DNA of 40,973 nucleotides from Victivallaceae bacterium (GTDB taxonomy: Bacteria; Verrucomicrobiota; Lentisphaeria; Victivallales; Victivallaceae), in the NCBI GenBank assembly GCA_041674645.1, contig JBAYVM010000001.1:1-40973 (forward strand), written 5' to 3'. The notes beneath the pieces are model-generated. The model was given only the letters and a program-made list of their open reading frames with translations, did no database searches and was not told the DNA's origin. Every line of letters begins with the position of its first letter. The first letter of the stretch is position 1. The position numbers and the translations under genes were made by a program. This document shows positions 1-40,973 of the stretch, piece after piece.

Positions 1-1100
1 TTCCTGAAATAGTCGGCAATCCGGTGTACGAATGGGTGCATCTGGATTTGCAGCGTTATTTGGGTATTGACACGCTGATTGGCCCGGATACCGGAGAAAA
101 AATCTGGAATGAAGCCAACCGGACGCTTGCGAAAAAAGATTACCGCCCGCAGCAGCTGTTGAAAAAAATCGGCGTCGAAGTTATGTGTTCCACCGATGAT
201 CCGATTGATTTGTTAAACGAACATCGTCAGGTTAATAGCGCAATCGGCAGCGCTCTGCTCCGCCCGACCTGGCGTCCGGATAAAGCGATGAAAATCAGCG
301 CTCCCGGCTGGCGTGAATATATGGATAAAGTCGCCGCCCGTTTCAACCTGAAACTTAACTCTGTAGCCGACCTGATTGAAGCGATGCGCCTGTCGCATGA
401 TTATTTCGCGGAAAACGGTTGTGTGGCCAGCGATCACGGCGTTGAAGTTCCACTGGCGGCGAATATTACGGAAAAAGACGCGGACGCGGTATTCAAAAAA
501 GCGATGAAAAGTGAAAAACTGTCTGCGGCGGAAACAGAAACTTTCATGAGTTATTTCTTCGGCGAGGCCGCTGAACTGAATTCCAAAAAAGACTGGGTTT
601 TCCAGATTCATATGGGCGCAGTCCGCGACATCCGCGACGTGCTCTGGAATTCGCTTGGCGCTGACTGCGGCGGGGATGTGTCAAATCATTACCTCAACTA
701 TTTGACCCCGCTCCGCACGTTCCTCAACCGTTTTGAAGACCGGCTTAAAGTCGTGCTGTATTGCCTTGACCCCGGACATCAAGCCACGCTGGCAACCGTG
801 TCCCGCGCTTTCGGCAAGAAAGTTACGCTCGGTTCCGCCTGGTGGCTCTGTGATACGCCGGTCGGCATGAAACGCCAGCTGGAATATATCGGTTCGGTGG
901 ATGTGCTGGCCAATTTCGCGGGAATGGTTTCCGACTCGCGCAAACTGCTTTCTTACGGCTCACGTTTTGAAATGTTCCGCCGGGTTCTGTCCGATGTTCT
1001 CGGAGAAATGGCTGAACGCGGACAGGCGCCGTACGAATTGATGGAAAAACTCGCCATCCGCATCGCTTACGAAGGACCAAAAAAGTTTTTCAACCTTTAA
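1..1100 (+). CDS. uxaC: Glucuronate/uronate isomerase, C-terminal ~365 aa; 5' end lies outside the window
   Basis: The frame of ORF 24..1100 stays open back to base 3 (PEIVGNP-VYEWVHLDLQRYLGI), so the gene is cut by the window edge. NPVYEWVHLDL..YLGI, MCSTDDP, FQIHMGA and SAWWLCD match the pattern I know from UxaC-family isomerases. Confidence 0.9.
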   Translation, partial: PEIVGNPVYEWVHLDLQRYLGIDTLIGPDTGEKIWNEANRTLAKKDYRPQQLLKKIGVEVMCSTDDPIDLLNEHRQVNSAIGSALLRPTWRPDKAMKISAPGWREYMDKVAARFNLKLNSVADLIEAMRLSHDYFAENGCVASDHGVEVPLAANITEKDADAVFKKAMKSEKLSAAETETFMSYFFGEAAELNSKKDWVFQIHMGAVRDIRDVLWNSLGADCGGDVSNHYLNYLTPLRTFLNRFEDRLKVVLYCLDPGHQATLATVSRAFGKKVTLGSAWWLCDTPVGMKRQLEYIGSVDVLANFAGMVSDSRKLLSYGSRFEMFRRVLSDVLGEMAERGQAPYELMEKLAIRIAYEGPKKFFNL

Positions 1101-1115
1101 GCGCGGTCGGAGATA

Positions 1116-2243
1116 ATGACAAAACCGTTCTCACTGTTAATCAAACCGGCATCGTATGACTGCAATCTGCGATGCCAGTACTGCTTTTACCTGAAAAAAG
1201 CGGCCGTGTACGGCAAAGTTCAACACCGGATGACCACTCAGACGCTGGAGCGCATGATTTCATCCTACATGGCGCTGAACATGCCGCAATACTCATTCGC
1301 CTGGCAGGGCGGGGAACCGACGCTCATGGGCGTCGGTTTTTTCCAGCAGGCAGTGGATTTTATGAAAAAATATGGCTATGCCGGTAAACAGGTGTCCAAT
1401 GCATTGCAGACTAACGGCACGCTGTTGGACGATGAATGGGGAAAATTCTTCCGTGAGTATTCATTTCTGCTCGGCATCAGCCTTGACGGACCGCCGGAGA
1501 TGCACAATAAATTCCGCGTGGATGCCGCCGGAAAAGGTACGCATCAACGGGTTCTCGACGGCATTGAAGCCATGCGGCGGAATAACGTCGAATTCAATAT
1601 TTTGACCTTGATTACCCCGGCGAATGTCGAACATCCGGAAGAAGTTTACAACTACCTGAAACAACAGGGAATCCAATATCACCAGTATATCGAATGCGTT
1701 GAATTTGATGCCGCTGGAAAACTGCTGCCGTTCAGCGTCACCGCCAGGTAGTGGGGTGAATTTCTGTGCCGACTGTTCGATGAATGGTATAAAAATGACA
1801 CTACCCGGATTTCTGTCCGGCTGTTTGATTCGATTCTGTTCAAAATGCTCGAAGGCGTTTCCAATGTTTGTGCCATGAGTAACGATTGTATGCAATATTT
1901 TCTGGTGGAAAATAACGGCGATGTCTATCCATGCGATTTTTTCATGGACGCAAAATGGAAACTTGGAAATTTGATGACCGGAAACTGGCCGGACTTCCTG
2001 GCGTCTCCGCTCTATCATAAATTCGGAGCCAGAAAACGCCAGCGCGCAAAAACTTGCGCCCATTGCCGCTGGTTGTCAATGTGCGCCGGTTGCTGCCCGA
2101 AAAACCGCCCCGGACGCGGCGACCGCCCCGGCGAACTTTCCGCGCTCTGCGATGGCTGGAAAATGTTTTTCGAACACACGCACGACCGTTTTCAGCAACT
2201 CGCGGAAAATATTTCCAGGGAACGAAATAAGGCTGAAAAATGA
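1116..2243 (+). pseudogene. Anaerobic sulfatase-maturating enzyme (radical SAM + SPASM, AslB/ChuR family) interrupted by a single in-frame TAG at 1749-1751
   Basis: ORFs 1116..1751 and 1845..2243 are in the same frame, and 1752-1844 has no further stop. The N-terminal part carries CNLRCQYC (CX3CX2C radical-SAM cluster). The C-terminal part carries SPASM cysteines (CAMSNDC...YPCDFF, CAHCRWLSMCAGCCP). The joined length of 375 aa is typical for anSMEs. Confidence 0.65.
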
Positions 2244-2258
2244 TATTTCATTTCTAAC

Positions 2259-2777
2259 TTACTTTAAAAGTTTATCGCTGAAACAGGTGCCAGTTTTTGA
2301 ATATTGAGATGTCCAGCCATTACAAGTTAGTGCCACACTAATCGTCATTTTATAGGTTTGTCTTAAATACACATGCCCCCCAATTGATTCTTTAGTAGGA
2401 TTGCCATCTTTTGCAATTCCTGCGCTAGCACTAGCGCTACCATCATAGTTGACATTATTTTTATCTTTAACGGTAAAAGGACATGTTGTCATACTGCCGG
2501 TAGTCCAGCCGATAAATTTTCCACTGTCGAAAGTAACTGCAAATTCAGCTGTCCCGCTCATAGTCGGCGACGTGACAGTTTGCCATCCGGAATCCTGAAG
2601 GCTTTCTATATATTCGACGAATAATAATACTGGCGAAATGCTAAAAGATAAATTTCCTCTTTCTTGCCAGTCACAAAAATCCACGTCTTTTTCAGAAAAA
2701 AATGGTTTATTGTTGTTACATGAAGTTTGAAATAGTAAAAACAATAGAGAAACTAACATGAAGTAAAATATTTTCAT
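2259..2777 (-). CDS. Hypothetical lipoprotein (172 aa)
   Basis: Hydrophobic N-terminus ending in a lipobox-like LFQTSC. GGGGAG lies upstream of the ATG. No recognisable domain. Confidence 0.55.
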   Translation of the reverse strand: MKIFYFMLVSLLFLLFQTSCNNNKPFFSEKDVDFCDWQERGNLSFSISPVLLFVEYIESLQDSGWQTVTSPTMSGTAEFAVTFDSGKFIGWTTGSMTTCPFTVKDKNNVNYDGSASASAGIAKDGNPTKESIGGHVYLRQTYKMTISVALTCNGWTSQYSKTGTCFSDKLLK

Positions 2778-3036
2778 TTATCACAATTCTCCCCTAAAAT
2801 TTATGCTTTATTGCGCTTACCCCCTTAGCTTGTACCACTTTTTCTAGATTGGTGTAAAAGCTCTGCCTCACTATAGTCATTAGTTCGCGGAATTCAAGTC
2901 CGCCCGTATACCTCCATCCGGCGTTATGTAAAGTGCAATATATCTGCACTAAGCGTGAATTTTAAGTTGTAATATTTTTATTTGCAGCCATTTATAAGAT
3001 TTGCATTGTAATCATGAAGGCTGAAAAATGAAAAGG

Positions 3037-3543
3037 TTAAAGCTTGTCGCCGAGCGTTCCTTTTGTGGCGTTAATTTCCTTGTTCTTGGCTTTTTTTCTA
3101 AGACCAAGCGGTATCCAGCCGGAATTATATCTGTTAACAAGAAAGTAGTTAAATATAACCCAGTCGTCATTTTTTTTCTCTAGCATGGCAATAGCAACAA
3201 AATCATTATTCCCTTTATCATGAATTCCAATATACATATCCTTCATTCTGAGAAAAATCCACTTTGAACCCTTAATCTGGAATCCTTCTGCAGTCATTAT
3301 AATCATTTTTTTATTTAATTTTTCTCCAGGTTCCAGCCATTCATTATCAGACAGGACTGCGCCACCTGAAGTATAATTATTGCGGATATAGGTTGCCGTT
3401 GCCATAACAATCCTGGTTTGGTCAGTATCTCCATCTGTATACAAAAAATTAATATTCTTCCCAAGATGAATATTAAAGACTAAAAGAGTAACTACAATCA
3501 ATAAAACAAATATACCTGCTCCTAGCACAATTTTTGTTCCCAT
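3037..3543 (-). CDS. Hypothetical N-terminally membrane-anchored protein (168 aa from the internal ATG)
   Basis: The ORF runs to 3567, but the ATG at 3543 (MGTKIVLGAGIFVLLIVV...) has a GGGGAG Shine-Dalgarno 8 nt upstream. One N-terminal TM helix. No recognisable domain. Confidence 0.55.
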   Translation of the reverse strand: MGTKIVLGAGIFVLLIVVTLLVFNIHLGKNINFLYTDGDTDQTRIVMATATYIRNNYTSGGAVLSDNEWLEPGEKLNKKMIIMTAEGFQIKGSKWIFLRMKDMYIGIHDKGNNDFVAIAMLEKKNDDWVIFNYFLVNRYNSGWIPLGLRKKAKNKEINATKGTLGDKL

Positions 3544-3594
3544 AACCAATACTCCCCTGTTATGCATTCCTATTCATAATTTCAAGCGCCTGCC

Positions 3595-4404
3595 TTATTT
3601 CGTTACGGGCTCTTTTCTATTTCCAGCTTTATCTTTTGGCGCACGTTTTTCTCTATTATTGATCTCTTGCTGAACAGCGTTTAATTGTTGCAATGAGCCT
3701 TGTCCTCGTTGAAACTCTTTCTCTAATCTATTCTTTAACTGTAATAATTCAGAGAGAGGCATGTCAGATAACGAAGTCTTATTAAGTTCTCGTCTTGCCG
3801 CCTGATCGTTAATATCTACTAATGTAAATTGACAAAATACTTCCATTGATAGAAACCTGATTGATTTGTCTGATAAATGGTTAGGTTGTAGTACCGTGAA
3901 TTTTTGGTAAAACATTTTATCGTCTGGCAGACTTTCGCCACTTTGTGATTGCTCGTAAAACTTCATGAATAACATTTCTTTGTTGATTAGAAAAGACTGC
4001 TTTTGATATGTTGCCAAAATTAGTTCATATGATGATGGAATATTGTGATTGAATCTCCAAGAGTTACTGAATCTCTCACAAGGAATAACATCGATTCTTA
4101 TTGTATATTTCCCCGTAGGATTATGCTGTAAGAATAAATAAATATAACATTCTGTCTGTGACTTTCCCAACACATGCTCCCAGAGTGGCAATTTAACAGG
4201 AACTCCAGAATCATTGATTTTAAAAGTGATTTTTACTTTTTTATCTTTTTCCAACATTCCAGAATATTTTAAATGCCATTTCAAACTCAATGCAAGCGGG
4301 TTATAATAGTCTGGAATATAGTCAACGACAACGTTGGGTTCGGCATGAATATTGCAGAACAATCCGACAAACAACATTATAGATAAAAATGTGCTTTTTT
4401 TCAT
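3595..4404 (-). CDS. Hypothetical secreted protein (269 aa)
   Basis: Signal-peptide-like N-terminus MKKSTFLSIMLFVGLFCNIHAEP and a charged Lys/Glu-rich C-terminal tail. No recognisable domain. Confidence 0.6.
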   Translation of the reverse strand: MKKSTFLSIMLFVGLFCNIHAEPNVVVDYIPDYYNPLALSLKWHLKYSGMLEKDKKVKITFKINDSGVPVKLPLWEHVLGKSQTECYIYLFLQHNPTGKYTIRIDVIPCERFSNSWRFNHNIPSSYELILATYQKQSFLINKEMLFMKFYEQSQSGESLPDDKMFYQKFTVLQPNHLSDKSIRFLSMEVFCQFTLVDINDQAARRELNKTSLSDMPLSELLQLKNRLEKEFQRGQGSLQQLNAVQQEINNREKRAPKDKAGNRKEPVTK

Positions 4405-4493
4405 TTCTTCTTCTCTTTTGATAAAACCGTTTGTAAATCACTTCTTTTGACCAACGAAAACACTAAATCTGCCATGGACATTCTCAACGAACG

Positions 4494-4865
4494 CTAATGC
4501 TGTTTCGGTAAGACTTTATTCCTTTCCCATATGACGCTTCTTTCTTTACCCAACAATAGTTCTGATATGTCTTTCGAAATTAGGATTTCTTCTTTAAAGC
4601 TTCCATTATGCTTTAAAGCAATTTCTATTAACATAATAATTTTATCTTTTTCTTTCTGGTAAGTTATTTTGTTTACACCATATGCGCTGTGTCCGCACAA
4701 TCCAGATATTACCAGATAATCATTGTTATCTCTTTGGTTTTCAACGACTTTAAAATTGAAAATATATTTTCTTTCCAAAATCATATCATTAATACTGCAT
4801 CCACTTAACAACATTCCACCAATGATGATTATAATTTGATATATTCTTCTATTCAACAACGCCAT
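4494..4865 (-). CDS. Hypothetical lipoprotein (123 aa)
   Basis: Lipobox LLSGC after a hydrophobic N-terminus. GGAG lies ~10 nt upstream of the ATG. Ends in TAG. Confidence 0.5.
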   Translation of the reverse strand: MALLNRRIYQIIIIIGGMLLSGCSINDMILERKYIFNFKVVENQRDNNDYLVISGLCGHSAYGVNKITYQKEKDKIIMLIEIALKHNGSFKEEILISKDISELLLGKERSVIWERNKVLPKQH

Positions 4866-4996
4866 GATTACTTTCTCCGTTTCTCAATGAAATCATCCGC
4901 AAGCCCCTGAATTTAACCAACGAAACCACAAACGCTAAAGTTTTGTCCCGAATTGCTGTCGCTCAGGGATTCTCCGAAAGCCGCCATTGTCACGCC

Positions 4997-5272
4997 CTAT
5001 TGCTTACCATTTTCAGTGCCTGACCTAAAAGCCCTTATTTCCCGCCATAGAAAAATCACAAAGACAATAATGACGACATAAACAATTAAGATACTCCGAC
5101 CAAGTAAATCACAAAGATTTACTGTAATCAAATTTCCGCCTTGTAAAAATTTAAGGTCTGAATCTCCAGTTCGGAGAAAATGTCGAAAACACAATTGGAA
5201 ATTAGAGGGGAACTGCACCACTCCCAATACAATGCCAGCCAGAAAAAGAGTTATATTTTTATTTTTCATCAT
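4997..5272 (-). CDS. Small hypothetical membrane protein (91 aa)
   Basis: Two hydrophobic segments, a GAGG just upstream of the ATG, and a 14-nt overlap with the preceding gene. Confidence 0.4.
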   Translation of the reverse strand: MMKNKNITLFLAGIVLGVVQFPSNFQLCFRHFLRTGDSDLKFLQGGNLITVNLCDLLGRSILIVYVVIIVFVIFLWREIRAFRSGTENGKQ

Positions 5273-5504
5273 TGCCTCTACATTTTTTGTTCATCAGCAG
5301 AGCAATAATTGTAAGCGGCCAGATAAAAATGAGAATGAAGCAGGCAATACCCAACATTCTCGCCAAAGGAACAATATTTTCCGGAGAAAAATTAAACCAT
5401 AAAACCAAATAATTCAGTATGCTTCCAGCCACAACTCCGAAAACGAACCAAAATCCATTTAAGAGCTTTGCTCTCACTTCCGTTCTGTGAATTGACTCAG
5501 ACAT
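5259..5504 (-). CDS. Small hypothetical membrane protein (81 aa)
   Basis: Two predicted TM helices. Strong GGGAGGGAAGA-ATG Shine-Dalgarno context at 5505-5517. Confidence 0.5.
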   Translation of the reverse strand: MSESIHRTEVRAKLLNGFWFVFGVVAGSILNYLVLWFNFSPENIVPLARMLGIACFILIFIWPLTIIALLMNKKCRGNDEK

Positions 5505-6082
5505 TCTTCCCTCCCGGTTTGAATATAATTTGTATTATTTTATGAAATTCCTTACGCGATGTTATCTCACTGTTTTATATCTAATATTATTCGAAGACTT
5601 GGTCTTGTAAGTGTTCCTTATATTTTATCTCAAATGAAAACGGAACCGTTTCCGCTCCCACCCGATTAATTCCAGACCTCGGGATAGCCAAGCGGGTCGG
5701 AGGTCGGCTATTTGCCCTGCTCTGCGCGATAGTTTCGGAACATAAACGCATAGACAAGTCCTCCAAAGTAAAGCAATTTCACAGATTTATTTTACACTGG
5801 GAAAAAAGGTTATCAACACGATTAGAGAAAATATGGATTAATTTTCTCCGGTGTAGCGTTCTCTGCGAAAACATCTTCCTGTTAGTGCGGTTTGGCAGTC
5901 GCCTGGATGCCAAATTTGGAAAAACGCCCCGTAGAGCGAGGTCACTACACCGTTTTGCCGTCGGTTTAAGGCTAAACCTGACGCTACTTTAACAACGAAA
6001 TGCTTTTTGCGCTCGGAGATTGCAAGCTACATATCAGTTTCGCTGAAAAATGAAGAACGGCACAGGAGCGTCAAAAGTTTGA

Positions 6083-7885
6083 TCAGCCCTGGTAACGGGG
6101 GAGGCGAATAGTAAAAATGCTGCCTCTGCCGAGTGTGCTTGCAACGCTTACTGAACCGCGATGCAGTTGAGCAATGTGTTTCACAATGGACAGCCCAAGG
6201 CCGGTGCCGCCGAGTTTGCGGCTGCGAGCCTTGTCCACGCGGTAAAAGCGTTCAAACAACCGGGGAAGATGTTCCGACGCGATGCCGCAGCCGTTGTCCG
6301 CCACCTTGATCAATATGTCATTGCCGTCAGTATTGATGCTGGCGGTGATAACGCTGTCATCACCGCTGTATTTTATGGCATTTTCAATCAAATTGACTAC
6401 GGCTTGTTCCAGCAGTTGACAATCGCCCTGCACTTTGAGGTTGTCGTCTTTTTCGAAATTGAGTTCAATCTTCCGGCCTTCCGCCCGTTCTTTGCACAAT
6501 TCAATGGCTGTGCCGACCGGACCGGAAAGTTTGAGCACGGTGAAATCTCTTTCCGAAGCGCGGGTTTTCTGTTCCAGGCCGGATAAACTTAAAATATCTT
6601 TGACCAGCGCGTTCAGACGGTCAGTGTGTTTGGTGATGATATTCATGAATTTTTCGGCGTTTTCCGGTTCATTAATCGCGCCTTCCTGAAGGGTTTCCAC
6701 CGCTCCGCGAATAACCGTCAACGGAGTTTTTATTTCATGGGAAACGTCGGCAATGAAATCCCGCCGGAAGTTTTCCAGTTTTCTAATCTGAGTAAAATCT
6801 GACAGCACAATCAGGGTGCCGAAAATCTGATTCTGATTCATTTTCAGCACGGTTCCGCGCGCCCGGATGGAACGTTCCTGAACATTAAATATGGTTACTT
6901 CGGTTTCAAGCGTCTTTTTTTCGCGAAAAATCTGTTCCACGAAATCCTGCAGCGGACGATTGCGCACCACGCCGTAGAAAGAGAGTCCGACGGCATTTTC
7001 CGGCAGGTCGAACATTATTAAAGCGGCGTTGTTGATGTCCAGAATGTTTCCATCCAGCCCCAGGGCGATAACGCCTTCGGTCATACTGGAAAATATTGCG
7101 TCCCGTTCATTTTTTTCCCGGGTAATCTCATCAATGCGGTATTTCAACTGTTCCGCCATATTGCTGAGGGAAAGCGCCAGTTCACGAATTGCTCCTTTTT
7201 CCGGGATTGGCAGTTTAATATCCAAATTTCCGGCGGCAATTCTGGCGGCATTAAATTTCAGGCTTTCAATCGGTTTACTGATGCCGCGGACAATAGAGTA
7301 ACTCAGTCCGCTGGTAACCAACGCCACCAGCAAACCGACAATAATTATATCCCGCCGGGCCTGCCGGATAACATCATCAATTGATTTTAAGGAAACCGCC
7401 GTACGAAGCACATAAGCTTTTCCGTCAACCTCAATCGGAATTGCCGTATAAACCATTCGGGTGGAAAGCGTCGCGCTGTAGCGCACAGAGCTGCCGGGAA
7501 TTTTCTCGCCAAACGCCGTCGCGATTTCCGGACGTTTCAAATGATTACCCATTTTTTCCGCGCTTTCCTGGGAGTCAAACAAAACTTTCCCGTCAGCGGC
7601 GATAAGCGTTATCCGCGTGTCAATTAATTTGTCAATCCGGTTGCCAAACTCATCAATGGCGTTAACATCAGGACGTTCCAGCAGTTTTCTAACTTCCGGC
7701 TCAAGCAGGTGACTTCTAATCAGCAACTCATTCTGAACTCGTTGCAAATAAATATCTTCCATTGACGTGGACTGATGCCAGATAAAACCCAGCAGCGATA
7801 TCGCCACGGAAAAAATCAGTATCGGAAAAAACTGAAATGCGTCGTTTCTCATGCTTCCTCTGCTTGTAAGGCCTCTATTTGCCAT
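6083..7885 (-). CDS. PhoR-like sensor histidine kinase (TM-sensor-TM, HAMP, PAS, HisKA, HATPase_c)
   Basis: H-box DVSHEIKTPLT, N-box NLIENAIKYS, DNGCGI, and RFYRVDKARSRKLGGTGLGLSIVKH. The ATG at 7885 overlaps the TGA of the upstream regulator (TGATG). A TTG at 7888 is an alternative start. Confidence 0.9.
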   Translation of the reverse strand: MANRGLTSRGSMRNDAFQFFPILIFSVAISLLGFIWHQSTSMEDIYLQRVQNELLIRSHLLEPEVRKLLERPDVNAIDEFGNRIDKLIDTRITLIAADGKVLFDSQESAEKMGNHLKRPEIATAFGEKIPGSSVRYSATLSTRMVYTAIPIEVDGKAYVLRTAVSLKSIDDVIRQARRDIIIVGLLVALVTSGLSYSIVRGISKPIESLKFNAARIAAGNLDIKLPIPEKGAIRELALSLSNMAEQLKYRIDEITREKNERDAIFSSMTEGVIALGLDGNILDINNAALIMFDLPENAVGLSFYGVVRNRPLQDFVEQIFREKKTLETEVTIFNVQERSIRARGTVLKMNQNQIFGTLIVLSDFTQIRKLENFRRDFIADVSHEIKTPLTVIRGAVETLQEGAINEPENAEKFMNIITKHTDRLNALVKDILSLSGLEQKTRASERDFTVLKLSGPVGTAIELCKERAEGRKIELNFEKDDNLKVQGDCQLLEQAVVNLIENAIKYSGDDSVITASINTDGNDILIKVADNGCGIASEHLPRLFERFYRVDKARSRKLGGTGLGLSIVKHIAQLHRGSVSVASTLGRGSIFTIRLPRYQG

Positions 7886-8583
7886 CAATAATTTTCATTA
7901 AACCGGTATCCGACTCCGCGCACGGTATCAATCATATTTTCAGCCTCGCCAAGCTTTTTGCGGAGACCGACAATCTGAACATCCACCGCCCGTTCAGTAA
8001 CCGGATAATCATCGCCTTTGACTTCATTTACAATCTGATTCCGGGTATAAACCCAACCTGGTCTTCTGGCTAACATGTATAATATCTCAAATTCAGAAAA
8101 GGTCAATCCCAGCGTTTTATTATTCAAAGTCGCTTCGCGTTTGCTGCGATTCATAAGCAACGGACCGCGCTTGACTATTTCCGGCATTTCCTCCTGGTCG
8201 CCATACTTGCTGCGTCTCATGACGGACTTGATTCTGGCCACCAGGACTTTGGTGCTGAAAGGCTTGGCCATATAATCATCGGCGCCCATTTCCAGCCCGA
8301 TAATCATGTCCATCTCTTCGCTCTTCGCGGTAAGCATAATCACCGGAATCTGTTCCGTTTCCGGATTACTTTTCAAATGCCGGCAGACCGCCAGGCCGTC
8401 AATGCCCGGCAACATCAAATCCAGCAGAATCACGTCCGGAGAGAATTCCGCTACCGCTTTTAAACCTTTTTCGCCGCTGTCCACAATCTTAAGCTGATCG
8501 TAACCTTCTTTCTTCAGGTTGTAACGAATCAGCTCCTGAATGTCTTCCTCGTCTTCGATAATCAGTATTTTTTCTTTCGCCAT
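7885..8583 (-). CDS. OmpR/PhoB-family response regulator
   Basis: Receiver domain (ILIIEDEEDI, DVILLDLMLPGIDG, LTAK) plus a winged-helix C-terminus (LTFSEFEILYMLA, VDVQIVGLRKKL, TVRGVGYRF). Start placed at MAKEKILIIED (8583) rather than the ORF-track start at 8610. Confidence 0.9.
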   Translation of the reverse strand: MAKEKILIIEDEEDIQELIRYNLKKEGYDQLKIVDSGEKGLKAVAEFSPDVILLDLMLPGIDGLAVCRHLKSNPETEQIPVIMLTAKSEEMDMIIGLEMGADDYMAKPFSTKVLVARIKSVMRRSKYGDQEEMPEIVKRGPLLMNRSKREATLNNKTLGLTFSEFEILYMLARRPGWVYTRNQIVNEVKGDDYPVTERAVDVQIVGLRKKLGEAENMIDTVRGVGYRFNENY

Positions 8584-8816
8584 AATCTTCATTCCTGTAT
8601 AATTGAACATTTTATTTACTTTACTCTAATATAATAATCCCGGTTTTTTAGATTCAGATGACACAAATGTTAGAATAAGATTAAAACTGCTTTTATTTTG
8701 TGCTCACGTCGTTTATTCATCTATTAAAATCAATGAATTGCGACATCCGGCGCCACATTGAAAACGCCAAATAAAAATTCCCTCATACGCGCCCTTCAGA
8801 CTAATGGGTTGAATTC

Positions 8817-8845
8817 TTGCATTTTCTCATTCATTATGTTATATT
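8817..8845 (+). promoter_or_regulatory. Sigma-70-like promoter candidate (TTGCAT - 17 nt - TATATT)
   Basis: -35 TTGCAT at 8817-8822 and -10 TATATT at 8840-8845 with an exact 17-nt spacer, ~45 nt upstream of the ATG at 8889. Confidence 0.3.
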
Positions 8846-8888
8846 CGGACATCGTGAGTTAAATAACTTAAAAGAATGGAGTCAAACC

Positions 8889-9515
8889 ATGAAATCAAAA
8901 ATCACCATCATTTCTCTCCTGGCTGCCGGAATCGCATTTTCTACAATCGCTGCCGACACCGCGCCAACCAAAGAAGCAACCACGACACCAGCTCAGGAAA
9001 AAGTTATTCCGGCAAAAGTTCAATGCGCCAGAATAGACATTGACGGTAACAAAGACCAAATCAATCTGAAACCAGTCAAGGGAATGGCCAACGCCAGCTG
9101 GTTGAAGGAAAAAGATCTCGTTACAAAATCCCTTTATTCCTACTCAAAACCGTTGACTGGCGAAGCTTGGGAAGATATGGAAGTATCGTTTATTCCAGAC
9201 AAAGACGGAATCGTGATTTTAAAACTCATGAGCAGGTGGTATAAGCCCAAAGGTGAAAAAAAGAATATTCCGATATTGGTTGAATTCGATGAAGTTCAGC
9301 TTACCGGGGCCGAATTGAAAAATGGCGGGTTTGAACAGCTTGATGAAAAAGGCAAAGTTGCTGACTGGAATTTGAAAGGCGATTTAATTAAAGGCAGAGC
9401 TCAAGCCGGCGACAACTCCATCAAAGTATGCACCAAGAATCTGGCTTCTCAGGCTATAAAGGTCACGAAAGATCAGCAAGTAACCATCAAAGCAAAAGTT
9501 AAAAAAGCAGAATAA
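8889..9515 (+). CDS. Hypothetical secreted protein (208 aa)
   Basis: Start moved to MKSKITIISLLAAGIAFSTIAADTA (signal peptide, GGAG 8 nt upstream). The C-terminal NGGFE...W segment is reminiscent of carbohydrate-binding-module-like beta-sandwich proteins (weak). Confidence 0.6.
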   Translation: MKSKITIISLLAAGIAFSTIAADTAPTKEATTTPAQEKVIPAKVQCARIDIDGNKDQINLKPVKGMANASWLKEKDLVTKSLYSYSKPLTGEAWEDMEVSFIPDKDGIVILKLMSRWYKPKGEKKNIPILVEFDEVQLTGAELKNGGFEQLDEKGKVADWNLKGDLIKGRAQAGDNSIKVCTKNLASQAIKVTKDQQVTIKAKVKKAE

Positions 9516-9537
9516 CGTTTTATTGCTGTCACACTTG

Positions 9538-9575
9538 GACTCTTACTCGTAACATCATGGGTAAGAGTCTTTTTT
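9538..9575 (+). terminator. Rho-independent terminator
   Basis: Stem GACTCTTAC (9538-9546) pairs with GTAAGAGTC (9561-9569), followed by a T-run at 9570-9575, 23 nt after the stop codon. Confidence 0.7.
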
Positions 9576-9863
9576 CGTAACCTTCACTGTCTTCGCAATC
9601 TAAAGTTTAAAAATCTCACGCCTATATTGCCGCCGTGGAATAGAAAATTTGCGGTGAAAAACATTCCTGCAGGGCTGTATTGAAAGGCCAAAAATCAGCG
9701 TTCATGACCTGCAAGATACCCTAATTCCAAGACAAGAATTCATCACAAATCGAATTCATTATAATTTCTCCTTGTATGATTACAAAAAAACAAAAACAAA
9801 GCTATATTTAAGGCTGAATTTTAAAATATAAATAACGGCGGGCCGCCGGAGAAAGGATAAAAT

Positions 9864-10559
9864 ATGTTTTTTGATCCAATGTATTTGCTGTTTGCATTGC
9901 CCGGATTGCTATTTGCATTGTACGCTTCATTTATGACCAAAACGACGTTTTCGAAATATTCCCGCGTCATGTCTTCCACCGGAATCAGCGGTGCGGAAGC
10001 GGCGGCAAGACTGCTTAATAACGCCGGAATCCGGGATGTCGGCATAGAAATGGCAAACGGTTTTCTCAGTGATCACTATGATCCTTCCGCCAAAATGTTA
10101 CGACTGTCTGCTGAAGTGTATAACGGGCATAGTTTGTCGTCAATCGGGGTCGCCTGCCACGAAGCCGGCCATGCGATTCAGGATGCCGAACACTATGCGC
10201 CGCTGGGCTTGCGAAGCGCCATGGTTCCGTTGACCAGTATTTCGTCACCATTGTCGTATGGGTTCATCCTGCTCGGATTCTTTATGAATTCTCCACAACT
10301 TATTCTGCTTGGCGCGATAATTTTCAGCGCAGCAGTACTGTTTTCCATTATCACCCTGCCGGTCGAATACAATGCCAGCGCCCGGGCTAAAAAACTGATG
10401 GTTTCAGCTGGAATAGTTTCTTCCCGTGAAGCCGAAGATGCCGGAGCCGTGCTTAATGCCGCCTTTATGACTTATGTCGCCGCCGCCGTCAGCGCCGTGC
10501 TCACTCTGTTATACTATCTATGGCGAGCTGGAATATTCGGCGGCAGAAACAACGACTAA
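9864..10559 (+). CDS. YugP-type membrane zinc metallopeptidase (Zn_peptidase_2 family)
   Basis: HEAGHAIQ (HExxH) motif, the LSDHYDP...LRLS motif, and hydrophobic N- and C-terminal segments. GGAGAAAGGA lies upstream of the ATG. Confidence 0.8.
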   Translation: MFFDPMYLLFALPGLLFALYASFMTKTTFSKYSRVMSSTGISGAEAAARLLNNAGIRDVGIEMANGFLSDHYDPSAKMLRLSAEVYNGHSLSSIGVACHEAGHAIQDAEHYAPLGLRSAMVPLTSISSPLSYGFILLGFFMNSPQLILLGAIIFSAAVLFSIITLPVEYNASARAKKLMVSAGIVSSREAEDAGAVLNAAFMTYVAAAVSAVLTLLYYLWRAGIFGGRNND

Positions 10560-10776
10560 AGCAAAGGAAAATAGAGCTGAAAAGCAAGAAAAAGCTGACG
10601 GTTAATGGAATATATACGCCCGCTAAATTACAGCACCCCCGGGATTACATAAATGTCATACTCAGAAAACCGCAGAACATTTTTGTGATACTTTTTTGTG
10701 TTAATTTTTCTCTTTGTCTTGTAACTTGTTTTGACATTTATTTATTTTAAGCGTATTGCCGGAAGATTTTAACTTT

Positions 10777-10792
10777 TGGCATTGTATCTGCT
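10777..10792 (+). promoter_or_regulatory. Sigma-54 (-24/-12) promoter candidate upstream of glutamine synthetase
   Basis: TGGCAT-tgtat-CTGCT compared with consensus TGGCAC-N5-TTGCW. GG and GC are at the correct spacing, ~58 nt upstream of the ATG at 10850. Confidence 0.45.
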
Positions 10793-10849
10793 TAAAATGA
10801 ATGGCATATTTTTCTAAAATTTAAGTCAACAACCATAAGGACAAGTAAA

Positions 10850-12994
10850 ATGAGTTGCTTAACGAGAAAGAACGCGATTGCAGCCATCGCGGCTAATTCA
10901 GCCGAAGAAAGCAAGTGTATTGATGAAGTTGCAATCACCGATATTTACGGTCAGGATGTTTTCAGCTTAAAGGTGATGAAAGACTACCTGCCGAAAAGCG
11001 TGTTTAATAAACTTTCAACTACGATTAAAAAAGGTGTCGTACTGGATTCAAGTATTGCAGACGATGTGGCCAATGCGATGAAACAGTGGGCTCTCAGCAA
11101 AGGCGCCAGCCATTACACTCACTGGTTCCAGCCGTTGACCGGCTCCACTGCAGAAAAACACGATTCATTTGTTGAAACCGACGGAGAAGGCGGAGTTATT
11201 CTTAACTTCTCCGGCAAGAACTTGATTCAAGGCGAACCCGATGCCTCCAGCTTTCCGTCCGGCGGCTTGAGATCGACATTTGAAGCCCGCGGCTATACCG
11301 CCTGGGACCCTACCAGCCCGGCATTTATCAAAAAAGGACGAAACGGCGCGACGCTGTGCATTCCAACTGCCTTTTGCTCTTATACCGGAGAAGCTTTGGA
11401 CAAGAAAACTCCACTGCTTCGCTCCATTCAGGCTATCAGCGCACAAATCAAACGCCTGCTGGCCTGTTTTGACGTAAGCACTGAAAATCTGCCGAACGTC
11501 ACGCTGGGCGCCGAGCAGGAATATTTCCTTATTGACAAAAGAATTTATATTTGCCGTCCTGACCTGATTCAGACTGGACGTACTCTGTTCGGTTCTCCGC
11601 CGCCAAAACATCAACAGCTTGAAGATCATTACTTTGGGTCCATCAAGCCGCGCATCCTGGCCTTCATGACAGAAGTTGACCAGGAATTATGGAAACTCGG
11701 CATTCCGGCAAAAACCCGACATAACGAAGTTGCGCCAGCTCAATTTGAAATTGCTCCGATGTTCGAAGAATTGAATCTGGCAGTTGATCATAACATGATT
11801 ACCATGGAAGTATTACGCCAGGTCGCAGACAGACATGGCCTGGTATGCCTGACACACGAAAAACCTTTCGCCGGCATCAACGGCTCGGGTAAACATAACA
11901 ACTGGTCCATCGGCGCCGGAAAAATAAATTTTTTAAATCCCGGCAACGATCCGCATCAAAACGCTATTTTTCTGACTACGCTTTGTGCCATAATCAAAGC
12001 AGTTGACACTCATGCTGATCTCCTGCGCGTCTCCACGGCCTGCGCCGGCAATGATCACCGGCTTGGAGCTAACGAAGCTCCTCCGGCAATCATTTCCATC
12101 TTCCTGGGCGAACAGCTGACCGATGTCATTGAACAGATTGAAAAAGGCGGAGCAAAATCTTCCAAGCAGGGTGGAGTTATGCAAATCGGGGTTGATGCCT
12201 TGCCGCCGTTGCCGCGCGACACCACTGACCGCAATCGTACAAGTCCGTTCGCATTCACCGGCAATAAATTCGAGTTCCGCGCCGTTGGTTCCAACCAGTC
12301 TTGCGCCGGCCCGAATGTCATTTTGAACACGATTGTCGCCGAAGCTTTAGATGAAATCGCTTCCGTTCTGGAAAAAACACCAAAAGCGAAATTCCAGGCA
12401 ACTCTTCAGACTCTGCTTCAAGATATCATCAAAACGCACAAACGTATTATTTTCAACGGCGACAACTACAGCGCAGAATGGGCTAAAGAGGCCGAGCGAC
12501 GCGGTCTGCCAAACCTCAGAACCACTCCGGAAGCGCTGAAACCGCTTGTCACCAAAGAAAATATCGCACTTTTTGAAAAATATAAAGTTTTCTGTAAAAC
12601 AGAAGTGCATTCCCGTTATGAAGTATTCTCTGAAGAATACAAGACGAAAATTAAGATTGAAGGTGAACTGGCGTTAAATATGGCACAAACCATAATTCTG
12701 CCGGTGGCAATAACGCAACAAAGCCAGATTGCAGCTAATATCGGTTCTTTAATTACTCTCGGGTTTAAAAGCGGCGTAGAAAATCAAAAAGCCATTGTGG
12801 AAAAAATCGGATCTCTGATTGACGATATGTGCAAAAATTGCAGCACTTTGGAAAAGGGAATTGCCAAAAAAGCGCCAGCTTCAATTATCGAAGCAATGGG
12901 AGCTCTTAGAAAATCAGTTGACACTCTGGAACTGATTATTGATGATGAGTTATGGCCATTGCCAAAATATAGCGAAATATTGTTTATCTACTAA
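10850..12994 (+). CDS. glnN: Type III glutamine synthetase (GlnN-type, 714 aa)
   Basis: ~715-aa length, N-terminal YGQDVFS...[39 protein letters not shown] and [17 protein letters not shown] are the hallmark blocks of GSIII enzymes. Confidence 0.9.
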
Positions 12995-13012
12995 ACTTTT
13001 CTTACGCTTAAA

Positions 13013-13044
13013 GGAATCCGTCAGACGACGGATTCCTTTTTTTT
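13013..13044. terminator. Intrinsic terminator between convergent glnN and the helicase gene (clear for +, weaker for -)
   Basis: Stem GGAATCCGTC (13013-13022), loop AGAC, stem GACGGATTCC (13027-13036), then T8 (13037-13044). On the minus strand the same hairpin is followed only by TTTAAG. Confidence 0.8.
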
Positions 13045-13070
13045 GCTCTAATCAGATAGATTTATAAGCG

Positions 13071-16000
13071 TCAATGCTTTGCAATAAAATCCTTCCAATT
13101 TTTATTTTCTGCAATAAAACTAAAAATCTGTTCAGACTTATATTCCGGATGTCCAATAGAGTCTTTTTGCTGTTGAATATAAAGTTCAGTCCATAAGGGA
13201 TGAGTAATAATGGTCTTGCTCTCAGGAATAACAATTGGATCTCGCAATGATTTGGGAATATAATCCGGAATATAATTCGTAACAAATCGCTCCCAATGCG
13301 GCAAATCAAAACCTATATGTAATTTTGCATCTTGAGCCAGGTAAATCATATCAAGCCCCAAACGCCAATTCAAATATTCATGATAATACAAATTGCTATA
13401 ATCTTTAATGCAGTCGTAACAGGCAAGAAAACAATTATGATTATCAAACATTTTTTTTACTTTTGAATCTGATTCCATGCTATAAACATCCAATAAATGC
13501 TTGCGTATCAATTCTGAATTTTGAAATAGATAATTACAAAAGCCAGAACCGTTTTCCATCGTATCGGAAAAGAAAATTTCTCCCGTTTGTAATTTTTTAT
13601 CGTCAAAAACTACTCGATAATCAACATTTAATTCTCCAAGTCCTGTGTCTATAAAATCACACGCTGATTTTCTTAAGAGATATCCCATTGATATATATGC
13701 TGAGCGAACATTGGAATTCATAGGGTTTAAATCAATATTTTCAGGGGTTTCAATAAATCTGAAGCACAATATTCCAGTAGTTTTACTTGCTAATAAGCCT
13801 GCCTGCTGGATTTTTTCTGGGTTAATTTTTGCTTCACTTCCATTTTTATTATGAATCGCAGGAACTACCCAGGCGCCGGAATCACGATCTTCTGCAAAAT
13901 CAAATAAATTCCCCCCGTTATCATTTAATAAATGTAATTGAGCTTCATTTGAAGAATGAACGGCTAGATTTGTTTGTGCAACTTTCTCGAATTTTTCACT
14001 TGATACTTTGTACTCAAGTTGTGACAAATAATTTTGAGCTACCCAATCACCACCGCCAGTATAATCTTTTGGACGTCCCTGCATGTTTACAGAAAATCCT
14101 AATGGAGTAAAGGTTGTTATAGTTCCGTGTGACTCATCGCTACATACAGGGCATTTATATTTTTCATGTCGCTCTGTAAGAGGTACTATATAGCCACATT
14201 TACATGAAAATATATTCCTAATATAACCTCGCCCGTCTTTGGCGACAATCTGTGCTTGATCTCTTCGCCAATCCACTAAACCTGTAATAGTATATAAAAA
14301 TTTATCTTTAACTATTTGGCTCCCCGGGGCAAAAGAATTAATTGCTTTCTCCAAATCCCGGTCAACAATATTATCCTTAGCATGAAGCTCCTTAGGTTTT
14401 GCCAAGTACAAGCTCCTGGTTTTAGTCGGAAAACCAAACATAGGCAATACACCAGCATTAGCCAAACGTTCGCTTAGGTCGGGTTGCGGAAATTCCTGCC
14501 CACGAGAAACAAAGTCCGAAATTTTATTGCATAGTTCGTGACTAACAAAAGATCTGATGTTTTCCCTTGTGGAGGACGATATGTTTACGCCAAACGTAAC
14601 AACATTAATTACCGGGTTAAGGTCCTCTGAATGAAGCTTAATCCACGTTTCTACATCTGAACAATTATCTTTCCAAGAGCTGGCATATCCAAATTCTCCA
14701 TGAACAGAATTAGATGATGATTCTACAACCAAATGGCAAAAAGCCCGCCGTAAAATCTCCTTGCTCACCATACGCTGAATGATTGTTTTGTTGTCAATAT
14801 CAAGATAAAGTGGGCTGGGCGGAGCAGAAATCATTCTTTCAGGTTCAATGAAGTGCGCAAAATCATGTGAATTATTCCGCGCAATGGACAAAGCAAATGC
14901 CCATGCGTTTCCGCGACGGCCGGCACGCCCAATCCTTTGTTGGTAGTTAAAACGCTGAGGCGGAATATTCCCAAGCATGACTGTATTCAATGCCCCTATA
15001 TCTACACCTGCTTCCATTGTTGTTGTAACACTCAAAAGATCAATGGAATATGTATCTTTGGCAATTTCTTCTTCATCTAAAAATACATCTTGAAAATAGC
15101 GTTGTCGCTGAATTGAATCAAGCCGGTCAGTTTGACCTGTTAATTCTTCACAATGCAGACGGACACGGTTATAACCATTGCGAGCTATAAAGCTATAGTA
15201 ATTGTCATCTATCGGAATGTTTGACGCCATATCTCCATCAGACTTAAGTTTTTGAGGACAGTTTATGCAATGACCATTAGAAGGCTGAAGGTGTAATGTT
15301 CTGCATTGCGGACAACGCCAAACTTTATCGTGTTCAAGATCAAGCAAAGTAATAATTAAATTTTTCCCTGTTATAAGAAGTGGGTCTTCTGATAATGTAT
15401 TGTCTGAACACAGTTTATCCTTTATCTCCGTCAGTTCTGGCCGCTTAACTCCTACTGCGGAAAAATATTTACTAATATCTCTTGGTATTCCGCTAGAAGA
15501 TATTTGTTCATTGCCCCAAACTCTCTTTTTTTCTCCTAACATTCTAATAAAAGTATTGATATGTTGATTGTCCGGTTCTTTTTGATAACGCACCACTCCC
15601 AATCCTAATGCCTCAAATGACCGCCTTGGCGCGGGGAAAAGAACATTTAAAATTTCTTTTGATAATTCCGCTTGAAGACTTGATTTATAATCATTTAATT
15701 CCTGAGAGGGCTGGATATTGTTGTTAAAATAACAATCTGTCCAACGTAATGATTTATCGTAATTTGAATAAAAACTTGGCTTTGGTCCAGCGGGACAAAT
15801 CCCTAGTTTTATTAATTCCTTAGTAATTGGAATTGACAGTTCAGATATAAAAACTACACCTAAACGCTTTTTTATTTGTTCAATGGCTTTGCTATCAGAG
15901 TCTACTAAAGCGAGATCTATTGTTTCTTCCATTATTTCTAATTTTTTAAGGGCAGAGTAAATATTTCGCTCATCTTTACGATTAAGATTAGAGATATCTT

Positions 16001-18113
16001 CAAGTTTTGTAATTATTTCTTGATGTTGTTTTTTTATTTCTTTTACAGATTGAAAAACCAATTGTCGCATTAAATCTTTAAAATGGTCAAGTTCAATTCC
16101 AGCAGATAATTTTGCCGCTCCTTGACGACTGTCAGAAAAAAGAATTAATTTTTCGTGGTTCTCAGAGGATTTTTGCAATGCCGAATAAAGAGAATCAGCC
16201 ATAAGTTGGTTAACTTTCTGCACACCGGTCCCATGTTTATAAAACGGCGCCATCTGTTTGACAGATACCTTTTCTGCTTCGCATGATGGACAATATGCAG
16301 GATATTTATCATCTTGATTATCCTTACCATCACATGTTAAATAATCACCTCTGTGCCTAGTTCCTGTATTTTCAATTATCCCTGTAAATGGGTTAAACGT
16401 ACACCTGTTCCAAGCTCCGTAATCTTGAATTCCAAGTGATTCTTGGATTGGCAAAATAAATTTGGGGGGATGAGATTCATTTTCTCCTGGAGGAATTGCA
16501 TCAATAAATTCACCGTTGCGATCGAAGCCTTGAAAACAAATTTCCCCGCAAGTTCGGCAAATGGCCAAAGGGTAAACCTTGCAACGACATTTACAACGTT
16601 TTATAGGCGAGAGATACAATTTCCCAATCTTTCGACCGTCCCATCTATACTCTTCATTTACTTGATTACATTCTGGATTGCTACAAGCATACAACATATC
16701 TATATTACGAAAGAAATAATGTATCCGCAACGGCATTAATGTTTTCCCATTCTCTCCAGCAATGGCGATGATGCGCAAAAGTACTTGAAATGCTTTTTTT
16801 GCATTTTCTGAGTCCTCCCCAAATATCCATTCAACAAGTTCTGATAATTTTCTAGGGTTATTTTTACCGTTTCCGTAAAATGTTTCTCGTAAAATTTTGT
16901 CCAAAGAATATTTTTTAGCCATTTTTACTGAAATATCATGTGTAACTTCTTCCGTAAATAATTCAAGAAGAGGCAAAACTGGGACTTTTTTAATGTTCAT
17001 TTCCGGTTGTTCAATTACTGGATTCGAGATAATTTCAAATTTATCCAGCTTGCAACCAAAAAATTGTTCTATAAAATCATGATTGTTATCTGAAAGGGAA
17101 GCGCTTGTTGCCAGAATTCTAACCTGTTTTGAATCGGGAGTCAGGCCAAGGCGATTAAGCAATAACCGCAAAAGTTGAGAAACTTCAGTTCCTGGAGTTC
17201 CTCTGTAGGTGTGCAACTCATCTACGACTAAGTAAAATATATTATCAGAGGACTCCTCCAGCCATTCTTTCGTTTCTTCAAAAATTGACGCCTCGCGTTT
17301 ACGCATCAACATTATATTAAGCATAGAATAGTTTGTAATCAAAATATCAGGCGGAGTACTTAATATTTGCTTACGTGTCCAATATTCTGCCGAATCGTTA
17401 TCAGTATTTATGTAGCGTGATATGTATTCTTCCTGTTCTTCTTGGCTTTTAGAACCAAATGATTCTTTGATTTTTTTCCAAGCTTTTTTTAAATCTTTTG
17501 CCGACCTTTCAGTTTCTTCTTTTGGGGTTACCCCAGTATAGCGAGCAAATGATATATTTTGACCAGAACACTTGTCATTGAACCACGCACGAGCTTCAGT
17601 AGAATTGCAGGTACGTCGCAAGCGTCCAAGCTGGTCCTCAACCAGGGCATTTAAAGGATAAAGAATTATTGCTTTTACCGCATGATGTTGCTTGCCAAGC
17701 TTATACGTTTTGTAATTTTTTATGAGATGGGCAAAAAGCGGCAGCATAAAACACTCGGTTTTTCCTGACCCTGTTCCAGTTGTTACTACAATATTTTTCC
17801 CGGAACAAGTAGCGAGTATTGCCTGTTCCTGGTGTTGATACAAATACTCATTGGGGAATAAACCAAGTTTTGCAAAATCACTAAATCCGGCAGGCAATTC
17901 CGCTATGTCTGAGAGTTTAGCTCCTTGCTTATAAGTTGGCATCAGTTCGAAATAGGGTTGATGCCACAATGCGTCTATCGTATCTTTACTGACATCATTA
18001 AAAAGGTTTTCCCGTTCTTGGTCAAGATGTATATCTGAAAGCGGAATACCCGTTTTAAGGTAACGTAAGTAATTGTTTTTCAAGTCATTCCACATCGTGA
18101 TAGGATTAGTCAT
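13071..18113 (-). CDS. Giant SF2 (DEAH-type) helicase fused to a C-terminal DUF1998/MrfA-type Zn-binding module; DruE-like architecture (1680 aa)
   Basis: Walker A GTGSGKT (17757-17777), DELH (17211-17222), [14 protein letters not shown] (14910-14939) and the C-terminal [10 protein letters not shown]...Y.H..L.W (13410-13439). AAGGAG lies 9 nt upstream of the ATG, inside the end of the previous gene. Confidence 0.85.
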
Positions 18114-18114
18114 G

Positions 18115-19029
18115 TCAATCAGCTCCTTCGATTATTTTATTGCAAAAAATCCTCTTTAATTCCTGCATGTGTGTCTTTTCTACACCATCGTAAGTTTTTG
18201 AGTTAATCGTAAATTTTGAAAACATTTGGTTCAAAAATAGAACACGTCCTATTATAAATGGAGGCTCAATATCAAATTTCAACGTTTTGTTGTTGCGAGA
18301 ATAATGCGCAACTGGAAGGTTATTGTCAATACAATGCATTACCTTTGCCCAAAAACTATCATTCACATCTTTTCCCAATTCATAATGTTTCCGTTCATTA
18401 AAATACACTCTTGAGGAATAGATTTTTTCTGACAATCGATATAAGCCCGGTTGTGGTGTCGCAACGCCACGGGACAACCACCGATCTTTGCCGGTTGGCG
18501 AATAGATCTGCTTGTAATCAGCTAAATTACATCCTTCCTTTTCAGAAGAAAATATACCAGGATTGCACACCGGAAAAGATTTTAACAACTTTGTTGTTGA
18601 CGGATTATGAACAATAGGCAAGCCTTCTCCTTGTTCGTCCAGAGATGTTTTCCAACGAACGATTACAGAAAGCTGTTCAAAGTTTGGTTCAATTTTATCT
18701 TCTATAATTTCGTCTACATTGATTTGGTTTTTAAGGTTTTCTGTAAGATTAATGCCAATCCATGAACGTTCTTGATCTGAATCCGAGTAAAATACCATAG
18801 CGGGCGACAATTGCCATACTGTTTTCCCTGAAGATAATCCGCATTCGACCAAACCAGACCGAACTAATGGATAAAAATAGAGATATAAACTATAAGACTC
18901 ATTTACTCTTTTTACGGAAAAGACACACGCATTACAGATATCACGCAACTTTTCATGCCGCACTGGAGATTTTTGGGTACCAAGCCACGCCAAAAGTAAA
19001 TTTTGTATTTTTATGATTTTTCTGTCCAT
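18115..19029 (-). CDS. Hypothetical protein, operon partner 3 (304 aa), no recognisable domain
   Basis: Long ORF with a 3-nt gap to the upstream gene and a 1-nt gap to the helicase ATG. AGGA lies upstream of the ATG. Confidence 0.7.
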
Positions 19030-19032
19030 GAT

Positions 19033-20787
19033 TTATCCTGCCGGGAAAAAATAATCCTCATTAATTCCCACATCTTGTATATCATCAAAAGTCTCCCAAA
19101 GACCTTCTTTATTCCATTCATCATAAATATTGATAGCCTTCCAACTTTTTGCAATATGAGTTAAAAGCCCCAAGTGGGAATTATCCTCAGATTCAGTAGC
19201 GGCAGACGAAACAATCACTCGCAAATTATCAGGATATTGCGGATTTGACGCATAAGGAATTAGTTTTGTTTTGTGGTCAAAAACATTCCACAAGGGCTTA
19301 CCCCAACATTCCGGCAATGCAATATTGAAGTTTTCGATTAAAAGGAAATGCCAAATATCCAAATTGTCGTGTGCCGATTCCCAAATGCTCTGCAATGATT
19401 CTTCCCAAAAATCTTTAAACGTTATCCACTTTGGCGATGGCTGACATAGTTGATAAATAGAATTTCCCAAAACAGAAGCCAGAAACACGCCTGTTCTAAT
19501 GTCACTTGTAAGAAAACACCGTTCGTAGGATAGATTCTTAAGTAACACTTGGTTCATAAAATCACACGGCAAGTCAAGCAAATTATTAACGGACTTCATA
19601 AACTCTGTTCTATTTTTTGCGTTGACCATCTCCGCATTTGGCTTTTTCCTTATAATTTCAATTGGAAAAGACTCAACTCTATTAACCGGAGCTTGAACGT
19701 TGCCGGCAATCCCCACCTGTATTTTTATTGATTCAATAAGTTCTTCGCGCCGATTAACCAAATTTTGGTATTTCTCTTCCAGCTTACCCAGCTCTTCATT
19801 TTTTTCTTTGATTTGTCCTTTTAATTTAGTCAGTTCTTTTTTGACTTCTTCCTTCTCGGCTTCATGGCGTTTTTTAAATTTAGATAATTCATCCTCCAAC
19901 GCTTTCTTTTCTTCTGCGACACCAGCCCGTTTCGCTTCAACTGAGGCCTTTTCTTTTGATAATACAATGTCTATATTCTTTTTTACTGCTTCGTCAATGA
20001 CCGACTTAAATACTGGGAGAGCTTGAAAGTTTTGGATTTCATTCCAGTCAAATGCAAATGAACTCAGGCAATGCTTAACTCTAACAAAACGCTCCTTAGA
20101 TAATACTTCATCGTCCTTGACTGTTTCGACATCTTTAATTCCTGCTTGGATTTTTTTCAATTCGTCGGGGCTTAATAGATTATTCAGCTTCCCCTTAAAC
20201 CACTCTTTGAGTTGGCTTGCCGACATACAGTCTACTTCAAGTTTATGACCCTTGCTTGAAAATTCTGAAAAATCTTCGACAAGATAGGTTGTCCCCTCGA
20301 ATAAGACGGTGTCGTAATTTGGTCGATACGACCATCCTTTTACCTCTTTTCCTTTACATGGTTCAGAATTAGTTGACCAGACAGGGCCACAAATACATTG
20401 AGTAGATCCCTGTTTTCTAAAAAAGAACACGTGCTCTTTTTTATCAGAAATTTGCGTTCGGTTAAAAATTTTATCTTGATTAAATTCTAATACACGTGGA
20501 CAAACCCATATTTTACCGCCATCTTTTTTAGAAGGAAGAACATATAAATCTTTTCCGTCTGGCAAATCCGATTCATGCGAATTTTCTGAATAGGAAAATC
20601 TGACAATATCATGTTCTGCTATATTTGGAAAATCGCTACCAAGATTCGGAGCGAATACTCGTCCTATAGTTGGAAAGTGATTTTTTAATTCACTATTGCT
20701 CCAATACCCGTTTTTTGAGTAAAATAACACTTCGATACGAGATTGCTTTCCATTTATAAAAATAATTTTACCGATTGCAGATTCCAT
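19033..20787 (-). CDS. Hypothetical protein, operon partner 2 (584 aa): N-terminal beta-rich region, central coiled coil, C-terminal degenerate P-loop-NTPase-like region
   Basis: AAGGAGG lies 7 nt upstream of the ATG. Heptad-like K/E-rich stretch at aa ~278-355 (19723-19956). C-terminal FLLIENFNIALPECWGKPLW...NLRVIVSS resembles the McrB/MoxR Walker-B-to-sensor layout without catalytic residues (inference). Confidence 0.75.
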   Translation of the reverse strand: MESAIGKIIFINGKQSRIEVLFYSKNGYWSNSELKNHFPTIGRVFAPNLGSDFPNIAEHDIVRFSYSENSHESDLPDGKDLYVLPSKKDGGKIWVCPRVLEFNQDKIFNRTQISDKKEHVFFFRKQGSTQCICGPVWSTNSEPCKGKEVKGWSYRPNYDTVLFEGTTYLVEDFSEFSSKGHKLEVDCMSASQLKEWFKGKLNNLLSPDELKKIQAGIKDVETVKDDEVLSKERFVRVKHCLSSFAFDWNEIQNFQALPVFKSVIDEAVKKNIDIVLSKEKASVEAKRAGVAEEKKALEDELSKFKKRHEAEKEEVKKELTKLKGQIKEKNEELGKLEEKYQNLVNRREELIESIKIQVGIAGNVQAPVNRVESFPIEIIRKKPNAEMVNAKNRTEFMKSVNNLLDLPCDFMNQVLLKNLSYERCFLTSDIRTGVFLASVLGNSIYQLCQPSPKWITFKDFWEESLQSIWESAHDNLDIWHFLLIENFNIALPECWGKPLWNVFDHKTKLIPYASNPQYPDNLRVIVSSAATESEDNSHLGLLTHIAKSWKAINIYDEWNKEGLWETFDDIQDVGINEDYFFPAG

Positions 20788-22423
20788 TATTATGCCTCCT
20801 TAAAACTTTATGAATATAATTTTCATTGTCAAAAACTTTTGTAGTGTCCCTCGTTACAAGCTCCATCCATTGACGAACAAGATTGCCCGGCTGCATTTTC
20901 TTGGTCTGTGCGTTCAATAGCTCAATCGGAATTTTTGAAAAATCAAGACCTCTTATATAAGTGCTTTCGCTTGTCACGCGATATCCATTTTCAGTAAGCT
21001 CCCATCCTGTTTTAGCGTCATAATCTTCACATGCTATTGGCGAGGTTATCTTAAAATGGATCAATGGCATATCAGCACTGTATTGCAAAAAATATCTCCC
21101 CGGCGGAAGATGCATTAAACGCTGCTCAGATATTTCCAATACTTTCCACTCTTTTCCATAATCGAACTTTAGGTTAGCCAAGCGGACTGTTAGCGCTGAA
21201 TAATTTTCTGCCTCTAATATTGGGCCAACACCTTCCATCCATTCCCGATAGCCTAATTTTATGCCGCCTATTAAATGAATTGCTGGAGCTTGCTTGAACC
21301 TATCCGGAAAACGAATTTCCAGTTCAGTAATTTGAGCGGTATCCAGTGGATATAATTTCAGCTTCCCATAACAGTACGGTTGCTGTTCAAAGAAGTTCTT
21401 TAAATCATTAAAAAATGGAGTCTCATTTAAATATGCGAGAACGTATCTTTGATTGGATTTGCTGCTGATACATTTTTCTGATATTAAATTCCAATCATTC
21501 CAATTTATAGAATCTTGAATAAAAAAAATCCCTTTTTCAAGAAACGCGACATCTTTAATCAAGTCATTATTACAACGAAACTCAGGTTCGGAGTCTTCTC
21601 CTCCAGTCCAATACATTGTATATTCTTTTCCCAGCTTTATGTTTGGTGATGGACGATGTTTATCATCATACAGACCATCCCAATTCAAATTCAAATAAGC
21701 ATAATACATCTGTTTTAAGACGCCCTCTTTGCGACCTTTATCTATATTCCGCCATTTTTGATAAATTCCCGGGGGAAAACTGCCTTGCCTATCCAGTACT
21801 ATTTTTTTAAAAACATCGAAATCAATTTCATCGTCTTGTGCTAAACCACATTTGTGAAAAAATGAACCTAACGAATCAATATCTTTTTTGTGTAGCAAGG
21901 CTAAACTCAATGGATATTGAACATAGCGATGGCCAACTGAACTATGGGATAGATAAATAGAAAAATTATTCTTTTTGCACCATCTTTCAAAACAATCGTA
22001 AATATTCTCCTGCGCATCTCGATATTTTGCTTGTAATTTATTATCGTCTGAAAGAGAAAGTATTTTTCTCAATCGCGGATTATAGGCAGCAGAAGAACAT
22101 AGTTCATCATTTTGCCTGCTGGATGCCGCTAAAAGTTGAATAGCGACAAGGCCTAAATACTGCGGAATGTGGCTTTCTGAAATACATAATTTATGCCATT
22201 CAACTTCCCTCAAAAAAGTGCAGGCCTCGGTAAAATATTCCTGATTTTCTATTGCTTGAATATCAATAAAAATTGACGCTACATTTGAATAATTGTTTAT
22301 ATTTGGTTTTAAAAAAACCTCATAAACCCAATCATTAAACTTCGTATAATTTTTAAACTCCAAAGACATATTATTGCTATCTGTTAAACTTTGCTTGAAA
22401 ACTTCTTTAGCGAGATATGGCAA
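20768..22423 (-). CDS. Hypothetical protein, operon partner 1 (551 aa), no recognisable domain; start codon uncertain
   Basis: Long ORF overlapping the next gene by 20 nt. The first in-frame start is TTG at 22423 and the first ATG is at 22369 (MSLEFKNY). Confidence 0.65.
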   Translation of the reverse strand: MPYLAKEVFKQSLTDSNNMSLEFKNYTKFNDWVYEVFLKPNINNYSNVASIFIDIQAIENQEYFTEACTFLREVEWHKLCISESHIPQYLGLVAIQLLAASSRQNDELCSSAAYNPRLRKILSLSDDNKLQAKYRDAQENIYDCFERWCKKNNFSIYLSHSSVGHRYVQYPLSLALLHKKDIDSLGSFFHKCGLAQDDEIDFDVFKKIVLDRQGSFPPGIYQKWRNIDKGRKEGVLKQMYYAYLNLNWDGLYDDKHRPSPNIKLGKEYTMYWTGGEDSEPEFRCNNDLIKDVAFLEKGIFFIQDSINWNDWNLISEKCISSKSNQRYVLAYLNETPFFNDLKNFFEQQPYCYGKLKLYPLDTAQITELEIRFPDRFKQAPAIHLIGGIKLGYREWMEGVGPILEAENYSALTVRLANLKFDYGKEWKVLEISEQRLMHLPPGRYFLQYSADMPLIHFKITSPIACEDYDAKTGWELTENGYRVTSESTYIRGLDFSKIPIELLNAQTKKMQPGNLVRQWMELVTRDTTKVFDNENYIHKVLRRHNNGICNR

Positions 22424-22479
22424 AATATTAATGTCGGCTAATATATTTATATTGAGCCAGTAACTCCTTCTAATGGGTT

Positions 22480-22507
22480 ACATTAGCATTTCACAAAAGC
22501 TATTCAA
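22480..22507 (-). promoter_or_regulatory. Weak sigma-70-like promoter candidate for the four-gene operon
   Basis: On the minus strand, TTGAAT (22507-22502) - 16 nt - TAATGT (22485-22480), just upstream of an AAGGAG at 22469-22464. Confidence 0.2.
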
Positions 22508-22547
22508 TATTATTTCCTTGTGTTGATTCAAAAATTATACTTTTAGT

Positions 22548-23396
22548 TCAATTTTTCTTAATCAGGCTGTAGAGCCAGGAAATTTCCTGAGGCCATAAGT
22601 CGGGGTCAATGGTTTCCAGCACGAGTGGAATTTCGTCAATCCGGGAATCATTCATAATGCGCGAGAAAACGTGTTCACCTAAATTGCCTTGTCCAAGACT
22701 GTGGTGACGGTCAACCCGGCTGCCGAGAGTTGATTTGGAGCCGTTGATATGCATTCCGCGCAGAAACTCAAAGCCGACATATTTTTCAAACAGTGAAAAT
22801 GTCCAGTCGTAGCCTTCGTCAGTTGAAATATCATAGCCTGAAGCAAAAGTGTGACAGGTATCAATACAAACGCCTACCCGGCTTTTATCCGTCACCTGGT
22901 CGATAATCGCGGCTAAATGTTCAAACCGGAATCCGACATTGGATCCTTGACCTGCGGTATTTTCTATCACCGCAGTAATTCCTTCGGTTTCAGCCAGCGC
23001 TATATTAATGGATTCAGCAATTCTTTTTAAGCATTCATCTTCGGAAATTTCATTGAGATGACTGCCGGGATGAAAATTAAGCATCGACAATCCCAGTTGC
23101 ATACAGCGCTGCATTTCGCCGATAAATGATTGTCTTGAGTGATCAAGTTTTTCCTGGTCTGGCTGACCGAGGTTAATCAGATAACTGTCGTGCGGAAGTA
23201 TCTGCGCCGGCGTGTAGCCGTGTTTCCGGCAATTTTCTTTAAACGCTGAAATATTTACTTCCGTCAGTGACGGAGCAAACCATTGCCGCTGATTTTTTGT
23301 GAATAAAGCAAAGCCTTTAGCTCCGATTTCCGCAGCATTCAAAGGGGCGTTTTCAACTCCTCCAGCGGTGCTGACATGGGCGCCGACATATTTCAT
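22548..23396 (-). CDS. nfo: Endonuclease IV (AP endonuclease)
   Basis: [55 protein letters not shown] and H.NGSK...GSRVDRH are the classic Nfo metal-ligand blocks. Confidence 0.9.
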
Positions 23397-23435
23397 TTTT
23401 TATTCTCCTGGTTATCCGTCACAAATCAAACGTGA

Positions 23436-24662
23436 TTACGTTAAAATAATTGTATCAGGCTCAATAACAACGGTTTCAATATTCGCAACTATTTCATTTA
23501 AAACATCGTCATATCCCGGCAAATGACGTTCATCCTCTTCCGCTTTATGCGGCGGAACGGAGGTTGCCGGCGAGTCGGGGGCGAAGACGGTACAACTGTC
23601 CGGAGTCTGTTCTTTAGAAATGTCAAAAGCTCCCATCTGACAGGACATTCTGATGGCTTCCAGCTTATCCATTCCAACCAGCGGGCGGATAACCAACATG
23701 TTTGTCGCCCGGTTGATGGTATCCATATTCGCCACCGTTTGACTGGCAACCTGGCCAAGCGATTCGCCAGTAACCAATGCCCGGCACTTAGTATTCTCCG
23801 CCACTTTTTCGGCAATTCTAAACATCATGCGGCGATACAGGACAGTTCTGAAACGCGGATTGCAGTTATCTCTAATTTGTTTCTGAATCGGCGCCAGGTT
23901 GCAAATATGCAGTTTTCCGGCAGGCTGATAACGGTTAATGACGGCGGCAATACGTTTGACTTTATCAATGGTTTCCTGAGGTGTATAAGGGGCGCTGTGA
24001 AAAGTAATAAAATTCACCCGGCAGCCGCGTTTCATCGTCATATAGCAGGCGACGGGAGAGTCAATTCCTCCGGAGAGCAAGGCCAAAACAGGAGCGTTAC
24101 TGTTAACCGGCAATCCGCCCGGTCCTCTGATAGATTCGTAATAGACAAAGGCAAATTCCCGACGGACTTCACAATAAACCGACACATCGGCGTTATCCAA
24201 GTCTACTGTCATTTTATCATCATATTTACTTCCGACAACGGCCGCCAGTTCAATTTCTATCTGTTTTGAATCTAACGGAAAATCCTTGTCGCTGCGTTTA
24301 GCGCGAATCCGGAATGAAACCGCCGGTTTTGCGGCGAAAGCCCGGTCACAAAACTCACCACAGGAAGATGATACCGCATTTTTTAATTCTTCCATTTCGG
24401 GGTGACACATAATGACGGGTGAAAAAGATTCCAGTCCGAAAGCTTTCGTCAACTGTTCTCTGATGACCGTCAATTCCTGGCTGGAAAAGGTGGATTTATC
24501 TTTTTTCTCTATCCATATTCTGCCCCTGATACGCAATATTTTCAGTTTGTCCAGTACGCGTAACAAATATTGAATATTATCCACCATTTGACGTTCAAAC
24601 ATATTGCGGTTGTTGCCTTTGATGGCAATTTCGTGATAACGGCAGATTATTGCATTATACAT
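23436..24662 (-). CDS. thiI: tRNA 4-thiouridine synthase ThiI (THUMP + PP-loop, no rhodanese domain)
   Basis: N-terminal YHEIAIKG.NR..FE, the PP-loop LLSGGIDSPVA, and TGESLGQVASQT. Confidence 0.9.
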   Translation of the reverse strand: MYNAIICRYHEIAIKGNNRNMFERQMVDNIQYLLRVLDKLKILRIRGRIWIEKKDKSTFSSQELTVIREQLTKAFGLESFSPVIMCHPEMEELKNAVSSSCGEFCDRAFAAKPAVSFRIRAKRSDKDFPLDSKQIEIELAAVVGSKYDDKMTVDLDNADVSVYCEVRREFAFVYYESIRGPGGLPVNSNAPVLALLSGGIDSPVACYMTMKRGCRVNFITFHSAPYTPQETIDKVKRIAAVINRYQPAGKLHICNLAPIQKQIRDNCNPRFRTVLYRRMMFRIAEKVAENTKCRALVTGESLGQVASQTVANMDTINRATNMLVIRPLVGMDKLEAIRMSCQMGAFDISKEQTPDSCTVFAPDSPATSVPPHKAEEDERHLPGYDDVLNEIVANIETVVIEPDTIILT

Positions 24663-24672
24663 TAGACTTCTT

Positions 24673-25797
24673 TCATTTCGATTTTATTTTGAATCCCAGC
24701 AGACGCAGGGCTTTACTTACTTCCGGATCTGCGGATTCCGCTTCAAACACAGGAAATTCACGCCGTAGCGGATAGTCTCCGCGTTGTTTTTCAAATGTTC
24801 CCGGGCTAAGTTTCAACCGTTGCCAATCATCTTTTACGTTATATGACACACTGACCGCCGCCAACAGCTTGTCCTCGCTTGAACCATCTGCCGGGATTTT
24901 GACGGATGTTTTTTCAGGAACAGGAACATCTGCCGGATACCAGTCTTTAAGCTCAAGATTAAAGAACTTGCACAGGGCGTTTACGCTCATTGCCGTTCCA
25001 TTTGCCTTCCCGTCATACGAATATCCGGCAATATGCGGTGTTCCGTAATTTACCAGTTCCAGTAATTCCAAATCCAACTCCGGTTCATTTTCCCAAACAT
25101 CAAGTACTGCGCCCTTTATCTGTCTGGCTTTGAGAGCTTTCTTCAGCGCCTGATTATCACAAACTTCGCCGCGTGACGAATTTATTAAAAATGCTGACGG
25201 TTTCATTTTTGATAAAAATACCTCGTCCGCCAGGTGGAACGTTTTATAAATGCCTTCATCTTCGAGCGGAACATGAAGCGTTATGAAATCAGCTTCATTT
25301 AAAATGCGCTCCAGGCTGACGAACTGTTCTGCTGACTCTCTGGCGGCGCGCGGCGGATCGTTTAACAGTACGTTCATGCCTAACGCCAATCCGACGGCGG
25401 CAACCTTGGAACCGACATTGCCAACGCCTACAATTCCCAGCGTTTTTCCCGCCAGTGACATTTTGTGGTCACATGCCAGGTTCAACAGTGTTGACGCAAT
25501 ATATTGGGCGACAGAAGACGAGTTGCACCCAGGCGCATTAGTCCATTTTATGTCTTTAGCATCAAGATAAGAGGTGTCAAAGTGATCAAATCCGATTGTT
25601 GCCGTCGCGACAAATTTGACGGATGATTCATCCAACAGTGACGCATTACATTTGGTTCGGGTTCGAGTAATAATGGCATCGGCATTCTGAACGTCCTCCG
25701 GCCTGGTTTTAGAACCCGGCAGATACAAGACTTCATCACAGTATGGCTCCAGAACACCTTTAAGAAACGGTATTTTATCATCAGCAACTATTTTCAT
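24673..25797 (-). CDS. pdxB: 4-phosphoerythronate dehydrogenase
   Basis: Collinear with E. coli PdxB: MKIVADDKIP, ATIGFDH, GIVGVGNVG (NAD site), LNDPPR, HVPL, SRGEV, LDVWENEPE, TPHIAGYS..GK. Start set to the ATG at 25797 (GAGGT 6 nt upstream) instead of the TTG at 25809. Confidence 0.85.
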   Translation of the reverse strand: MKIVADDKIPFLKGVLEPYCDEVLYLPGSKTRPEDVQNADAIITRTRTKCNASLLDESSVKFVATATIGFDHFDTSYLDAKDIKWTNAPGCNSSSVAQYIASTLLNLACDHKMSLAGKTLGIVGVGNVGSKVAAVGLALGMNVLLNDPPRAARESAEQFVSLERILNEADFITLHVPLEDEGIYKTFHLADEVFLSKMKPSAFLINSSRGEVCDNQALKKALKARQIKGAVLDVWENEPELDLELLELVNYGTPHIAGYSYDGKANGTAMSVNALCKFFNLELKDWYPADVPVPEKTSVKIPADGSSEDKLLAAVSVSYNVKDDWQRLKLSPGTFEKQRGDYPLRREFPVFEAESADPEVSKALRLLGFKIKSK

Positions 25798-25805
25798 TAC
25801 ATACC

Positions 25806-26087
25806 TCAAGTCATTTTCAGGATGGCGTCTCTGCCGCTCATGCCTTTTTTAATTCCGATTGTTTCAGCAGCGGCGCTCACTGCGACTACTTTAGCCTCCA
25901 GCATATCATCGAAGGTTTTTACCCCGGTGACGATTGCGACATGCTCTTGCAACCTGTCCGCCGTTGCCATATTGAAATAGCCGCAACCCAAAAAACCGTG
26001 AGCGGCTTTTATCAAGATAATGTTGGCGTTTTCAGTTGGAATCTTAAACCCGTCCAACGCAATTCCATCAATTATGATTTTTTCCAT
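25806..26087 (-). CDS. DUF1805 (YunC-like) small protein
   Basis: The 93-aa protein with ...LIKA..GFLGCGYF......D....AIVTGV..FDDML.AKV...S matches my memory of the DUF1805 family. Confidence 0.65.
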   Translation of the reverse strand: MEKIIIDGIALDGFKIPTENANIILIKAAHGFLGCGYFNMATADRLQEHVAIVTGVKTFDDMLEAKVVAVSAAAETIGIKKGMSGRDAILKMT

Positions 26088-26253
26088 AACGGTAATCCTT
26101 TAATAATTGCTTCAAGTTTAACACTGTGAATATTGCAAAAAGGCAAAAAAGATGCTATTTTCAATCTTTAATATTCCATTTTTAAAATATAGCAAAACAT
26201 AACAAATTGCTAAGATTTTAATAAAAACATATAGAAAAAAGCGGAGTTTAGTA

Positions 26254-27492
26254 ATGTCAGAAAGCTATTTGCAATTTAATTTTGCCGACCGCATTGGCGG
26301 TTCAATGTTCGGAAAAGACACGAAAATTTATAAATTTGAAAAAATTAAGCGCGCCAAACGGGCCGCGATGGCCGCAAATCCCGGCGTCGTTCTGATTGAT
26401 ATGGGCGTAGGGGAACCGGACGAACAGGCATTCCCCGAAGTTATTAAAGCGCTCTGCGAAGAAGCGGAAAAGTGGGAAAACCGGATTTATGCCGATAATG
26501 GCATTCAGGAATTTAAAACCGCAGCCGCAAAATACATGAAAGAACTTTACAACGCTGAAATCAATCCGGAAACAGAAATTATTCATGCTATTGGCAGTAA
26601 ATCCGCGTTGTCATTGTTGCCAGCGTGCTTCATTAATCCCGGCGATATAACCATTATGACCATTCCTGGCTATCCGGTAATGGGAACCTGGACCAAGTAT
26701 CTTGGCGGTGAAGTCGTAAATCTGCCTTTACTGGCAGAAAATGGATTCATGCCTGACTTGGAATCTCTGACCGCAGATCAGCGCAAAAGAGCAAAATTGC
26801 TCTATCTGAACTATCCAAACAACCCGACCGGAGCGTCTGCGACTGAAAGTTTTTTCAGCAAAGCAATAGACTTTGCCCGTGAAAATAATATTCTGATTGT
26901 TTCTGATGCCGCATACGCGCCGCTGAATTTCAACGGCAAACCCTTAAGCATTCTTTCGTTGCCCGGTGGCAAAGACGTTGCTATAGAATTGCACAGCATG
27001 TCCAAAGGATTTAATATGACCGGCTGGCGTTTAAGCTGGGTTTGCGGCAATGCGCTGGCAGTAAAAGTTTTTGCCGACGTCAAAGACAATGCCGACAGCG
27101 GTCAGTTTGCGGCCATTCAGAAAGCCGCAATCAAAGCGCTTGAGAATCAGCAACATATTACTCCGGCGATTTGCGCCAAGTACGAACGCCGCCTGAAAAG
27201 CATGACTGAAACGCTTAAGAAAATTGGCTTCCCGGCGAAAATGCCGCAGGGATCATTTTATTTATATGTACAGGCTCCGAAAGGAATACAAGGCGGAACG
27301 CAATTTGCCAGTGGCGAAGACTTCAGCCAATGGCTTATCAAGGAAAAGCTAATCAGTTCCGTTCCATGGGATGATGCCGGACGTTTTGTCCGTTTCAGCG
27401 CGACCTTCGTAGCGCGTGGCGGAATGGAAAAAGAACAGGAAGTACTTAAAACATTTGCTGAACGCTTAAGCGATGTAAAATTTGTGTGGTAA
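26254..27492 (+). CDS. Class I/II PLP-dependent aminotransferase (LL-diaminopimelate aminotransferase-like)
   Basis: IDMGVGEPD, NYPNNPTG and HSMSKGFNMTGWRLSW (PLP lysine). The YKFEKIKRAK N-terminal block occurs in proteins annotated as LL-DAP aminotransferases. Substrate not provable from sequence. Confidence 0.75.
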   Translation: MSESYLQFNFADRIGGSMFGKDTKIYKFEKIKRAKRAAMAANPGVVLIDMGVGEPDEQAFPEVIKALCEEAEKWENRIYADNGIQEFKTAAAKYMKELYNAEINPETEIIHAIGSKSALSLLPACFINPGDITIMTIPGYPVMGTWTKYLGGEVVNLPLLAENGFMPDLESLTADQRKRAKLLYLNYPNNPTGASATESFFSKAIDFARENNILIVSDAAYAPLNFNGKPLSILSLPGGKDVAIELHSMSKGFNMTGWRLSWVCGNALAVKVFADVKDNADSGQFAAIQKAAIKALENQQHITPAICAKYERRLKSMTETLKKIGFPAKMPQGSFYLYVQAPKGIQGGTQFASGEDFSQWLIKEKLISSVPWDDAGRFVRFSATFVARGGMEKEQEVLKTFAERLSDVKFVW

Positions 27493-27522
27493 TTTTTAAC
27501 CCTAAAATTAAGGAGACATAAA

Positions 27523-27750
27523 ATGTCTGATTTGCAAAAGAAAATAACTGACAAGCTGGATGAACTTAGAGTTCACCTGCAAGCCGATGGCGGAGATCTC
27601 GAAATAGTAGAAATAAAAGGCAAGACCGTCATGCTAAGTCTGCACGGCGCATGCGGTTGCTGCCCACACGCGACTATGACAATTAAAAACGGACTCGAAA
27701 GAATTCTCAAAGAAGAAATCGACCCGGAAATAATTATCGAACGAGTTTAA
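27523..27750 (+). CDS. NifU-like (Nfu) Fe-S cluster domain protein (75 aa)
   Basis: ADGGDLEIVEI....V.L.L.GACG.CP....T...G.E motif. AAGGAG lies upstream of the ATG. Confidence 0.8.
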   Translation: MSDLQKKITDKLDELRVHLQADGGDLEIVEIKGKTVMLSLHGACGCCPHATMTIKNGLERILKEEIDPEIIIERV

Positions 27751-27810
27751 ATCTCAATAACCTGGAGAACAATTTCTCCAGGTTATAAAAAATATAGTTA
27801 CTGTCACCAA

Positions 27811-28698
27811 ATGCATAACATCGATTTCCTACTCCGCGGCATATTAAAGCGGGAAAATATCAGATTTATTTTTGCAGAAACGACTTCAACCGTAAGAACC
27901 GGTATATTAATTCACGACACCGACCCGGTTGCAGGAAAAGTTTTTTCAGAAGCCCTTACGGCTGGCGTCTTAATTTCCCCATTACTGGAAAACAAGGAAA
28001 AATACTCGATTCGTTGGGAATATCCCGGCGCAATTTCTTCAATACTGGTTGATATCAATGCTCTGTGCGACATCAGGGGAATCATCAAAAATCCGCAAAT
28101 CATTGATAAAATCAATAATCCCGATGATATACTCGGCGAAAAAGACGGTTTTATTTCAATAATCAAGTCGGAAGAAGGGAAAATTCTAAATTCGGGAAAA
28201 ACCAAAGCCGCGCTAGGCGATCCTGCCGCAGATGTTGCATTCTTTTTTTCTGTCAGTGATCAGATTGAAACGGAAATTTCTGTCGAAGTAAGTTTTAATT
28301 CCGACCCGGTTGACCCTGTAAAAATATCCGCCGGATTCATGTTACAAGCCATGCCTGGTTGCGATTATTCAGCGCTGGATGAATATCGGAAAAATATAAA
28401 TTCACAAGCGTTTAGACAGGCTTTACTCAAAGAACAGCCAACAGAGAAAAAGTTATGGGAACTGTTAAGCGTCGCAACCGGAAAAGCCGTGAATTCATTG
28501 AATAAAGACAACCTTATGTATGAATTTGGCGTTTCTCCAGGCTTCCGGTGCAATTGTTCTTTTGAAAAAATGAGAACTGCAATGTCTGTGCTGGACAAAC
28601 AGGAACTGGAAAAGCTTTTCCAGGAAAAAGAGTCGCCAACTATAACCTGTCAGTTCTGCAAAACATCATATTGTTTCAAAAAAACGGATTTTTGTTAA
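27811..28698 (+). CDS. hslO: Redox-regulated chaperone Hsp33
   Basis: ~295 aa with the C-terminal zinc centre CNCS...(28 aa)...CQFC, and Hsp33-like N-terminal blocks (A.LL.SLL). Confidence 0.85.
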   Translation: MHNIDFLLRGILKRENIRFIFAETTSTVRTGILIHDTDPVAGKVFSEALTAGVLISPLLENKEKYSIRWEYPGAISSILVDINALCDIRGIIKNPQIIDKINNPDDILGEKDGFISIIKSEEGKILNSGKTKAALGDPAADVAFFFSVSDQIETEISVEVSFNSDPVDPVKISAGFMLQAMPGCDYSALDEYRKNINSQAFRQALLKEQPTEKKLWELLSVATGKAVNSLNKDNLMYEFGVSPGFRCNCSFEKMRTAMSVLDKQELEKLFQEKESPTITCQFCKTSYCFKKTDFC

Positions 28699-28708
28699 TT
28701 CTCAGATA

Positions 28709-29926
28709 TTACAGCTTCATTCCAGTTTTTCCGCCATTGAATCTGGAGTATCCGGTCATGGAAAGTTCACTGCCAGTTAATGCCCAAGGGTAATCTTCAG
28801 TTGAAAAAAGCCTTCCTTCGTTAAAACACTTTTCCATAATGTCATCAATTTGCTTAATTACGAATCTTTTTCCGATACTGTCTTCCAGTTCTGTCACATC
28901 CTGTTCCGGCACAGGAATAACCGGCGATGATTCGTGAGCTCCGTTGCAAAAAAGCGTTTGTGCCATGGCAATATTCAAATCACAGATAAATGTTTTTTTG
29001 TCGTGAACTCTGCCCAAAATTGCATTCATAATGTTTTTGCGCATTTCATTCGTTGTGTTATCTATTTTTTCAGAGCCGGATTCACGCTCAATTATTGTTG
29101 TTTGATAATTCCAGCGTATTTTCCCCGCGCTACCTTCAATAATCATATCCGGCCCGTAATGTTTTTGACTGCAATGAGTTACCAAAAATAACAGATTAAT
29201 TTTATTGCCGGTTACAGCCCGGATGCATGCCGTATCGGCGTTTTCTATCTGCGGATTTGCGCGAAATAATCCTGCTTGAACAGATACAATCTGGCAAGAT
29301 GTTTCAAATGTCTGGCCAGCTAAATAACATAACAAATTTACACTGTGAGCTAACGCATTATTGAAAGGACTGTCAAGAATCCAATCGCTGCCGTTTTTAA
29401 TTTTTCCCGCCCATCTGTTCCGGCTATAATAACTTTCACTCCTTGGCCACAGTCCGAAACATTTTATGCTTTTCACCTGGCCAATTTCACCGTTTAAAAT
29501 AGTCTTTTTAATTTTCGCGATTTCCGGTTGATATATGTGCTGATAACCTACGGCAACAAATTTTCCGGTTTCCCGTTCCACTTTCTGCATTTCGAGAATA
29601 TCCTGGATTGTTGCGGCGGCAGGCTTTTCAATCATGACATTGGCGCCGGAGCGCATTGCCGCAATTGCCATTGGTGCATGCAGATTGATTCCAGTCGGAA
29701 TAAAACAAACATCAAGCTTGCCATTAAATTCGCTAAACATCGTTTTGTAGTCTGTAAAAATACGACAGCCTATGCTCTTCAGCTTTTCGCATTTCTCTTT
29801 TTCTTCTTCCTGATTGATGATGACGGCAGCAACAAGTGCAAGTTTATTTTCATTACACGCCTGTATCAAATCTCCGTAATGAACATTGCCGAATCCGGAA
29901 ACTCCTATAATAGCAACCTTAATCAT
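28709..29926 (-). CDS. Gfo/Idh/MocA-family NAD(P)-dependent oxidoreductase
   Basis: N-terminal Rossmann motif KVAIIGVSGFGNVH and the EKP motif (VMIEKPAA). Confidence 0.8.
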   Translation of the reverse strand: MIKVAIIGVSGFGNVHYGDLIQACNENKLALVAAVIINQEEEKEKCEKLKSIGCRIFTDYKTMFSEFNGKLDVCFIPTGINLHAPMAIAAMRSGANVMIEKPAAATIQDILEMQKVERETGKFVAVGYQHIYQPEIAKIKKTILNGEIGQVKSIKCFGLWPRSESYYSRNRWAGKIKNGSDWILDSPFNNALAHSVNLLCYLAGQTFETSCQIVSVQAGLFRANPQIENADTACIRAVTGNKINLLFLVTHCSQKHYGPDMIIEGSAGKIRWNYQTTIIERESGSEKIDNTTNEMRKNIMNAILGRVHDKKTFICDLNIAMAQTLFCNGAHESSPVIPVPEQDVTELEDSIGKRFVIKQIDDIMEKCFNEGRLFSTEDYPWALTGSELSMTGYSRFNGGKTGMKL

Positions 29927-29947
29927 AATTTTATTTCTCTGTAAATG

Positions 29948-31126
29948 TTATAATGTTTTCAGGAATGTGCCTATTTTTTCAATCGCAGTAACAATATCCC
30001 GTGTTGACGCGGCATAGCAACAGCGAATATATCCTTCTCCGCAAGCTCCAAAAGCAGTTCCGGGAACAACCGCCACTTTTTGCTCTTCCAACAGCCGTTG
30101 AGCAAACTGTCTGGAAGTCAGGCCGGTTTCGCTAATTCTTGGAAAAACGTAGAATGCGCCTTTCGGCAACAAACATGGCAGACCGGCGTCGTTCAACCCT
30201 TTAACAATTATATTTCTGCGTTCGCAATAGGTGCTCTTCATTTTTTCCATATCGCGCCGTCCGTTCTTAAGCGCTTCAATCGCGGCTTCCTGAGCGTTGA
30301 TTGGAGCACAAAGCATAGAATATTGATGTATTTTCATCATTGCGTCAATAATATCCGCTGGTCCGCAAGCGTAACCGATTCTGAAGCCGGTCATGGCAAA
30401 TGCTTTTGAAAATCCATGTAAAAATACTGTCCGCTCTTTCATTCCTTTTAAAGAAGCAATTGACGGCAATCTTTTCTCGTAAGTAAGCTCGGAATAAATT
30501 TCATCAGTAATAACAATCAAGTCATTTTCTATTGCTATTTCTGCGATTTCTTCCATTTGAGCGAGAGAAAGCGTGGCGCCGGTTGGATTGCAGGGAAAAT
30601 TCAGCAGCAGCACTTTGCTTTTCGGAGTTATTTTCTTTCTGAGCTCTTCCGGGTCAAGAGCAAAACCGTTATCTTCTTTATTTTCAATCACCACCGGCAC
30701 ACCCAAAGCCATAGTTATTTCCGCTGGATATGAAACATAACATGGTTCGGTATAAATAACTTCATCGCCGGGATTTATCAACGCTCTGATAACTAAATCA
30801 AGTCCTTCACTTACGCCGACAGTAATTAGGCATTCCTTTTCTGGACTGTATTCAACTCCGTAATCAGATGCGACATATTTACAAATTTCTTTGCGTAAAG
30901 GCAACAGTCCAAGATTTGATGTATAACTGGTATGACCTTTTTCCAGAGAATATATTGCGCTTTCTCTGATTGTCCACGGAGTAACAAAATCCGGTTCGCC
31001 AACGCCGAGCGAAATTACATCATCCACACTGTTAACCAGTTCAAAAAACTCTCTTATGCCGCTTTTCGGCAAAATGGAAATATGTTCAGCAATTCTTTTT
31101 TTATGGTGAAATTTTGAGTCGTTCAT
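29948..31126 (-). CDS. Class I/II PLP-dependent aminotransferase (aspartate/aromatic-type)
   Basis: LGVGEPDF, NFPCNPTG, SKAFAMTGFRIGY (PLP lysine) and FG..GEGYIR. GAGGA lies upstream of the ATG. The start overlaps the 3' end of the regulator gene by 26 nt. Confidence 0.85.
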   Translation of the reverse strand: MNDSKFHHKKRIAEHISILPKSGIREFFELVNSVDDVISLGVGEPDFVTPWTIRESAIYSLEKGHTSYTSNLGLLPLRKEICKYVASDYGVEYSPEKECLITVGVSEGLDLVIRALINPGDEVIYTEPCYVSYPAEITMALGVPVVIENKEDNGFALDPEELRKKITPKSKVLLLNFPCNPTGATLSLAQMEEIAEIAIENDLIVITDEIYSELTYEKRLPSIASLKGMKERTVFLHGFSKAFAMTGFRIGYACGPADIIDAMMKIHQYSMLCAPINAQEAAIEALKNGRRDMEKMKSTYCERRNIIVKGLNDAGLPCLLPKGAFYVFPRISETGLTSRQFAQRLLEEQKVAVVPGTAFGACGEGYIRCCYAASTRDIVTAIEKIGTFLKTL

Positions 31127-31586
31127 ATTCTTCCTCGTTATCCATTATCTTTCCGGATTCTTTATATTTTTTCAACAAAAACACGGTTGCGGTAGAAATA
31201 ATTCCTTCCAGTGTCGCCAATTTGCCGGAGACAAAAGCCGCCACTTCCTGAAGAGAATTACCTTTTACTTCCAGCCTGAGATCATAATCTCCGGAAACTA
31301 GATAAAGATCGCTTACTTCAGGGAAGCGACTGATTCTTTTGGCCACTCGGTCAAATCCGCCATCCCGTTGAGGAGTTACTTTAACTTCTATCAAAGCCCG
31401 GACAGAATTATCATGAAGCGCTTCTTCATTAAGGATTGCTTTATATCCTTTGATAACATTTTTATCCTCAAGCTCTTTGATTATTTTTTCCACCTTGGCT
31501 TCGTCAACGCCAACCCTGACAGCGATTTCCGCTGTGCTTATTCTGGCATTCTCGCTCAGAATATTAATAATACTTTTTTTCACCAT
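31101..31586 (-). CDS. Lrp/AsnC-family transcriptional regulator
   Basis: N-terminal HTH (ILSENARISTAEIAVRVGV) plus a C-terminal RAM/AsnC ligand domain (ALIEVKV..., DLYLVSGDYDL). Confidence 0.85.
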   Translation of the reverse strand: MVKKSIINILSENARISTAEIAVRVGVDEAKVEKIIKELEDKNVIKGYKAILNEEALHDNSVRALIEVKVTPQRDGGFDRVAKRISRFPEVSDLYLVSGDYDLRLEVKGNSLQEVAAFVSGKLATLEGIISTATVFLLKKYKESGKIMDNEEEYERLKISP

Positions 31587-31604
31587 CTCTAATTTACTCC
31601 TGTG

Positions 31605-32444
31605 CTAATAAGTGCAAAACAATGTATATAAGAAAAATAAAGGCGCATTAAAAATCAGACTGTCAAGGACATCAAAAAAACCGCCCATGCCCGGGATTAT
31701 AGCTCCGGAATCTTTAACTCCACAAGTACGCTTAAATGCCGATTCAGTAAGATCTCCAATAAAACCACCAAAAAACAGAATTATTCCAGGAAACAGCGGT
31801 GTAAACAGTGAATCATCATGATACATAAAATTAAACATTAAAAAGCTCAAAAGAATTGAGCTGGCAAGTCCGCCAAAAAAACCCTCCCAGGACTTCTTCG
31901 GACTCACGGAAGGCACCATTTTGTGGTTGCCATTTTTTAATATTATGTTGGATAACATCCCGACAACGTATGCTCCTGTATCTCCGGCCTTAGTCACCAG
32001 TACCATAAAAAGCAATGCCATCCGACCTTCATTATTATGTCCTTCGCCTTCCATGTAAATTAAAATCAAAAAGCTAAGCGGAACTGTCAACATCAAAATA
32101 ACCGCTGAAGAATTGATTAATTTAGAAAGAGCTTCGTCGCGATCTTTAGCAAAAAGTAAAACCAGCCACAAGATTAAAATAAAAAGCGTCGGTAAAAAAA
32201 CTAGATAATTTATGTCTATTTTGAAAAATAAAAGAAAAATTATCAATGCGCTTAATAAAGATGTAAAAAGTTTATATGAATTTTTGCCGGTTTTCTCAAG
32301 CATTGTCAATGCTTCATGAACAATACCAAAACCGGCAATCGTTCCGAAAACTGTAAAAATTTGTAAACCCCACTCTTTCCAGAAAATGGATAAAATAAAT
32401 AAACCTATCAGTATTATAAAACTTATAAATCTGAATAAAAACAT
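31605..32444 (-). CDS. cdsA: Phosphatidate cytidylyltransferase (CDP-diglyceride synthase family)
   Basis: Polytopic membrane protein with SPKKSWEG and SAFKR..GVKDSG..IPG.GG..D..DS. Signature slightly divergent (GMGG for GHGG). Ends in TAG. Confidence 0.75.
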   Translation of the reverse strand: MFLFRFISFIILIGLFILSIFWKEWGLQIFTVFGTIAGFGIVHEALTMLEKTGKNSYKLFTSLLSALIIFLLFFKIDINYLVFLPTLFILILWLVLLFAKDRDEALSKLINSSAVILMLTVPLSFLILIYMEGEGHNNEGRMALLFMVLVTKAGDTGAYVVGMLSNIILKNGNHKMVPSVSPKKSWEGFFGGLASSILLSFLMFNFMYHDDSLFTPLFPGIILFFGGFIGDLTESAFKRTCGVKDSGAIIPGMGGFFDVLDSLIFNAPLFFLYTLFCTY

Positions 32445-33157
32445 TACTTTCTTCCCCCAAATCGTCTATTTCTGCTTTTAAAAACATCAATTGCTTTTAA
32501 AAACTCTTTCTTATTAAAATCCGGCCAAAGAACGTCTGTAACATATAACTCCGAGTATGAAAGCTGCCATAACAGAAAATTACTCAAGCGCATCTCTCCG
32601 CTGGTGCGAATCATTAACTCGGGATCCGGCAATTCCGGGTCGTATAAATAACTGGCAAACAGTTTTTCATCTATTTTATCCGGACTAAGCTTTTTTTCAA
32701 CCGCAGCAACCGCTATTCTTTTCACACTATCAACTATTTCCGCCCGTCCACCATAATTTAACGCTAAAACTAAAGTTCCGCCAGTATTTTCAGAAGTTTC
32801 TTTAATTGCGTTTAATAGCTTTTTGCGGACTCCTCCTGGAAGTTCATCAGTCCTTCCAATAGTCTTTATCCTAATGCCTTTTTCTTTCATTTCAGGAAGT
32901 TTATTGTCTATAAATTCTTCCAATAAACTCATCAGCGCATTTATTTCAGTTAAAGGTCGTTTCCAATTCTCGGTACTGAATGCGTACAACGTGAGGTATT
33001 CTATTCCGATTTCCCTCGCCGCATCAACAATTTCTTTAACCGCGTCCGCACCCTTTCTATGACCATCAACCCGTTTAAGGCCATGTTTTTCAGCCCAACG
33101 TCCATTACCATCCATAATTATAGCAACATGACGAAGGATTCGTTGTTTATCATCCAT
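32444..33157 (-). CDS. uppS: Undecaprenyl-diphosphate synthase (cis-prenyltransferase)
   Basis: HVAIIMDGNGRWA, TLYAFSTENW.RP, RTSGE.RLSNFLLWQ..YSE. Confidence 0.9.
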   Translation of the reverse strand: MDDKQRILRHVAIIMDGNGRWAEKHGLKRVDGHRKGADAVKEIVDAAREIGIEYLTLYAFSTENWKRPLTEINALMSLLEEFIDNKLPEMKEKGIRIKTIGRTDELPGGVRKKLLNAIKETSENTGGTLVLALNYGGRAEIVDSVKRIAVAAVEKKLSPDKIDEKLFASYLYDPELPDPELMIRTSGEMRLSNFLLWQLSYSELYVTDVLWPDFNKKEFLKAIDVFKSRNRRFGGRK

Positions 33158-33788
33158 GAAAATAATCCTCTGCTATCATGCACAATGTATGGTAAATTGG
33201 AAGATGATATTCCTGAATTTTAAAGGTTTCATCTCCGGGGGCTTTAATTACGCAATCTGAAATAGTCGCGCATTTTCCGCCGTTATATCCAGTAAGCAAT
33301 ATAGATTTTACTTCAATAACAGAAGCTGTAATTAAACAATTATAAATATTTTGTGAATTTCCGCTGGTCGTTATTCCCATAACGACATCACCAGGTTTGC
33401 TCAACGCCAGTAATTGTTGAGCAAAAGTCAGGCTGCCATCAACATCATTAGAAAAAGCTGACGTAAATGCAGGATGTGAGGTTAAAGATAATGCTCTAAA
33501 TCCATATTGCAATTTTTCTGCTATATTCAAGCCTTCTTTACCATATTTGGTTTCAAACTTACTTTTTAATTCACTATTCAGACACCGTTTTAGTATAAAA
33601 CCTTTTAATAACTCTCCGGCTATATGCTCTGAATCTGCAGCGCTTCCACCATTACCGCAAAGAAAAAGCGTGTTGCCATTTTTAAAAGCTTCTATCATTA
33701 TTTCAGAAGCTTCAATAATATTTGTTTTTATTCCATCCAATATTGGATAGCGTTCTATTAAGTCTTTAATAAATCTATTCATTTTCAA
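33150..33788 (-). CDS. SIS-domain protein, phosphoheptose isomerase GmhA / DiaA family
   Basis: CGNGGSAADSEHIAGEL, ALSLTSH...TSAFSNDV, GDVVMGITTSGNS.N and IQEYHL.IYH.LC. Overlaps the uppS start by 8 nt. Confidence 0.8.
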   Translation of the reverse strand: MKMNRFIKDLIERYPILDGIKTNIIEASEIMIEAFKNGNTLFLCGNGGSAADSEHIAGELLKGFILKRCLNSELKSKFETKYGKEGLNIAEKLQYGFRALSLTSHPAFTSAFSNDVDGSLTFAQQLLALSKPGDVVMGITTSGNSQNIYNCLITASVIEVKSILLTGYNGGKCATISDCVIKAPGDETFKIQEYHLPIYHTLCMIAEDYFHG

Positions 33789-34137
33789 TCTTACTTAATT
33801 GATTAATAGCCTAATTAGTTTATTTTATACCTTACTCTAAATGTCTATTTTTACAACATAAAGAGAAACTGTAAATAAACTGTTTTCTTGTTAATAAGTT
33901 ATCAATAAAATTTTAATTCTTTTAATAAAACGGCAGGAATGAGAAAAACGATTAAATTGATAAAAAAGTTAATGAAGTTATAAATAAGAAGAAAATGAAA
34001 AATTAGGCTCTATTTCTACTTTATTAACACAATTAACAGGGTATAATAGTAATAATATAAAATGTATATAGTATAGAATATAACTATTAAATCTATAGCC
34101 TGTTAATAAAATACAAAAGAAAGGCAGAAAAGTAATT

Positions 34138-35232
34138 ATGAAACTGAGTGTAAACAAAGACAAGTTTTTAAAAGCAATCCAGAAGGTTATAAATATTATC
34201 GGGAGCAGATCAACTCTTCCTGTTTTATCTAATGTTCTTCTTGAAGCAGAAGATAATAAACTTACCTTAACAACAACAGATCTTGAAATAAGAATTACAA
34301 CTCAAGTTGATGCTTCGATTGCCAGACCTGGAAAAACAACTGTTCCGGCAAAGAAACTTTATGCTTTAGTCAGTAAGTTTATTGGTGAGGAAGTATGTCT
34401 TGATTGTAATGATAATCATCATATAGAAATAGATTGTGGAACCAGTAAATTTAAACTGTTAGGTTTGGCGGCTGATGATTTTCCAATCCCTGTTGAATTT
34501 ATATTACAGAGACAAATAAAATTAAATGAATCTGATTTAAGAAAAATGTTAGATCAGATTTCTTACGCTGTAAGCCTTGATGATACTAGAAAAGTACTTC
34601 ACGGTATATTATGGTCAGTAAAAGAAAATACTGTTACTGCGGTTGCTACTGACGGAAAAAGACTTGCTTTGGTTGAAAGAGTGCCTGATTATTTTAATGG
34701 AACTGAAGGTGATACCATTATTCCATTAAAAGCCGCTAATGAAATTAAACGTTTACTTGATGGAGAAGGGGTTGTTAATTTAGAAATAGGTGAAAAACAG
34801 GCTTGTTTTAAAACTGACACAGTAAATCTCACCACTAAATTAATTGAAGGTAATTATCCTAATTACAGACAGGTGATTCCTGCTTCATTCAGCAAAGTAA
34901 TTAATGTTCCTACAGTTCCATTACTGGCAAAACTTGAATTGGTATCACTTGCTCTTTCTGATAGCAGTTCGTACATTATTTTGAGTTTTAATGAAGATAA
35001 AATAAATCTTCAGGCATCAAGCAGTAATATTGGGGAAGGTAATGATTATCTTGATATTGAATATAAAGATAATAAGATAGACATATCTTTTAACCCAACC
35101 TTTTTAGCCGATCCGTTAAAACACAGTGATTCTGATAAAATAAAATTGAAGATAAATGATGGATTCAGCCCGGTAGCAATTGAAGGCGGCGAAGGTTTTA
35201 TGTATGTCATTATGCCGATGAGAAACCGGTAA
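34138..35232 (+). CDS. dnaN: DNA polymerase III beta sliding clamp
   Basis: MKLSVNKDKFLKAIQKV..II..RSTLPVLSNVLLEA....L.LTTTDLEI, TDG.RLA, GNYPNY..VIP and the C-terminal MPMR. Confidence 0.9.
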   Translation: MKLSVNKDKFLKAIQKVINIIGSRSTLPVLSNVLLEAEDNKLTLTTTDLEIRITTQVDASIARPGKTTVPAKKLYALVSKFIGEEVCLDCNDNHHIEIDCGTSKFKLLGLAADDFPIPVEFILQRQIKLNESDLRKMLDQISYAVSLDDTRKVLHGILWSVKENTVTAVATDGKRLALVERVPDYFNGTEGDTIIPLKAANEIKRLLDGEGVVNLEIGEKQACFKTDTVNLTTKLIEGNYPNYRQVIPASFSKVINVPTVPLLAKLELVSLALSDSSSYIILSFNEDKINLQASSSNIGEGNDYLDIEYKDNKIDISFNPTFLADPLKHSDSDKIKLKINDGFSPVAIEGGEGFMYVIMPMRNR

Positions 35233-35267
35233 AATTATATTTAAGACAGCAGAATTTATTTATAAAT

Positions 35268-35303
35268 GCCGTATAACTTCAAAAAGTTATACGGCGTTTT
35301 TTT
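35268..35303 (+). terminator. Strong Rho-independent terminator between dnaN and recF
   Basis: 11-bp stem GCCGTATAACT (35268-35278) pairs with AGTTATACGGC (35285-35295), followed by G + T7 (35297-35303). Confidence 0.8.
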
Positions 35304-35313
35304 GGATTTACTG

Positions 35314-36393
35314 ATGATTAGAAAAATTATATTAAAAAACTTCAGAAATTACTCGGAATCGGAAATTACTTTTAATTCCACTATTAATGTTTTTATCGGT
35401 CGTAACGGTCAGGGAAAAAGTAACCTTCTGGAAGCAATCTTTTTTATTGGGATGTTGCGCTCTTTTCGCGCCTGCCAAATAGCAGATGTAAAAATGTTTG
35501 GACAGAATTTTTTTTATTTGGCAGCGGAAATAGAAAGAAAAAAATGGTCAGAATTTTTAGAAATAGAATATTCTGAACCAGAAAAAAGAAAGTTATTAAT
35601 TGATGGTAAAGCAATATTTAAAACTAGTGAATTTATAAAAATAATAAAAACAATTATTTTTTCTCCTGAAGATATTACAATTATTACCGGAAGTTCTGCT
35701 AAGAGAAGACGCTTTATTGATATACTTATTTCTATTTTAAACCCTTCTTACCTTACTGCGCTTCATAAATACACTACCGCTTTAAAATCTAGAAATGCCG
35801 CTTTAAAATCCGGGGATGGAAATTATAAAGTAGCTGAAGCTTTTGAATATGTTTTAGCTGAAACAGGAGTAATAATATCCAGTTTAAGGACAGAATATTC
35901 TAATTTACTTACAAAAGAAGTTAATAATTTACTCAATGAATTTATTCCGGAAAAAAGGAAAATTGAAATTATTTACAATCCAAGTTGCGGAACAGATAAT
36001 GTAAACGAATATTTAGAACGTTTTAACCGCGAACGAACGAGAGAAATTAAACGCGGTTTTACTGGTTTTGGCCCTCAAATAGATGATTTTGATTTTATCT
36101 ACCAGGGAATATCAATGCGAAATTTTGCCTCTACCGGACAGTGCAGACTCATCTCATTATGCCTGAAAATGGCTGAAGTAAATATAATATCCGCATTCAA
36201 CATGGAAGATAACAGTAACATTATTGTTCTGGTTGACGATGTTACCGGCGAACTGGATGAAATCACCAGAAGAATGTTTTTCAGAGTGATTAATAAGGCC
36301 GGACAAGCGTTTTTTACATTTACCGAAAAACCATCAGACAGCTATTTTGAAAATGCCTGTTTTTATAAAGTTGACAATGGAAAAATAAGCTGA
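35314..36393 (+). CDS. recF: DNA replication/repair protein RecF
   Basis: MIRKIILKNFRNY......F....NVFIGRNGQGKSNLLEAI (Walker A) and a C-terminal LVDDV..ELD. Start moved from 35266 to 35314 because the upstream extension consists of the terminator hairpin. Confidence 0.85.
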   Translation: MIRKIILKNFRNYSESEITFNSTINVFIGRNGQGKSNLLEAIFFIGMLRSFRACQIADVKMFGQNFFYLAAEIERKKWSEFLEIEYSEPEKRKLLIDGKAIFKTSEFIKIIKTIIFSPEDITIITGSSAKRRRFIDILISILNPSYLTALHKYTTALKSRNAALKSGDGNYKVAEAFEYVLAETGVIISSLRTEYSNLLTKEVNNLLNEFIPEKRKIEIIYNPSCGTDNVNEYLERFNRERTREIKRGFTGFGPQIDDFDFIYQGISMRNFASTGQCRLISLCLKMAEVNIISAFNMEDNSNIIVLVDDVTGELDEITRRMFFRVINKAGQAFFTFTEKPSDSYFENACFYKVDNGKIS

Positions 36394-36432
36394 TATAACA
36401 GAAATAAGCTTTGTGTTAGTTTTTCGAAAATT

Positions 36433-37896
36433 TTACTTGCTTAGTTCTTCTTTGAGCTTTTCTTCCCGGATGACATCAATAATTTCAGCGCCGTAGAGCA
36501 TTTTCATCAGTTTGATGTTAAAATCATAGAAGATTTTCGAATCCGGCCTGGTAATCATTTCTGCTCTGGAAAATTCCAACATTCGCTTCCGTTTTTTAAT
36601 ATCCTTTTCATAAATTTCCAAATAACGGATTAAAGTACGCGGACTAAGTTCTTCAAATTTACGTTGTGCAAATTCTTCCACATAATCAGCAGCGATAACT
36701 GAAATAAGATCGTTATTACAATGTTTCATTCCTAGCGCCAGCAGAAAATCTTCAACCATTTCGGTGCATTTAATTTCGTCGAAAATCGGGAATTTTACAC
36801 TGCGTCCGCGGCTGAGAATATTCGCTGGAAACTCAAAATTTGAAGCAATGACAATACAGATATTGTTGGGAAGAATAAAACTTCCTCCAATATTTGTGCG
36901 AAAATAATACCAATTAATTTTACCCGGATCAATATCGTCAAAAAAAACTACAAACCGGTGGTCTTTTCTTGCAGCCAATTTTCTGATTAACAGTTCCAAT
37001 CCTTTTTCCAAGTCTTCCGGCTCGGGAAGAATCAGAGTTAAATTGTCGTGGGCTAAAGCATGTGAAATTGCCAGATGAGTTTTCCCCAAACCAGGCAAAC
37101 TGGAAATCAGAAAAGGTAAATTGGTCACACCTTTGGAAAAGTCATTAAAGTGTTCGGAAAACGTTTTTCTGACGCCGACAAAGCCGAAAAACTTATCAAT
37201 CTGACGGATTGAAGTAAGCTCCGCCGGATAAAAATTATTGTTTATATATCTGAACGCTCTATTTCCATTGAATGGATCTGCGTCTTTGGCTTTGACGGAC
37301 AACATTGTCATGGTTTCTGCGGAAACAGAACCTCTTTTTAGCTTTATTTCTGTTTCTCCGTCAAATAAAAGTTTAACTTCCGGCCTGACCCGGCTGAGAG
37401 TTCCCTTATTTACGATATTTTTCTCAAGAATATTTAAGAACAATAATAGCGATTTTGAGTTTCGGCAGACTCTCTCTCCGTGAAAAAGCAAGAATTTTCC
37501 GGTCTCATTCAATATAAAACTATCGCAACTTCTGCCACTAAAAACTCCATGTGCTGCCAAGGCATCAAACACGCATAGTTCCAAGTTTTTAATTAAAGAC
37601 TTGTCTGTGCACTGTACCGTCAGATCATTAATATAATCAATGGAGTCAGCGGTATTGACAATCACTGTTGAATATCGCTTTGCGGTTGCAGTATTCGCAT
37701 TAAGCGCGGATAAATCATCATAAACGGTATTCAATGTCGTCAAATATTTGTCTATGAAACTTTTCCGGTATATATCAATACAGTTGAGGTGGTTATTTTC
37801 TGGCCGTAAAAAGAGAACATTAATGCTTGCAATTGCCTCAGAAATAAATTCTTTAAGCTTGTTGATTTCAGGGTTTTTATAATTATTGTCTGACAT
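36433..37896 (-). CDS. P-loop ATPase, C-terminal half DUF815-like; N-terminal ~250 aa unassigned (487 aa)
   Basis: LPGLGKTH (Walker A-like), RFVVFFDDID (Walker B) and IVIASNFEFP, in the order I associate with DUF815/AAA-type ATPases. GGGAGG lies upstream of the ATG. Confidence 0.55.
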   Translation of the reverse strand: MSDNNYKNPEINKLKEFISEAIASINVLFLRPENNHLNCIDIYRKSFIDKYLTTLNTVYDDLSALNANTATAKRYSTVIVNTADSIDYINDLTVQCTDKSLIKNLELCVFDALAAHGVFSGRSCDSFILNETGKFLLFHGERVCRNSKSLLLFLNILEKNIVNKGTLSRVRPEVKLLFDGETEIKLKRGSVSAETMTMLSVKAKDADPFNGNRAFRYINNNFYPAELTSIRQIDKFFGFVGVRKTFSEHFNDFSKGVTNLPFLISSLPGLGKTHLAISHALAHDNLTLILPEPEDLEKGLELLIRKLAARKDHRFVVFFDDIDPGKINWYYFRTNIGGSFILPNNICIVIASNFEFPANILSRGRSVKFPIFDEIKCTEMVEDFLLALGMKHCNNDLISVIAADYVEEFAQRKFEELSPRTLIRYLEIYEKDIKKRKRMLEFSRAEMITRPDSKIFYDFNIKLMKMLYGAEIIDVIREEKLKEELSK

Positions 37897-37959
37897 TAAA
37901 ACTGCCTCCCAATCAAAGATTTATGATTCGTCTGAAATAAACCATATACTCAAGAACAG

Positions 37960-39684
37960 TTATTTCAACTGTTTTTTATCGTTTGACTGATAATCGACCA
38001 CAGGTTCTTCTACTGGCGGCTGCAATCCAATTACTTGATTTAACTGTAAATCATAGAATTCCTGTTTAATCGGGAAGCTGAAATCTGTTAACTTATCTTG
38101 TTCAATTCCCGAGGCAACGCTAAGCTTATTCCGTTCTTTCAATAAAGGCTTACACCAAAAATTGATAAAATTAATAACATAAGGCGAAGAGGTAAAGTTC
38201 AGCTTGCCGTTGGAAAAAAGGCTGGCGTAGGCTTCTTCTTCCCGTCCCATCAAAATCATTGCATTAGCTTTCATCAGGGCGGACAAGTCTGCAATAATTT
38301 TTCCCTCCGGCTTCCCGGCAAATTTCTTTAATTGAGATTTTAGCTGGAAGGCGGCGAAGGCTTGTATTTCTCCTTGACCGGCCAGGCCGGCTGAGATGCC
38401 GTAGCTCAACCAGAAGCCGGGCGTATCTTGTTCAGTTGACTTCACTGCTTCAAAAATTTTCCCCGCCCAAAGTAACGGTAAACGGTTGTCATAAATTAAA
38501 AACCAGTCATTGTCTAAATAAAAAGGTGACGGATTTTCGCTTAATCTTTGTGTAAACACTGTTTTGCTTCCGTCAATAATTCCCGTTTTAAATCCGTCAA
38601 TAATCCGGAAAATATCAGATTCCGCCAACACCAGGTTTTCTCCGCCGGAAAAGTTACTCCAACAAAACTTAATCGGGAAATAAAGCCCGGTTTTGTTGTC
38701 GAGAGCAACTGTTCTGGAAATAATGTCTTGGTTATTTTTCTGAAGTTTTCCGGCAAGTTCGTATAAAATCATGCTTTTTGTCGGGCTGACATCAATTCCG
38801 GTTTTAAACATTTCCGCCAGTTCGAGCATGGCAGGAACATAATTTCGTTCGGAAGCGCTTTTCAACCAGTTCAATTTGGTTTCATAATCTGATGAAAATC
38901 CTGCGGCGGCCAGTTGCGCCGGTGCATATCCGGCCTGAGCCGCTTGCATAATCAAATCTTTGCTTTTCTGCTGACCTATATTTGCTTTGTTTAACTCAGC
39001 TAGATTATACATGGCTGGCGGATAGCCGCAACCAGCAGCTTTTTCCAGCCATCTCAATGTTGTTTCCCGTTTCCCGGTTTGACGATATATTTCCGACAAA
39101 TAATATTGGGCGACCGGATAGTCGTCTTCGGCAGCTTTTAAAAACATTTCACGGGCTTGAGCAAGATTCTTTTCGGTTCCGTTTCCCGTCATATGCATTA
39201 CTCCCAGCATAACAATCGCCGGATAATATGCTTTAGAGGCGCAATAATCAAACATTTTATAAGCGTCTTCAGGTGATTTCGCTACGCCTCTACCGTAATA
39301 ATACATTTCAGCTAGAGCGTATAAAGCGTTTATATCTCCGTCGCTTGCTTGTTTTCTGATTGTTTCAAAAGCATTTTCATAAAGTCTTAAAGCCCGGACT
39401 TGGCTTGGCGACTGACTGCCCAGTCCGGTTTCGTGAATGACTCCAAGATAATACATTCCAATTGCGCTTCCTCTTGCTGACGATTTTCTCAGCCAGGACA
39501 ACGCCTCTTCATAATTAATCGGGGTCATGCCACCGGTAAGATATGATGCTCCTAAAATCGCTTGTGCTTCTCCATTGCCCTGTTCAGCAAGCAACTGGTA
39601 ACGGTCCTTTACGGATATGCACCCGCAAAAAACCGTGAGCATAAAAATAAAAATGGCAAATCCGGCTAATTTTTTCATCATCAT
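37960..39684 (-). CDS. Sel1-repeat (TPR-like) lipoprotein (574 aa)
   Basis: Signal peptide with lipobox (LTVFCGC). At least six Sel1-type repeats (GNGEAQAILGASYLTG, AIGMYYLGVIHETGLG, ALYALAEMYYYGRGV, and others) in the N-terminal half. C-terminal half unassigned. Confidence 0.8.
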   Translation of the reverse strand: MMMKKLAGFAIFIFMLTVFCGCISVKDRYQLLAEQGNGEAQAILGASYLTGGMTPINYEEALSWLRKSSARGSAIGMYYLGVIHETGLGSQSPSQVRALRLYENAFETIRKQASDGDINALYALAEMYYYGRGVAKSPEDAYKMFDYCASKAYYPAIVMLGVMHMTGNGTEKNLAQAREMFLKAAEDDYPVAQYYLSEIYRQTGKRETTLRWLEKAAGCGYPPAMYNLAELNKANIGQQKSKDLIMQAAQAGYAPAQLAAAGFSSDYETKLNWLKSASERNYVPAMLELAEMFKTGIDVSPTKSMILYELAGKLQKNNQDIISRTVALDNKTGLYFPIKFCWSNFSGGENLVLAESDIFRIIDGFKTGIIDGSKTVFTQRLSENPSPFYLDNDWFLIYDNRLPLLWAGKIFEAVKSTEQDTPGFWLSYGISAGLAGQGEIQAFAAFQLKSQLKKFAGKPEGKIIADLSALMKANAMILMGREEEAYASLFSNGKLNFTSSPYVINFINFWCKPLLKERNKLSVASGIEQDKLTDFSFPIKQEFYDLQLNQVIGLQPPVEEPVVDYQSNDKKQLK

Positions 39685-39744
39685 ATTCCCTGTTGTTGTT
39701 ATGTCTGGTATTCGAGGCTAATATTCTTATATTTACAGCATAAA

Positions 39745-40973
39745 TTAATCTTTTCTGCCAAAGAAATCAACTATTTTTTCCGCAAATTTTTTTCCAACAC
39801 CAGAAACTTTGTTTACAATATCATCAACTGACGCTTTGCGCAATTCTCGAACTGAGCCAAAGGCTTCAAGCAGCAATTGTTTTCTTTTTTTTCCAATGCC
39901 AGGGATATCGTCCAGAAGGGATTCTTGAAGTCGCCGACTTCTCAGTTCGCGGTGATAACTGACGGCAAAGCGGTGCGCCTCGTCCCGGATTGCCTGGAGT
40001 AATCGCAATGCAGAGGAGTGGCGGTCAAGTATAATAGAATCTTTCCGTCCGGGAATAAAAATTTCTTCATTTTTTTTTGCCAGCCCGATTATCGGCAATG
40101 GCGGACAGCCTAATTCGATTAGAGAGGCAATAGCTGCAGATAATTGTCCTTTACCCCCGTCAACCATTATCAGGTCAGGCAATGGCAGTCCGTCCTTTAT
40201 TTGTCTGCCGAAATGCCGCTGGAAAACTTCCGCCATCATGGCAAAATCATCGCTTTGGTGAACATCTTTGATTCTAAACCGCCGGTATTTGCTGCGTTCC
40301 GGCCGGCCGTTCTCAAAACAAACCATACTTCCGACGGCTAGTGTGCCAAGGATATTTGAAATGTCAAAACCTTGAATTACTGTCGGATTATTTTCTAATC
40401 CCAATACTTTTTTCAGTTCAGCAACGGAATCAGAACCTCCGGCAGAGGGTATCGTGGCGTAACGGAATGAACGGTTTTTGTGACTGAAAACTTCTTCAAT
40501 ATTGAAAATAACGTCTCTGATTCTGGCCGCTTTTTCAAAATTCATCTCATTTGCCGCCAGTTTCATTTTACTGTTCAATTCTTCAACCAGCGGTTTGCTG
40601 TGTCCATTGAGCAATTCCAGCATTTTATCAACCAGCACCCGGTAACCTTGTTCAGTGACTTTTCCGGAACATGGCTCGCTACAATCTTTGACGATTCGTT
40701 TTTGACAGTGTTTTCTGTCCTCTTCGCCTGGTTCTGATGTCCGGCAGGAACGCAATCCGAAATAAGTAGTCAAAAAATCAACCGTCATTCTCAACGCAGT
40801 TCCCTTGGGAAAAGGGCCAAAATAACGGCAATTGTCGTCTTTTCTTACTCTGGCCAACTGGAGCCTGGGAAATTTTTCATTAAGGTCTATTTTCGCCAGC
40901 AAATATCTTTTGTCGTCGCGCATTAAAATATTGTAGCGGGGAGCGTATTGTTTTATCAGCCTGGACTCCAGAA
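39745..40973 (-). CDS. uvrC: Excinuclease ABC subunit C, C-terminal ~408 aa; 5' end (GIY-YIG part) lies outside the window
   Basis: The frame stays open to the window edge (LESRLIKQYAPRYNILMRDDKRY...). UVR-domain-like LNSKMKLAANEMNFEKAARIRD, the endonuclease V-like block (IQGFDISN, DDFAMM.EV..R, PDLIMVDGGKGQL, LAKK.EEIF) and a C-terminal (HhH)2. Confidence 0.9.
   Translation of the reverse strand, partial: LESRLIKQYAPRYNILMRDDKRYLLAKIDLNEKFPRLQLARVRKDDNCRYFGPFPKGTALRMTVDFLTTYFGLRSCRTSEPGEEDRKHCQKRIVKDCSEPCSGKVTEQGYRVLVDKMLELLNGHSKPLVEELNSKMKLAANEMNFEKAARIRDVIFNIEEVFSHKNRSFRYATIPSAGGSDSVAELKKVLGLENNPTVIQGFDISNILGTLAVGSMVCFENGRPERSKYRRFRIKDVHQSDDFAMMAEVFQRHFGRQIKDGLPLPDLIMVDGGKGQLSAAIASLIELGCPPLPIIGLAKKNEEIFIPGRKDSIILDRHSSALRLLQAIRDEAHRFAVSYHRELRSRRLQESLLDDIPGIGKKRKQLLLEAFGSVRELRKASVDDIVNKVSGVGKKFAEKIVDFFGRKD

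Follow-up and report, generated by a model that had tools for sequence, protein, structure and literature searches.

A probable type IV-like Druantia operon of four genes in a Victivallaceae bacterium

The four genes that lie between positions 13071 and 22423 of the window (the whole 40,973-nt stretch of Victivallaceae bacterium DNA that we analysed) probably form a type-IV-like defence operon of the Druantia family, in the order DruF-DruC'-DruL-DruE. The operon was horizontally acquired and is a diverged branch of known Druantia, not a new kind of defence. It represents a distinct, previously unlabelled DruE clade, which PADLOC models recognise only in part, and we infer that its role is best read as anti-phage defence. 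An initial annotation of the window had described a giant helicase with three unassignable partners, and had proposed a candidate new system. That proposal was not borne out, as the partners are remote homologues of DruF (P1), DruL (P3) and DruC-like proteins (P2), which by the reasoning of the initial annotation itself places the operon in a known Druantia lineage.

Gene content and layout

ORF calling gave four intact, tightly packed, co-directional genes on the minus strand (Table 1), which together occupy a compact 9.4 kb. Genes 1 and 2 overlap by 20 nt, and the next two junctions are gaps of 3 nt and 1 nt; Shine-Dalgarno-like sequences (AAGGAGG, AGGA and AAGGAG) are found directly 5' of the starts of genes 2, 3 and 4, respectively. 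A recheck of the open reading frames reproduced the sizes, coordinates, overlaps and Shine-Dalgarno sites of the initial annotation, and its helicase and cysteine motifs were re-derived at identical positions. Its length for gene 1 (551 aa) is correct for the longest ORF, but the true start is probably the in-frame ATG at 22369, giving 533 aa, rather than the TTG at 22423. We moved the start because the P1 homologues, which span 96% of the 551-aa ORF, are only 527-539 aa long.

The cassette is a compositional island within the window, with a GC content of 0.366 and a GC3 of 0.29-0.33; the values for the flanking glnA-III, nfo, thiI and pdxB genes are ~0.46 and 0.45-0.48. Its neighbours in the window are housekeeping genes, with no defence island. 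PADLOC and Pfam searches revealed no methyltransferase in the cassette or adjacent genes, and the operon contains no recognisable nuclease or DruA-type gene, all of which agrees with the initial annotation. Upstream, where DruA (DUF4338) is absent, the spacer is followed directly by nfo. The DruM cytosine methylase is also absent, the only match of the DruG HMM to the cassette was to a coiled coil and was not significant (E 0.05), and there is neither a gene of the size of druH (about 1,100 aa) nor a PADLOC match to DruH.

Table 1. Coordinates of the genes, predicted domains, motifs and flanking features of the operon
Feature	Position	Strand	Length or residues	Basis or remark
P1 (gene 1), DruF-like	20768..22423	-	551 aa	longest ORF, from TTG 22423
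P2 (gene 2), DruC-like / inactivated CnuB(McrB)-like	19033..20787	-	584 aa	
P3 (gene 3), DruL-like	18115..19029	-	304 aa	
P4 (gene 4), DruE	13071..18113	-	1680 aa	
P2 N-terminal beta-rich OB-like domain	20230-20787	-	aa 1-186	AlphaFold model
P2 helical/coiled-coil region	19717-20220	-	aa 190-357	AlphaFold model
P2 degenerate AAA+ domain	19036-19659	-	aa 377-584	AlphaFold model
P3 N-terminal winged helix	18805-19029	-	~aa 1-75	predicted structure
DruE Walker A, GTGSGKT	17757..17777	-	aa 113-119	coordinates re-derived
DruE motif II, DELH	17211..17222	-	aa 298-301	coordinates re-derived
DruE motif [12 protein letters not shown]	14910..14939	-	aa 1059-1068	coordinates re-derived
DruE MZB/DUF1998 region	13407..13682	-	aa 1478-1569	Pfam PF09369, weak
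AT-rich spacer between nfo and gene 1	22424..22547	-	124 nt	promoter region presumed
GC-rich hairpin	13010..13039	.	13 bp	within 76-nt spacer between convergent glnA-III and druE

DruE and its three partners

Gene 4 is, judged by its sequence, unambiguously DruE, the signature protein by which any Druantia type is recognised (a YprA-family helicase longer than 1,500 aa), in agreement with the initial annotation of a DruE-type helicase-MZB fusion. The protein is an SF2 helicase of the YprA/MrfA family that carries an MZB (DUF1998) cysteine cluster at its C-terminus, and was matched by PADLOC models for DruE4 (1265 bits), DruE2 (1224 and 1181 bits, full length) and DruE1 (685 bits), with E-values of 0 to 6.5e-206. 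Pfam reported DEAD, Helicase_C and a weak MZB domain (PF09369, E 0.0017, which is under the gathering score), whilst the PDB matches were to the DruE structures 9wae (E 2.5e-114) and 9tu7 (E 3e-52), and to YprA (6znp, E 9e-13). Motifs I, II and VI are all intact, as is the cysteine motif [10 protein letters not shown] at 13410-13439, inside the MZB/DUF1998 region. The protein has no PLD nuclease domains, and the PADLOC DruE3 HMMs align with its N-terminal part only. The C-terminus is reached 112 aa past the cysteine motif, so that ~110 residues are left after the MZB motif; the DruE proteins of types I and II are reported to have an inactivated Vsr-like C-terminus (PMC12458937). Among 185,579 reference genomes, no DruE is more than 37% identical to the present one.

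The initial annotation could place no motif in the three partners, and this remains true of Pfam, NCBIfam and PDB sequence searches, which returned nothing for any of them. It does not extend to PADLOC, profile-profile and fold comparisons. P1 was matched by the PADLOC DruF2/DruF4 models (E 4.9e-17), albeit over aa 71-210 only (~130 aa). For the profile-profile comparisons we used reference loci named by PADLOC, such as L020, in which DruF4 (1.8e-35), DruC1 (3.4e-15) and DruL4 (2e-25) are called, and L049, in which DruC1 and DruD1 are called. The profile of the P1 clade aligned with that of the DruF group at an HHalign probability of 99.5% (E 3.8e-23, 437 columns), which identifies P1 as a remote DruF homologue. 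Similarly, the P3 profile aligned over its full length with a profile of PADLOC-confirmed DruL proteins (98.1%, E 1e-13, 266 columns), from which P3 is identified, by remote homology only, as a DruL homologue. P2 aligned with the DruC1-positive group of L019, L020 and L022 (96.4%, E 1.4e-9) and, over its C-terminal 205 columns, with the DruC group of type-I-like loci (88%, E 3.2e-6). These values come from small alignments (9-24 sequences each), for which all six cross-slot control comparisons gave no more than 0.5%. The PADLOC DruL, DruC and DruG HMMs miss P3 and P2, and the assignment of these two proteins therefore rests on the profile-profile comparison and on a Foldseek match with an E-value of ~2e-3.

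That match concerns P2, for which the AlphaFold model (pLDDT 79.7) has an 86-residue helix across aa 260-345. The model matched the AAA+ domain of McrB (6hz4_D and 6ut6_D, probability 1.00, E 2-3e-3), and its N-terminus matched exosome Csl4-type OB folds. In the model of this DruC-like protein, the OB-like domain is thus followed by a coiled coil and then by a McrB-like AAA+ fold minus the P-loop. A Walker A motif is absent from every protein at the P2 position (the Y slot) in all three clades; a Walker-B-like strand, 'LLIENFN', is retained. Because the dead P-loop is common to all of them, we regard it as an ancestral feature and not as recent decay. The published layout of CnuB is a CSD-like OB fold, a coiled coil and a GTPase (PMC11090510), and Druantia types I and II are reported to encode "inactivated CnuB homologs with extended coiled-coil" (PMC12458937). 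The modelled architecture of P2 agrees with such an inactivated CnuB homologue of multigene Druantia.

The P3 model (pLDDT 89, pTM 0.86) has an N-terminal winged helix, which was the only part matched by Foldseek in PDB and BFVD (E>0.07), followed by an alpha/beta domain without structural match. The P3 family is sparse, with only 123 clusters at 50% identity among 1.84e9 proteins. We saw no conserved catalytic constellation in the partner proteins, and P3, in particular, has no McrC/DUF2357 or PD-(D/E)xK features. However, a cryptic enzyme may exist among P1 and P3, and in P3 there is room for one because two-thirds of the protein has no structural match.

Placement among Druantia and related systems

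The closest published type is PADLOC type IV, which is defined as DruE + DruF + DruL (Payne et al., 2021; PMC8565338). As in type IV, the DruE is of the type II/IV kind (by its DruE4 score), a DruF homologue comes first, a DruL homologue lies directly upstream of druE, and both DruM and DruG are missing. In the type-IV-like loci L019, L020 and L022, moreover, druF and druL flank a DruC-like gene, which gives the same order of four genes. In contrast to type IV, P3 is missed by the DruL models and P1 is covered only in part by the DruF models; the published definition has three genes, whereas the present clade always has four. In a neighbour-joining tree of DruE, which is congruent with partner content, the present loci form a single clade that is separate from, and sister to, the DruF/DruL (PADLOC type II/IV) clade. 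The ~23 sampled DruE loci of the clade belong to Bacteroidota, Bacillota, Spirochaetota, Lentisphaerota and Patescibacteria or lie on viral contigs.

Bell et al. (2025; PMC12458937) treat Druantia types I and II as a "Type IV CoCoNuT". The present operon resembles that arrangement in that it is multigenic, ends in DruE and encodes, in P2, an inactivated McrB/CnuB-like protein whose coiled coil is extended and whose relatives include the DruC of type-I-like loci. What sets it apart from types I and II is the absence of DruA, of a DruB homologue, of the DruM methylase and of any detectable DruG. It is quite improbable that we are dealing with a type I operon (DruB-DruC-DruD-DruE) after loss of druA. 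Such an origin would fit the number, order and sizes of the genes in type-I-like loci (about 520 / 650 / 340 / 1750 aa), the similarity of P2 to their DruC, and the DruE1 match. However, P1 gave HHalign values of 0.3% and 0.1% against the two DruB-slot families and no match to PADLOC DruB, P3 gave 8% (E 0.004, 128 columns) against DruD, and the two proteins instead match DruF and DruL, respectively. The DruE4 and DruE2 scores are also far higher than that of DruE1, and the DruE lies outside the type-I-like clade. The analogy that the initial annotation drew with druB-druC-druD holds for position and, as to homology, for DruC only, with no similarity in the DruB slot and an equivocal value for DruD.

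A categorically new defence system, in which a DruE helicase is combined with partners unrelated to Druantia components, is very improbable and largely refuted. The DruF match of P1, the high HHalign values to DruF, DruL and DruC-like proteins in matching slots with clean controls, an intermediate locus (L022) that mixes partner families, and the position of the clade within multigene Druantia in the DruE tree all speak against it; what it has in its favour is the silence of P2 and P3 in the sequence searches and PADLOC HMMs described above, and the tiny size of the partner families (8-20 clusters at 90% identity).

For the type-IV-like reading, we examined linkage in L001-L005, 17 GTDB loci, 3 IMG/VR contigs and L120-L125. 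The full four-gene cassette was found in every relative with enough upstream sequence; the four genes always occur together and move as a unit, which upholds the initial annotation in treating them as one unit. The cassette is spread over several phyla and the three viral contigs, and relatives of it occur on plasmids. Its surroundings change from genome to genome and often include mobile or defence genes, such as IS copies, a resolvase, an integrase with a Mu transposase, HipBA, a NERD/SLFN-like helicase and HsdR/HsdM. The partner proteins are 35-58% identical across phyla. This conservation, together with four intact and tightly coupled ORFs, a DruE that retains every catalytic motif and a P-loop that is dead in all Y-slot proteins of three clades, makes it highly improbable that the operon is a decaying, non-functional Druantia remnant, as might be supposed from the dead ATPase site of P2, the lack of a visible effector nuclease and the poor sampling of the host lineage.

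Least credible of all is that the operon is a MrfA/YprA-type module for housekeeping DNA repair and plays no part in defence, since the helicase-MZB core that DruE shares with YprA/MrfA and the adjoining repair gene nfo are outweighed by the lack of a MrfB-type exonuclease, the foreign composition, the variable neighbourhoods, the occurrence of the cassette on viral contigs and of relatives on plasmids, and the position of DruE in the defence and not the repair branch (PMC12458937). Conserved linkage to repair genes alone, which the initial annotation had said would argue against defence, was not seen.

Other systems share single modules with the Druantia-like operon. MrfA/YprA and DISARM DrmA/DrmB have the SF2 helicase and MZB/DUF1998 module, but MrfAB has the MrfB/YprB exonuclease partner, and DISARM has DrmC (PLD), DrmD, DrmE and a methylase, all of which are missing here. 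In addition, DISARM divides the module between DrmA and DrmB, whereas the present helicase is a single 1680-aa fusion that has Druantia-specific insertions and to which DrmA HMMs gave only weak local matches (50-53 bits). McrBC and the CoCoNuT pair CnuB-CnuC (Bell et al., 2024; PMC11090510) share with P2 the OB-like N-terminus, coiled coil and McrB-type AAA+ fold, but P2 lacks the GTPase P-loop, and the next gene, P3, shows no McrC features.

Proposed mode of action and flanking signals

Mechanistic work on Druantia is limited to the two-gene type III, and we found no experiments on this clade or on PADLOC type IV in the literature searched. In type III, forks are sensed and processed by DruH, which is an exonuclease, an autoinhibited DruE translocates 3'→5', and the PLD domains are reported to be dispensable according to one study and needed for DNA degradation according to another. 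The present DruE has a homologous helicase core (9tu7) and presumably shares the 3'→5' translocase chemistry and the need for accessory proteins. It lacks the protruding dimerisation subdomain, which is type III-specific according to the published description, and three accessory proteins, none recognisably a nuclease, take the place of one. The mechanism proposed below is borrowed from type III, although DruH is unrelated to these partners and PLD domains are lacking here.

We offer the following scheme tentatively, and its details, taken alone, may well be wrong. DruE would be the sole enzyme, an ATP-driven 3'→5' DNA translocase that stays inactive until loaded onto invader DNA at ssDNA/dsDNA junctions or at forked intermediates of replication. 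Its three partners, none of them an enzyme, would build a sensor/adaptor complex, in which the P2 coiled coil serves as scaffold, the P2 OB-like domain binds nucleic acid and the P3 winged helix binds DNA. DruF and DruL might work jointly, because some relatives encode them as a single fusion protein (1046 aa in L028); the DruL protein of L020 likewise aligns with the long DruF2 models at positions 768-999. The fusion suggests a shared core design across multigene types. Having detected invader DNA, the complex would recruit or de-repress DruE, and unwinding would stop phage replication directly or lay the DNA open to host nucleases, with no cell suicide. As no methylase is present, self would be told from non-self by DNA structure and not by modification. 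However, a modification-based mechanism may also apply, because m6A changes have been associated with type I Druantia even though it has no recognisable methylase.

It is conceivable, though a little short of an even bet, that the clade is an unrecognised Druantia subtype, in which a helicase acts with three partners that are not enzymes, in the absence of any nuclease or methylase, and to whose partners PADLOC models are blind. If so, multigene Druantia (types I, II/IV and the present clade) would share one ancestral core of a variable X protein, a dead McrB/CnuB-like coiled-coil protein, a small Z protein and DruE, and defence would arise from helicase action and DNA-structure sensing alone. 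A compact version with no detectable nuclease or methylase is a handy test of whether a DruE helicase and non-enzymatic adaptors suffice for immunity. DruF, DruC and DruL, previously put in different "types", can evidently share one operon. Diverged Druantia is under-called by current HMM-based tools, which here missed two of the three partners, and new profiles could improve defence-system annotation in gut and environmental Bacteroidota-like genomes.

As to flanking signals, a sigma-70-like TTAAGA-16-TATAAT at 22561-22534 is a consensus match only, in a region with 33 promoter-like sites against 33.5 expected from shuffles, i.e., no enrichment. The hairpin downstream of druE, which has a T-tail on the plus strand and only a stem on the minus strand, probably acts as a terminator.

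Layout and composition of the cassette

The cassette on the minus strand of the window comprises four genes, whose products we refer to as P1 to P4, the last being the helicase. The operon described in the initial annotation is real: all four ORFs were found again, as were their junctions (genes 1 and 2 overlap by 20 nt, genes 2 and 3 are 3 nt apart, and genes 3 and 4 are 1 nt apart) and the AAGGAGG, AGGA, and AAGGAG sites that closely precede the ATG codons of genes 2, 3, and 4, respectively, and the coordinates re-derived for four motifs in P4 were identical. One correction concerns gene 1. Its TTG codon is merely the start of the longest ORF, and an in-frame ATG at position 22369, giving a predicted protein of 533 aa, fits, since the homologues are 527–539 aa long and cover 96% of the 551-aa form.

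Coordinates of the features in the window and in the loci used for comparison
Feature	Location	Coordinates	Strand	Description
Gene 1 (P1)	window	20768-22423	-	longest ORF, 551 aa, TTG start
Gene 2 (P2)	window	19033-20787	-	ORF, 584 aa
Gene 3 (P3)	window	18115-19029	-	ORF, 304 aa
Gene 4 (P4, DruE)	window	13071-18113	-	ORF, 1680 aa
Strong Shine-Dalgarno motifs	window	18120-18135, 19033-19045, 20790-20800	-	ahead of genes 2-4
Unnamed ORFs	window	2259-4404	-	three ORFs (172, 176, 269 aa)
dnaN and recF	window	34138-36393	+	364 aa and 375 aa
UvrC-like ORF	window	39745-40923	-	392 aa
Joined DruF-like and DruL-like regions	L028	6832-9972		1046 aa, directly upstream of DruE
NERD/UvrD/SLFN-like helicase gene	L004	17984-19738		584-585 aa, after druE
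NERD/UvrD/SLFN-like helicase gene	L005	15721-17475		584-585 aa, after druE
NERD/UvrD/SLFN-like helicase gene	L124	12982-14739		584-585 aa, after druE

With a GC content of 0.366 and a GC3 of 0.29–0.33, against ~0.46 and 0.45–0.48 for the flanking glnA-III, nfo, thiI, and pdxB genes, the cassette stands out sharply from its surroundings as a compositional island. It sits between convergent glnA-III, across a 76-nt glnA-III/druE spacer that holds a 13-bp hairpin, and nfo (124-nt spacer). The flanks look Bacteroidota-like, with a GS type III and with PhoB/PhoR “Bctds” models among the matches, below cut-off. Shine-Dalgarno sequences are little used in that phylum, and the strong motifs ahead of genes 2–4 (none is evident for gene 1) may therefore be another mark of foreign origin. 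A promoter scan of the cassette region gave matches no commoner than in shuffled sequence, so we claim no promoter.

The borders of the cassette carry no repeats of ≥9 nt, and no tRNA or Rfam element, nor any integrase, was found in its surroundings. An identical Nfo occurs on just one further contig, which comes from the same organism and likewise contains the cassette, and a search for an empty site through Nfo and the housekeeping proteins (unnamed singletons) found none.

DruE and its three partners

P4 is, on sequence grounds, beyond doubt DruE, the helicase shared by Druantia types I–IV. Among the PADLOC models it matched DruE4 (1265 bits), DruE2 (1224 bits, and 1181 bits for a full-length match), and DruE1 (685 bits), with only weak local matches to DrmA, DpdJ, and BrxH; in the PDB it matched two Druantia helicases of known structure, 9wae (E 2.5e-114) and 9tu7 (E. 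coli type III-A DruE; E 3e-52), as well as YprA. The SF2 helicase is intact, with a charged helical insert at about aa 195–245, and an MZB domain is present. The protein ends 112 residues past the Cys motif and so has none of the PLD domains that type III DruE carries.

Direct searches said little about the partners. Searched by sequence against Pfam, NCBIfam, and the PDB, P1 and P3 had no match and P2 only coiled-coil noise. Partner profiles, whether narrow or broadened, returned nothing past such noise from the PDB, and no member of the DruF-like and DruL-like alignments, once these were broadened, had a Pfam match. The PADLOC DruF2/DruF4 models matched P1 (E 4.9e-17, limited to aa 71–210), and nothing significant was obtained for P2 or P3 against PADLOC, even at E ≤ 10. 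All three families are rare: at 90% identity, a collection of 5.8 billion proteins holds 14, 20, and 8 clusters of P1, P2, and P3, respectively, nearly all metagenomic and named in three clusters alone, as “hypothetical protein”. An exhaustive profile search of 1.84 billion proteins gave 123 P3 clusters at 50% identity, all ~290–300 aa, and a metagenome scan with the P3 profile found three loci alone.

We then tabulated the three gene slots (X, Y, and Z) upstream of every DruE. The X-Y-Z-DruE layout is nearly universal and falls into three sequence groups, and the reference groups for comparison were named by PADLOC models: Y and Z are DruC1 and DruD1 in the type-I-like locus L049, while X, Y, and Z are DruF4 (1.8e-35), DruC1 (3.4e-15), and DruL4 (2e-25) in L020, and L021 has the three-gene form DruF-DruL-DruE. 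In profile–profile comparison, X of the window clade scored 99.5% against the DruF group (E 3.8e-23, 437 columns) and 0.1–0.3% against either DruB-slot family; Z scored 98.1% against DruL over its full length (E 1e-13, 266 columns) and 8% against DruD (E 0.004, 128 columns); and Y scored 96.4% against the DruC1-positive group of L019, L020, and L022 (E 1.4e-9, 113 columns) and 88% against the type-I-like DruC group (E 3.2e-6, 205 columns). Six cross-slot controls scored ≤0.5%. Judged by these slot-to-slot scores, P1 is DruF-like, P2 is DruC-like, and P3 is DruL-like, which places the three proteins that had been called unassignable.

A protein in L028 joins DruF-like and DruL-like regions. In addition, the L020 DruL protein (298 aa) matches positions 768–999 of the long PADLOC “DruF2” models (PDLC00016, PDLC00023), which therefore represent DruF–DruL fusions. 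Since the two are fused in some relatives, DruF and DruL probably interact, which argues that P1 and P3 work together.

The predicted structure of P2 (pLDDT 79.7) has a beta-rich N-terminal domain (aa 1–186), a helical region with an 86-residue helix (aa 260–345), and a C-terminal alpha/beta domain (aa 377–584). In Foldseek, the N-terminus matched OB/S1 subunits of the exosome (Csl4 type), and the C-terminal domain matched the AAA+ domains of McrB (6hz4_D and 6ut6_D; probability 1.00, E 2–3e-3) and other AAA+ modules. A Walker A motif is absent from every Y-slot protein in all three groups; these proteins keep a strand with “(E/D)xhN” after it, and the segment, which reads LLIENFN in P2, recalls the McrB DEINR. 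Druantia I and II encode inactivated homologues of the McrB-like CnuB with extended coiled coils (PMC12458937), with which the fold of P2 and its missing Walker A agree, and its domain order agrees with that of CnuB, in which a CSD-like OB domain is followed by a coiled coil and a GTPase (PMC11090510). The supplements of Bell et al. 2025 (PMC12458937) describe the DruE domains and not the partners.

P3 (pLDDT 89, pTM 0.86) is predicted to begin with a winged helix, its sole Foldseek match in the PDB or BFVD (E > 0.07); the remaining ~230 residues had none. A McrC-like reading of P3 was dropped, there being no DUF2357 or PD-(D/E)xK signal. In deep DruF-like and DruL-like alignments, conservation is nearly confined to G, P, W, and L residues, a single Asp (83%), and a single Arg (96%), with no nuclease- or methylase-type constellation.

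Distribution, Druantia type, and a possible mode of action

On every contig that carried one partner and was long enough, the four genes were all present and their order did not vary. The check proposed at the outset, whether the partners always accompany the helicase, thus has a positive answer within the data available, and co-occurrence is obligate in the loci examined. The cassette is flanked by two IS copies in a Victivallis sp. (L001), adjoins a resolvase in L002 and L003, and is complete and in the same order in L121–L123 and L125. It is complete on three IMG/VR contigs as well. Among one genome per GTDB species, a DruE profile scan found 80 loci, the best just 37% identical. Profile HMMs placed all three partner families upstream of DruE in L006 (Paludibacter), L007, L009, L053, L060 (Niastella), and L061, to which BLAST clustering and group-level profiles added L010–L013, L041, and L046 (Sphaerochaetaceae, Treponema, Dojkabacteria, and Lachnospiraceae). 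Plasmid relatives are ≤32% identical, with partner genes annotated “hypothetical protein”, as on the mobilisable Calothrix plasmid pCAL6303.03.

In the sub-branch of L004, L005, and L124, HipBA lies upstream, and the druE stop overlaps the start of a NERD/UvrD/SLFN-like helicase gene, followed by type I R-M genes; this helicase may be a fifth, accessory component. L120 and L121–L123, from different samples, carry the cassette downstream of a shared block (ABC transporter, Fe-dependent repressor, DUF2325, flavodoxin, DUF3793, and GntR), separated from it by differing genes; the cassette of L120 is followed by a phage integrase and a Mu-type transposase. The site resembles a variable hotspot. 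A DruE of the cassette's Bacteroidota/Firmicutes-type clade lies on L008 (CAVBBO010000027.1), a contig that bears the label Escherichia coli “cleanbin” and is probably mis-binned. Megablast of the window cassette DNA found no match in complete E. coli genomes, a result that bears on the binning of L008 indirectly, as the query was not L008 itself.

We built a neighbour-joining tree from 99 DruE sequences; it is a quick distance tree, has no support values, and is read qualitatively. In it, the multigene systems form three clades matching partner content: type-I-like, DruF/DruL, and window-type X/Y/Z. The last is monophyletic and sister to the DruF/DruL clade, with the window, L001, L002, and L004 as a deep sub-branch inside it; L022 is mixed, with X and Y of the window-type families and Z of the DruL group. 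Type IV is defined as DruE, DruF, and the hypothetical DruL, without DruM or DruG, and numbers 168 instances in 11 phyla (PADLOC 2021, PMC8565338). The window operon corresponds to it by remote homology, but has an extra DruC-like gene, as do L019, L020, and L022. The operon does not fit the other types: it has no DruA or DruB and no clear DruD (type I), no DruM or detectable DruG (type II), and no DruH or PLD (type III). From sequence comparison, the best description of it is a Druantia variant that is type-IV-like, diverged, and built of four genes, and that is recognised in part by present HMM sets; we are confident that it is a Druantia-family defence operon of this kind. The defence role initially suggested is reasonable; a separate new system is not supported, given DruF-, DruC-, and DruL-like components beside DruE. 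The cassette extends recognised Druantia diversity, brings components of different “types” together in one core architecture, and offers a compact nuclease-free test case.

The mode of action that we propose is tentative, and its details may well prove wrong. Work on type III describes DruE as an autoinhibited 3'->5' translocase, for which the ssDNA/dsDNA junctions in phage replication intermediates are the loading sites. There, DNA is sensed by an accessory protein, which recruits or activates DruE, and defence works directly and not through abortive infection; one study found that defence does not require the PLD domains. By analogy, the window DruE would be such a translocase, loading at such junctions. 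The three conserved partners, which have nucleic-acid-binding-type modules (OB-like, wHTH), a long coiled coil, and no detectable catalytic site, would together form a sensor/adaptor that recruits or activates DruE. Unwinding would then block replication or pass DNA to host nucleases, and defence would again be direct rather than abortive. Alternatively, the window operon may act in a modification-dependent mode, because type I Druantia is linked to m6A changes with no recognisable methylase.

Other loci in the window

The dnaN and recF genes, both above TIGRFAM equivalog cut-offs, lie in the lowest-GC stretch of the window (GC 0.33 and 0.32; GC3 0.21 and 0.26, below even the Druantia island), with locally positive GC skew. 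RecF also matches PADLOC “mad3” over its full length (6e-27). The pair may be acquired, a second clamp/RecF pair, or an assembly join. A second low-GC region (0.34–0.39), in the stretch ~3000–6000, contains three ORFs with no Pfam, PADLOC, or NCBIfam match. Finally, a 392-aa ORF matches the C-terminal part of UvrC alone (profile positions ~368–650), and its first 150 aa are similar to part of the “DEDD exonuclease domain-containing protein” models; either the protein is UvrC-like but lacks the N-terminal GIY-YIG region that is usually present, or its start is mis-set near the window end.
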